Part shown: positions 1-64,000 of the stretch, in pieces
How the letters are laid out: every line of letters begins with the position of its first letter
Position numbering within the stretch: position 1 is the first letter of the stretch
Assembly (NCBI RefSeq): GCF_018977255.1
Contig: NW_024704751.1
Location: 16,492,001 to 16,556,000, forward strand
From: Callorhinchus milii
Lineage: Eukaryota
Length of the DNA: 64,000 bases
Reading direction: 5' to 3'
Program-made: the position numbers and the translations under genes
Notes under the pieces: model-generated
Seen by the model: the letters and a program-made list of their open reading frames with translations, nothing else
What the model was told of the DNA's origin: nothing
Database searches by the model: none

Positions 1-3000
1 CCCTCCCTGGTCACAGGGTTACTACTGTGTTTAAGTTGAAAGAGACGATGTGTGGATTTCAGGCAGAGCGAGGGGGAAGGTGGAGTGTTGGAACCCTTCA
101 TTCTAAAATGGGGGTTGCAACATCAGCAGTGACTGAATTTCCTGCATCAGTAGATCTGCTGCCATAACCACAAATAGAAATGAGAGTACAAAGATTTACA
201 CAGAACTTAGAGCACAGAAACAGGTCACTCAGCACAACTAGTCCGTGCCAGTGTTTATACTCCATACGAGCCCTCTCCCATTCCCCTCCTTCACAAGAAG
301 GTCTAACTTCCTCTTGATTGCATCTACACTATCTGATAGTAAGACTTCTCAAAGCTTAAAGAGGGGGGAAGTGAAGATCCCAACCCTTCAATGCGCCCAA
401 TCTGTTTCACATTTTGTCATCGTCCACCGCAGGGTTGTGTTGAAGTAGCTATGAGTGTCGTCAGCAGGGTTACTGATTCTGTCTTCCACACAGTCAGAAT
501 ATTATCTGGACGCACACCCATTTCTTGCTGAAGAGATTCGGAGGAGTGCAGCGAGGCTCGTGGAGATGGCATGTAAACATTGTGGACAGAGAACACAACC
601 TGCAGTTTGTCAGCCAACCGGACAGATAGCTCCTGGTCCTAGCTCGGGCTTCTGGTGTTACTGTGCGCTTTTCATCATATCTATAAAAGTTAAATTGATT
701 TAAAGGGGTTTTAAGTGCTCCCGCACAAAGGGTGCTATATAAATGCAAGTTGTTGTTAAAAATTATCTCGCACATTAGGAGTATTTTCAGTGTAAAGCAC
801 TTCATCCTTTTTTCTAATATTCTGTAGCCTAAGTACCTTCAGGACATGGGAAGTGAGCAGCTGTTAACACTGAGATACTCGGAGCAGTTAGATTAACGAG
901 AGCATGGATTTAAATGTTGCTCTGTGTGTACCAATACAATACTGAATGGATGGATATGTGATAGTAGCGTGGGACGGTTGTGGGATTTACTCATGTGACC
1001 CAAGGCACTGCTGCCACAGCTGGTGGTACTCTGGAGAGCAGGGATGTATTGATCAAACTCGTTTGTGTTAATGCCCAAAGTGAGGAGAAAATGTATTAAA
1101 CTAATACAGAGAGTGAGGTTAGCGAATAGAAATGGAAGAGTTTTTGGTGCCACTGATTGAGCAGTGTGCTAAGCTGAGGATGCAGTGAACATCTGTTAGA
1201 AGCCTGGCATCACACTGAGAGAGGGGGGGGAAGAGAAAGAGAGACGATCATCTTACGGGGGCTCACTGTGAGTGAGGATGACCTAAATTGGAAGAAGTTG
1301 CATGTCTGCTCCCAATTACAAGTGCGGAGCATGAATCATTCCAGAATGGATTGAATGGGAAAGTATCTGAAAGGGGCATAAGCTGAACCTTGCTCTGCGT
1401 GGCATTACGTACTTGCCAACATTCTGCTACATTCGGCCAGTGTCCAGCTTGAGCTTTCTCCCGTTGCAAAAAGTTCAGAGAAATTATTCTGCGTGAAGGG
1501 CGCTGTATAGATGCACATTGTTGTTGCTGTTATAGGATCTTATTTGAAGAACACATTCTGAACTTGGTTCAGCCGCACAGAGTCTGGCATCTTAAACACA
1601 CATCTTACAACTTCATGGTGAGGGGAGGTGGAGAAAATAATAGTGTTAAAGGCAAGTGATCTAGACCAGGGTGGGATTGTGAGCAAGCTGGTCTGAATAG
1701 TGCTGCGTGCAGGAACACTTCGGGTTGTGGTTTCTGCTCTGGGGCAGAAAGGAAATGAGGTGATTTGCTGAGTTTGGGCTTCATGCTGCAGCAAGGCCAA
1801 GATGTGGAGGCAGTGGAGTTCACACGTGCAACAGGACATGGTATACATGCCCTGATACAGCTTTGGTGAATCACAGCACATAGTAATCAACACTCATTCA
1901 GGAGGTCAGAGCCCAAAATAAAACTGGGCAGCATTTCAAAGAAAAGCACAGGCTTTGTTAGAGAGCCAGCGAGGAGTCCAAGATTTAGTGTGAAATCCTT
2001 GGACCCATTCCAGTATTTTGATGGTAATGGCAGATGGGCAATAAATCGAAAGCACATGGAGGGCACGTGAGTGAGCACACACTCGGAGCTTGCTCTGTTA
2101 TTGTTTACAAATGCAAATGTAAAACTGACAGACAGGGTGAGGACATCACCCGGACAGACACTCCAGCCTCCGTTCCCTGTGGCTGCCACTGCACTGCACT
2201 GCCACTGGGAATGCGAGCTGCAAAGGCTTTGTATCAGTGACGTGGATTGGCAAAATGAGTATTTAGATATTTTGACGATATCAATGGGATGGATTACTTG
2301 CAACCACATCAGTGTCAGGCCCAGTAATTAATTCATATCCCAACTGATCACTCAAGCTTTCACATCAGTTTCAGCAAGTATGTGTGTCATTTAGTCACAT
2401 AATCAGCAAAAATTTGAGTATGTGTGCACATAGTACAATCTGAAACTGCCTCTGCTGTTGGGTTGCAAGGCAGTTAGAATTTTAAACTCTTTATATATTT
2501 GTAACCAATGTTTTGGTACAGTCACCGGGCTATGACTGCAGAGTAACTCCAGGCTGCATTGTGAGGCTGCTGGTTTATCCACGCCATTTTCTTCAGTTGT
2601 TTCAAACCACCATTTTGTGCAGTTTAAAAGTACTGTATTTTAGTTTCTGTGATGTTTTGCTCAGTTTAATTTTGTATTGTGTAGGGCCGTTAAGTACTAT
2701 ATAAATGCAAATTGTTATTACCATGTGGCAGGACAGTGTATTGTGTAGGTGTTGGCTGAGGGCGGGGGAATTGCTGCACATATAGAAGCGTGCAATAACT
2801 GAAGCCATCGTTTCCTATCGTTAATAAGGAAACTGTGGCTTGTGTTTTGAGCAGCTGACGAGCCTCACCCCACATGATGCCTACAGTAGCTTTGCTTCTC
2901 TAATGTTAACATTTAATTTTGCAGTACTTGGGGGGAGAAGGGAGGGGGAAGGTACAGATTTATTAGGTTTTTTAAAAAAAACAGTATTTTACATTAAGTT

Positions 3001-3056
3001 TCATTATAGGAGAAAGGGAAACATTATCTAACTACATCCACTTTCTGGCTTTGTAG

Positions 3057-16805
<13,749 letters not shown>

Positions 16806-17780
16806 CAGCTGTTGGGGACCTGACCGTGTGTGTGCGTGAGTGGAGATCTTTGAATCGACTGTTTCTGTCCTTATTTATGCAAAAACCACCTCTCTTCCCA
16901 AAATCTGTCCCCACCCAACTCTTAACAATGGAAGGATATTGTAGTCATTTTGATCAAGTACCGAGGAAAAAAAATTAATGTTTGCTGCCTGTGTAAGTCT
17001 GAAATGTTTTAACCAAAGTTGCTGTCTCGTTTACGGTGAGTTTGGGAGGCAGACGGTCCCCTGAAGCGCACCACTTTGAGGTTTTTATGGTAATTTTGGA
17101 AGCGAAGTGACTTGGAACTCCCGTGGTTCCGTGCTGTACTCTTGAGAGACGTAAGGAGCACTGGAAGGTGCCTCGTGGGAAGCTCTGCTACGCCATTCAG
17201 GAGAAGGCCTGTGCAGTAGATCCTAGATGTATGTAACCCTCAATCAGCTGTAAACATGATGATGTTTCACAATGAGAAACAGTGGTTTGGCAGCAAACTG
17301 TAGTTTTAAACTTTTTAGTTTACAGTAAACGTGAAAAGCTTTCCCTCCCCCAAGTATCATGTGTATCTACAACACCCTGACCTCTTCCCCTTGACTGTAT
17401 GAACTTCCCTGATTCACCTCCTAACTGGTTTGAACCTTCCGCTACAGCCTGAGAGCTGTAATGTATATAGAAGTTGTACATTACACATACCCTCTGATTT
17501 GGTGGTTTTTTTTCTTCTCCTGTAGAATGAGGTTTACAATTTTCATGACATGGTCAAGCGAGAAGTGACTATAGCTTTTATTTCCATCGGCCATATCTCC
17601 TCTGAGGGTGATGTACAAGTTTCTGTATGTATAAAGTTGTGCTCTGTTTCGAGGAGAGCACGTGATCACGTTTTCCTTTATAATCAAGGTGTGGAAAAAA
17701 AGTTTAGATTCAGTTGAAGCTCACGAAAATGATGAAGAAACACAATTTGAGATTTTTCAATGCTATAAAATCTGCATATT

Positions 17781-17931
17781 NNNNNNNNNNNNNNNNNNNN
17801 NNNNNNNNNNNNNNNNNNNNNNNNNNNNNNNNNNNNNNNNNNNNNNNNNNNNNNNNNNNNNNNNNNNNNNNNNNNNNNNNNNNNNNNNNNNNNNNNNNNN
17901 NNNNNNNNNNNNNNNNNNNNNNNNNNNNNNN
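17781..17931. other. Assembly gap (N run) at the ARID1A 3' end
   Basis: 151 N bases. Confidence 0.99.
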
Positions 17932-19849
17932 GCTTTCATTCATTTTTCACCTGTTTTGAAGGGACTATGGCCATAGGTAATTTGTTGGTGAGCCTCCAAT
18001 CATGTCTATTCATGTACAGAATGGCAGGTCAATGAACAAATTGGATCAGAATTATTCCTTCTCTCGGAGCAGCTGTATTCGAGCACCAGGTTTCCAAAAA
18101 AATTGGAGAAAATGATCAAGGTTAAGAAATGCAGATAAGCCGGACAAATGTTAACTTCAAAATGTATTGGCAAATATTTGGCAGAGGATCTCTACCATGG
18201 GCAAGAGCCAAGTTTCTGTTAATATCTGGCAGAGGATCTCTACTATGGGGCAGGAGCCAAGTTAATGCTCCAGTGGGTTTTGGTCTGGGGGTTTGCATCT
18301 CTCCCTATCTGTGAAGCTGAAGAATTGATCAACATGGACTGAAAGTTGTGACCAATATTTTCTTGTTCAACAATTGATTTTTATCCAAATTAACGGGGAA
18401 TTCAAATTTTAGACTTGGTGAAAATTGGCAGGAGGAAAATTCACTTCAGCATTTATAAATTGGATTTTACCATTTAAACCAAGTCGATATTTTTGTATTT
18501 TGTGTTGTGCCATCTTTGCTAGTCACTGTTGGAATGTTTCCACCATCGCGTCTCTGCCGAGGGCGGCTGCATGGAACGGATTGGAGCTGTGTAAAAAAAA
18601 TTCTGAAGGATTTTGTAAACCAAAGAGGAATGTGGAGGCAGATGATCGATGAATCACTGATTGGATCCTGTAATGCAGTCGCATCCTCACCCTCTGCAGC
18701 TTAGAGACCTGTTTCTGCACCTCACTGAGTACAGCATTTGTGTCCCCTTAATCACTGCAGCTATAAACTAGCTTGCTCTGGGTAAATATTGGGCTTTCTT
18801 ACATTCTGTCTCCATAACCTCAGTAAGCTGGGCAGAGTTTGTTTCTCGCCAGCAACTCGTCTTTGGTTTAGACTCTAAACTTCTCTGAGGACCTGTGGCT
18901 TTGACTTTTAACTGATTCTTTTAGAAAACTGGCATGTAAACCCTGATGATGATTCACCAGCTGGAGAGGCAGCTCTTGAGTTTCTGCTGCGATGAAAATG
19001 TCTCAAACTTATTGACTCACAAAAGCAGTCCCTGTAATTGCTGATCATTTGTGTGTGAAGTCGAAGAGCTAGGCTGGTTTCAATAATGAAATCACTCAGT
19101 TTAAGACTTCATTGTTAGTACTGTTGTATTTGAGGGAATTTAATCTTAAACTAGAGGAAAATTGTTTTGAAAACTTGCTCTTTGCAGAGATTTGCTTCTG
19201 AGAATAAAGAGATTTCCTGAGAACAAAATGATTACTATTACAACTTGCATACAGTTTTCACAGAAAAGGAATGTCCCAGAAGAGCTTTGCGGAGTGAAAT
19301 TTATTAAAAATTAAGTTAGTTATATAAGCAAGTTAATTTCTTGAATGCTAAGTGGGTTTGTGCTTGTGTTCAGCTCGAGAGATGCATTGCCTTCCATTGA
19401 GGTAATTTGTGAAAAATCTGTGTACTCATTGGAAGGATTACTGTTGCAGATGTATTTATTCTACTGGAAACAATGTTCCAGAGCACCTTGATGATTTGGT
19501 GAGTAAGTACATGAGTTGATGTAGTTGCTTAGCCACATTAAACATAAGAGCTTGGGTTTGCTCAGTGGTCTACCCTGAGATTAGAAGCGGTGGATGCTCG
19601 AGTGGAACGTGAAACACTGGCACAGATGAGTTGGGCCAAATAGCCTGCTCCTGTGCTTTTTTTTGTAACTATAAGATGATGCAGCATTGTGGATGATAAT
19701 GTAGTCCTAGTGTTCCCTGGCTGGAGAATCCACTTGGCTTCCTACTTTGGATCACTGCTGAGCATGCCGTGTTGGGTCAGTGGGATTGGTTTGACTGAGC
19801 TCCAACCAACGATTCAAGCTTTCTTATGCTTGATGTACAGTCAAGGCGA

Positions 19850-20205
19850 GGTGCCCCTGGCTCAGTTAGTAATACTCTCCCACTGAGTTAGAAGGTTGTG
19901 AATTCAAGCCACACATCTAGACCTGAGTGCAAGTCTAGGCTGATACTCCACTGCAGAACTGGGGAAGCCCACTTTGGCAGAGATTTTGTTCTTCAGATGA
20001 GATGTAAACTGAGGTCCTATTTTGCTTATTCAGGTCAACATGGATCTAGTCAAAAAGAAAAGGCAATTTCTCTTGGTGTGCCAACAATTCTCCAAATATA
20101 TAGTCACAACAGCAGCAACACTTACCTCCAAAACAACCACTGCACTTGACAGTAATGAAGTGCTTTTGAGACATTTCAATGCAATAAAGTACTGTAAAAT
20201 GTAAG
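19850..20205 (+). mobile_element. Old Deu-domain/SacSINE-like tRNA SINE
   Basis: tRNA-like head (ggctcagtt...gaaggttgtgaattcaagcc), core cttcagatgagatgtaaactgagg, L2-type tail. Confidence 0.6.
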
Positions 20206-21799
20206 CTTTTCTGCATCCAAAGAGGGCAGGAAGAGAGAACTGAGAATAGATAGTTGGGCTGTTGATTGCCTCTGCTTTCCCACCTATAGTCTCGCAAGAT
20301 TGCTGTGCTTGTATGAGGAAGACTAACCACTGAGTTACAAACTGCTTTCAAGTCCATCAGTGTATTCACTCTCTGGGTACTGAATGCTATTCTACTGCTA
20401 CAATTATATTTTTTGATCTGAGTAACCAAGATATTTAGGCTTTAACTCCAAGTGATGAAGTGGATGTATTACTCCAATAAGTGTACCTACATTCAGCCAT
20501 AGTCTGGGCTATATTTCCCTTCCCAGCTGATCGTTGAGTGGCAGCAATACTGACCTAATGGTTAATAGCCAGGACCATTCTCAGCTTATTTGAACATGGC
20601 TTGAGAAGTATTTGTTGTTAAGTGTAATGAATGAAGCAAAGCCCCATGAATTGCCATTGTTCCACCAGCGCTGGCCGTGCTTTCAGCCAATACATCCCGA
20701 AACTCTGGAACTCTCCCTCAATCCCTTTGTCTTGCCCTCTCCTTCCGCAGTTTCAGATCACTCTTAAAGCCTTGTTCTTCAACTGTGCCAACAGTTACCC
20801 CCTCCTCCCCAACCAGCTTGGGGGCAAGCTCCACCTCTGTTCAGCGCTCTGAGAAGCTAACTTGCATGAAGGGTGCTATATAAATGCAAGATGTTAGGTG
20901 AATGACCAATTTATGATGAGGATTGTTGGTCAGGATAGGGCTAAGAGATCTTTCAGGCCACTTGGACAGACGGACCTTCAGTTCAAAGTTTCAACCTGAC
21001 AACCACACTTCCCAATGCAGTGCCCTCCCAGTACAGTACTGGCCAAACAAGTACCCAAGTTGACATTGGATGGAAAGAAAGCACAACCTTCTGACGCGAA
21101 GGCTACCGCAGAACGAGACCTGACGATGGAAAATGCTCTTAGTCCTTTGCTGTGGAAGGCATCTGAGCAACGTAGGGACCGGTTCTTCCATTTGCTCGTG
21201 AGGTGAGATACCCGAACACAGAAAATCTCCCGGAACATTTGAAGAATGGCAGTGACCTCGTTACCTATCCCTAGCTGGGATAATGAGACGCCACGTCCTG
21301 CCTGCCAGCAGCATTATGACAGCGTGGAGTGTGTGTGTATGTGTGTGTGAGGAGGTGGGGGGGGGGTTGTAAATGTCTTTGCCAGCGGATTTAGGGGCGG
21401 GTGAACTGTCTTAGGAGTGTGGGCGACTGGAGGGAGGTGGAGTAACAGGAGGCAGGAGCTGAGCTGAGCTCAGAGGCAGGAATCTGCTCCCTCAGCAACA
21501 TGGAATAGCCCAAACCAGGAAGCGGGTCAGTCAGTGAGGCCGAGGGGGGGGTGGTGGTGGGGGGAGGGGGGACGTGCTGACAGGTAGGTTGGTTGTTGTT
21601 GGGGTTTTTTTTTGCATCCACGTGCGAATTCATTTCGTTTTAATTTTTTTTTGGGGGGGGGGGGTTGGCAAGATTTTTTTTTTGGGGGGAGGGAGGGGGT
21701 GGGGATCCGAAATAAAGTGCTTCCCGAGGCGAATGCTCCTGAAGGGAATCAGCTCAGAAAATAAAGCAATCTGCTGTTTAGTGGGGGAGGGGGTGGGGG

Positions 21800-22700
21800 G
21801 GGGACATCACCGGGTTCTGAACCCGATTCGTCCCCTCTCGGCTGCGGCTCTCACGCCCTGCCGAGTCTCCCCCCCCCCCCCGCCCGCCCCCCGGCATTTT
21901 GTCGAGCAGCTCACACAAGGCAAGTGACGCAGGGCGCGGCGGAGCGGTTGGTTTGGGGACGCGCCCCGGCGGCGCCATTGCTGAAGGCTGGGCGGGCGGG
22001 AGGCGGAGACGCGGGAACCGGAAGTGTTTCCATGGTGACGCGGTGACGGGGCGCCGCGCGTGTGTTTTTTCACCTTACCGGAAGTGGCAGTTGAGAGCGC
22101 GAGGCCTCTCGCCCCCTTCCCCCCCCCGCCCCGCGCCAGGTCAGTCGGGCCGCTGCGCGCGCAGGGAGGGAGGGAGGGAGGGAGGAGGGAGAGAGTGGCC
22201 GTCGCCGCCATTTTGAGCTCCAGATCAGTCGAGGCGGCGGCACCGTCAAGAGCAGATTTAAATGATTAGATTAATGATTAGATTAATTAAACCCCGCACT
22301 TCTTTCCCCCCTCCTCCTCTTCGCCCCTCCCTCCCTCCCTCCCGTGAATGGCCTCCGATGGGATTTTAAGTCCCGACGTGAGCTTTTAAACAACAACAAC
22401 AACAACTGACGTGTGTACAACGCCCCTCACGTCAGGAGGACGTCCTCAGGCGCTGGACGGTCTGGGATCCCCACCCCCACACCCCCACCCCGAGCTGGTG
22501 GTGCAGATCAGGAGGGGGTGGAGGGTAGGAGGAGGGTGCCCGAAGGCAGGGGTCGAAGAGGGGGGGTCTTGAGACGGGCCGCCTCCGCGCGCCCGGCCCC
22601 GAGGCCGACACGTTCGAGGATTCCGGGAATATTTCTAAAATCCCATTGAACAAACGGCAGATACACCAGTCCTCCTCTCGCACACTAATTAAAAGGCTGA
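21800..22700 (+). promoter_or_regulatory. CpG-island promoter of PIGV
   Basis: CpG-rich. Two ETS motifs ACCGGAAGTG (22017, 22077), X-box-like GTTTCCATGGTGAC (22026-22039), YY1 motif GCCGCCATTTT (22204), and a candidate non-coding exon-1 donor CAG|GTCAGT at 22140. Confidence 0.7.
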
Positions 22701-23226
22701 GCCGGTAGAGCGGCGACTGACTCCCAGCAGAATGTACCTTACACCCGTCACCCGGCTGCGTCATCTGTGACGAGTCATTATTTGAATATCTTGTCAAGAG
22801 TGTGTTAAGTTGATTAATCGTCTTGGATCTTGGTCTCACCCAGTCTAACTGGACTGGTGCCTGGACGCGGGCTGGGAGTGAATCTGTTGAGTGAGCTATT
22901 GAGACTGACTTGGGCTGGGGGGTGAAGCAGTGAGTCTGCAGATTATCTCAGCAGAAATAGTCTGCGATGAGGGTGCTGAGCTGCAGCACACGTGGAGTCA
23001 GTTGGGAGGCAGGAACTCCCGATTGGATCCCAGCGTTGGTCAGTAAATGAAGCAAATAAATGACGGCATGTAATGCCTCAGTGTCTACACTTTGCACTCC
23101 CTCTGGGATGGGCCAAGTGGCTTGAGCTGCACAGTAACTAAATCTTCTGCAATCTGTCTCCTTTCAGGTGTCCCAGCATAATAAAGAGGTGAAGTGTTGG
23201 CGTGCCTTGTGCAGTCACTTCACAGG

Positions 23227-26200
23227 ATGGAAGTTTACGGCATTCGGAGTGTGATGCTCTTTGCTTTGTACACCAGAATCCTCACTGTCCTCTTGCAGGT
23301 CAGTTCCAAGCGTGCATCAATGCGGCATATGCTTCCAAAGTGTAACCTACTTGTGGCCTGAATCATAGCCAGAATGTTTCCAATACCTGGCTCTTAGATC
23401 AAATCAGTGCCACACTTGTAATTCTGCCATTCAGAGGCTTCAGATGTGATGCCTAACATGCTTACACATTTCTCCCTGCACTCTACTCTTTCTCCCACCT
23501 CCCCCCAATTAGGTACAACCAGTGTGCTTGCACCATTGTCTCCATGGTCTTTCTCCCCTCCTTCCACCTCCTCTGATTTTATGTAGCTCAATAATAGTTT
23601 GGTCCAGAGCCAGCCCACCTTCATGGGGTAAATATGGGTTGACTGGTTTTCCTGGGAGCTGGGTGGGTAATGACATTGTCTGTTGCAGCACCATGTTTCA
23701 CAGCTGAGGTTGACTCCAGGTTTAGAACCCGAGCTGGTTTATTGTTGATCATCGTTGGTACTGCAGTTGGCCACAGGACCCTAGGACTGAGAAGAGGAAA
23801 AACAGCCATAGTTCCGTGCTCCTGATCTCTATGATTCCCTATTAGAATGGGTTAGTGTTGGGTGAGAACAAGATCAGTATCAGGACTGAGTTCCCTGTGG
23901 TTCAGTAACCTGCTGGCTGGTTGACTTACTGACTGTCTGACTGAACTCGTACATGAGGAATGGTCACCTGGGAAGGTAACCAAGAGTATCTGTGGAATTG
24001 TCTCCAGTCAGAATTTGCTCAATAGAGAAACAAAATAATTTCAAATGTTTTCTGTATTTGTTATCAAATGTGGTGAGGGCGAGAGGAGGAAGCAAACGAT
24101 TGCAGAGGGGAAGTGATTCTGTGTCTTAACAGCTTTGTGCTGAGTGAGCTGCAGAGGAGGTTTCTGATATCTGACACTTGTGTGTGTGTGTGTTTCTGTG
24201 ACCGGATGAGATCACTGCCAGCGAGAAGACTGGGAAATGTTCTGACTGCTCCCGGGATTAGCAGCTGCTGCTTCAGTTTAATTTCCTGGCAATTAAAATT
24301 TTAATTGATTAATTATTTGTATTAAAGAGCGTTGCCCCATCAGGAATGCAGTGCCCTTGCTGTCAAGGGTACATCTTAGGTTGAATTTCCAGGCAGTAAC
24401 GTGTAATATTCTCAGGATGGTTTGGAAATGGCTCAGGGGCTGATGTTTCAGGTGCCAATGGCTGTCCCACTTTTTTTGGGGGGGTGCATAGATGCATTGG
24501 GCAATGATGAGGATGTTAATATATTAATTTTTCTGTTCTAGGTTCTGTTTAATTCCCTAATTCCCGACCACACTGCCGATGCCTTCAGTCCACCCCAGCT
24601 GCACAATTCCACGTTGGGAGATGTGATAGTGCAAACCCTGCTTAGTGGTTTTTCCCGCTGGGATGCACAGCACTTTCTATTCATCGCGGAGTTTGGCTAT
24701 GTCTTTGAGCACAACTTTGCCTTCCTGCCCTTGTTTCCGGGGTGCATGCGGATAGTGGCTGAAACTCTTGCCTCACCGTGCAAGGGGTGTCTGAGCCTCC
24801 ACAACCGCCTGCTGCTGTCTGGGGTGCTGCTAAACACAGTTCTGTTCACATTGGCAGCCGGAGCCTTGTACAAGCTGAGTTGTGTGGTGCTGAAGGATCA
24901 CAGCATGGCCACCCTTGCCAGCTTGCTCTTTTGCCTCACTCCAGTTAGTGTCTTCATGTCAGCTGCCTACTCGGAGAGCATGTTCATACTGCTGGCACTG
25001 GCAGGGATGTGGCAGCTGGAGATCGGATGGTCAGTGCTGGGCTGTGTATTCTTTGCCTTAGCCACAGCCACACGCTCCAATGGGACGGTAAACGCTGGGT
25101 TCCTCATCTACTTGGAGCTGAAGCGCAGTGTGAGGCACGTGAGGGCGGTGATGAAGTCGGCAGTGAATGGACCTCAGACATGGTGTTGGCTCCGTGTAGC
25201 TGCTCAGTCAGTGCTGACGGTGGCCGGAGGCACGATCGCAATTGTGTTGCCCTTTGCACTCTTCCAGTATTATGGCTACCTGACCTTCTGCACACCGACT
25301 GTGACCTCAGGGCAGGATGTCCCTCAGCCTCTCTTACAGCTCGCCAGGGAGAAGGGCTACAGGGTCCCCGATATAAACATGGCGCTGCCGAGTTGGTGCT
25401 CTCACCGCTTCCCCCTGATCTACTCCTACATCCAGAAAGTGTACTGGAATCTGGGCTTCCTGAAGTATTACCAACTCCGACAGCTGCCCAACTTCCTGCT
25501 GGCACTGCCAGCTGCCTTCCTGGGTGGCTGGGCTGCCTGGCAATATGTGGCAGCTGATTTCTGGTATTGTGTGCGGCTGGGACTGGTCAGCAAGAGGAGA
25601 ACGGAGGTGGGAGAGAAGAAGCCAGCAAACGGGTTTCACAGCCCAGAGGTGTTCATCTATCTCGTGCACATGGCAGGACTGCTTGCGTTTGCCGTGTGTT
25701 TCATGCACATTCAGGTAAGACCAAGACACCAGAGCACTGAGTGTGGGGTCTGTGACACGTCAGCAACTGGCTCTGTGTCCAGGGATTGACCCTGATTGCA
25801 GCTGACACAGCAGTTGTCTAACATTTGGCTTTAGAGTCCCAGTATTAGAATGGGAAAATCAGTCGGGGTACTTGCTCCTGATACCTATCCCGAGACCAAT
25901 GACGAAAGAATCTTGCGGATATCTGGGTCATGTTCCCCCAGGTCTAATAACCCAATAACATTCATCATGACAATTCCCTGTGAGTACTTCGGCAAAATAC
26001 CAGAAGGACCTGCTGTTGCTGCAACTATTTCCCAGTTAAAGGAAAAAGAAGTCAATGCTTTTCAGGATGGGAGGAACTACATCTTGTGCAGCGCCGCTAA
26101 TGAATATGGTTGTACTGGGAAAAGACTGAGCTGGAGAGCTGGAGCTTGTGTGTGTGGTTTGAGTTCCTTTAGAGCGTGCATTAATCTCTGTCTTCCTTTG

Positions 26201-26468
26201 TTTGCAGGTTTTGACCAGGTTCTTGGCCTCATCATCTCCTGTCCTGTATTGGTTCTGTGCTCACCTGATTCAGAAAGCGGAGGCTGAACATGCCACGTGG
26301 AACAGTGTTGCTGCCCCCACTAACCCCGTGTTGCCCAAAAACATCCTGACGGAACTGCTTCTGGACTGGAGACAACGAAGCCCAACTACTCGCTGGCTCC
26401 TGGCCTACTTTCTGTTGTACTGGCTCCTTGGTCTGTTACTGCATTGCAACTTCCTCCCGTGGACATGA
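23227..26468 (+). CDS. PIGV: GPI alpha-1,6-mannosyltransferase 2 (501 aa)
   Basis: Exons 23227-23298 (MEVYGIRSVMLFALYTRILTVLLQ), 24542-25714 and 26208-26468, all phase 0. Motifs IPDH.ADAF, RWDAQHFLFIAEFGY.FEHNFAFLPLFP, YSES, RSNG, YSYIQ..YWNLGFLKYY, and C-terminal LHCNFLPWT. Confidence 0.96.
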
Positions 26469-26519
26469 GCCTCAGAATGTTTCAGACATTCATTCGCTCA
26501 ATATGTTCCATTCATCATC

Positions 26520-26885
26520 AACAACAATTTAACTTATATAGTTCCCTCCATGCAGGATAGCATCTCAAGAGAGCTTAACAGTAGTGGAGCCTGACTCCAA
26601 GGAGGGGGGAGGTGGCTGCAAACACGGTTGAAGAGGAAAGTTTTCAGGCAGGACTTGAAAGAGGGGAGAGGGGGCAAGGCGGAGGGATTGGGGGAGAGTG
26701 TTCCAGAGTTTTGGGACGTAGTGGCTGAAAGAGCGATCTCCGATGGTGGGGCGGAAGTTGTGAGGGACGAGCAGGAATCTGGTGCCAGTCGAACGGAAGC
26801 GCCGGGTGGTGGATTGGGGAGTGAGGAGGTCAGAGAGGTAGGGAGGTGCCAGGGAGTGAATGGATTTGAACACGAACAAGAACAT
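26520..26885 (-). mobile_element. L2 LINE 3'-end fragment
   Basis: [18 protein letters not shown]...[17 protein letters not shown] and a (TTG)n tail; same family as 52425-53265. Confidence 0.82.
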
Positions 26886-28304
26886 TCAACACCAGGTGCT
26901 GTGTGTGGGACAGGCTCTGTGCTGTGTATCAGTTGGTTTCTGTAAAGTGCTGCCTGCGGTGCAGGTTGGTGGTTGGGTTAGAGGCCTGGTTGCGACGGAC
27001 TAACTTACTGCAGAATGATTTATGTATTTGGAGAGATGGAGTAAATAAATAATGGTAATAAAAACTACCCTTGCCGCTTCTGTCACTGCTGCTGGGGAGA
27101 GCCTTCACATCCGTCTGATTATCTTATTGATGCATATCAGGCAGGCAATCCACTGCAATAACTGGGACCGCCACCGACAGTATTCATGTATGTGTGGATG
27201 CATGTATACATTTATCCAAAGTTGGACCAGACTCTTTATTTAAAATACAACAATATTATTTCTGGTCGTGTCCGTGTTGTGAAACACAAAGACACAAGCC
27301 CTTGCAGCAGAGTGAGCAGCACCTGAACTGCCGCTGCTAACATGCAATGTCTGAGTTCCATTTGAACAGCAGCTGTTAAACGTCCAAACATCATTCCTTG
27401 TAAGTTGTTGTTGATCGGGGAACCAGCAATTACAAGGAGGGGAGCAAGGCAATGTGCTAATGCTGGTACTGATTACTTTTGTAGCATTGATGGCCAGAGG
27501 TGCTTGCTCACAGTATAAATTGAAGGGCGTCGCCCAACAAAATTCTGCAGCTTCCTCATAGGGAAGGAGGGAAATTGTATCAGGGACTGGGACACACTAC
27601 ACTAACGCCCAGAGCTCTGCAGCACTCGAGAGCACAGCCCCCCCCCCCCCCCCCCCAAATACAGAAAACTGATCTTTCTCTGAGCTTATTCTGAGCATTG
27701 CCACCAGCACCAGCCTTCGGCCCAGTAAATTTCACGATAAACTCAGCCGCAATTACATCTCTAATCCATTTGCACCACAGTCTTGAGTAAAATCTGGACA
27801 AGCAGGTTATATGACTGGCCACATGGTTTACACTAGGATTGCAATGAGTCACCACTTTACACCAATGAGTTTAGTCTGTTGAAGCTACAGATTGCACCAA
27901 ATGTGATTTACAGCTGTGATAGTGATGGGAAACAGTGAGCGTGAACGCCCTCTGGTGTGGAGATGCTTTCTTTTTCGGTTCCAATCACCGCACAGTATGA
28001 TTTTATAATGTTAAGTGTTTGAATGTTTGATGGGTCAAGGGTAGGATTTGTCCTGCAAAGTGCACTCCTGACTTGCAAGATGAAATCCAAGGATTATTAT
28101 TATTTTAGTGTTCGATGGGATTTAAATAATATTAATGCAGAGACATGTTTAACAACACAGTAGTACTGGGACCTGCACTGTAACTCAGTGCCGTGCTGTC
28201 CTGTTTGATCACTCTACCCCTTCCCTGTGGGAGCACAGAGACAGACTCTGTATCAGCCTGATGGCAGTATGCAGCGCAAACAATCTTTTGTATTGTTAGT
28301 TTAT

Positions 28305-28668
28305 AATAGTAATAATCCTTGCGTATAGCCCCTTATCAAATCTTTGAGACGTCTAAAAGCGCTTCACAGAATATACTGCAAAGTGAATCGACTATATTTT
28401 GTGGGCGAAACGTGGCAGCCAATTGCGCAAAGCTGCACCCCAAAACAGTCATGGATTGAAGTGACTCATCTCTTATTTGTTTTTGAAGGAATTATTATCC
28501 CCAGAAAAGCGATCTGCCAATCGACTAGCAACTGGGTTCCTACTTACTGCTAAAAAGCATGTGGTGTAAGGAAACATGCCCAACGTTGCGCCCTACCGGG
28601 AATCAAACCCGGGTCGCTCGCTTGTGAGGCGAGTGCTCTAACTCTAGTCCTGAGCTGCAGGACTCCAC
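28305..28668 (-). mobile_element. tRNA-derived SINE, related longer subfamily
   Basis: Same tRNA head and tail, plus an extra internal segment (agtaagtaggaacccagttgctagtcgattggcaga). Confidence 0.8.
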
Positions 28669-29154
28669 TACCTGGACAACTTCTATTAATTCCTCTCTAC
28701 AGGATCAAAGTTTATTGGCTCTGTTTTGCCACAGTGGGTACGATGAGGGCTCCACGCTTTATTCACACAAACTACAACCGGAATCTGAAAATGTAAAGCG
28801 GAACTTGGATCAAACTTCTCGGGTCTCCATCGTGTCACTCTGATGGTCACTGAGTCTGAATGCAGACGGCCCATTGCTGTCGCTACCTTAACATGCGACA
28901 GCAAATACTTTCTCATTCTAAATCAAACACTTCCCTTGCAGTCGCAACAACCTATGCCAATATTTTAAAGAGCTGGATTGTATCCCTCCCCCCCCCCCTC
29001 CCCAAATTCTTTCAGTAAACCGAGCTGTGAGAAACAGGACCCAGTGGTGGGTCTTTAACTCCCTCCCGATGAGAGTCCAGTTTAACATCTCATTTCAAGG
29101 GACTGTCAATGCGCTGCTCCCCCCCTTTTAACAAAACAGCAATGGTATTAGCTG

Positions 29155-29390
29155 AATAATAATAATAATAATAATAATCCTTGCGTTTGATATAGCGCTT
29201 TTCACGTGGGGAGGACGTCCCAAAGCGCTTCGCGGAAACACACCGTCGAGTGAATTGACGGTGTATATATAGCTGTGGGCGAACGCGGCGGCCAATGGCG
29301 CACAGCGACGTCCCCCAAACCCAAGCGCCGTGGATTGAAAACGACCAATTTATTGTTGTTGTGGGGTTTTGGAGGGATTATTATTGGGCG
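29155..29390 (-). mobile_element. 5'-truncated copy of the tRNA-derived SINE
   Basis: (AAT)n followed by ccttgcgtttgatatagcgc and the shared body. Confidence 0.78.
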
Positions 29391-29599
29391 CATTTTTAAC
29401 CATTTGATTTGATTTGTAGGGTTAACGCCCTCTGTCAGGCGTTGAACTCCCGGACTGTGTTGTGTTGACCCTCCAACCCCCAGTGCTGTGCTGTTGGAAG
29501 GCGTTTTTGAACAAAAACGTGTCCACGCAGTTTGTACACCGAAATATGATCGGAACAGTGGGAGGTTTTTTTTTTGTTTTTTTTCCCCCAGCGGTTTGA

Positions 29600-30044
29600 T
29601 TCACGTTGCGGCTGTGTTTGCGCGACATCCGCCGCTGCGCTCAAATCAGCCACTGCCGCACACGACCGCAATGCCCAGCGGTGGCGCTGTGACTGCGGGG
29701 CGCCGCCGGGTGGCGCTGTGACTGCGGGGCAGCAGCGCTGTGGCTCCCGGGCGCCGCCGGGTGGCGCTGTGACTTCTGGGCGCCTCCGGGTGGGGTGGGG
29801 GGGAGCAGCGCTGTGACTCCCGGGCGCCGCCGGGTGGCGCTGTGACGCCGGGGCCGCCGGGTTTCTGCTGCTCGCCGGGAGACCTGGGGCTGGAGCCGGT
29901 GCTGGGCCCGGGATTGCGCGTTCCGCAGCGGGGGGGGGGGGGACAGGAAGCCGGTGACTTCCCCCGGGGGTGGGGTGCGGTGGGGAGAGCCTGGGGCAGG
30001 GAGACCGGGAGCCGCCGGGGGGCTGCGATGCTCAGTCCGGCGCC
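29600..30044 (+). promoter_or_regulatory. CpG-island promoter and 5' UTR of ZDHHC18, containing a GC-rich tandem repeat
   Basis: CpG-dense. CGCCGCCGGGTGGCGCTGTGAC repeats at 29701, 29752 and 29825. Confidence 0.65.
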
Positions 30045-30608
30045 ATGAAGGAGTGCGAGTACCGGCAGATCGCCCTGGGCCCGGCCTCAGCCTCGGGCTC
30101 GGGCTCGGCCTCGGGTCCGGGCCCTGCGGGCGGGAAGCGGCCCCTCCGCAGGAAGTGGGAGGCGTTCCCGGGCCGGAACCGCTTCTGCTGTAACGGGCGC
30201 CTGATGAGCGGCCGCCTGAGCGGCGCCTTCTACCTGACTCTGGGCCTCATCCTCGTCACCAGCGGCCTCTTCTTTGCCTTTGAGTGAGTCGCGCCCCGAA
30301 CCCCGACCGGTGGTGGTCCCCCCGGGGGTGGGTGGTGGGGGGGACACTGAGTAACAACCCCCATACCCCCCACCCTCCCCCCCCCCCGGGGGCTTCCCTG
30401 GGCCTCAGCCACTTTAGTTCTTGGTTAGTGTAGTGACTGTCTGTAGCGATGCCCCCATCCCCCCCCACCGATCGCTTGACCGTCTCATCCGAAGGACGGC
30501 GACTGACACTGCGAAGACCCCCCACCCCCCCGGCACAGCACTGGAGCGTCAGCCTGGACCGTGGGCTCAGGAGTGGCCTCGCGGTGTGTGGGGCTCGAGA
30601 CCACAATC

Positions 30609-30641
<33 letters not shown>

Positions 30642-33600
30642 TGAGCCCAGAGGTCGGAGCGCCATCAGCGGAGCTCTTCTGTTCCACTCGCGGCCACGCG
30701 ATTGGTGCAGAAAGTGGCCGCTCAGCCCACGGCGACGGGAACCGCTGACGTCCGACTGTTGTGCCAAACGAGCACAGGTTCTGACCGGGTGGATGTCGGG
30801 GGAACCCCCGTCCGCCTCTTCTCCTGCCGCTGCTGCTTCTCTCCGTCCGTCAAGGCCGGTTCTCAAGACCCGTTCTCTTCGACCGTGCCTTTGGTCTCCC
30901 TCACCATCTCTCTGCCTTCCCTCACCCCTACACCACCCCACCACCCCCACCCCCACGCTCGGGCCCGGACACCTGACCGTTCAGCCCTTTGGGACGTCCT
31001 CCCGACGTGAAAGGCGCTCTATAAATGTTGTTTTGTTGTGGTGGTGGTGGCGGCGGCGGCGGCGGTGGTTGTTGTTTCTCCTGATTAAAAGGCCATTTAA
31101 ATCCCATCAATCATTCTTTGTTTAAACTCACCCTCGAGATTCCAATTCATTTGCCGCCCATTTCATTTTGTGTAGAAGGTAGCGGTGCGGAGCCCGTGCT
31201 TCTCTATAACATTCCCTTTAAACTCATTATACTGTACAAATTGTACTGGGTAATGGGCTTCAGTGTGTGTGACCCAGATCCCAGATGTGGGGCTCAGCCG
31301 AGTGTTTCCTGTGTAACCAGATGTCTTTTGTTTGCAGCTGTCCTTACCTGACACGGCACCTGACTCTCGCCATCCCGATCATCGCTGGCTTCCTCTTCCT
31401 GTTTGTGGTCAGCGCCTTACTTCATACCAGCCTCAGTGACCCCGGCATTCTGCCCCGCGCCACACCCGAGGAGGCAGCTCACCTGGAGAGACAGATAGGT
31501 AACAGCAACAACAAGATCACATTGTATAGGGCCTTTCACGTCGGGAGGACGTCCCAAGGCAACTGGCCAGGCAGGAGGCAGCAGGGGGAAACCGGCCTGG
31601 CACTGGGCAGTCTTAGCTTTTGTCCCACTGAAATTTGTGTTCATTGGCCGCGGGAAATGTGCCGGAACCAGGAGCTGCTCTGTGCAGGATGAGGTGTTTT
31701 ATTCTGTCCCTTTGTGTGTCAGCAGCGTCTCTCTTGCAGATAAACTCTGTGGTTTGATTCCTTTTTTCTTGTTGTGCAACCTGGAGGATTCTGATGTATA
31801 TTTGTTTACATGTTGATGTTTTGATATTATGTTTTAAAAACAAGTTTGTTGATCATCATCCCCATTTTGAGGCACAGAGCTGCTGTGGGGTAACTGGCGT
31901 ACGGCACCATTTCACCCACAAGTTGGTAGAAATATTTTTAATCTGATGGGAGTGTTTAAAATTTCACGCAAAATTGGCCTGTGCGAGCTTCACTGCCGAT
32001 GTCCTGCGACTGACCGAGCCTCTGTTTCAGATAACTCCGGGGGATCCAGTTACCGGCCGCCACGCACCAGAGAGGTGCTGATCAACGGGCAGCCCGTCAA
32101 ACTCAAGTATTGTTTCAGTTGCAAAATGTTTCGGCCACCACGCACTTCACACTGCAGTTTGTGTGACAACTGTGTGGGTGAGTAGCAGCCTTGCCCCAGG
32201 CAGGAATGTGCTCTGTGATGTGGCCCCATAGTTGAGCTTTAATTCATAATAATAATCCTTGCATTTGATATAGCGCCTCATCACATCTTCGAGACATCTC
32301 AAAGCATTTCACAGAATACACTGTAAAGTGAATTGACTACATTTTGGTGGGGGGGTGGAGGGGAACACCCAAAAAACGAGTTTTATTGGAATGATCTGAA
32401 TGTTTTCTTTTCCCCCCTCAGAGCGATTTGACCACCACTGCCCCTGGGTTGGAAACTGTGTGGGGAAACGGAATTACAGATTCTTTTACATGTTTCTACT
32501 CTCGCTCTCATTCCTCACCGCTTTCATCTTTGCATGTGTGATAACACACCTCACGCTGAGTAAGTGCTTTACTCTCTCTCGTTAGATAATAAGGCTAATG
32601 AGATGCTGGACCTTATAAGAAGATGGTCTAGAACATAAGATACGGCAGCCGTCAGTCACACTTCATGTGCTGTTGTGTACATATTGGATATTAGGAAGAT
32701 AGACTAAAAAGTGTCTAGCAACAATTCACCAGTTTATGTGGCACAAAGTCAATTAGGGTTATATTCTTTAGAGTGGAAAGGGTGAACAGTTCAATAATGA
32801 ATGGAATTCATAATTGTGGGCGAATGTGTCAGGCATGGGGGTGAGGATTTGGGATGGGGGGTGGGGGGTGTGTAAAGAGAATGGAAGCAGCTGTTAACCT
32901 TTCACAATTTTTTACTCTTCTTCTAGGATCTCAAAGAATTGGGTTGTTAAATGTCCTCCAGGAATCTCCAGCCAGATATCCTTCGAGATATGGGGAGAGT
33001 GTGTTCTTGCTTGTCAGTGTGCGCGTGTTGATCTGTGTTTGCGTATGTGGGTCAGCGTGTATGGGTTTGTGTGCCTCAGTGTGTGAAGCAGTTACGTTGC
33101 GTTACATGGTACTTACCTTGACACCCTCACTGCCCTCGAGCTGTTGATCTGCTTTTTTTCTGTCTGGTCCATTCTCGGTCTTTCTGGCTTCCACACATAC
33201 CTCGTGGCTTCCAATCTGACAACCAATGAAGATGTAAGTACAACTGAATCTTCACATTTGATATAGTGCCTTATCAAGTCGTTGAGATGTCTGAAAGCGC
33301 TTCACAGAATATATTGTAAAGTGTTTTTGTGGGCGAAACACAGCAATGATAATACTAATAATCTTTGCATTTGATATAGTCCTTTCATGTCTTCTCGACA
33401 TCTCAAAGCGCTTCACAGAATAAGCTGTAAAGTGAATTGACCGTATATATATTCTGTGGGCAAAACTCGGCAGCCAATTGCGCACAGCAGTGTCCCACAA
33501 ACCGTCGTGGATTGAAAATTACCAATTTATTATTATTTTGTTTTGGAGGGATTATTATTAGGCTCTGTGTGGAGTAAGAAAACTTGCCCAAGGTTTCACC

Positions 33601-34245
33601 CTCTGCCTGGAATTGAACCCAGGTGTCTCGCTTGCAAGGCGAGTGCTCTAACCACTGAGCTACAGGACTCCACAGCAGTGTCCCACGAACGGAGTGACCA
33701 AATTACAGTATTATTAATTTTATTTTGTTTGTAACTTTGTCTAATGCTCTTATTATTTTATAACAGATTAAAGGCTCTTGGACCACAAAGCGAGGCTGTG
33801 AGGAGACTGGTAACCCATATAGCTACAACAGCGCTCTCACCAACTGCTGTGCCGTGCTGTGTGGCCCCATGCCACCCAGGTAACACATAGTTAGACTGAT
33901 GTTACTGCTGGTGGGGGCGGTAGGTGGGGGCACAGAAAAGGGCTCACACACATTAACCCCAAACTGAGGGCTCAGGGGAATGTGTTCAATATAACAATAA
34001 TAATCCTTGCATTTGATATAGCGCCTTATCACAACTTTGAGACGTCTCAAAGCGCTTCACATGTGATCATATTGAGCAATGTGTTGGCGTGTTATTCTGT
34101 GACTCACTCGCCATGTCTCGTCTCCAGTTTAATTGACAGGCGAGGCTACCTGGAGATGGACACTGAGCAACAGCCTGGACACAAGTGCAGCCCAGCATCG
34201 CAGGGAACTGGAGCAGAAGCTAGCCTGGTAGGATGTGCTCTCTAA
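30045..34245 (+). CDS. ZDHHC18: Palmitoyltransferase ZDHHC18 (355-aa isoform)
   Basis: Exons 30045-30283, 31338-31498, 32031-32177, 32422-32559, 32927-32975, 33131-33233, 33767-33879, 34128-34245. Start [84 protein letters not shown]. Intron 5 is AT-AC. Confidence 0.93.
32976..33130 (+). other. U12-type (minor spliceosome) AT-AC intron of ZDHHC18
   Basis: 5' end ATATCCTTC, branch-like CCTTGAC ending 8 nt before the junction, 3' end CAC. Splicing restores [26 protein letters not shown] in frame. Confidence 0.92.
33350..33673 (-). mobile_element. tRNA(Ala)-derived SINE, full-length copy
   Basis: Reverse complement of the 44501/57439 family. Confidence 0.88.
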
Positions 34246-35125
34246 TCCTACCATGAATTCATGTCATTCCTGAGCAGTGACTCCAGCACTTCTCATCCTC
34301 TTATCCTTTTTCCCCCCCGAATGGCCGCGGAGATGGGAGATTGAGGTGCCGGGTACGATCCGTAGTGGGAATGTTGGAGATGATCTCCTCTGTGTGGCTG
34401 AGGATCGGCACAGGAGCGGGGAGGAGAGACTCTGAAGCAGAGACTGCTCTCTGCCAGTGCGGGTGAGCCCAGAGCTACCCCAAGACAGACTGTCCCAGCC
34501 TCCTTGGCTCACCAAGAGCCAGAAGCAGTGATCGCGATGACCGGACTCCGTCGTGCTTCAGATATCACGAACGAAGGCAGAGCTGTGTACATAATTCTTT
34601 TCATATGGTGTTTCGGGCATATGTATTTATTCTGGGCTGTTTCAGGGAGAGGTCTCTGGCCTGATATCTACTTACACGGGCAGCTTCGCTGCTGCACTCT
34701 GATATCAGGCAACATCTCAATCTAAGTCGGAGCCAATTTGTACAAGGCGGGAATGTGGGGAGAGCAAAAGTGGTCGTTACACTTTGTGTGGGGCAGGAGG
34801 TGTCTGGGCTGGTGCTCACTCCCCCACTGGAGCTCTGAGCAACATGCTCTGGGGCTGTGGTGCTTGTGAAGTGTTTGTGCACAATGGGAGGCTGCTTTCC
34901 ACAGCAGGTGCTGAGTAGAGGTGCCGGCTCTGGTCCAGCGTGGGTGCAGCAGGTACTTTGCTTCCTCTGTCCATCGACCTGGTCGCTACTGCATCATCAG
35001 ATACACGGCCTGTGGTTTCAGCTCAAGGTGGATTATTCCTCCCCCAGGTACTTGTCTGTGCACAATCTTCAGTCTCTCTTCATTCTCTAAAACAAAATGC
35101 AAAATACCACAGATGTTGGAAATCT

Positions 35126-35306
35126 GAAACAAAAACAGAAGCCGCTGGGAACACTCAGCAGGTCAGGCAGCATCTATGGAGAAAGGAAAGTAAGTCAGTG
35201 TTTCGGTCCCCGTTCTGACGAAGGGTCGAAACGCTGACTCACTTTCCTTTCTCCATAGATGCTTCCTGACCCGCTGAGTGTTCCCAGCGACTTCTGTTCT
35301 TGTTTC
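35126..35306. repeat. Palindromic (inverted-repeat) element with a CTGACGA...GAAAC core, possibly Penelope-derived
   Basis: Arm 35126-35205 is a near-perfect reverse complement of 35227-35306. Confidence 0.7.
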
Positions 35307-38084
35307 TCTTCCATCTCTTGTTGCTGTTTTCGTGGATTCCAAGAGATGTTTAGAAAAATAAATGGTGTAAAATCAGTGCGAGACTATTACACGGCAACAC
35401 AAGCACTGGTTGTGGGGTGGGGGTGGGGGGGGAAGAAGAGACACTTTCCCCTCACTAGATATGCACAATCACAGAGTCCTCCCTCCGCCCCAGTGAATGA
35501 GAGAATAGAGCATGAAGGATTGGAGGGAGGAGGCAATACAGCCAAGAGCGAGTGGTACCAGAGTGCTAATGGAGTGTGAAGCCACAGCAGATGCCACTCA
35601 ACACATGCAGCAAATTGACAGCAAGAAAAATGTTGTAATGAAGGTGGAGGCAATTTCATTCTTTGTTGTCTGTGCTGGTGCTCACTCCTCACTGGAGCTC
35701 TTTAATCCCATTCCCTGCTCTTTCCCCGCTGTGTGTATGTGTGTGCTGGTGCTCACTATACTAAATCCTGCTCTTTCCCCATAGCATTCAAAAATGTTTT
35801 TCTCAGTCGCTATCTGATTTACTTTTGAGTGTAGTCACGAGATCCATCTTCAATGACCATTTGTGGTCAGGCATTCCCCATTCTAACTGTGTGTTGTGAG
35901 TGAGTGATGATTGGGAGGAGGAGTCTCTGAATATAATAATAATAATCCTTGCATTTGATATAGCGCTTTTCACGTCTTCTAGACATCTCAAAGCGCTTCA
36001 CAGAATATACTGTAAAGTGAATTAACTGTATAAACATTGAATGTAACGTCAAGCAGAACCCAGTGTTACAACAACAACAAATTGCATTGATATAGAACCT
36101 ATCACGTCGGAAGTTACTATCTGATGTGGAAGGTGGGGGGGTGGTCTTTACCAGGCACTCAAGTAGACAATAAATAGAATCTACAATATTGAATGACCAA
36201 AGTGATTAGAAACATTAAGCCAGGAGATTTGGAACAGGAGTTAATGCAATGCTACCATTCCCACCTCCTAGCGTTGACACTGACAGCTGTGTGAGCGTTG
36301 AGTGAAGTGTGTGGGGGTTGGGGAGTAAGTAATGCTTAGTGTTTGTTTCCTAGGAAATTTGTGAGGAGTTTGCAGTTTCATGCTCAGCGTGATGGAGGTA
36401 GAGGTGCAGATTGAACTACTTGTCAGAGTTTATAGCGGGTAAGGCTCTGCCCTATGGCACCATCTCCATTAGCCACAGCATTGCATGTGGGTGACACAAC
36501 TCAGAGCAACTTCTTCACATGAATCTTGATAGTTCTGTCAGGCAGCTCCTCGTCCCTCTGCCTGTAACTTTTACACTGTTGCTGCACACAATTTGCTCCC
36601 ATCATGGAGTCTCCGTTCTGACTGCGACTAAGAACTTTAGATGTTGAAAGACACAGAGACAGATACAGAGTTCAGAGTGAATGGTCTGGGTGTTGGCTCC
36701 TGTACAGTGTGAATGCTTTGTCAAAATGTAAACAACGTTTTCAAGAGAGAAATGTCCCAGTGAGGATGGCTATTGCTTTGACCCCTAAATTGTGGTATTA
36801 ATTTAGCTCCGTTATAATGAGGGGAGGTAGACTTCTCATTACAACCCCCCGTCCTGATCTCAGCCTGTGGTTCTCCCTTCGCTTTTTCTTCAGGTGGAAG
36901 GTTTAGCTATGTTTCCTCTCACAGCTCTCTCTGCCCCATGCTGTGATCGAGCTTATAGAGTTCACAGCCATCAGCTGTCTGAGGTAGTTTGCTGAGGGCA
37001 GTGTGACATCCTTCGCTGTGCCCGGGCTGTCGTCTTGAGGCAATGGGAGTACTGTGTTGGTTATCTGTGGCGCAGCTCCAGTTGCTGGCCATCTGACTGG
37101 TGTAAAGTATAGAGCAGGAATGGCTGTTACCGTCATTGTTCAACAGTCGGTCTGTAACTCATCCCAGAACGTTGCACGTTGTGATGTTGTTACTGATGGT
37201 AAAGGATGGATTGTCCAACCTAGTGGTTGCTGCAAGCCTGCGTCACGCTCTGCTGGTCACTGTGTGTGAGGTGCTGGAGTCTGTCTATTGTGCGTCCTTG
37301 CATTGCCTGTAAGCTGCTCTGTGATTATCCCATTCTCTTCCATTCTGTATGTTGACCTCCCTAGATGTTTCAGCACAAGGTGATGCCATTTGGACCATCA
37401 AACCTGTGCTCCTTCCCTGCTCTAATCCCAATTCCTTGTGATTTTCTAAGACGTCTTTACACAGATTCTCTTCAAATTCGTATCCAATTTCCCTTTAAAA
37501 TTGGTTGTATTCTCAGCCTCAACAGCCGTCTGTAGCAAAGCATTCTGTGTTGCAATAACTTTCTGCTTTTAAAAGTTTCTTCTAACCCTTTAACTCTCTG
37601 GTAATCCAGGCCTTGCACCTGCTGTTAACAGATTCTCCAACCCATGGAAATAATCTTCATTATTTATCCTTGAAATATTTCAGAATTTTGAAGCCTCAAT
37701 TAGATCCCTATCGACCCTTCTTCTGGTTAAATCCCCCGTTTTTTTACATAATTACCTAAAATCACATATGATCTTATTCTTGTGAACGTTTCTGCTCTTT
37801 CTGTAGCTTTTATCAGGCTGAAGTAATGTATGTTGAGGAGGTGGTGGGGAAGAGCACTGCTAACTTCCTGATAGAATGTTCTTTATTTCAGTGGTGCATT
37901 AACGAGGTTTCCAGAGGAAAGCCAGAATATAACCTTGGGTGCATTCTGAGCCTCGTTTCTTGCTGCTCTCTGATCCAATCTCTGTTCACATGTTACTAAC
38001 TTCTTTTTCTTTTCTCCTTCTCTCTGCTCCTATCCTCACCCTTCCCTCCCTCCCTCCCTCCGTCTACTTCTCAATGTGATGCAG

Positions 38085-38249
38085 TGTGACCAGGGCCACT
38101 GTGGTGTACAAGGCGCTAAGTGGCTTTTGCAGACCGATCTGTGTGCACTGAATCCAATCAAACCTGATCCAGAGAAAGCGGACAGCTCCCAGTCTCCGAG
38201 CCCTCGCTCTCAAAGGAAAGGTACGGAACCGCTGAAACTGAAAGCATAG
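38085..38249 (+). CDS. ZDHHC18: Putative alternative terminal coding exon of ZDHHC18 (gives a 404-aa isoform)
   Basis: Long pyrimidine tract and CAG acceptor. In frame with the internal donor CTG|GTAGGA at 34227/34228. Encodes CDQGHCGVQGAKWLLQ...LKLKA*. AATAAA at 39185. Confidence 0.65.
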   Translation, partial: CDQGHCGVQGAKWLLQTDLCALNPIKPDPEKADSSQSPSPRSQRKGTEPLKLKA

Positions 38250-39694
38250 ACTCCCAGCCTGTTAGCATTGCTGGAGTCTTCCCGGCCCTTCCCAGCAGTG
38301 CGGTGGGGGTCTGTCACTCACAAGCTGCCTGATGTGATGCCGTCCAGTCTTGTGTGCCGGGAGCAGTAGCTGCTGCACAGGCGGAGTTTCTGACTGTTGG
38401 ACGTGAAGGTGACCAGTGCCGTAGAGGAAAGCTGCAGAGGGAGCAGTGTGGCACCAAGTGAACCATTCAGACACAGAATATTCATCTGGCAGGTGCAACA
38501 GCTTTGTTCTGCCTGATTCTAATAATCTAATGAATATGTAGTTCCTTTCCTGACTCAGGCTGCAATAATACAGGCACCATCACCCTGTTCTGCACCTGGG
38601 TGACTGCTTCACCCTGTCAGAGAAGGTGTGTATCTGCCACAGTGGGTATCTGCAGGGGGAACTGAAATGAGAGTGGTCAGAACACGGTACGGGTAATAAT
38701 CAACGCTTCTTACGCACTAACGTTTAACAGGTTTAGAGATGCTGTCATTTATTATCCGAACAACATTATCTTAAACTTCCTGTGTTCCACACAAAGTCTT
38801 TTAGCATCAGTAAAGCAGGAAATTAGGAAGCTGGTGGCAGGGGCTGGTACTGTGTGCTATTGCCAGAACCCAGGCGTGTAGATTTGTTTGTGGCTCTGAA
38901 TTGTTCAGAAGCGTTCCAGGACACCTCACCGGTACCTGTCTGACCTGAGCTGGTTTGGCACCTTGCAGCGGAAAGTGTGTTAGATTTATTCTGTGAAAGT
39001 GACATTTTAGTAAGCGAGGAAGAGAGTGGCAGTGAAACCTTTACTTTAATGTCACAGTATGATCATTATTCACCAATACTGATTTGTATAGTTTGTTGCT
39101 TCAGGTGTTATATAAAGTGCCTTCTGCAACTGCTTTGTAGAAATCAAATGCCTCTGTTCACACATACTGTCATGTACCCACAGCAATAAATAAATTAATT
39201 ACAGGGAATTAGCTATTGTTTCAAAGTCAGTCTTTTCAACTGTTTGAAAGAACCACCTCACCCTTATTCATCAGGGAAATGTAGAGTGTGTGACAAGCAT
39301 TCCAGATTCAGTAATCACTTGTTCTTTTATCCCATCTCCGAGAGTCAGTGTCCACAGCCACCGTCATGAATTGGGGATGTGTAAACACCCCAATCATTAC
39401 ACCCAGAGGCAAAGATCAACAACATGAACAGATCAGTGAGATTTCAGATCCAAGAACTTTTATTCCTTGCATAAAAAAATAAATTTGATGTCAACGACAA
39501 ATTACATTTGTATAGCACCTTGCATTTCGGGAGGACGTCCCAAGGCACTGGACAGCCAAGGATTTGGACCCAAGCAGGGGGTTGGGATGAGAGGGCGAGG
39601 AGGGTAGGGGTGTTTTACAACGTAACAATGTGTGTTTTACAACATAAGATCATTGTTGTTCTTGTGTCCACAGCATTGTGAAAAGCTGTGGGTT

Positions 39695-40023
39695 CTAGCT
39701 GTGTCCTGGATCACAACTCGAATGTGGCAGCTCTTTGCTCTCTATTTCTTTAAGCAGGTGTGGCTGGTGCTTCTGAAGCAGGCTGTGCAAAATATCCATT
39801 GCATCATTTCCCTTTTTAATCACAAAATTCAGGGTTTCTCTGACTTGTTCTTTCAGGAGGTTGACACTGATAAGCTTCTCGTACTCTGCCTCATTGAGGA
39901 TTTCCCAGTGGCGCAGCTCTTCGATCGAACTGTTGATCTCGGGGATCCTGCAAGTCAGGGTTAGCTTGTTTCTCTGCAGGAAATGCTTGTCTGTCTTCAC
40001 ACTCAACTGTCTGTCTCCTGTGA
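39695..40023 (-). CDS. Terminal exon of the unnamed gene: CARD domain
   Basis: [38 protein letters not shown]...[36 protein letters not shown] follows the six-helix CARD pattern of ASC/NLRP1/CARD8-type CARDs. Confidence 0.88.
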
Positions 40024-43000
40024 CTATAAAAAGACGTCCTCAGCTATGGCTCGCTTCACTCATAGTGGGAAAGTTGAATTTCTATAGTACTTGTGTGAAA
40101 ATATCTCAAAGTATTGCCAAGCATAATGACCGGTTTGTAGGTAAATGAGAATATAATAATAATCCTTGCATTTGATGTAGCGCCTTATCGGGTCTTTGAA
40201 TCCATTAGAGCTTAGGCTTACAAGGTTAACAGGAGCTGAGTGTGATGATTCCCTGCCCCAGTGACTGGTCTGCCTTTCGGGGTGCTGCCGATGAGCCAGG
40301 CTGGCTGTGCGGTCATCTGTAGTGCCCTGGAATATTGCATACCCGCCTGGCTCGGGAACCGGACTATGCGATTCCGGCATCCTGTTGCCAGGCACGCCTG
40401 TTCCAGCTACAAGCCACTCACTTACCTTGACACAGGCAAGAAAGTCACAGAACTTTGTAATCAGCACAAGTACAGGAAAGAGTTGATCAATATTGAAATC
40501 GCTTTACCTTCAGCCTCGAGAACAATATCACCCTCAGGTTTGTTCTTGAGCACGTATTCAATACTGTTTTGACGGCTGATGCGCAAAGGAAGATCACCTG
40601 CAAAAATATAACAATTTTTTTTTGTAAAAGCAGCACAAATCCTGCAAGCCCCAAATTACAGTGACTGGGAAACTGCGAGGGCTCGGCAATCCAGGGGATG
40701 GGGGGCGTTGGAGGGGCGTCTGCGAGATCACCTTCTTCTTTATAAAACACGGCAAGGTTTTCCTCTGGAAATGTCAGTTCCAATTCGGTGCGGAATTGCT
40801 CGTAAGTGATTTCTTGATGGATTCTCAGGATGCAGTGCTGCTCCCCTTGCACTTTGACCAGGATATGATCTACAGGAAGTAAACAAGGTTGGGAAATCAG
40901 TCGGCTGTTCTTTGAGTCAATCCCTCTGAAAGACATTGACATGATCGAACCCTTCTGTGCAGTTGCTGATGGGCCTGGATTGGTACCTGTGCACCTCTCA
41001 ATTTTGGAGTTAGATTAGCTATAGATTAGCTAATAGTATAGATTAGCTATAATTTAATAGAACAGGCTCGATGGGCTGAGTGGCCTATTGCTGTTCCTAT
41101 ATTTCTCCCCCAGCATGAAAGTCAATATAAGTGACAGCTAATAAATACAAATATAGTTCCTAACGTAGCGGTTGAGCGAGCGATGGAATTGTTCTGAGCA
41201 CTAGCCAGAGGATGATGGACAGACAAGAATACCTTGGTTTTCATGCTGGAGCATCTGCTCAGTGAGGACTTCGGACAACACTTCCTGGTCATCATCCTCC
41301 CGCACCAGTTGGAGCTCGAGGGGCCAGGCAGTGACCTGCGACTGGTTCAGCTGCAGCATAAACTCCATTTCCGTCTTGAATTTCATGGTCTTCTGGTAAC
41401 AGAATCTATTAAATAACAGCCTACACTTCTATAGCACCCTCCACGCAGGGTAGTGTCTCAGAGCGCTTATCAGTGGCTTGGTGAGTTTGTCTCCAGTCAA
41501 ATCCTTGCCTGTCCAGCGCATTGGGCGGTCCTCTTGACATGAAAGGCGCTATACAAATGTAATTTGTTGTTGGTAAGTTTATCCTACACCAATTTTTACT
41601 GAGTAAGCCTGGACTGTGAGAAAATCTTTGTGCTTTTTTGGGGGGGATAAAGATTGGGAGAAATCTATGTGTAAGAGCATGTGCAGACTCGGTATCGTTC
41701 ATTCGGTAAATAACACAATAATTTACCTGTGGCATAATAGAGATGAAGTTAGTTTTCATCTTAGACTGAATATGAAGTCTGTAGTACATGTTCTTGACCA
41801 CACAGATTTTTTTTTTGAACACTTGCTTGCAATCTTTGTACTTTTTGTTCAAACTCTAGGGATGGATGGCAACAGAATCCAAAGTAATACACACCGTAAC
41901 AGATACAATACACGCGCTTCAAACTGTGTAATAAATTTCTGTAATTATCAAACTACAATAAACCTGGAATTACCGGACTCTGGGAACTGGGAACTTGACC
42001 CTTGGTGGAGCGGCCAGAAACAGAAATTTTCATTCATGCACATGTGGCTAGATTCCTGCTGGCTCACTCTCCTAACACGCACCACCCTCACTGTGCTCGC
42101 TGGCCTTCAGTGGCCGGGCAAATCGACTTTAACTCAGTTTGAATCCCACAAGCAGAAGAGACCTTATTCTTAGAAGGATGGTCATTATCCCTAAAAAAAA
42201 ACTAGTGAGAGAACCCAGGTTTGATTCCCAAGTGGGGCAAAACCTTAGGTAAATTTCCTTACTCCATATACCTTTGTTAACCTAGCAATGAGTAGGAACC
42301 CAGTTGTTAGTTGATTGGCAGATTGCTTTCCTGAGGTGGTAATACCTCTTCCCCCCAAAACATTTGGTCATTCAATCCACGAATGTTTGTGGGACACTGC
42401 TGTGCGCAATTGGTTGCCGTGTTTCTCCCACAAAATCAATCAATCAATCAATCAATCCACTTTACAATATATTCTGTGAAGTGCTTTGAGACATCTCAAC
42501 AGTGTGCTAAGACTCTATATCAAATGCAAAGATTATCATTATTATTATTATTGGCTATCTTCTGCGCATGGGATTCAAACAATTACATTGCCGATACTGG
42601 AAATTCCGACGAGCTGGACCAGATCTCCCACAAACACCCCCCCCCCCCATCCCCTCCAGTCCAGCTCATCGGAGGTTTAGCTTATTCACATAATCTAATC
42701 TAAAGGTAGCGGAAGATGAAATGAAGTACCTGAACCAAGTCCTCTTTTTCTCGGATCAGATGAAAAAACATAATCATTTTGTTTTGAATGTAAGCCCGGC
42801 CCACGGGCTTGTAGAGCAGGCAGTAAGCCTCACATTTATTCCAATTCGTCAAACATTTGACCAGCATGATGATGGAACAGGAGTCCAGCAGAACCCAGAC
42901 GTGAGTCTCATTGGCAGCGAGTGGCAGGAAAAGCTCAACATTCCCATTTGTGATGTGTGCGACTTGAACTGGAGGAGGGAGGAATAATATCTTGGTCAAT

Positions 43001-46000
43001 CAGGAGTTTAAAAAGTGGGGCAGCAGCAGGTAAATTAATTCTCAGATTAGTTATGGTTAAGAGCGAAGTACTTGTGCTGGTGTGCAGTGCGTTGCGATGC
43101 AATTGAGGCCAGTCTCTGATCAGGGCTCCGGTCTCCTTCACAAAATCCCACAACTCCTCCAACGCTTTCTCTCCTTTAGACAGAGTCAGGTCAACAACAG
43201 CACCAGTATCATTTAGCTCCAGGTAACCGAGTACAAGCTGTGGACGACATTAACACACAAAGTTTACATCGCCGTTTCCACAATTGATGGGATATCAAAA
43301 CTATCAGAAAAAAAGTCTGTTACAGAGGCACAGAGCAATCACCTGTCACCAACGAGGCTTTTATCAGGAGTGAGTTGTGCTGTCCCAGATGAATACTGGG
43401 ACTGGTGACAAAGGCAGCGAAATAGTATTGAAAATTCTGTCATGATCCAATAAACTGAACAGGCTTGATGGGCTGAATAGCCTCCTCCTGTCCCGAGGTT
43501 TCTAATGCATTTGAGTTCAATCTCGTACTCAAACAGGAGGCAATGGATTGGGAACCCACCCTACTTCCTCAATCTAATTCCCCAGCCTACACAAATAGGT
43601 GTGACATGCGTGTCCAGCAACTGATCTCAGCTGCACCAAGTGAGGGCTGGACCAGGGGCACTGATCAAAATGAAATCTGTACCTTCTTCTCTTCATTGTT
43701 GAACAGATTCTGCAGCTTTTGGAATAAAGAGTTTTTCAGATTCAGATATTCCTCCCGGAAGAAAAGCATCAGATTGTCTTTTATGGCAGAAGGGGTGATG
43801 CAGCTTCCTGTAAGAGTAACGCTGTTAAATTAACACCCAACAGAAAGAGTGCAGGATAAAAGTCTCACCACCTGCTTCCCACCCATTGCCATTGGGTAAC
43901 TTACAGTATGCCTTCCCCCTAATGTTAACCCAGTGAAATCCCCTCACAAGTGAGTGGACCAGGGTTCAATTCCCTGGCGGGTGAAACCCTGTAAGTTTCT
44001 GTACATCATGCTCCTCTGTCTACCTAGCAGTAAGTAGGAACCCGGGCGTTAGTCAATTGGCAGATTGCTTTCTGGGGGTAATAATCCCTCAGGAAAAAAA
44101 AATGTGGTCACCCAATCGATGGCTGTATGTGGGACTCTGCTGTGCACAATTGGCTGCCGTGTTTCGCCCACAAATACAATAGTGAATTGTGAAGCACTTT
44201 GAGACAAGTCAATGACGTGATAAGGCGCTATATCAAATATAAGGATTATCAATATTATAAATTAGACACTTATAAACTCCTCCATCCTTGTGTGATTCTG
44301 GAACACCACATACAAGAGAATACTCAGAAACGTACAAAACCAGGAGCAAAGTTAGCCCAGGATCTGAATTAAATGTTTAACAATGCATTGGAAGGAAATC
44401 AGCTCCAACATTGCACTGGGATCATTCTGGCCACTCAGACAGATGCTCAGTAGCAGACTCTGGCACTGCACGGAATATTCTGACATCTGACATTACATTT
44501 GTGGAGTCCTGTAGCTCAGTGGTTAGAGCACTCGCTTTGCAAGTGAGAGACCTAAGTTCAATTCCAGGCAGAGGGCGAAACCTTGGGCAAGTTTCCTTAC
44601 TCCACACAGAGCCTAATAATAATCCCTCCAAAACAAAAACAATAATAAATTGGTCATTTTCAATCTACGGCTGTTTGTGGGACATTGCTGTCTGCAATTG
44701 GCTGCCGCGTTCACGCACAAATATACAGTCAATTCACTTTACAGTGTGTTCTGTGAAGCTCCTCCCGACGTGAAAAGCGCTATATCAATTGCAAGGATTA
44801 TTATTATTATTCTCTTAGTCAAACATGTGTAAAACTGTTCATTTACCAAAAACTTTCAAAATGTGTCCCTGCCATTAAGACCAAAACAGTACCTTCCATC
44901 ATCTTTTATGAAATACATTAAAGAGAAACAAATGTTGTGTTAAATGGTTTAACTTGAGGTTCAGTGTCTGTGATGCTCACCTGAAGATGAGGGGTATTTG
45001 GGAAGAAACAGCAGCAGGTGTGTCCCAGGAGCATCTGTGTGCAGGTCAAAGGCTGGGCCAGCCAACGACATCTGGTCCAAGAAAGCATCCATCTCCTCCA
45101 CTTTCATCTCTCTAACATTTAGTGATTTGTTGCGTTGATCGTAAACAAGACCAAGGTTGCCATGGACCAGTGTGACTACTGGTCGATGCCTATCATCAGA
45201 GCAGGAATACATTAAATGACACAGTGCCACACACTGAATCACATACTCTTACCCAACCACATAGGTGAACCAAAGCCATTGCCCATTTGACTGATTAGTG
45301 CATATGGAATTGTCCTCCAGCACAAACTGCACATTGGAGGGGGGGGCACTCTTATTTTCAAAATAAATTGACAATTTTTTAAAAAAACTCCCAATATTGT
45401 TAGATTGAGTTGTCTATCCTATCCAACTGGACATCTTGTTTCTATTTAGGAATATAGGAACAGTAATAGGCCATTCAGCCCCTCAAGCCTGTTCTGCCAT
45501 TCTATTAGATCATGTCTGATCTCTACCTCAACTCCAATTACCTACCCTTGCCCCATATCCCTTGATCGCTTGATACTCTGACCTAACAAAAATCTATCCC
45601 CCTCAGTATTGAAAATTTGAATGGATCCAACATCCACAGCCATTTGGGGGAGAGAGTCCCAGATTTCCACTACCCTTAGTGTGAAAATGTTTCTTAAGAA
45701 ATGAAACAGTCCATCTGTCCTGATCAGGATCCTACAGACATTCAGCTGAGTCTGGAGACTTTGCTGCATTTACAAATCGCTGTTAAAACAAACAGAAACT
45801 GAGCCATGGGGTACCTTGAGGCCACTCACCCATCTCGCTGCCTGGACTTGAGCTGCTGCTTATAGCCTTGATTACCATCAATCACTCGGATAATGTCCAT
45901 GTTTGAAACCACATCTGAAAGAAGATGTGAGAGAGTTTCCTGACCAACAATCCCCCAAAACGAATTGATCTTCTCATGGCTGTTTGTTGGGCATCGTTGC

Positions 46001-48404
46001 GTGAAAATTGACTGCAACCTTTGTGTACACACGCACAGTATCTATACTTGACAACAATTACCTTGGAAGCGCTATCAGACGTTTTAAAAGTTATAGACGC
46101 TTTAATCAAACACAAGGATTCTTGGTGGATTGCTATTCCGGGGGTAACAATCCCTTACAAAAAAAGAAAATTTGGTCACTCAATCCACGACTGTTTGTGG
46201 GACGCTGTTTTGTGCATAATTGGCTGCCGCATTTCACCCGCAAAAATATACAGTCAATTCACTTTACAGTATATTATTGTGAAGCGCTTCGAGACATTTC
46301 AAACATGAAAAGGCACTAGATCAAACGCAAGGAATACTAATTATATATAGCATTACATACCAACCGCCAATGCTGCCCCCACCACTAGGTTTAGCTGTGG
46401 ATAACACTTGTATTCCCGGCCTCTGGAAAGGAGCAGGAAGCACAGCTCTGTGAATGCCACACCACGCACCTCAATCATTCTCTTCAGAAGGTGGAACATG
46501 CGTTGCTGATGGTTGTACCAGGAATCCCTTGCTGTCTCCTCAATGTCTCGATCACTGAAATCAAGGTCTCTGGCCACTGTTGTCCACTCATTGGACAGAG
46601 TCCCTGACAATCGGAACAGCCATGGATCAGCAGGTGAAGGGGTTTTAAAACCTTCATGATTCCAAATAATTGAGTCCAGATGGTGGTTTGCATGCAGCGG
46701 GATGTGGGGAAGGTCGACTGAGTCAGGGTCCAGCACAGTTACTGCACAAAGGTGAAAAATAGTTTATTGTGAATTGCTTACATGTCTCACGCTTACATTC
46801 TCTGCCACTTGAACGCTTTCTCACACTCGCTTACTTGCTCTGACAGTGGCCGCTCTTTCAGCCACTACGCACCAAAACTCTGGAACACTCTTCCTCTATC
46901 CCTCTGCCCTTGCCCCTTCCTTCCTCATCTTCAGATCGTACCTGAAGACCTTCCTGTTCGACTGTGCCTATGGTCACCTCTCCCCTTCCCCCCCACACTG
47001 GCTCGATGTCGTGCTCTGCCACTATCAAGCGCAATGGGACCCTACCCTGTGTGAGGGGCGCTACGTAAATGCAAGTTGTTGTTGTTGAACACACTTGCTA
47101 AAATTCGCACACTCACTCGCAGTTTGCTGCTGAGTCATGGTATCGGGGTAGCTGCTCCTCAGCTCTCGGCTGATGTGTGGAAAGCCTCGGGCTGAGCAGA
47201 GTGTGAGGAAGGCATTGGCTGCCGTGGGACCGTACCACACCACCATGTCCGTCTTCTGAGCTGCCATCTTTAAAAATGACTTAATATTGTATCGCTCCTG
47301 CAGAAGAAAGAGGAAACTGGGAATAATTAATTGTGAGTGTCCAGGAGTGTGGCAATGAGTAGGAATCTCAATCCCCTCCTGTCATATTCTTCACAGAAAG
47401 GCACAATCAAATGACTCTATGATCTGGAATGCACTGCCTAAAAGTGCGGTGGAAGCAGATTTAATAGTAGGTTTCGAAAGGGAATTGGATTGGGACTTGA
47501 AAAGAAAAAATATACAGGACTGCGAGTAAGAGTGGGGGAGTGGGACTAGTTGGATAACTCTTTCAAAGAAGGTTGTGGGTTCAAGGTATCCGAGGACTTG
47601 ATCTCACATCCAGGCTGACACTTCAACAATTAAAGGGGGGGAACACTGCATTATCAGACATGTTGTCTTTCAGAAGAGATGTCAAACCGAGATGTTTCTC
47701 CTCATATTCTGGTCAACAATTCTCCAGATAAACTGGTCGACATTTGGAAAACAAATCCACATTAAACAAAAGGATGTACCTCCAGGAGGTAGAAATTAAC
47801 GCACCGTGATAAAGGTGTGCTTCTGGAGTAGCATCTTTGCATTATTAACCGCCTTGGCCCATCTGATACCTAAGGAGAATGAAACAAGTTAAATCACTGG
47901 CTGATGAAAAGCTTGACATACATTGAGGGGGACAGCATGGAGTTACCCAGAGTTACAGGCAGGAAGATCTTGTGTCCCTGGAGATGGTGGAAGGTTCGGT
48001 ATTTCTGGTGTGGTCGCTTCAGAGACACAAGGAGCGCATGCAACAGCTCCCGTTTACACCACTGCATTTTGTCCTCCGGGATTGAGCCACCGCTGAACCT
48101 CTCTTGCTGAAGCATCCGAAACAGCTCCTGGTAAAAGTCTCCTCTCTTCTCTCTGATCCAGTGCTCTGCCAGATCCCTCATGTCTGTAGGGAACTCTGGG
48201 CAGCAAGTGATTAAGGAAGCAAAGAGCTGCAGGTCCAACTTATTGACATCCAAATCTCCAGCTATTTGGATAGACATCTGTAACAGATTGCCTGATGGAA
48301 AGGCAACATTAGCACAATTACTTGGACATCTGCTTATATTGGACGCTATTCCTAATCTAAGATCCCAGATGAGATTCGTGCCCATCTCTCCTCCAGCCCT
48401 CCCT

Positions 48405-48436
<32 letters not shown>

Positions 48437-49919
48437 GAATGCAAAAATAATATTGTACCTATTTCTTGATCTTGATGCAGTAAATCCAAATAAACCTTTT
48501 GGAAGCTTTCAAGGCTAATGCTGGATAAATATTCATTGCTCACTCGCATCAGAGCTTTTGCAACCTCCGCCAGGGTTTGGCCTCCGTGCTTACAGAGGTC
48601 TTCCAGCTCCTGCAGCCATCCTTTATTTGTCGGACACCCGGAACTGGTGCAGAGAGTGGGTCCCATCTCCAGCTCTGGCTTCAGCTGCTGTAGTAATGGC
48701 CTAATGTCACCTTCACAAAGACATCAAACACAAAAACCTCAACGTTTCGTAAGAACATAAGAATTTGCTGAGCGAAAGGTCCATCCATCATCCAAGTCGC
48801 CTTCCATCGTCCTGGCAGTCGCTTGACATGTCTTGTCCCAAACAACGTATTGTATTCTGAGATATTATTTCCTAACAGAAAACTATGTAATTTGTTCTTG
48901 AAAGAATTAACACTTTCTGCTTCCACTGTGGGGTCAAGAAGCTGTGGTGTCTGTGTCACCATCGCGGTGAGGGTTGAGGAAGTGGTTGGGAAATCTGAGG
49001 GCATTCGCACAGAATCGAAGCGGAACAAAGTGCTTTGTTCAATTTCATTTCATTTCCGAACAAACGCAATGAATGAGAAATATCTCCATCGCCCCCTCCC
49101 CCCCCACACCCCTACCCCCACCCCCACCCCCCACACACACACACCTGGGACTACACTCTGTGCCAAACCAGGTCACTCTGCCCCCCATCCCCACCCCACC
49201 CAGTGATTCCTTCTGCTTTGCTTCTCGTAACTAACTCCTGGTCTCAGCCTTACCTCCACCTGCTCACACTCCCTCCCTCCCCCCTCCATCCCTCTCTCTA
49301 TCCCTCTCCTCCCCTTCCCCCCTCCCTCCCTCTCCTCCCCTCCCTACCTCCATCCATCCCTCCCCTCCCTCCCTCTTCTCCCCTCCCTCCCTCCATCCAT
49401 CCATCCCTCTATCCTCCCTCCCTCTCNNNNNNNNNNNNNNNNNNNNNNNNNNNNNNNNNNNNNNNNNNNNNNNNNNNNNNNNNNNNNNNNNNNNNNNNNN
49501 NNNNNNNNNNNNNNNNNNNNNNNNNNNNNNNNNNNNNNNNNNNNNNNNNNNNNNNNNNNNNNNNTCCCTCCCCTCCCATCCCTCTATCCCTCCCTCTCCT
49601 CCCTCCATCCATCCCTCTCCTCCATCCCTCCCTCTCTCCTCCCCTCCCTCCCTCCCTCCCTCCCTCTCCCCTCCCCTCTCCCCCCCCCCGGCAGCCACTC
49701 ACCCTGTGCTGTGTGCAGTTGCTGGAGGCAGCCGATGACTCCGGTCTCCAGGGAGTCCATGAGATCGATCCCCACCGACAGATACCCCGAGTCCATCGAT
49801 TCCCAATCGCAGTCGTCCCCGTGTGTGAGGGTCAGTTTGGCCCCGAGGCCGCGCCCCCCCGACCCGCTGTCCTCCCGCCCGCACTTGGTCCTCTCTAACC
49901 GGACACGCGCCGTCGACAT
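39695..49919 (-). CDS. Unnamed multidomain NLRP1/CARD8-like FIIND-CARD protein (degron - PYD-like - Death - ZU5[CARD insert] - UPA - PB1 - CARD), about 1036 aa
   Basis: 16 GT-AG exons splice into one open frame of 3111 nt: 49919-49703, 48710-48459, 48291-47947, 47869-47805, 47297-47117, 46741-46361, 45914-45830, 45189-44981, 43807-43683, 43237-43072, 42968-42730, 41855-41727, 41392-41233, 40869-40732, 40597-40508, 40023-39695 (TAG). All phases are compatible. Minus-strand AATAAA at 39464-39459. Confidence 0.85.
40508..40869 (-). CDS. Two exons of the unnamed gene encoding a PB1-like domain
   Basis: [46 protein letters not shown]|[30 protein letters not shown]: Lys on strand beta1 and OPCA-like YKEEGD. 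Confidence 0.72.
41233..45189 (-). CDS. FIIND (ZU5+UPA) exons of the unnamed gene, with a CARD-like insert
   Basis: LGLVY...AGPAFDL...LFLPKY (ZU5 N-half), [15 protein letters not shown]...HVWVLLDSC|SIIMLVK...CLLY...FHLI (cleavage region), YRL...[24 protein letters not shown] (UPA end). Confidence 0.82.
42200..42551 (+). mobile_element. tRNA-derived SINE, longer subfamily, diverged
   Basis: B-box remnant, gtaggaacccagttgttagttgattggcaga segment, (TTA)n tail. Confidence 0.75.
43955..44250 (+). mobile_element. tRNA-derived SINE, longer subfamily, diverged
   Basis: GGTTCAATTCC B box and shared body and tail. Confidence 0.75.
44501..44811 (+). mobile_element. tRNA(Ala)-derived SINE with an L2-like tail, full-length copy
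   Basis: A box TAGCTCAGTGG, TGC anticodon-like loop, B box GTTCAATTCC, tail gcgctatatca..tgcaagga(TTA)n. Near-identical to the copy at 57439. Confidence 0.9.
45445..45700 (-). mobile_element. CR1-like LINE 3' fragment
   Basis: [16 protein letters not shown]...F..E.DRFL and tail homologous to 51800-52030. Another fragment near 48756-48950. Confidence 0.75.
46130..46340 (+). mobile_element. 5'-truncated SINE copy
   Basis: Shared body: caatccacgactgtttgtggg...aattggctgccg...actttacag. Confidence 0.72.
46361..46741 (-). CDS. Death-domain exon of the unnamed gene
   Basis: [69 protein letters not shown] matches the DD pattern W..lAR.LgFS..dIe.i......eq...mL..w....G..at...L...L...gR. Confidence 0.82.
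46800..47087 (+). mobile_element. L2 LINE 3'-end fragment
   Basis: [16 protein letters not shown]...LKTFLF with tail aaatgcaagttgttgttgtt. Similar fragments at 20650-20895 and 61140-61410. Confidence 0.78.
49427..49563. other. Assembly gap inside a C/T-rich low-complexity tract (49270-49690) in intron 1 of the unnamed gene
   Basis: N run flanked by CCCT/CCAT repeats. Confidence 0.97.
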
Positions 49920-49929
49920 CGCGACCCGA

Positions 49930-50045
49930 ACACCCGCACCACCGCCCCCGACTCCGCTGTCCCGGGAGGTAACGGTCCGCGAGATTGTTCAGGGTCGGGG
50001 CGTGGCCTTGGGACTGGGGGGAGGGGCTGGAGGCGGGGCTTGGCA
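49930..50045 (-). promoter_or_regulatory. Candidate GC-box promoter or 5' UTR of the unnamed gene
   Basis: CpG-rich. Minus-strand GCCCCGCCT and GGCCACGCCCC (Sp/KLF-type) motifs lie 80-120 nt upstream of the ATG. In-frame stop at 49991-49989. Confidence 0.45.
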
Positions 50046-51132
50046 CGGGGTGTGTGGGGAGGGTGTGGGGTGGGGGGGGGTGTGTGTGGGGAGGGGGGTT
50101 GGGGTGTGGGGGCTGTGTGGGGGGGTGTGTGTGGGGAGGGGCGTTGGGGTGTGTGGGGGATGGTGGGGTGTGTGGGGGAGGGTGGGGTGTGTGTGGGGTG
50201 GGGTATGTGTGGGGTGGGGTGTGTGGGGGTGTGTGTGGGGTGGGGTGTGTGGGGATGGTGGGGTGTGTGTGGGGTGGGGTGTGGGTGTGTGGGGTGGGGT
50301 GTGTGGGGGGTGTGTGTGGGGTGGGGTGTGTGGGGGGTGTGTGTGGGGTGGGTGTGTGGGGGGTGTGTGTGGGGTGGGGTGTGTGGGGGTGTGTGTGGGG
50401 TGGGGTGTGTGGGGATGGTGGGGTGGTGTGGGGTGGGGGTGTGTGGGGGTGGGGTGTGTGTGGGGTGGGGTGTGTGGGGGATGGTGGGGTGTGTGGGGGT
50501 GGGTGTGTGGGGGTGGTGGGGTGGTGGGGGTGGGGGTGTGTGGGGGGGGTGGGGTGTGGTGGGGGGGTGTGTGGGGATGGTGGGGTGTGTGGGGGGGTGG
50601 TGTGGGTGGGGTGTGTGGGGGTGGTGGGGGATGGTGGGGGGTGGTGGGGGGTGGGGTGTGTGGGGGGGTGGTGGGGTGGTGTGTGTGGGGAGGGGTGTGT
50701 GGGGATGGTGGGGTGTGTGTGGGGTGGGGTGTGTGTGGGGAGGGGTGTGTGGGGGATGGTGTGGGGTGTGTGGGGGGGTGAGGGTGTGTGGGGTGGGGTG
50801 TGTGTGGGGAGGGGTGTGTGGGGGGGTGGGTGTGTGTGGGGGGGGTGTGTGGTGGGGTGGGGTGTGTGTGGGGAGGGGTGTGTGGGGGATGGTGGGGTGT
50901 GTGTGGGGTGGGGTGTGGGGGGGTGGTGGTGTGTGTGGGGGGGTTGGGTGTGTGTGGGGAGGGGTGTGTGGGGGATGGTGGGGTGTGTGTGGGGTGGGGG
51001 TGTGTGGGGGGTGGTGGGTGTGTGTGGGGTGGGGTGTGTGTGGGGGATGGGGTGTGTGTGGGGGAGGGTGGGGTGTGTGTGGGGTGGGGTGTGTGTGGGG
51101 TGGGGTGTGTGGGGGATGGTGTGGGGTGTTGG
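50045..51132. repeat. G/T-rich low-complexity tandem array (GGGGT/GTGT), potential G-quadruplex tract
   Basis: About 1.1 kb made almost entirely of G4-5 runs separated by T/GT spacers. Confidence 0.95.
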
Positions 51133-51409
51133 GGACAGACAATTTGGCCATAAATGAAAAAAACCATTTGATTTGAGTCACAATTTTTTTTATTGAGGAA
51201 TCAACCACCTGCAGCTCTCTGCGCTCGACTTTCTGGGCAGGACTCACGCGCTCGGGCCGGCGGACGCTCCCCCTCCGCTGACACTGCACGCACAGCCTGT
51301 CTGCCCGCCGGGCAACGCAGTCTCCGTCTCTGCTCCTCACACATCTGTCCCTGACAAAAGTCTGGGGAAGACCACCGTTCTCATCTTGTGATGTGTCTCT
51401 CCAGCCCGT

Positions 51410-54400
51410 CTAGAGGTCCATGGCTTCTTCTTTAACCGACTTGCCAATCGGGCTCACGTATTTCTCTTGAGCATCCATGGCTCTGGAGGGTTACTAAGGA
51501 AACACACTCTTGCCGAACAACATGTGTAAAAAAAACATGTGCAGCAACAACTTGCATTTATATACCGCCCATCAGGCAGCGTAGCGTCCCAGAGCGCTTG
51601 GCAGTCGAGTACTGTCATCCGCACTAATTGGGAACAGCCTCGCTGTAGATATAAAAACACCGCGGCTTTCAGTTGTGTGTGGATCTCTTTGTCTCACTGT
51701 GCTACTCGAGTAAAGTCACAGCCCAGTCACATTGCTCCCTCTGAGAACGGTGTCATCCGTAAATTCCCACATGTATGCGGATGACACACAAGTCTACTTA
51801 AGAACATAAGTACATAAGAATTAGGAGCAGGAGTAGGCCATTTGGCCCCTCGAGCCTGTCCTGCCATTCGATAAGATCATGGCTGATCTTCTGACCTAAC
51901 TCTGATTACCTGCCCTGTCCCCATATCCCCGAATCCCTCTATTTTTTAAAAAATCTATCAGTCTCAGCCTTGAAGATGTTCAAGAACTGAGGATCTACAG
52001 CCTTCTGGGGGAGTGAATTCCATAGGTTCACTGCCCTCTGAGTGAAGAAATGTTTCCTCAACTCTGTTCTAAAAGGCTGACCCTTAATTTTAAGACTGTG
52101 ACCCCTGGTTATAGATACTCCCACCGGGGAAACAGACCCTCAGTGTCTACTTTATCAGCCCTTTAAGAATCTTACATGTTTCAATAAGATCTCCCCTAAT
52201 TCTTCTGTACTCTAGAGAATACAGCCCCAGTTTATTCCGCCTCTCCTCATAGGTCAGTCCCCTCATCCCAGGAACTAACCGAGTGAATCTACGCTGCACC
52301 CCCTCTAGGCCAAGTATGTCCTTTTTTAAATAAGGAGACCAATACTGCACACAATACTCTCGGTGTGGTCTCACCAAGGTCCTATACAGTTGCAGCAAGA
52401 CTTCCCTGCTCTTATACTCTTCTTTGCCTCCTCCAGCTGTGACTCCAGGTCCCCCGATGTTCTTCTATCAGCTTGTCTAGCAGACATCAGGGCCTGGATG
52501 AGTGCGAACTTCCTGCAGCTGAATGTGGGCAAGAGGTAAGACATATTCCTTGGTTCCCATCAACTTCATCACTCCTGCGAATCTGACCTCCTAAACCTCC
52601 CCAGTCTCTCCCTCAGACTCACCGAACCAGTGCACAATCTAAGCGTCGGGTTCGACCCCCAACTGTCCTTCCCTCCCGACACCCGGTCCCTGACGAGGAC
52701 CGCCTTCCTCCACCTCTGCCACGTTGCCCGCCTCCAAGTGTACCTTAACCCAAATGCAACCGAAGGCCTCCTGCATGTGTTTGTCACCTCCTGCTTGGAT
52801 TACTCAAACGCACTCCTCGCCGGTCTCACAAGCTTCACTATTCAAAAAATCCAGTTCATTCAGAACTCTGCTGCCTGCATACTGACTCGTACCAAATTTC
52901 ATATCCCCACCTCACCAGTTCTGGCCAGGCTCCACTGGCTCCACATCACCAAACGGATCGACTTCAAGATCTTCACACTCATGTTGAAATCCATTTACTC
53001 CCTGACAGCTCCCTACCTCTCCGATCTCCTCACTCCCCAGTCCACCACCCGGTGCCCCCGCTCGACTGGCACTGGCCAACTGCTTGTCCCTTAGGCACTC
53101 CGCTCCAATCATTGGAGGTCGCGCATTCTGCCACTATGTCCCGAAACTTTGGAACACTCTCCTTCAATCCCTCTGCCTTGCCTCCTCTCTCTCCCCTTTC
53201 CAAGTTTCCTTTTCAACTACCCTGTGTGGAGGGCACTATATAAGTGCAAGTTGTTGTTCTTGTTGCACACATGGACACACTAAAATACCTCCTGACAGCT
53301 CAGCCTGACTTCACTTTTAATTCCAAGCCCTAAATGTGGATAAATAGTGTGTGAAGAGTAAAAGTATGTACAAAGATCAAACTGATTGAGCCCTAGACCC
53401 AAGGTGCCAAGTTTGATGATAGCTTTAACCATGGGGGGGAGGGGGGCCTCTAATGTAGGGATTATTCCCAATAGAGTTGTACATGGTACATCTCAGAAAG
53501 AGGCCATTTGGCCCATCCAGTCTGGCTGTTCAAACTTCAAATACGTCTTATTCAATGCTTAGCTACAAAGCCTTCCACGGTTAAAGAGCTCAGACACCAG
53601 TGTCCCAATTCACGTGAAGACTGACCAATTCCCCCTCCCACTGAGCACCACTATCCACGATAGGTAAGAAAGTGGGAGAAATCGAGGACTCGCTGAACTG
53701 CTGATCCCAAACAGGTGGTCACAACTGAAGGATACGCTGCGAACTGAAAATCTCCGCCTACTGCTACTGACATCATGGCCTCCAGGCTCTGCTGTTCCTC
53801 TTTCCCAAAACAGTAGCCATTCGCTTTGTCCACTGCCCGCATCACATGCTTCATGCTTTCCTTATCCTGTCAGGAAGATCAGTGCAAACTCTGTCGAATG
53901 TCATCCAGCACATACACTGCGACCCCTGGCCTTGTAGTGTGAATTCCACAACAATAATAATCCTTGCATTTGATAGAGCGCCTTATCACGTCATTTTGAG
54001 ACATTTCACAGCGCTTCACAGAATATACTGTAAAGTGAATTGACTGTGTATTTTGTGGCCAAAACAATCCCACCACATGCATCCCGCAAACCTCGCTGCA
54101 GTATGTACACCCGTACTCACGCACCCCTCCCCCCGACTGAATTAATTGTTTGATTATATTTTCAGTATTTTACCCTCAGCTGGTGTGAGCTCTCACCTGC
54201 ACATTTAGGGGTAGAAATGAGACCAGGCCATAATCTTCGATCACCTCCACCAGTTTGCTGTTTAACTGTCTGAAGTTTTTGAAGAAGGGGTCGCTGGCCA
54301 AGTGATCCAACAAGTAGGAGAGGTCCAGCACCTCAGTGTAATAATCCAGATTAAAAGCTAAAAAAAAAGTCAAAATAAACCTCATTACCCACTTCACAGG

Positions 54401-55832
54401 CCATTTCTCTGCTCTTAGTTGAGCAGTGGATGTCTGGTAGGAGGAAATGTGACTTAGACATGAACAACAAGGACATTCTAAAGAAAATCGAATGAACTTT
54501 GCTCCTAAATTTCTAAAATTGGAGCAACCAAACACCTGAATGTTTTGTGGATGCCCCATGTTATAACAGAGGAAAATATCCATGTTTGCACTTTCCCACA
54601 TCCTAATCATAACAGGAGGAATGATGGCAGTTGACACAAAGAACTGTCTCTCCACAACGCCTTTCCTTTACTTATTGGATGTCCCATAGCTTACCCAGCT
54701 TCCCAAACTGTTCAATGAGATCCATTTTGGACAGGATATTGATGTGTGGCAGCTCCACATTCAGCATAGTCGCCAGTGATGTGCAGAGTATTGAGATGAA
54801 CTTCGAAGCATCAGTGCAGTAATGCGAGTCAACCAGGTGAACAGCAGCTAACTAGGGAGCAACATACACAGATGGTTATAGAGTGAGTGACAGAGAGAGA
54901 TAATAGTAATAATCCTTGCATTTGATGTAGCCCCTTATCGCATTGTTGAGACATCACAAAGTGCATCACAGAATATGTTGTAAAGTGGATTGACGGTGTA
55001 TTTTGTGGGCGAAACGCAGCAACCAATTGCGAACAGCAGCGACCCCACAAACAGTTGTAGATTGAGTGACCACTTTTTTTTAGGAGAGTGATTATTACTT
55101 CCGAAAAGCAATCTGCCAATCACTAACAACCGGGTTCCTACTTTCTGCTAGGTAAATAGAGGCGTGCGGAGTGAGGAAAACTTGCCTAAGGTTTCTCCCC
55201 GCCCCGGGAATGAAACCCGGGTCCTCTCACTTGCAGGGCAAGTACTCTAACCACAGGAAGCCACCAATACGCTACAGATGGTAGACAGAGGTCAGAGTCT
55301 GGTTACACGGTAACTAATGAGGGACAGAGAGGGAGACAGTAACTGGAGAGTTACTGACAGAGAGAAAGTCTTCAATTATTGTTCAATTATTAGCAGCTGA
55401 ACATGAACTCACTCTGAAATTCCACTTCGTTAATTGTGCAACCATATTCTTGACCGAGGAATGATGCGTGTAGAGCTCCACCTGACCCGGGCAGTCAAAG
55501 AGGAAGTAATGATCTTTATATTGTTCCAGTTTCTCCTGCAGCCAATCGAAGTTTGCCTCCAGGTATTCCATGCAGTAAATCAGACCCCCATTAGGTCCCA
55601 ATTTCAGATTGTCCATCACATCGTCCAGAGTCACCAACTCAGCAATGTCCACGCTGCACTGATAGGGGATTCTGTCATTGGCCGGGTCCAGGTTCACCAC
55701 TGCTACCTTGCGGCCCATCTTAGAGAGAAACTCCTGCATCCCCGAGCAGTAAGTGGTCTTCCCTGAGCCTGGTGGGCCGATGACCACCTGGCCAAAGGCC
55801 AGGCCAGGAGCCCTGGGCTCCACAGACACCAT
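51410..55832 (-). CDS. GPN2: GPN-loop GTPase 2 (313 aa)
   Basis: Exons 55832-55413, 54851-54695, 54357-54197, 53866-53736, 51482-51410. P-loop [42 protein letters not shown]-terminal QEKY...EEAMDL*. AATAAA at 51194-51189. Confidence 0.95.
51800..52420 (-). mobile_element. CR1-like LINE 3' fragment
   Basis: [57 protein letters not shown] and an (TTCTTA)-like tail are typical of the CR1 ORF2 C-terminus. Confidence 0.88.
52425..53265 (+). mobile_element. L2-like LINE ORF2 3' fragment
   Basis: [16 protein letters not shown]...[10 protein letters not shown]...PVLARLHWL...RIDFKI...APYLSDLL, ending in a ...tataagtgcaagttgttgtt tail. Confidence 0.85.
54900..55258 (-). mobile_element. tRNA-derived SINE, longer subfamily
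   Basis: Homologous to the 28305 copy. Confidence 0.78.
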
Positions 55833-55934
55833 GACACAACAACGCTAGTAACTCATCGCCAACAGCACAGCACTGACCTGAGGGGCAGAGAGAGAGAGAG
55901 AGAGATCAGACGCGTACTCCGGCTCACACTGAAC

Positions 55935-56170
55935 CCCTGGCTACCGGGCCACACCCGGCCCGCGGGCCACACCCGGCCCCCGGCCACACTGAGCCCCGGC
56001 CCCGGCCCCTGGGCCACACTGACCCCCCCCGGCCCGCGGGCCACACTGACCCCCCCCCCGGCCCCTGGCCACACTGACCCCCCCCCGGCCCCTGGGCCAC
56101 ACTGACCCCCCCCGGCCCCTGGGCCACACTGACCCCCCCCCCGGCCCTGGGCCACACTGACCCCCCCCCC
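55935..56170. repeat. GC-rich minisatellite (about 25-29 bp, GGCCACACTGACCCCCCCCGGCCCCTG) in the GPN2 5'-UTR intron
   Basis: About 9 imperfect tandem copies. Confidence 0.9.
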
Positions 56171-56369
56171 CCGGCTCCCGGATCACGCTGAGCCCTCGGG
56201 CCGCCTGAACCACCACCACCACCACCACCAGCGGCGGCGGCATCAGGAGCTCGAGCCCCCGACCGATCCCCCCTCCCGGACCCCCGGGTAGAGAGAGAGA
56301 GAGAGGGAGAGCGCGCGCGTGTGTGTGTGTGTGTGTCTCCCTCTCTGCCGCTTCACGGGCGATCAACAC

Positions 56370-56460
56370 CTACCGGACGGCGCGGCTCCGCCAACCCGCT
56401 GTAGGCCCGAGGCTGCCCGGGGCGCACTGAGCATGCGCGGCGCCGCCCCCTCAGCCCCCC
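56370..56460 (-). promoter_or_regulatory. GPN2 CpG-island promoter and non-coding first exon
   Basis: Minus-strand donor CCG|GTAGGT near 56372, acceptor at 55878, NRF1-like GCATGCGC near 56432. Confidence 0.55.
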
Positions 56461-56549
56461 CCCCGCCTCCTCCTCCCCTTCTTGTTGTTGTTGTTTGTTT
56501 GTTTGTTTGTTCTGTAAAAAGTTAACTGTAATTTCTTCCTTTTTTTTGT

Positions 56550-56915
56550 GTGTGGTGGTGGGGGTGGGGGGGGGGGGGAGTGGGGTGGGTGGGGGTGGGT
56601 GGGCGGGGGTGGGCGGGGAGTGGGCTGGGAGTGGGGGTGGGCGGGGGTGTGGGGGTGGTGGGTGGGCGGGGAGTGGGGTGGTGGGAGTGGGGGTGGGCGG
56701 GGAGTGGGGTGGGCGGGGAGTGGGCGGGGGTGGGGGGTGGGCGGGGAGTGGGGTGGTGGGTGGGCGGGGAGTGGGGGTGGTGGGAGTGGGGGTGGTGGGT
56801 GGGGTGGGGGGAGTGGGGTGGGCGGGGAGTGGGCTGGGGTGGGGGGTGGCGGGGAGTGGGGGTGGTGGGTGGGCGGGGAGTGGGGGTGGGTGTGGGGTGG
56901 TGGGTGGGGTGGGGT
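56550..56915. repeat. G-rich tandem repeat (GGGTGGGCGGGGAGT-like units)
   Basis: Repeated GGGCGGGG GC-box cores upstream of GPN2. Confidence 0.9.
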
Positions 56916-57438
56916 GTCAGAGACTTGTGTCAAGACACGTGCGGGACCCGCCCGCCCACCTCCGCCGTGGCTCAAGGCGTCCCCCACCCACACCGGGAAA
57001 CTCCGGAGAGGTTCTCGGAGGGGAATGTGCGCTCTCTTCTCTCTCTCTCTCTCCCCCCCCCCCGGGGGAGAGGCGTCCTGCTTAGTTAGTTCCGGAAAGT
57101 ATGAGGCGCAAGGTTGGCAAGAGCCGAGAATCTTGGGGGGGTGGGTGGGGTGGTTAGGGTGGGGGGGGGGGGGAGCGTCGGGAGCAACTTCTGGGAGTCT
57201 TAACCAACTCACACCGCGAGGCTTGTCGTCGATATCGCTGTCTGGCCAGCCTTCCCGCTGCTTGTCCAGCCAGGACCACCCGACCCGTTAAAGAGCTTTG
57301 GCCTCCAGTGACCGGTCTCTGCCCTTCCACGTCCTGTTGGAAGGGCTGTGCTGTTCATCTGCAGTGCCTTGGGGGTAATTGGTTCAGGCAGCCGCTCTCC
57401 CCTCCTCTTGGAGCATCAGGTCCGGGACAACAGACCTC

Positions 57439-57761
57439 GTGGAGTCCTGTAGCTCAGTGGTTAGAGCACTCGCTTTGCAAGTGAGACACCTGAGTTCAAT
57501 TCCAGGCAGAGGGCGAAACCTTGGGCAAGTTTCCTTACTCCACACAGAGCCTAATAATAATCCCTCCCAAGCCAAAAGCAATAATAAAAATTGGTCATTT
57601 TCAATCTACGACTGTTTGCGGGACATTGCTGTGCGCAATTGGCTGCCGCGTTTGCCCACAAATATAGTCAATTCACTTTACAGTGTGTTCTGTGAAGCGC
57701 TTTGGGACGTCCTCCCTAAGTGAAAAGTGCTATATCAAATGCAAGGATTATTATTATTATT
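57439..57761 (+). mobile_element. tRNA(Ala)-derived SINE, full-length copy
   Basis: Same head, body and (TTA)n tail as the 44501 copy. Confidence 0.9.
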
Positions 57762-58557
57762 AACAGGTGATCACAGGCTGTCCTGTGCTCACAAATGCAC
57801 TGGAACACTACCGTGTGACGCGGGGTGGGGGCCTATGGTCTGCTTTGGCTTCAGGTGAACACGCCTGAAGGCATCAGAATCAGTTGGGAGCTGTGCATTG
57901 ACGCGAAGGATCCAGCTATCCCACGGTCCCCCGATAATTAAATAAATACACTATTCCGCAAGTTTATACAAATTGTTTTTTTCATGTACAGCAAAAAATT
58001 ACACGTCCTTAAACAATCAGTGTTGCTGCCAGTTTACTGTTCTCCAAATAGAAAGAGTGTCATTCAGTCTTAAATAGATATCAGCATTCCGATGAGTAGA
58101 TGTGTAGTGTCTCCAGGTTGAGCACAAAGCCATCCCAGGGTCAAATTCTGGTCTGTGCAGAGGAACTGTTCTGAAACAGGGCAGGAGTCAGGCCGAGCTA
58201 GTGAGAGGTCAAATTAGCAAGGATTCCCACTCCTGATCACTGGACTCCCTCACTCCAGGTGCAGGTACACATCAGGTGGAGAACAGAATCATCGGCATGA
58301 TGCCCCCATGAACTAATAGAATTCAATCTTCATGGTCAAGACACAGACATGAAAATTTTTTCCAGGGTGCCAGAGGCACTGGTACCCACAGAATGTACCT
58401 CCAGTGTATAAAAAAATTAGAAACGTGTTTGGGGGAGAAAGTTGTAACAGAACAATTCCAACAAAAAGAGAAGAATTAACAAATCACAAGAATTAAGATT
58501 TTATTTTGAATGACGATTGATCTCTGGTGACGGTGCTGTAGGGCTGGCAGTTTCTCA

Positions 58558-61500
58558 CTACAATGCGACTGAGTGATGTGTGACATGTGAACCCTTTACA
58601 AAGGCAACATCCTCTCTGTATTTCATGCTGGTCACCGGCTGCCTCCGAAGCAACGTGTCGCCCTGATCAATACTCTCAGGCTGGTCGTAAATAGTTGAAA
58701 TTATGTGACTGGTTTCTCTGCGCAGCCTCTTTGCTGGTTGGTATCTCTGGAGTTTTTCTCCGTGGTACCTGTACAACAAACGCAACATTTTCAGTCAAGA
58801 ATAAGTAAAAGCAGAGTTCTCAGTGAGACAGAATTGTGTGGTACAAGGCTTATCCATTGGGATGGACTCTTTTATTTCAGGAATCAGAGTAGAATAAGGT
58901 ATATCGAAGAGGGCTAAGAATCCAGCGCCTATAGAGATGTAGCCTCTCCCAGGCACAACATTCAATACATTGACAGTTTGGAGCATTCAAGAACTACTCA
59001 CATTGTTACAAACATTCTGCCCCTAAATACTCATTCACTGTAATCACCTTGAGTCCCGCTCAGACATTACATACCCCAGTCCACGTTTACACTTTGGATG
59101 CTGTCCATCGTTTTCCAAAGCATCAGCCATCCCTGAGCTACTGGAGCCTAGGCCAAGACCCTCTGTCCATCCCTGTTTTTCCATTTCCTTCCTGCCAAAA
59201 CCCTGGAAAAGAAGGACAGATACTGCAGTGTATGAGTGTCACCGACACAGCCAACTGGTATAAATACTCAGTGTGTGAGACACATTCAGGAACAGTGTAC
59301 ACCCTTACCTTTGTGTATTTTTCAAAGCTCCCAATACGCAAGGTCTGCACAGAGCCAGATTCCAGACCCTCTCTCAAACGCTGCTCCAGCCTCATCTGTA
59401 CATAATCCCGGGAATCTTTATCCCCTCCACCTGTCAAGAGTTTAAAACATTAACTCAAGTATTTGTGTGAACTGACCACAAAATATGGATGGTGTCCATT
59501 GGAATGGAATCTTTCTCAAAAATCAGAGTAGAATATATCATATCAATGAATCCTGCACATTTCCCAGTCTCAACATGTTGACAGTTCAGAAAATTCAAGA
59601 GCTACTCACATTGTCACAGAGCACACAGATGGTACTCTAATCTCCCTCCACACACTCTGCTTTTATATAGGGATTATATTGTAATCCCCCAATTCCCTTA
59701 CAGTTCCGCCTACGTGATCCCTACATAACTGTCACACTCACTGCATCTCCGTTTTGCTAACACAAACTTCATTGATATACAATACAAAAGGATAATTGAT
59801 GTACCAGTAGTGCATCAGTAACACTCAGCCACACAATGAACAAATCACCTTGAAATGCTGGCAAGGCCTAATATTATTGCATTTGATACAGCGCCTTATC
59901 ACGAAATTGAGATGCCTCAAAGCACTTCACAGAAATACTGTAAAGTGGATTGACTCGGTATTTTGTGGGCGAAATGCAGCAGCTAGTTTGCGCGCAGCAA
60001 TCTCTCATATTCAGCTATGAGTAAGTGACCAATTTTATTTGGGGGATTTGTGGACAGGACACTGGGAGAAACTCCCTTCTCTTTTTGAATAGTGTCATGG
60101 AACCTTTAACATCCATCTAAACAGGTAGACGGGACCTTGTTTTAAAAGTCTAATCCAAAGGATGGCACCTTCCAAGAATGCAACACTCCCACAGCTCTGC
60201 ATTGGTGTATCATGTTAGATTAAGTGATTCCAAGTCCCGACATGGGGCTTGAACCCACATCCTTCTGACTCAGAGCGAGAGCACTACCAATGCGCCAGCC
60301 TAATATACATGTGGCTAATTCACGGTATTGCTGGGCTGCGCATAATGCTTTCACCGACCCTCACATAATCAGGCCATCTCTTGACATCCCATAACAAAGG
60401 GGGAAGGAAGGGTGGCTATTATTGAAAAACAGTCACTAATTCCACCCATTCATGCAGACTCAAATGCAACAGGGACTTCACATGCTCATACCTTTGTCAT
60501 AGTAAACGCTCATATCCACATCCCAGTCATCCGCAGTTTCCTCATCGAAATCTGAAAGACAGTGACAGACCGTTAGCGTGACGTCACAGAATATAATAAT
60601 AATAAGGACCCATCACAGAATCCATCCCTCCCTTGAGGTCTGAAAAGCCCTACCTCCTTCTTCCTGCTGCCAATATTGTGCGTCAGTATAAAATACCAAG
60701 CCAGATCCTCCCTTCTCCCACTTGAGTTCAATCTCTTCTTCAAACAAGCGCTCCTTTGTGCGTTCTTGCGTTGTGACATCCTCGTGCAACGCCTCATGCC
60801 TCTCCCACTCCTCGCACGAATCTTCGTCCTGTTGCACCAGTGAACACAATACAAGAGAATCAAACAGCAAGTCAGTGGGATGAACAAAAGATTTTGGAAA
60901 GACCTCCATCCCCTCTGTCTGAATATCATTCCAAATTCCAGAGCACAGAGGTTCCTTCACTCCAATGTCTAGATCAAGTCCCATGGTGTGTATGTAGAAT
61001 CATAGAATGTTCAAAGCACAAGACACAATTCAGCTTCTCATATCTGTGCTACTGCTCGTTCCCCAACTAGTGATATCTACTCTAATCTCTCACCAAACCC
61101 CCATGTTCTACACCTCATTATATCTCTGATCCTCTCCTATCCCCCTCTGCTCAGCTGACAGGCTTACTGCATGTCCCTGCCCCTTCACACCACCACCGTT
61201 GGCCGAACTTTCAGCTTCTACGCCACTATTCTATATGGAACTTGCACCCTCTCTTTCTGTTTTTAATTTCGCCTTGACACCTACCTCTTCGACAGTGCCT
61301 ATGGCTACCTCCACCTTCCCCCTTGCTCAGCGTCCAACCCCATTTTGTAAAGCTCTCCCGAGACATTAATCTACTTGAAGGGCACTGTTTAAATGCAAGT
61401 TATTGTTGTAGTCTGTTTGGTAACATTGCCAAAGTTGGTTTCCTCCCCTTTACTTGGTGTCATCCAGAGGTAGAGCGCTGCTCAATCACACTGTCAAAAG

Positions 61501-63882
61501 CTTACATTGTCCGAATGAGGTTCAGCTCCTTTTTCCTCTTCCTGCTCTATGCTATCTGGTAAATGGCCATTTTCCACCTCTTCCCGCTTGTCATTGTGCC
61601 AGAGTGGGAAAAATGATGTACTCCTCCCCGAGATCTCTTCTCCTGTAGCTGTGTAAATAGATTCCTCTTGTTCCAGCAGTTCTGAGGTCTCATACTGGAA
61701 TGGTACATTACCATAACGTCTGTTGGAGCTAGTTTTAGGGAATTTTAAGTCCAGTTTTGTGATGATGCGAGGTGGCAGCCTGCAGGCCTGGATCAGCTCT
61801 AGGAAAACTCTCACTGGTGTTCCCACATTCCCATTGGGCATCAGAGCAGGAGGATTCAACTCTGGCAGTCTGGACAAATCGTGTTGTGTGAAGATCTCGC
61901 TCTGAGCCTTCTTATTCTGCAACTCCAGTTTAGTTTTGTAGGGGAAGAGGTTCAAATCTATTTTGAATGAAAAATGTTTTTAGAAGTGTATTCAAAGAGA
62001 AACAACTTAAAATTCCATACAACAGAGATGTAACAACTGCAATAGGAAACACCATTCTTCCCAATGCAATACACTCAACCCAACTAAAAGTTGGGTTTTG
62101 CTCAAAGATAGCAATCAAATTATACACCAGCCGCTGCCCGGTCACAACTGTCACTGTAACTATCTAAATATTTTTCTTCTTCAGCCGGGTGTTCAACACA
62201 CGTGGAAACCCATCACCATGCTTAAGAGTATCTTGCAGGATTAACAAGAATCCCTGGGGAGAAACCAGTCTGCCTTTCCATGTCCTGCGGATAAGCCAGG
62301 CTGACCTGGGCTGTCGTTTGCAGTGCTCTGGGGATCTCCCTGGCTCAGGAACTGGACTGTTGAGATCACCACAGAAGATTCTGTTGCTAAACATGTCACC
62401 CTGGAGACAGTTCTGTTCCAAGGAGACTCCGCTTACCTCCCCACCAAGGAGGATACTCACTAAATGGTCATTTGACATCGGGCAAACACTGGTTTGAGCC
62501 CTAACTAGGTGGATGGGTACCACAAACTCTCTGCGAGCTTCCCGGTAGACAACACAGCTCACCATGAAATAATAATAATAATAATCCTTGCTTTTCATAC
62601 AGCGCTTTTCACGGCTTCTCGACGTCCCGAAGCGCTTCACAGAATATACTGTAAAGTGAATTGACCGTATATTTGTGGGCAAAACGCGGCAGCCAATTGC
62701 GCACAGCAGCGTCCCCACAAACAGTCGTGGATTGAAAATGACCAATTTATTATTGTTTTGTTTTGGAGGGATTATTATGAGGCTCTGTGTGGAGTAAGGA
62801 AACTTGCCCAAGGTTTCGCCCTCTGCCTGGGATTGAACTCAGGTCTCTCGCTCGCAAAGCGAGAGCTCTAACCACTGAGCCACAGAGACTCCGTGTCACC
62901 GTCTTCGTGACCACAGCTCAGGGACACAACCCTTTCAACAACAACAACAAGATTACTTTTTGTACAGAGCCTTTCACGTCGGGAGGACGTCCCGAGGCGC
63001 TTTCCCACTGAACGACGGCTCCCGGCCGCCAGCGGCGGGGGTACAGCTTGAGGGAGCAGCAGCGGTTCGCCCCTCTGCTGCCGCACAAGCAACAACAACA
63101 ACAACAACAAGATTCCATTTATAAAGCGCCTTTCACGTCAGGAGGACGTCCCGAGGCGCTGCACAGTTGGGTCAGCAGGGGGGGAAATGGTCAGGGTGAG
63201 GGGAGGGAAGGGAGGGGGCGAGGAGGGGGGAAATGGTGAGGGTAAGGGGAGGGAAGGGGCGAGGAGGGGGAAATGATCAGGGTGAGGGGAGGGAGGGAGC
63301 GAGGAGGGGGGAAATGGTCAGGGTGAGGGGAGGGAGGGAGGGAGCGAGGAGGGGGAAATGGTCAGGGTGAGGGGAGGGAAGGGAGGGGGCGAGGAGGGGG
63401 AAATGGTCAGGGGGAGGGGAGGGAAGGGAGGGGGCGAGGAGGGGGAAGAGAGTCGAGAGGGGAGCTGAAGGCTGAAGGTCAAAGAGAAAGGCTGAAGCGA
63501 TGAATTCCGCGGCTTTTTTTAAAAAAAAATCGACGTTACCCGCCGCCTCTGCCGCTCTCACCCTCCGAACCAGGCAACGACTCCGCAGCCAGGACCCGGC
63601 CCGGTCCACCCACTGGCGGCCGCTGTACATGTCGATGAAGGCCGAGGCCCTGTGGGCGGGGAGGCTGACCACACAGCAGCAGCAGCAGGAGGAGGAGGCC
63701 GCCGCCGCCTGAGCCCGGGACCGGGTCCGCCCCGGGGCCTGGGGTTGCGGTCGGTGCCGATAGTGGAAACACGCGAAGCCGCCGCTCTCTGTGAACTGCG
63801 AGAAGTAATTCCTGAGGTCGGCGGAGCGCAGGGCGCGCGGGATGTCACAGACCGCCAGACAGACGCAGCCTCTCGCCGCCAT
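58558..63882 (-). CDS. GPATCH3: G patch domain-containing protein 3 (496 aa)
   Basis: Exons 63882-63540, 61957-61506, 60828-60654, 60551-60492, 59430-59309, 59202-59075, 58768-58558. Motifs LRSADLRNYFSQF..GGF.CFHYRHRP, LPELNPP.LMP.GNVGTP, EEWERHEALH, WEKGGSGLVFYTDA, and G-patch GFGRKEMEKQGWTEGLGLG...GLGYHGEKL. Confidence 0.94.
59865..60300 (-). mobile_element. Deu/SacSINE-like SINE
   Basis: Reverse strand has head ggcgcattggtagtgctctcgctctgagtcagaaggatgtgggttcaagcccc and core aaggtgccatcctttggat. Related copies near 9430-9700 (-), 20890-21100 (-) and 4085-4380 (+). Confidence 0.62.
62570..62892 (-). mobile_element. tRNA-derived SINE, full-length copy
   Basis: Reverse complement of the same family. 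Confidence 0.88.
63180..63450. repeat. Purine-rich minisatellite (about 40-45 bp, GGGGGAAATGGTCAGGGTGAGGGGAGGGAAGGG...) in GPATCH3 intron 1
   Basis: About 6 imperfect tandem copies. Confidence 0.88.
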
Positions 63883-63980
63883 CTTTGATCCTGGCGGAGC
63901 GCTGGCGGCACATGCGCACAGCTCGCCCGGCGGGGGCGGAAGGGGAGGGGTTGAACGGTACCATCTTTGATCCTGGCAAA
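63875..63980 (-). promoter_or_regulatory. GPATCH3 promoter or TSS region
   Basis: YY1-type AAGATGGCGGC spans the start codon. CCATCTTTGATCCTGGC occurs twice (63879, 63961). NRF1-like CATGCGCA at 63911. Confidence 0.55.
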
Positions 63981-64000
63981 CAGGGCCGAATTGGCAACTT

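What the first reader, a model, noticed from the sequence alone, without database searches (positions are those of the whole stretch)
39695..49919. Unrecognised 16-exon FIIND-CARD gene with a novel architecture: candidate new inflammasome or death-signalling sensor
Seen: 16 minus-strand GT-AG exons splice into one stop-free frame of 3111 nt (1036 aa), with a poly(A) signal downstream. Read by motif, the domain order is: DSGYLS degron, helical region, PYD-like region, Death domain, ZU5 N-half, CARD-like insert, ZU5 C-half with H...SC|S, UPA, PB1, CARD. Known: NLRP1 and CARD8 autocleave in FIIND, and proteasomal destruction of the N-terminal piece frees UPA-CARD, which polymerises and activates caspase-1. 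Inference: this NACHT/LRR-less protein joins that switch to several death folds and a PB1 polymerisation module. I know of no described protein with this layout, so it may be a lineage-specific innate-immune system in a cartilaginous fish.
Basis: partly seen in the sequence, partly recalled or inferred. Interest (0 to 1): 0.96.

Follow-up and report, generated by a model that had tools for sequence, protein, structure and literature searches.

The report
Shark death-domain FIIND-CARD gene, unnamed family
This is a real, intact 16-exon gene of a cartilaginous fish that joins a death domain, a divergent NLRP1/CARD8-type FIIND region and a CARD, and it belongs to an unnamed family predicted in several shark genomes that no paper found here describes.

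Summary
Sixteen minus-strand exons (49919-39695) have GT-AG borders and consistent phases and sum to 3111 nt. An AATAAA lies 231 nt after the stop. The N gap lies inside intron 1, within one CTCC-type repeat array. Homologue collinearity leaves no residue missing between exons 1 and 2.

All 16 exons align in order to a 1058-aa Heterodontus protein. The family has 9 database proteins from 7 shark species, all named "uncharacterized protein".

- **Shown:** an NLRP1/CARD8-like CARD, a death domain and the cleavage-loop part of FIIND.
- **Weak:** UPA and PB1.
- **Not supported:** the PYD-like region and the CARD-like insert. The ZU5 N-half is not shown.

The FIIND Phe at P1 is Cys here and His or Cys in the relatives. 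F296H cripples CARD8 autocleavage (PMC3210808), so the autoproteolytic switch is doubtful.

RNA contigs show intron 15 spliced and fit four more junctions, but many contigs are unspliced.

Verdict: a new variant of the FIIND-CARD kind, moderately interesting. The exons were never joined. Earlier first-reader notes of this scan cover this same stretch and other FIIND-CARD genes in this genome.

The parts
49703..49919 (-). Exon 1 (217 nt). It holds the start codon and the DSGYLS motif at 49776-49793.
   Evidence: The ATG follows an in-frame stop 24 codons upstream, and the donor is GTGAGT. 17 residues around the motif align to P0005 at E 1e-3. The motif is kept in P0005, P0001 and P0007. There is no RNA evidence for this exon.
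49427..49564 (.). Assembly gap (N) inside intron 1
   Evidence: CTCC/TCCC repeat arrays abut both sides. The E1/E2 junction is collinear with the homologues. The gap was not filled or looked up.
47117..48710 (-). Exons 2-5 (48710-48459, 48291-47947, 47869-47805, 47297-47117). They encode an N-terminal alpha-helical region with no known family.
   Evidence: There is no Pfam hit at E<=0.1. Each exon aligns to P0005 at 39-50% identity. Exon 3 searched against 1.84 billion representatives found only this family. The Atlas gave no usable hit.
46361..46741 (-). Exon 6. The death domain lies at about 46362-46628.
   Evidence: Pfam Death gives E 0.0038, which is below the cut-off. AF2 gives pLDDT 86-95 over residues 40-126. 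The best VIA match is the ankyrin-G death domain (Z 11.4, rmsd 2.4, 89 aligned), and the top 17 rows are all death domains.
44981..45914 (-). Exons 7-8 (45914-45830, 45189-44981).
   Evidence: They align to P0005 457-480 and 488-556. No FIIND or ZU5 hit was found. X1 contig record 8 covers 44980-45194 and departs from the genome at both exon borders.
43072..43807 (-). Exons 9-10 (43807-43683, 43237-43072). They encode an insert of about 97 residues before the FIIND cleavage strand.
   Evidence: They align to P0005 560-602 and 607-655. There is no Pfam hit. The stretch is helical only in a low-confidence AF2 model. The 290 unplaced letters of X1 record 8 equal E9 plus E10 minus 1 (inference).
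42730..42968 (-). Exon 11. It holds the FIIND-type strand with S-C-S at 42874-42882, a His at 42955-42957 and a His at 42901-42903.
   Evidence: Pfam FIIND gives E 0.0036 on profile positions 89-125 of 131. The family profile places its s-c-s-P on the S-F-S-P of NLRP1. X1 record 6 covers exactly 42730-42968.
41233..41855 (-). Exons 12-13 (41855-41727, 41392-41233). This is a putative UPA-like region.
   Evidence: They align to P0005 739-781 and 798-840. UPA-FIIND hits occur only in 3 of 7 homologues, at E 0.026-0.066. The Atlas feature search of the equivalent P0007 region gave FIIND and ZU5/UPA clusters, scores 0.77-0.84, which is a lead only.
40508..40869 (-). Exons 14-15 (40869-40732, 40597-40508). 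They encode a small PB1-like (beta-grasp) module.
   Evidence: Pfam PB1 gives E 0.02 on exon 14 and 0.0067 in P0007. The strand-helix order is bbabbab in a low-confidence AF2 model of P0005 842-915. Intron 14 is retained in contigs of X1 and X2.
39695..40023 (-). Exon 16. It holds the CARD at about 39737-39985 and the stop codon.
   Evidence: Pfam CARD gives 1.3e-9. The 10 best PDB sequence matches are NLRP1 or CARD8 CARDs. X2 contig record 9 joins 40508 directly to 40023.
39459..39464 (-). AATAAA poly(A) signal
   Evidence: It lies 231 nt after the stop. Contigs reach at least 39530 to 39559.

Best explanation
The stretch is an intact, expressed protein-coding gene of a cartilaginous fish. 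It encodes a death-fold signalling protein of about 1036 residues without NACHT or LRR domains. The protein belongs to the FIIND-CARD kind (CARD8/NLRP1-like), within an unnamed family found so far only in sharks.

The domain order is as follows:
- a conserved DSG[FY]xS motif;
- an alpha-helical region of about 250 residues with no known family;
- a true death domain;
- a divergent FIIND-type region, of which the cleavage-loop strand is clear and the UPA is probable, preceded by an insert of about 97 residues;
- a small PB1-like module;
- a CARD closest to those of NLRP1 and CARD8.

Inferred mechanism: the FIIND-like region and the N-terminal part keep the C-terminal piece silent. When the N-terminal part is lost or altered, the UPA-(PB1-like)-CARD piece oligomerises and recruits a CARD partner of the ASC or caspase-1 type. 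The death domain and helical region would be the regulated or sensing part, and the DSG motif a possible handle for its degradation.

Shown here: the gene structure, the CARD, the death domain, the FIIND cleavage-loop homology and the family. Inferred: every step of activation. Whether the protein cuts itself at S-C|S is open. I give it about one in three.
For: - **Gene:** (details under the observation check).
- **Transcription:** X2 contig record 9 joins 40508 to 40023, exactly intron 15. X1 records 6 and 8 stop at the borders of exons 11 and 8.
- **CARD:** Pfam 38.3 bits against a cut-off of 23.9. NLRP1 and CARD8 CARDs are the 10 best of 28 PDB sequence matches, at 9.7e-5 to 4.6e-3.
- **Death domain:**
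- **FIIND:** window exon 11 gives E 0.0036. 7 of 7 homologues hit at E<=0.1, and P0011 scores 28.3 bits against a cut-off of 25.8.
- **Cleavage-site alignment:** the profile alignment places the family's H..(26)..s-c-s-P on NLRP1's AH..SFSP.
- **Conserved residues:** the P1' Ser is kept in 8 of 8 sequences and the His 8 residues upstream of P1 in 8 of 8.
- **Atlas lead:** the feature neighbours of P0007 477-915 are FIIND/UPA/ZU5 clusters in 10 of the 10 rows shown (lead only).
- **Known mechanism:** release of UPA-CARD by N-terminal degradation, and UPA-promoted CARD filaments, are described in the abstracts listed (PMC7483925, PMC7794386, 10.1101/2022.03.22.485298).
Against: - The P1 Phe of the SF|S motif is Cys in the window and in 4 group-B proteins, and His in 3 group-A proteins. 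CARD8 F296H was 'severely defective' in autocleavage (PMC3210808 passages).
- The His-270 equivalent is Gln in 2 of 8 sequences.
- Every FIIND hit covers only profile positions 85-129 of 131. No hit covers the ZU5 N-terminal part.
- The UPA and PB1 hits are all below Pfam's cut-offs.
- The full-length AF2 model of P0005 failed (mean pLDDT 31.8), so no fold evidence exists for exons 8-15.
- A region search with the P0011 FIIND part found no NLRP1 or CARD8. That tool also missed group A, so this says little.
- Many contigs read through introns, and intron 14 is retained in the one contig that shows intron 15 spliced.
- No functional data exist.
Confidence: 0.5

Rival explanations
1. The protein is a non-cleaving scaffold. 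The FIIND-like region is a structural ZU5-UPA module, as in UNC5, the ankyrins and UNC5CL, that holds the death domain and the CARD in a closed state. The protein then works as a two-headed adaptor, as RAIDD/CRADD does in the PIDDosome. Its death domain binds a death-domain partner and its CARD recruits a CARD caspase, with no autoproteolysis and no N-terminal degradation.
For: The P1 Phe is absent in 8 of 8 sequences (Cys or His), and F296H cripples CARD8 cleavage (PMC3210808). The nearest structural matches of the death domain are ankyrin death domains, including the ankyrin-B ZU5-ZU5-UPA-DD tandem (Z 10.2-11.4). A death domain plus a CARD in one chain is the RAIDD layout (recalled).
Against: The S-x-S-P loop, the P1' Ser and the upstream His are kept across two paralogue groups that are only about 35% identical. 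That fits a working site. The CARD is nearest to the NLRP1 and CARD8 CARDs and not to RAIDD.
Confidence: 0.35
2. The protein is an NF-kB-type or autophagy-type signalling scaffold. In this reading the PB1-like module and the DSG phosphodegron dominate, giving p62/MEKK-like head-to-tail assembly with turnover through SCF-beta-TrCP, and the CARD is used for CARD9/BCL10-like signalling and not for caspase activation.
For: There are weak PB1 hits. The DSG[FY]xS motif is conserved in the window and in 3 of 3 group-A sharks.
Against: PB1 is below the cut-off everywhere and is seen in only 1 of 7 homologues. Group B lacks the DSG motif. The CARD's nearest relatives are inflammasome CARDs.
Confidence: 0.1
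3. The feature is a gene-prediction artefact or a decaying pseudogene.
For: Many RNA-guess contigs are unspliced. Intron 14 is retained, which would shift the frame and lose the CARD. Exon 1 rests on a 17-residue match only. The window's own protein was not found in the protein databases.
Against: There are 16 of 16 exons with open frames, 15 of 15 GT-AG introns and consistent phases. All exons are collinear with the homologues at 39-72% identity. A spliced contig covers intron 15.
Confidence: 0.04

Closest known systems
CARD8 (human FIIND-CARD protein without NACHT or LRR)
   Same: Both lack NACHT and LRR and have a FIIND-type region followed by a C-terminal CARD. The CARD is among the best sequence matches (E 1.3e-4). 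The catalytic Ser and the His 26 residues upstream are in place in the window protein.
   Different: CARD8 has a short disordered N-terminus. This protein has about 480 residues before the FIIND region, with a helical region and a death domain. It also has an insert of about 97 residues before the cleavage strand, a module of about 75 residues between UPA and CARD, and Cys in place of Phe at P1.
NLRP1 (PYD-NACHT-LRR-FIIND-CARD)
   Same: Its CARD is the best solved-structure sequence match (9.7e-5; profile 1.7e-7). Its FIIND cleavage strand aligns with the family.
   Different: This protein has no NACHT, LRR or PYD by Pfam, in 16 exons and 7 homologues.
ZU5-UPA-DD proteins (ankyrins, UNC5, PIDD1)
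   Same: The death domain is structurally nearest to ankyrin death domains (Z 11.4 and 10.2). Both carry a ZU5/UPA-type region in the same chain as a death fold.
   Different: The order is permuted, with the death domain before and not after ZU5-UPA. The C-terminal death fold is a CARD. PIDD1 cuts at HFS sites (PMC3210808).
RAIDD/CRADD
   Same: It has one CARD and one death domain in one chain (recalled).
   Different: RAIDD is about 200 residues, has CARD first and has no FIIND (recalled; not tested here).
NCBI 'uncharacterized protein' of sharks (such as LOC119966370, LOC125464833, LOC121291735)
   Same: They belong to the same family. Group A is collinear with all 16 exons at 39-72% identity per exon.
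   Different: They are predicted models only. No name or paper was found. Group A has a linker of about 42 residues before the CARD that the window gene lacks.

Membership tests
FIIND-CARD proteins (NLRP1/CARD8 type) | C-terminal CARD of the NLRP1/CARD8 type | tested here: met
   Pfam CARD gives 1.3e-9 and 38.3 bits against a cut-off of 23.9. The top 10 PDB sequence matches are NLRP1 or CARD8.
FIIND-CARD proteins (NLRP1/CARD8 type) | ZU5-like subdomain: C-terminal strand and cleavage loop | tested here: met
   Window exon 11 matches FIIND at E 0.0036, below the cut-off. 7 of 7 homologues hit, with P0011 at 28.3 bits against a cut-off of 25.8.
FIIND-CARD proteins (NLRP1/CARD8 type) | ZU5-like subdomain: N-terminal part (FIIND profile positions 1-85) | tested here: inconclusive
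   No hit covers these positions in 16 exons or 7 homologues. Exon 8 found nothing relevant in the PDB. A likeness of exon 8 to the FIIND consensus is only recalled.
FIIND-CARD proteins (NLRP1/CARD8 type) | UPA subdomain | tested here: inconclusive
   UPA-FIIND hits occur in 3 of 7 homologues at E 0.026-0.066, all group B and all below the cut-off of 27 bits. There is none in the window exons. The Atlas neighbours are a lead only.
FIIND-CARD proteins (NLRP1/CARD8 type) | S-F|S autoproteolysis motif | tested here: not met
   The window has S-C-S, group B has S-C-S and group A has S-H-S. The P1' Ser is kept in 8 of 8 sequences, but the P1 Phe is absent in 8 of 8.
FIIND-CARD proteins (NLRP1/CARD8 type) | Conserved His needed for processing (His-270 of CARD8, 26 residues before P1) | tested here: met
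   The window has a His 26 residues before the Cys (with spacing). In the family the His is present in 6 of 8 sequences, and it is Gln in P0005 and P0001.
FIIND-CARD proteins (NLRP1/CARD8 type) | Autoproteolysis into two associated fragments | not testable with these tools
   This needs protein expression and immunoblotting.
Death domain superfamily, DD subfamily | Six-helix death fold closest to death domains | tested here: met
   AF2 gives pLDDT 86-95. The top 17 VIA rows are all death domains, and the first CARD is at rank 18 with Z 7.5. Pfam Death gives E 0.0038, below the cut-off. Caveat from the tool: Z under about 13 is common for helical bundles.
PB1 domain | Match to the PB1 profile and a beta-grasp fold | tested here: inconclusive
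   Exon 14 gives E 0.02 and 15.3 bits against a cut-off of 23.6. P0007 gives 0.0067, which is 1 of 7 homologues. There is no PDB sequence hit. The bbabbab order appears only in a model with pLDDT under 50.
   No PYRIN hit at E<=1 in 16 exons or at E<=0.1 in 7 homologues.
   There is no Pfam hit on exons 9 and 10. hhalign against the family's own CARD and death domain gave nothing, but its control (death domain against CARD) also failed. No usable structure model exists.

The most novel reading that the evidence does not exclude
This would be a chondrichthyan-specific inflammasome-type sensor with several new features:
- a phosphodegron (DSG[FY]xS) and a death domain feed a degradation-triggered switch;
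- the FIIND works with Cys or His in place of the canonical Phe at P1, either by a changed autoprocessing chemistry or by a cleavage-independent release;
- an extra PB1-like polymerisation module sits between UPA and CARD.

That would be a natural variant of the NLRP1/CARD8 mechanism with a new input (kinase and SCF ligase, or a death-domain receptor) and a new assembly module.
Probability: 0.15. Interest if true: 0.85.

Novelty: new variant of a known kind. Interest (0 to 1): 0.6.

Why it matters
FIIND proteins (NLRP1, CARD8) are the model for 'functional degradation' sensing, and their range of architectures outside mammals is poorly charted. This family places a death domain, an unknown helical region and probably a beta-grasp module around a FIIND-CARD core. 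It has been kept in two paralogue groups across sharks.

Its natural S-C-S and S-H-S loops test directly whether the buried Phe is truly required for FIIND autoprocessing. The protein could also link death-domain signalling to CARD and caspase output in the oldest jawed vertebrates.

The gene sits between a ZDHHC-like gene and a GPN-type GTPase gene, in a block that also holds BAF250 and PIG-V genes. That gives a fixed address for tracing its gain or loss in other vertebrates.

Tried and rejected
- **Full-length AF2.** The model of the closest homologue (P0005, 7-row alignment) failed, with mean pLDDT 31.8 and pTM 0.20. I used only its secondary-structure line, as a weak hint, and ran no fold search on it.
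- **hhalign.** I compared sub-alignments cut from A1 (insert, middle region and N-terminal region against the family's own death domain and CARD). All gave probabilities of 2.5% or less. The control (death domain against CARD) gave 0.4%, so the test had no power.
- **Region search with the P0011 FIIND part.** It returned only 4 group-B proteins. It missed even group A, so it says nothing about NLRP1 or CARD8.
- **Profile search with A1.** It returned the same 9 proteins as the single-sequence search.
- **Atlas search of the P0005 N-terminal region.** No usable hit.
- **PDB sequence searches.** Exon 11, exon 14 and exon 8 on their own gave nothing relevant.
- **False hits.** P0002 and P0004 are repeat proteins matched in many short stretches (P0004 is a WASH-complex protein). 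I dropped them as false.
- **Papers.** Searches for FIIND with cartilaginous-fish terms, for the five LOC numbers, for FIIND with PB1, and for FIIND with basal-vertebrate names found no paper on this family. Supplements were closed and not consulted, and an evolutionary table in some supplement could list these genes.
- **Pseudogene or artefact.** Rejected (see the rival explanations).

Full report
**1. The observation**

Reading the minus strand of 39400-50200, listing stop-free stretches and scoring splice sites gave 16 exons. Their coordinates are listed under the observation check. One search shows 15 of 15 introns with GT..AG and pyrimidine-rich acceptors, consistent phases and a total of 3111 nt. 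It also shows an in-frame stop 24 codons before the ATG, a TAG stop at 39695-39697 and an AATAAA 231 nt further on. Each exon's in-frame part is stop-free. The bases that open the split codons are G, A or GG, so no split codon is a stop.

**2. The gap**

The N run at 49427-49564 lies in intron 1. Tandem Repeats Finder shows the same CTCC/TCCC array abutting both sides, at 49269-49424 and 49565-49686. In an alignment with three shark homologues, exon 1 runs up to six columns before the first residue of exon 2. Those six columns equal the last five residues of exon 1 (which MAFFT misplaced) plus the split codon. So no coding exon need lie in the gap. Its true length and the physical continuity were not tested, and no read evidence covers the E1-E2 splice.

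**3. Homologues**

- Exon 3 (114 aa) searched against 1.84 billion representatives gave 4 hits at E<=0.001.
  - Two are family members: P0001 (1042 aa, 5.7e-9) and P0003.
  - Two are repeat proteins that I dropped.
- Searches with P0001, and then with a 7-sequence profile, each gave the same 9 proteins. All are NCBI 'uncharacterized protein' entries, from Scyliorhinus torazame, S. canicula, Heterodontus francisci, Stegostoma tigrinum, Cetorhinus maximus, Carcharodon carcharias and Mustelus asterias.
- They form two groups that are about 35% identical to each other.
- tblastn of 7 of them against the whole window hit only the gene. For P0001, P0005 and P0007 it gave 12 segments that stop at the predicted exon borders.
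- Exon-by-exon blastp placed 16 of 16 exons in order, and abutting, on P0005. The identity is 39-72% per exon. E-values are 1e-3 for E1 and E7 and 1.5e-5 or lower for the other 14.
- Against the group-B protein P0010, 13 of 16 exons reached E<=0.003. E1, E7 and E9 did not.
- The window gene is therefore a group-A-like member.
- P0005 has about 42 residues between the exon-15 and exon-16 equivalents that the window lacks.
- The window's own protein did not appear in any search, so it may be unannotated. I cannot be sure of that.

**4. RNA**

No run is on record as RNA. 11 listed runs hold part of the stretch. Contigs of four runs were laid on 39500-45300.
- **Direct evidence:** X2 record 9 (829 nt) lies on 40508-40871 and then on 39559-40023, which is exactly intron 15 removed. 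The same contig keeps intron 14.
- **Consistent evidence:**
  - X1 record 6 covers exactly 42730-42968 (exon 11), with 28 further letters lying elsewhere.
  - X1 record 8 covers 44980-45194 (exon 8), with 290 letters before it and 24 after it lying elsewhere. Exons 9 and 10 together are 291 nt, and one base is ambiguous at the junction. This fits a contig of E7-E8-E9-E10, but the other pieces were not listed, so it is an inference.
- **Against:** many contigs read through introns (X1 records 1, 2, 5 and 7; X2 record 15; X4 and X6 records). X4 and X6 show no spliced piece and no cover of exon 16.
- Exons 1-7 were outside the stretch that was laid.

**5. Domains**

- **Pfam, exon by exon.** Only the CARD on exon 16 passes the curated cut-off (1.3e-9). 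Below the cut-off are Death on exon 6 (0.0038), FIIND on exon 11 (0.0036, profile positions 89-125 of 131) and PB1 on exon 14 (0.02). Eight exons have no hit at E<=1, and the other hits look like chance (clamp_Gag1-like, V-SNARE, zf-RING_14, DUF6359).
- **Pfam on 7 homologues at E<=0.1.**
  - FIIND: 7 of 7. Only P0011 is above the cut-off, and all hits cover profile positions 85-129 only.
  - CARD: 6 of 7. P0003 lacks the C-terminus.
  - Death: 4 of 7.
  - UPA-FIIND: 3 of 7.
  - PB1: 1 of 7.
  - PYRIN, NACHT and LRR: none.
- **CARD.** The CARD exon's 10 best PDB sequence matches are NLRP1 or CARD8.
- **Cleavage strand.** The family profile aligns its strand ending in s-c-s-P to the S-F-S-P of rat and human NLRP1. 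The domain E-values there are weak (53 and 31), and the total score is carried by the CARD.
- **Death domain.** An AF2 model of exon 6 with an 8-row alignment gave pLDDT 86-95 over residues 40-126.
  - Foldseek found no match at E<=0.001, but its 12 best rows are all death domains.
  - VIA-align put 17 death domains on top. Ankyrin-G is first with Z 11.4, rmsd 2.4 and 89 aligned. The first CARD has Z 7.5.
  - The tool warns that such Z values are common for helical bundles. Taken with the Pfam hints, I accept a death domain.
- **Atlas.** The feature search of P0007 477-915 listed CARD8-like, FIIND, NLRP1 and ZU5/UPA clusters (scores 0.77-0.84, lead only).
- **N-terminal helical region.** It has no relative outside the family.

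**6. The cleavage site**

The passages I read in D'Osualdo et al. 2011 (PMC3210808) say the following:
- The second Ser of SF|S is required.
- Phe-296 is a buried anchor.
- F296H is severely defective in autocleavage.
- His-252 and His-270 are crucial.

In the window, exon 11 has a His 26 residues before the P1 position, as His-270 is before Phe-296, and it has the P1' Ser. The P1 residue itself is Cys. The relatives have Cys (group B) or His (group A), and two of them have Gln at the His-270 position. The loop is conserved, which suggests function, but the canonical anchor is missing. I therefore rate autoprocessing at about one in three.

**7. What it most likely does**

The most likely reading is a CARD8/NLRP1-like signalling protein whose CARD is the output, and whose N-terminal part (DSG motif, helical region, death domain) is the regulated input. 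A non-cleaving two-headed adaptor linking a death-domain partner to a CARD partner is the main rival. Both are inferences from the domain content.

**8. Context**

The window also holds the following:
- a BAF250_C gene (5.9e-121);
- a PIG-V gene (4e-92);
- a GPN-type GTPase exon (1.8e-52);
- ORFs that look to me like ZDHHC18 and GPATCH3. Those two names are recalled and were not confirmed by Pfam.

From memory this matches the human 1p36.11 block, where no such CARD gene lies.

**9. Novelty**

No paper on this family was found. Supplements were closed. The family is predicted but unnamed in NCBI. I file it as a new variant of the FIIND-CARD kind.

Noticed in passing
window 40598-40731: Intron 14 (134 nt, not a multiple of 3) is kept in contigs of X1 and X2, including the X2 contig that has intron 15 spliced out. 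If this is a real isoform, it would shift the frame and lose the CARD. It may instead be pre-mRNA.
   Followed up: partly
window 44506-44576 and 57444-57514 (+): There are two tRNA-Ala(TGC)-like heads (ARAGORN) inside repeats whose contig depth is enormous (up to about 730,000). This looks like a tRNA-derived SINE family, with one copy in intron 8. Other high-depth repeats lie at about 40082-40275, 41440-41633, 42216-42603 and 43962-44349.
   Followed up: partly
window 50047-51133: An imperfect microsatellite array about 1.1 kb long (unit GGGGTGTG and similar) lies directly upstream of exon 1. It creates long spurious ORFs on both strands.
   Followed up: no
window 13057-16805, 24614-25789, 31285-31692, 55383-55832, 63277-63882: The neighbouring genes include BAF250_C (ARID1-type), a PIG-V mannosyltransferase and a GPN-type GTPase, all confirmed by Pfam. 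Two further ORFs look to me like ZDHHC18 and GPATCH3 but have no Pfam hit. The order recalls human 1p36.11, and the CARD gene sits where I recall SFN in human.
   Followed up: partly
window 41678: All four laid runs show one extra A in an A-run of intron 12. This is either an assembly slip or a fixed difference.
   Followed up: no
window 17781-17931: A second N gap lies outside the finding.
   Followed up: no
Atlas cluster listed, rank 13: A chordate cluster of 171 members carries FIIND, UPA-FIIND and Death domains together (automatic name 'NLRP1b allele 5-like'). So combinations of FIIND and a death domain exist elsewhere and deserve comparison with this family.
   Followed up: no

Follow-up and report, generated by a model that had tools for sequence, protein, structure and literature searches.

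A predicted PB1 domain between the UPA and the CARD of a CARD8-like protein from elephant shark and other cartilaginous fishes

PIDD1, UNC5, and ankyrin are proteins that carry a ZU5, a UPA, and a death domain within one chain. Closer to the protein considered here are CARD8 and NLRP1, which end in ZU5-UPA followed by a C-terminal CARD. The linkers between UPA and CARD are flexible, with 17 residues in CARD8 and 25 residues in NLRP1; the UPA lowers the filament threshold, UPA and CARD together drive CARD8 and NLRP1 filaments, and CARD8 recruits caspase-1 directly (PMC7794386). PB1 domains pair via a basic face and an acidic OPCA face, and PB1 polymers additionally need a double-arginine finger. 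For example, PKC-zeta, which has an AB-type PB1 without this finger, forms no filaments (PMC6978347). A preliminary description of the locus analyzed here had placed a PB1 domain between UPA and C-terminal CARD, and had rightly pointed out that NLRP1 and CARD8 (25 and 17 residues, respectively) have only a linker at this position (PMC7794386).

The elephant shark (Callorhinchus milii) has caspase-1 and gasdermin A/B, and ASC was not found (10.64898/2026.07.03.736391); the main text of the same preprint makes no mention of FIIND, CARD8, or NLRP1. The single PYRIN match of the genome (L033:1447-1761 and 2535-2930, plus strand; G000 C27) is followed by an apparent death domain, as judged by eye, and by no CARD, which is in line with the absence of ASC in the preprint. 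This apparent two-exon PYD and death-domain protein, which does not appear to be ASC, is a possible adaptor for death-domain sensors. In the literature searched (main texts of openly available papers), no description of a UPA-PB1-CARD architecture was found, nor any of NLRP1/CARD8 in elephant shark, of PB1-CARD domain shuffling, or of LOC103179628. The term "PB1 domain" was absent from the ZU5/UPA/autoproteolysis literature among the matches listed. No description of a protein of the LOC103179628 type was found in PMC11258412, and no mention of PB1 or sharks in PMC11760013. In the paper examined for FIIND, PB1, and CARD in inflammasomes, "PB1" turned out to be influenza PB1-F2.

The stretch of DNA analyzed (64,000 nucleotides, referred to as the window) contains LOC103179628 as a minus-strand gene at 49919-39698, to which the public proteins P0011 and P0033 match. 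Without a single mismatch, the 1035 aa of P0033 are encoded by 16 exons of the window; from its N-terminus, the protein consists of a helical region, a death domain, ZU5 with an insert, UPA, PB1, and a CARD. The features are as follows (window positions).

39698..49919, minus strand: whole coding span, 16 exons, 1035 aa
46362..46741, minus strand: death-domain exon, aa 355-480
44979..45190, minus strand: ZU5, N-terminal portion, aa 510-579, identified by its position and motif (AF2 pLDDT <50)
43683..43807, minus strand: first exon of the ZU5 insert, aa 580-620, predicted six-helix insert
43071..43237, minus strand: second exon of the ZU5 insert, aa 621-675, predicted six-helix insert
42730..42968, minus strand: end of ZU5 with His680, putative autoproteolysis site C706/S707, and start of UPA
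41727..41855, minus strand: UPA exon 2; one X6 contig joins 42730 to 41855
41233..41389, minus strand: UPA exon 3, with the acceptor of the public model; the true acceptor may be further upstream
40732..40869, minus strand: PB1 exon A, predicted beta1, beta2, alpha1, and beta3, aa 851-897, with L854 (canonical Lys position), K856, invariant C863, and R866-I867-H868
40598..40731, minus strand: PB1 intron, 134 nt, phase 1, within the loop at the OPCA position
40508..40597, minus strand: PB1 exon B, predicted beta4, alpha2, and beta5, aa 897-927
39698..40023, minus strand: final coding exon, with a 12-aa linker and the C-terminal CARD, which is nearest to the CARD of CARD8

Both PB1 exons lie on the minus strand and have GT/AG ends, with phase 1 at all three junctions, and the roughly 76 residues that they encode together are located between UPA and CARD. 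The coordinates and the placement of the segment given in the preliminary description are confirmed. The same is true for its start of the released fragment at S707, from where 329 aa (it had given about 330) extend to the C-terminus.

The evidence for splicing comes from contigs of 7 of the 14 listed runs, which are presumed to be RNA, none being on record as such. The UPA exon is joined to PB1 exon A (41233 to 40869) in contigs of X1, X2, and X3, all from one study, and PB1 exon B (40508) is joined to the CARD exon in contigs of X2, X3, and X7. The joint between exons A and B, from which the 134-nt intron is removed, is found in X7 only (1/7 runs), in one contig, the shorter arm of which has 29 letters. 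Unspliced copies of this intron occur in contigs of X1, X2, and X3, and X1 covers further introns too, which indicates that precursor RNA or DNA is present. One X3 contig retains 40731-40598 and nevertheless joins the CARD exon; it may be only a partly spliced precursor. From a transcript retaining the intron, a protein with a truncated PB1, an added hydrophobic tail, and no CARD would be expected. The spliced reading is supported by an intronless paralog (contig C1, 991 aa) and by the shark proteins, all of which have the same uninterrupted PB1. A chance frame or mis-splicing was rejected for the same reason.

The intronless paralogs form an inverted pair near 29.55 Mb of G000 C1 (L005:5753-8728, minus strand, and L004:4526-8041, plus strand). 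In one of them the 991-aa frame is intact; its partner is interrupted by an in-frame stop downstream of the death domain and carries a repeat-like insertion inside its PB1. The neighbors upstream of LOC103179628, at window 55844-53654 and 63999-58561 (minus strand), presumably are GPN2 and GPATCH3, which they resemble in their motifs.

That the segment has the PB1 beta-grasp fold is near certain from structure prediction, far beyond chance. AlphaFold2, with an alignment of 11 rows, gives a 79-aa model of pLDDT 89.7 and the order strand-strand-helix-strand-helix-strand, with which the Atlas model of the segment agrees. With this model the best Foldseek row is the PB1 of NBR1 (E 2.3e-4) and the first ten rows are all PB1 entries. 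In the VIA structure comparison (48,161 chains) 14 chains reached Z>=8 (8.2-11.5), and 14/14 are PB1 entries, the best being the PB1 of MEKK3 (Z 11.5, rmsd 1.8, 76 aligned). The first non-PB1 fold follows at Z 7.4 and ubiquitin-like rows at Z about 7. A plain ubiquitin or FERM identity of the domain was therefore rejected (Z 7.4 or less). The absence of a ubiquitin-like beta-grasp, which according to the preliminary description would speak against its proposal, is hence not what the models predict. At the sequence level the signal is lower. The Pfam PB1 profile (PF00564) does match the window protein, with 15.8 bits and E 0.014 (15.1 in a second run), but below the curated cut-off of 23.6, so that the Pfam check proposed earlier came out with a PB1 match that stays under the threshold. 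The Stegostoma homologue (16.8 bits) also stays below 23.6; PB1 is matched at E<=1 in 7/8 family members (best E 0.00025). Searches of the PDB sequences with the 79-aa domain (phmmer) gave 0 matches at E<=10, and those with the family profile gave only CARDs and no PB1 structure.

The fold does not mean that the domain interacts as other PB1 domains do. Canonical PB1 lysines are K7 in p62 and K11 in AtNBR1 (PMC6978347), K355 in p67phox (PMC2121648), and K14 in TFG (10.1101/2024.11.05.621662). By the starts of the VIA aligned ranges (model residue 2 with residue 3 of p62, 1 with 6 of AtNBR1, 1 with 350 of p67phox, and 2 with 10 of TFG), all four lysines fall on model residue 6, which is L854. 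This predicted register uses range ends only and assumes that the first six residues are ungapped. From sequences, MAFFT also gives residue 6, global hhalign gives residue 8 with a gap of 2 residues, and BLOSUM windows are undecided. Position 854 is L, F, Y, or I in 11/11 sequences and basic in 0/11. In this register the "beta1 Lys" of the preliminary description, K856, lies two residues past the canonical site, and it is not confirmed as the canonical Lys. The sites of the double-arginine finger (R21/R22) are C followed by I, V, or T in 11/11 sequences, and beta2 of the window PB1 contains no RR at all.

The OPCA motif consists of four acids at i, i+2, i+4, and i+13 (PMC2121648, PMC6978347). 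Depending on the register, the window PB1 has 1 or 2 of these 4 acids, and the nine shark rows have 0-1. As a control, OPCA acids were counted in PB1 domains of the same genome: p62, TFG, PKC-iota, and PKC-zeta have 4/4, MEKK has 1, and Par6 has 2. Except for TFG, these loci (p62, PKC-iota, PKC-zeta, MEKK, and Par6) bear names that we assume from their motifs. In the sharks the loop at the OPCA position is basic (QKG, RKG, AKG), and D is found at the GD position in 9/11. From these counts, YKEEGD, previously described as acidic and OPCA-like, is a species-specific look-alike whose acidity is not shared by sharks.

These residues bear on the model of the preliminary description, in which a type AB PB1 would polymerize head to tail and nucleate a CARD filament, or would co-polymerize with p62. 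The fold, the beta1 Lys, and the EEGD of the elephant shark gave rise to this model, hhalign is able to put K856 on the canonical site, and the D at the GD position is widespread. However, Lys at the 856 site is present in only 2/11 sequences, the double-arginine finger in 0/11, the second acidic cluster is absent, shark loops are basic, and even PKC-zeta, which is AB-type, makes no filaments when the finger is missing (PMC6978347). We hold this model to be very unlikely. With canonical Lys and finger lacking in 11/11 and OPCA acids at 0-2/4, the two surfaces proposed for a head-to-tail polymer do not exist in canonical form, and for the same reason a canonical coupling to p62, aPKC, or MEKK3 is not supported. 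With these residues missing, the PB1 of LOC103179628 likely does not polymerize. A complex prediction with two PB1 copies (score 0.02 versus a mark of 0.32) is uninformative with respect to self-association.

The basic face could also have shifted rather than disappeared. The +2 site is K or R in 6/11 sequences and R866 is invariant in all 11, which makes such a face possible. K/R 856, R866, and the basic residues after the hairpin turn would then act in a type B-like manner, in one-to-one contact with an acidic PB1 (such as p62, NBR1, MEK5, or p40phox), and couple the fragment to autophagy or kinase signaling without a polymer. The type B domain of MEKK3 is among the best structural matches, and the genome has genes for p62, TFG, aPKC, MEK5-like, and MEKK proteins. 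Nevertheless, the canonical Lys/Arg sites are hydrophobic in 11/11, the +2 site is T, M, G, or N in 5/11, and the window PB1 has 16 acidic versus 8 basic residues. The shifted face is thus a tentative alternative that we regard as rather unlikely.

The architecture was found in cartilaginous fishes only. One search gave 9 proteins; in a second search 5 of 26 representatives scored <1e-30, the next two being a frog CARD-repeat protein and a teleost FIIND protein; a PB1-weighted profile again gave 9 proteins (7,989 best candidates scored). With cluster members the family comprises 8 species, one chimaera and seven sharks, and in these protein searches no member with UPA-PB1-CARD was found from a bony vertebrate, a ray, or a skate. 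A tree of 11 proteins has two lineages, each with chimaera and shark members, with long branches weakening the second join. PB1 is present in both lineages and consequently predates the split of chimaeras and sharks, which occurred about 400 million years ago. Shark isoform pairs (P0005/P0037, P0002/P0004, P0009/P0043) differ by a 41-aa piece of the PB1-CARD linker, by loss of the death domain, or by an end ahead of PB1-CARD. For example, the Mustelus isoform P0009 stops ahead of PB1 and CARD.

PB1 is conserved as strongly as the CARD: identities to lineage-A sharks are 53-64% for PB1, 56-57% for CARD, and 44-46% for UPA. This has to be considered when PB1 is thought of as a rigid, stable spacer that binds nothing and fixes the distance between UPA and CARD. 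Both canonical faces are gone, as would be expected for a spacer, and the linker between PB1 and CARD varies from 11 to 52 aa across the family, which leaves the geometry loose. But the conservation of PB1 equals that of the CARD, and 11 PB1 columns are invariant, including C, R, and H, some of which may be structural. A mere spacer therefore appears quite unlikely.

As to the origin of the module, PB1, the death-domain exon, and the ZU5 insert are each flanked by phase-1 introns, which fits exon shuffling. When the family profile was compared with seven PB1 domains of the same genome, TFG scored best (12.6 bits, 0/300 shuffles; MEKK 7.8), and the TFG exon was the top non-family match among retrieved loci totaling 245,000 aa, with a weak E of 0.095. 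In TFG of the elephant shark the domain is likewise split over two exons, by a phase-1 intron that follows YKxE, and the 134-nt intron is equal to the TFG intron in codon and phase (ungapped register); aPKC, MEKK, and Par6 of the same genome have an additional intron after beta1. The structure comparison places MEKK3 and NBR1 above TFG, and the TFG origin is for this reason suggestive only. Most likely, PB1 is a shuffled-in module, possibly TFG-derived, that is reused as a non-canonical docking element.

The C-terminal CARD is matched by Pfam with 35.4 bits (cut-off 23.9, E 1e-9) and superimposes on the CARD of CARD8 (6xkj) with Z 16.7, rmsd 1.2, and 85 aligned residues (VIA); a quick CARD tree without bootstrap leaves its placement relative to CARD8 undecided. 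The Pfam FIIND match of the window protein is 19.3 bits (E 0.0036), below the cut-off of 25.8, and that of the homologue P0008 is 28.3. UPA-FIIND Pfam matches are weak in 4 homologues, and Atlas gives FIIND 0.91 for the Stegostoma region. The full-length AF2 model has a mean pLDDT of 46.5 and a pTM of 0.23, with FIIND at pLDDT <50, values from which neither domain packing nor a FIIND fold can be read. NACHT and LRR were without a Pfam match in P0033 or its homologues at E<=10. The death-domain exon has a Pfam Death match below the cut-off (E 0.0044) and superimposes on the death domain of ankyrin-G (VIA, Z 11.5, rmsd 2.3, 90 aligned).

Two further regions are helical. Exons 43807-43683 and 43237-43071 (minus strand) encode about 96 aa within ZU5, directly ahead of the strand with the catalytic His; AF2 predicts six helices (pLDDT 60-83), and the insert is present in 15/15 aligned rows. 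One VIA row, full-length ASCb aligned over 580-1022, hints at a death fold in the insert. hhalign of the insert with CARD or death-domain profiles gave probabilities <1%, and Atlas holds no model of it. The N-terminal helical region (window 48708-47118, minus strand) has about 300 aa with 31-46% identity across the family; it gave no convincing Pfam match and at most 2% in hhalign with CARD/death-domain profiles.

His680 and Ser707 occupy the positions of the catalytic His and Ser of NLRP1 (10.1101/2020.08.14.246132). The cleavage motif of the window protein is SC/S-I and not SF/S-P; other rows have SH/SP, SC/SP, or SL/SP, and Pro follows Ser in 14/15 aligned rows, the window alone having Ile. 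The catalytic His is Gln in 6/15 rows (3 species), including Heterodontus and both lineage-A genes of Scyliorhinus. These Heterodontus and Scyliorhinus lineage-A genes with Gln have a His immediately preceding Ser. The His to Gln changes in some genes, together with the SC/S site, indicate that cleavage may not be general. Judged from the sequence, autoproteolysis at the putative site S707 is likely, and the release of a UPA-PB1-CARD fragment is plausible. The start of this fragment with S-I rather than S-P may weaken its capture by DPP9, and FIIND sensors are controlled by degradation. The beta-grasp could thus be thought of as a ubiquitin-like handle by which the freed fragment is taken to the proteasome or p97 for clearance, the more so as ubiquitin-like rows come next to the PB1 rows, at Z about 7. 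The PB1 rows (8.2-11.5), however, lie above every ubiquitin-like row, and S-P is retained in 14/15 aligned rows, which renders a degradation handle highly improbable.

We favor, with a probability of roughly 0.55, a non-polymerizing PB1 on a CARD8-like fragment, which docks one partner via a non-canonical face and tunes the threshold, with cleavage at S707, nucleation by UPA/CARD, and direct recruitment of caspase-1. The module would have been acquired before the split of chimaeras and sharks, as two exons of phase 1-1 that derive from a PB1 gene, for which TFG is the best candidate. Self-cleavage at S707 would free UPA-PB1-CARD once the N-terminal part is lost; UPA and CARD rather than PB1 would nucleate the filament, and the CARD would recruit caspase-1 directly, as does that of CARD8. 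The remodeled beta1-beta2 face (aromatic at 854, invariant C863, RIH) might dock one partner, most probably a fixed regulator or a different region of the protein itself, and the firing threshold would thereby shift.

UPA-PB1-CARD is a real variant of FIIND-CARD sensors, unreported as far as searched, with a mechanism less dramatic than that initially proposed. For the caspase-1/gasdermin A/B pathway of the elephant shark no canonical sensor has been named so far, and the PB1-bearing family and a plain CARD8-like gene are direct candidates for an upstream sensor. NLRP1 and CARD8 release a minimal UPA-CARD piece, the threshold of which comes from UPA clustering and DPP9; a predicted folded PB1 retained in such a piece offers a natural experiment on the tuning of firing by added modules. 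The domain also illustrates clearly that a PB1 can lose both canonical faces and yet stay conserved. A wider and speculative reading, unlikely in our estimation, would be a cartilaginous-fish class of self-cleaving sensors, with a death domain, a helical ZU5 insert, and PB1 shuffled into a CARD8-like frame, that activates caspase-1/gasdermin A/B of the elephant shark independently of ASC and whose rewired PB1 couples the freed CARD fragment physically to a PB1 kinase or autophagy network by a new binding mode.

Compared with known systems, LOC103179628 resembles CARD8 and NLRP1 in its end, ZU5-UPA and then a C-terminal CARD, and in His and Ser at the catalytic positions, and it resembles CARD8 in particular in that its CARD is nearest by structure (Z 16.7) and near by sequence and that NACHT and LRR were not found. 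Unlike both, it has a 76-aa PB1 in place of the linker, an N-terminal helical region and a death domain, a predicted six-helix ZU5 insert, and an SC/S-I site. Elsewhere in this genome there is a FIIND-CARD gene of the ordinary kind, P0019, which lacks PB1 and is one of at least four other FIIND genes above the Pfam cut-off (G000 C8 9.75-9.78 Mb and C11 17.32 Mb). With the polymers of p62/SQSTM1, TFG, and AtNBR1 the domain shares the predicted fold and the YK ahead of the loop, and with TFG the intron position and two-exon layout, whereas the canonical Lys and the double-arginine finger are absent and only 1-2/4 OPCA acids are present. It is like the type B domains of MEKK2/3, Par6, and p67phox in having MEKK3 as best structural match and in its OPCA count of 1-2/4, and differs from them by L, F, Y, or I at the canonical Lys. 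A precedent for a disarmed PB1 is mammalian NOXA1, which has lost basic PB1 residues and the binding of p40phox (PMC2121648). Finally, ZU5, UPA, and death domain occur together as in PIDD1, UNC5, and ankyrin, and the death domain matches that of ankyrin-G (Z 11.5); in LOC103179628, however, the death domain lies ahead of ZU5, and a CARD with PB1 in front of it serves as C-terminal effector.

Follow-up and report, generated by a model that had tools for sequence, protein, structure and literature searches.

A predicted CARD-like domain nested in the ZU5 subdomain of a FIIND protein of Callorhinchus milii

In the chimaera Callorhinchus milii, a FIIND-encoding gene carries two exons between the halves of its ZU5 subdomain. 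This raises the question of what these exons encode, how they came to lie there, and how a protein built in this way would work. The gene lies in a stretch of 64,000 nucleotides (RefSeq assembly GCF_018977255.1, contig NW_024704751.1, positions 16,492,001 to 16,556,000), referred to as the window, and the coordinates of the features below are positions in it.

Gene model and domain order

The following features of the gene are relevant here:

39695..49919, minus strand: 16-exon gene of Callorhinchus milii (read from 49919 to 39695), with AG/GT ends throughout
49703..49919, minus strand: exon 1, start codon and DSGxxS motif, the latter also found in Heterodontus, Stegostoma and S. torazame proteins
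47117..48710, minus strand: exons 2 to 5, N-terminal region of about 280 residues without a family match, 32–44% identity across the family
46361..46741, minus strand: exon 6, death-domain-like (DD-like) module
44981..45189, minus strand: exon 8, coding for the N-terminal half of ZU5 up to the ancestral phase-1 FIIND intron and carrying LPK instead of LPH
43683..43807, minus strand: exon 9, covering the first half of the insert with predicted helices 1 and 2 and the start of helix 3
43072..43237, minus strand: exon 10, covering the second half of the insert, where the remainder of helix 3 and helices 4 to 6 are predicted, and the linker into ZU5
42969..43071, minus strand: intron 10, 103 nt
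42730..42968, minus strand: exon 11, which codes for the C-terminal half of ZU5, the variant cut site SC|S and the start of UPA
42955..42957, minus strand: His680, equivalent of CARD8 H270
42874..42879, minus strand: Cys706-Ser707, equivalent of CARD8 F296-S297
41233..41855, minus strand: exons 12 and 13, remaining UPA
40508..40869, minus strand: exons 14 and 15, PB1-like domain between UPA and CARD
39695..40017, minus strand: exon 16, C-terminal CARD and stop codon

The gene model forms a single open frame of 1034 codons, in which the domains follow one another as unclassified N-terminus, DD-like module, ZU5-N, insert, ZU5-C, UPA, PB1-like domain, and CARD. It is identical to the RefSeq prediction P0162 (Callorhinchus milii LOC103179628) over the first 798 residues, after which only two one-residue splice choices differ. 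A later RefSeq version of LOC103179628, P0010, comprises the last 192 residues only. The neighbouring genes encode ARID, PIG-V, DHHC, and GPN-type ATP_bind_1 domains, and between positions 32000 and 56000 the gene stands between the DHHC and the GPN-type genes. The human counterpart is the block ARID1A-PIGV-ZDHHC18-SFN-GPN2, with SFN at the position of the 16-exon gene.

Among the domains of this gene, only the terminal CARD passes the curated Pfam cut-off (E 1.3e-9). The best solved match of the family profile for this domain is the CARD of CARD8, with E 3.4e-12. The DD-like module (Pfam Death, E 0.0038), exon 11 (positions 89–125 of Pfam FIIND, E 0.0036) and the PB1-like domain (Pfam PB1, E 0.02 in the 16-exon gene and 0.0067 in P0003) all stay below the cut-off. 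The UPA model matches the UPA of rat NLRP1 with Z 14.3 and rmsd 3.5 over 125 aligned residues. For the N-terminal region of about 280 residues, neither a Pfam match nor a solved relative was found, only a weak RIPK1 row just downstream of it. The DSGxxS motif of exon 1 resembles a beta-TrCP phosphodegron. The DD-like module is 58–64% identical across the family, and its exact exon is present in a contig piece. This exon (46741-46361) is symmetric, phase 1-1, and is missing from the Heterodontus isoform P0001. The PB1-like domain is 54–64% conserved in the shark orthologues and could supply a second polymerisation route.

Position, splicing and distribution of the insert

Exons 9 and 10 agree with the original prediction in coordinates and translation. 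They have AG/GT ends, measure 125 and 166 nt (291 nt, 97 codons), and show the predicted phases of 1 in, 0 between, and 1 out. The distance from the proline of the LP motif to the histidine of QVAH is 108 residues in the 16-exon gene. Of 22 plain FIINDs, chosen by pattern from the hit set, 20 have a distance of 19 residues, and the remaining two have 16 and 17. From 108 versus 19 residues, a net insert of about 89 residues is obtained, which corresponds to a single death fold in size. MAFFT places a matching gap at the insert site in 23 plain FIINDs.

The plain FIIND genes of the C. milii genome, located on C8 and C11, share a phase-1 intron seven codons past the proline of the LP motif, and intron 8 of the 16-exon gene lies exactly at this site. 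Between the intron and the histidine, exon 11 holds 4 codons, compared with about 10–13 in the plain FIIND genes of C. milii. The ancestral intron is therefore taken as the entry site of the insert, with the 3' boundary now inside the former downstream loop. Of the plain FIIND genes of this genome (L011-L017), C8 carries a cluster of three and C11 a single one.

Splicing was assessed in contigs from four runs whose RNA status was guessed by the tool; none is recorded as RNA, and expression level and tissue are therefore not claimed. The start of one X3 contig piece coincides with the exon-10 donor 43072, with 75 further letters beyond it, and a variant in X1 stands 68 letters away from a piece end consistent with 43072. 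Spliced pieces across exons 4–7 and 15–16 occur in the X1 and X2 contigs, and one X2 contig continues through the exon-10 donor into intron 10. This intron is open in frame throughout; its retention would shift the frame and lead to a stop at codon 721, so that the protein would end 46 codons past the insert. Among the contigs listed, none spans exons 8–11, and the 15 joints listed of 731 all lie at repeats and are too few to judge skipping of exons 9 and 10.

According to the original prediction, in-frame skipping of both exons would restore a plain ZU5. The skipped form does stay open (938 codons), but its Pro-to-His loop has 11 residues, 8 short of the usual 19, since 4 codons of exon 11 precede the histidine. 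Moreover, skipping occurs in none of the 16 predicted proteins covering this region, isoform sets of 3, 4, 2, and 2 included, and the proposal is thus not borne out. Nor are the phase-1 flanks of exons 9 and 10 a special sign, since 10 of the 15 introns of the gene are of phase 1.

Database searches returned 17 family proteins, all of which are predictions. The insert region is covered by 16 of them, P0010 being excluded from this count as it does not reach that far, and all 16 contain the insert with a length of 91–101 residues. They represent 9 genes from 8 chondrichthyan species, chimaera or shark only. Three S. torazame isoforms carry 28 extra residues at the exon 10/11 junction. In the C. 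milii genome, the insert is also present in two intronless paralogues on G000:C1. The first, L007:5753-8773, is an open frame of 1006 codons, and its insert is identical to that of the 16-exon gene at 31 of 96 positions; the second, L006:4526-8041, carries a single in-frame stop as well as a 3' frameshift. The two are inversely oriented, differ at 6 of 395 codons compared, and possibly represent a retrocopy that later duplicated.

In a tree built on the FIIND columns minus the insert, a branch with 100/100 support divides the 9 insert-bearing genes from 22 plain FIINDs; P0120 had been dropped as too short. The 16-exon gene forms one group with four shark genes (support 99/98 and 100/99 in two trees). 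A topology joining the two chimaera genes, both of which have long branches, was rejected with p-AU 0.001. The simplest reading is that the insert was gained once, before the chimaera-shark split. Identity to the shark orthologues amounts to 45–51% for the insert, 47–52% for ZU5-N, 46–48% for UPA, and 55–57% for the terminal CARD. In the second shark clade, identity to the 16-exon gene is 15–22% for the insert and 27–35% for ZU5-N and UPA.

A search with exon 10 alone found a longer protein in none of 79 candidates, and the family-profile search returned only P0003 among 7995 candidates scored, so that the taxonomic range given here is to be read as a minimum. Of the 5 hits that the whole-library search yielded at E up to 1e-30, four are chondrichthyan family proteins. 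The fifth, P0009, matched through its CARDs. Weak hits in the C. milii genome itself (L004, L005, L021-L023) were discarded as unrelated or repeat-like.

Predicted fold and cleavage residues

The original prediction saw a resemblance to CARD helices 4–6 in the insert and proposed modelling of residues ~580–675 and of the whole FIIND. In the AlphaFold models, a death fold is indeed predicted for the insert, and the ZU5 halves rejoin around it. Folded alone (9 sequences), the insert of the intronless paralogue L007 forms six helices with pLDDT 73.8 and pTM 0.57. Compared with 48,161 chains, this model has CARDs in its top seven rows, and its top 20 consist of 16 CARDs and 2 PYDs among others. 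The Drosophila apoptosome row was counted among the CARDs, and 6k9f denotes the CARD8 chain. The best matches are the CARDs of CARD8 (Z 7.5, rmsd 2.9, 82 aligned) and caspase-1 (Z 7.4, rmsd 2.8, 84 aligned), Z values in the range of 7–8 that the structure tool calls non-specific for helical bundles and that are thus moderate. PYDs score about 1.5 Z below the CARDs. Foldseek also places the caspase-1 CARD first, with E 0.32.

For residues 505–851 of the 16-exon gene protein, the model (32 sequences, pLDDT 79.5, pTM 0.49) shows ZU5 strands, six helices, ZU5 strands again, and UPA in this order. In ten-residue blocks of helices 1–5, pLDDT is 74–96; it falls below 50 at both junctions and at the cut site, and the packing of the domains is not fixed by the model. 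Of the 50 matches listed, 14 fall on the insert; every one of these is a death fold (two judged by chain identity), and 10 are CARDs. One PYD at Z 7.1 is level with the CARDs. Human NLRP1 ZU5 aligns over both ZU5 halves with Z 7.8 and rmsd 3.6 over 104 aligned residues.

Sequence comparison gives a fainter signal. Pfam CARD (PF00619) does not match the insert in searches with, among others, the 16-exon gene, P0003, and the insert profile, and hhalign assigns a probability of 11% to the comparison of insert and CARD. The Atlas search with the insert gave leads all under 0.9 and no CARD cluster, and no CARD was among the matches of the PDB profile search. The single-sequence PDB search with the FIIND region of the paralogue returned no match. 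The mean score of the insert profile is 2.94 against 270 CARDs, a set collected by means of the terminal CARD of the family itself, which may have biased it, and −0.35 and 1.49 against shuffled or reversed CARDs and 1.32 against 67 PYDs; 4 of 400 block-shuffled profiles reach the mean CARD score of the insert. The weak profile match between insert and CARD spans helices 2/3 to 5. Several matches were set aside as noise: the best PDB row of the insert profile, which is NLRP4F in a part other than its PYD (domain E 2.9), and the Pfam matches RE_Bpu10I and MINAR1_N. A recent internal duplication from the terminal CARD gains no support from direct alignment of the two, which is at chance level (217 of 1000 shuffles as high). 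The complex prediction for insert and terminal CARD gave a score of 0.00, but the controls were unfolded and the alignment was not used, so that it carries no weight either way. Since the sequence evidence is thin and the Z values are moderate, the insert is termed CARD-like and not a member of the CARD family. The likeness to CARDs inside ZU5 thus stands, as a modelled six-helix death fold nearest to CARDs; its restriction to helices 4–6 does not, as the predicted fold takes up the whole length.

Residues that matter for autocleavage have been defined in CARD8, namely S297, H270, H252, F296, and E279; F296H is severely defective, and the effect of H252 is read as one on stability (PMC3210808). 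In rat NLRP1, F968 lies in a hydrophobic pocket and mutation of H942 abolishes cleavage (PMC8081665). In the 16-exon gene, H680 and S707 stand exactly 27 residues apart, which is the canonical spacing. The H252 equivalent is His in none of the 9 family genes versus 23/23 plain FIINDs (alignment A3) and Lys in the 16-exon gene. Likewise, Glu at the E279 position is found in 0/9 versus 19/23, with Phe in the 16-exon gene, and Phe at the F296 position in 0/9 versus 20/23, two plain FIINDs having Leu. The family residue at the F296 position is Cys in four genes, His in four, and Leu in one, namely L007. The H270 equivalent is retained as His in 6 of the 9 family genes versus all 23 plain FIINDs, and the nucleophilic Ser equivalent to S297 in all 9. 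At the F296 position, His is found in all four shark orthologues, three of which also have Gln at H270.

The original prediction assumed that the insert stays on the N-terminal fragment after autocleavage. This is doubtful, as the F296, H252, and E279 equivalents are lost in all 9 genes, with His and Ser kept in the 16-exon gene. Some residual or retuned cleavage of its protein is possible from the sequence, because the H270 and S297 equivalents are 27 apart, the Ser is invariant, and the Cys at P1 is still hydrophobic.

Comparison with known proteins and possible function

At its C-terminal end, the protein is similar to CARD8 and NLRP1, with a modelled ZU5-UPA fold, a CARD8-like terminal CARD, and the His-Ser spacing of 27. 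It differs from both in the roughly 89 extra residues of the ZU5 loop, in SC|S versus SF|S, in the lost H252 and E279 equivalents, in the PB1-like domain between UPA and CARD, and in its N-terminus, which consists of a DD and an unclassified region, not of a disordered tail or NACHT-LRR. With the ZU5-UPA-DD proteins UNC5B and ankyrin, the modelled fold is shared (3g5b, Z 10.3; ankyrin ZU5, Z 6.2, both halves). The sequence is of FIIND type (Pfam FIIND, weak) and not PF00791; in UNC5B and ankyrins the DD follows UPA, and none of those inspected has a death fold inside ZU5. UNC5B and the ankyrins are not known to cleave themselves. As in L007, Leu is the UNC5B residue corresponding to CARD8 F296 (PMC3210808). 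The insert model shares six helices with the CARDs of caspase-1, NOD1, NLRC4, and CARD8 (rmsd 2.7–3.9 over about 80 residues). Unlike these, the insert is below Pfam detection, has 12–23% identity to them and no clear parent CARD, and is tethered at both ends inside another domain, whereas the known CARDs compared are terminal.

FIINDs fused to varied domains are described in the sections consulted of three papers, none of which has a domain nested inside FIIND there (PMC11760013, PMC8195603, PMC11258412). The 41-residue insertion at the C-terminus of the opossum FIIND is a different case (PMC3210808). A full-text literature search, judged by titles and starts of abstracts, returned no description of the family or of a ZU5-nested domain. 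No paper pairing FIIND with elephant shark was found in the full-text search, but comparative gene lists could include the locus. The locus thus represents a real and conserved domain-in-domain architecture in a known protein class, which is apparently undescribed.

On balance, the protein is probably an uncut or poorly cut signalling scaffold in which a predicted six-helix CARD-like domain has been added to the ZU5 loop. This account takes from the sequences the insert, its place at the ancestral intron, its presence in every family protein covering the region, and the lost residues, and from the models the predicted death fold and the predicted closing of ZU5 around it. The structural part, as modelled, is considered highly probable and much firmer than the functional part. 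Since three of the residues on which CARD8 self-cleavage depends are missing from the FIIND, an uncut scaffold is likely. ZU5-UPA would stay one chain, as in UNC5B and ankyrins, and would form a rigid hub. This hub would present three death-fold surfaces, the N-terminal DD, the internal CARD-like domain, and the C-terminal CARD, together with the PB1-like domain. The internal domain may act as a fixed extra docking or capping surface that tunes recruitment by the CARD8-like terminal CARD, and control may be exerted via turnover of the whole chain, not via fragment release. The kept H270 and S297 equivalents, with Ser in 9/9 genes and a hydrophobic Cys at P1 in the 16-exon gene, argue against this account, and so do the plain FIINDs with Leu at P1 (2/23) or without E279 (four of 23). 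The DSGxxS motif is compatible with both an uncut scaffold and a degrade-and-release sensor, and its N-terminal conservation would suit the latter.

Such a sensor, resembling CARD8 and carrying a built-in brake as in the original prediction, is rather unlikely but is the main rival. It would be cleaved at C706|S707, the insert on the N-terminal piece would cap the terminal CARD, and degradation would free UPA-PB1-CARD to polymerise. His680 and Ser707 at canonical spacing, a terminal CARD nearest to that of CARD8, and DSGxxS in the 16-exon gene and three shark orthologues speak for it, and in NLRP1 and CARD8 the C-terminal piece is set free when the N-terminus is degraded (PMC11760013). Against it stands the loss of the F296, H252, and E279 equivalents in 9/9 genes; moreover, the insert is kept in shark orthologues with Gln for H270 and His for F296, so its job there cannot need cleavage. 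Less probable still is that the insert is what remains of a death fold, degenerate and purely structural in role: it would shield or stabilise the surface of ZU5, or keep away partners such as DPP9, without binding any CARD. The missing Pfam CARD match, the faster drift of the insert in the second shark clade (15–22% versus 27–35% for ZU5-N and UPA), and its lower conservation among orthologues relative to the terminal CARD (45–51% versus 55–57%) would agree with a relic, but all six helices are predicted in two paralogues that are 32% identical, and the length of 91–101 residues is held in all members. Improbable to a similar degree is the boldest proposal, that cartilaginous fishes remodelled a CARD8-type sensor around a functional CARD set into its autoprotease domain. 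By capping the terminal CARD, or by taking over the caspase-1 filament, this nested CARD would serve as the off switch in place of self-cleavage and DPP9. Activation would then come from an N-terminal phosphodegron and from polymerisation via PB1, which would make the protein a cleavage-independent FIIND inflammasome regulator. That exons 9 and 10 form an alternative cassette, whose skipping switches the protein to a plain FIIND, is scarcely credible. Both flanking introns are of phase 1, the skipped form is open, and another symmetric exon, that of the DD, is missing from one Heterodontus isoform, but 0/16 proteins skip, the loop would be 11 and not 19 residues long, and the insert is fixed in the intronless paralogues.

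The ZU5-nested death fold, predicted in two paralogous lineages and probably predating the chimaera-shark split, indicates that a complete domain can be accommodated in this loop and that a FIIND protein can bear a signalling module in the middle of a domain. The family also constitutes a natural series of cleavage-site states on one scaffold, with His or Gln at one position and Cys, His, or Leu at P1. It makes testable whether a FIIND-CARD protein works uncut and what the uncut form does. The family bears on the evolution of inflammasome sensors in vertebrates.
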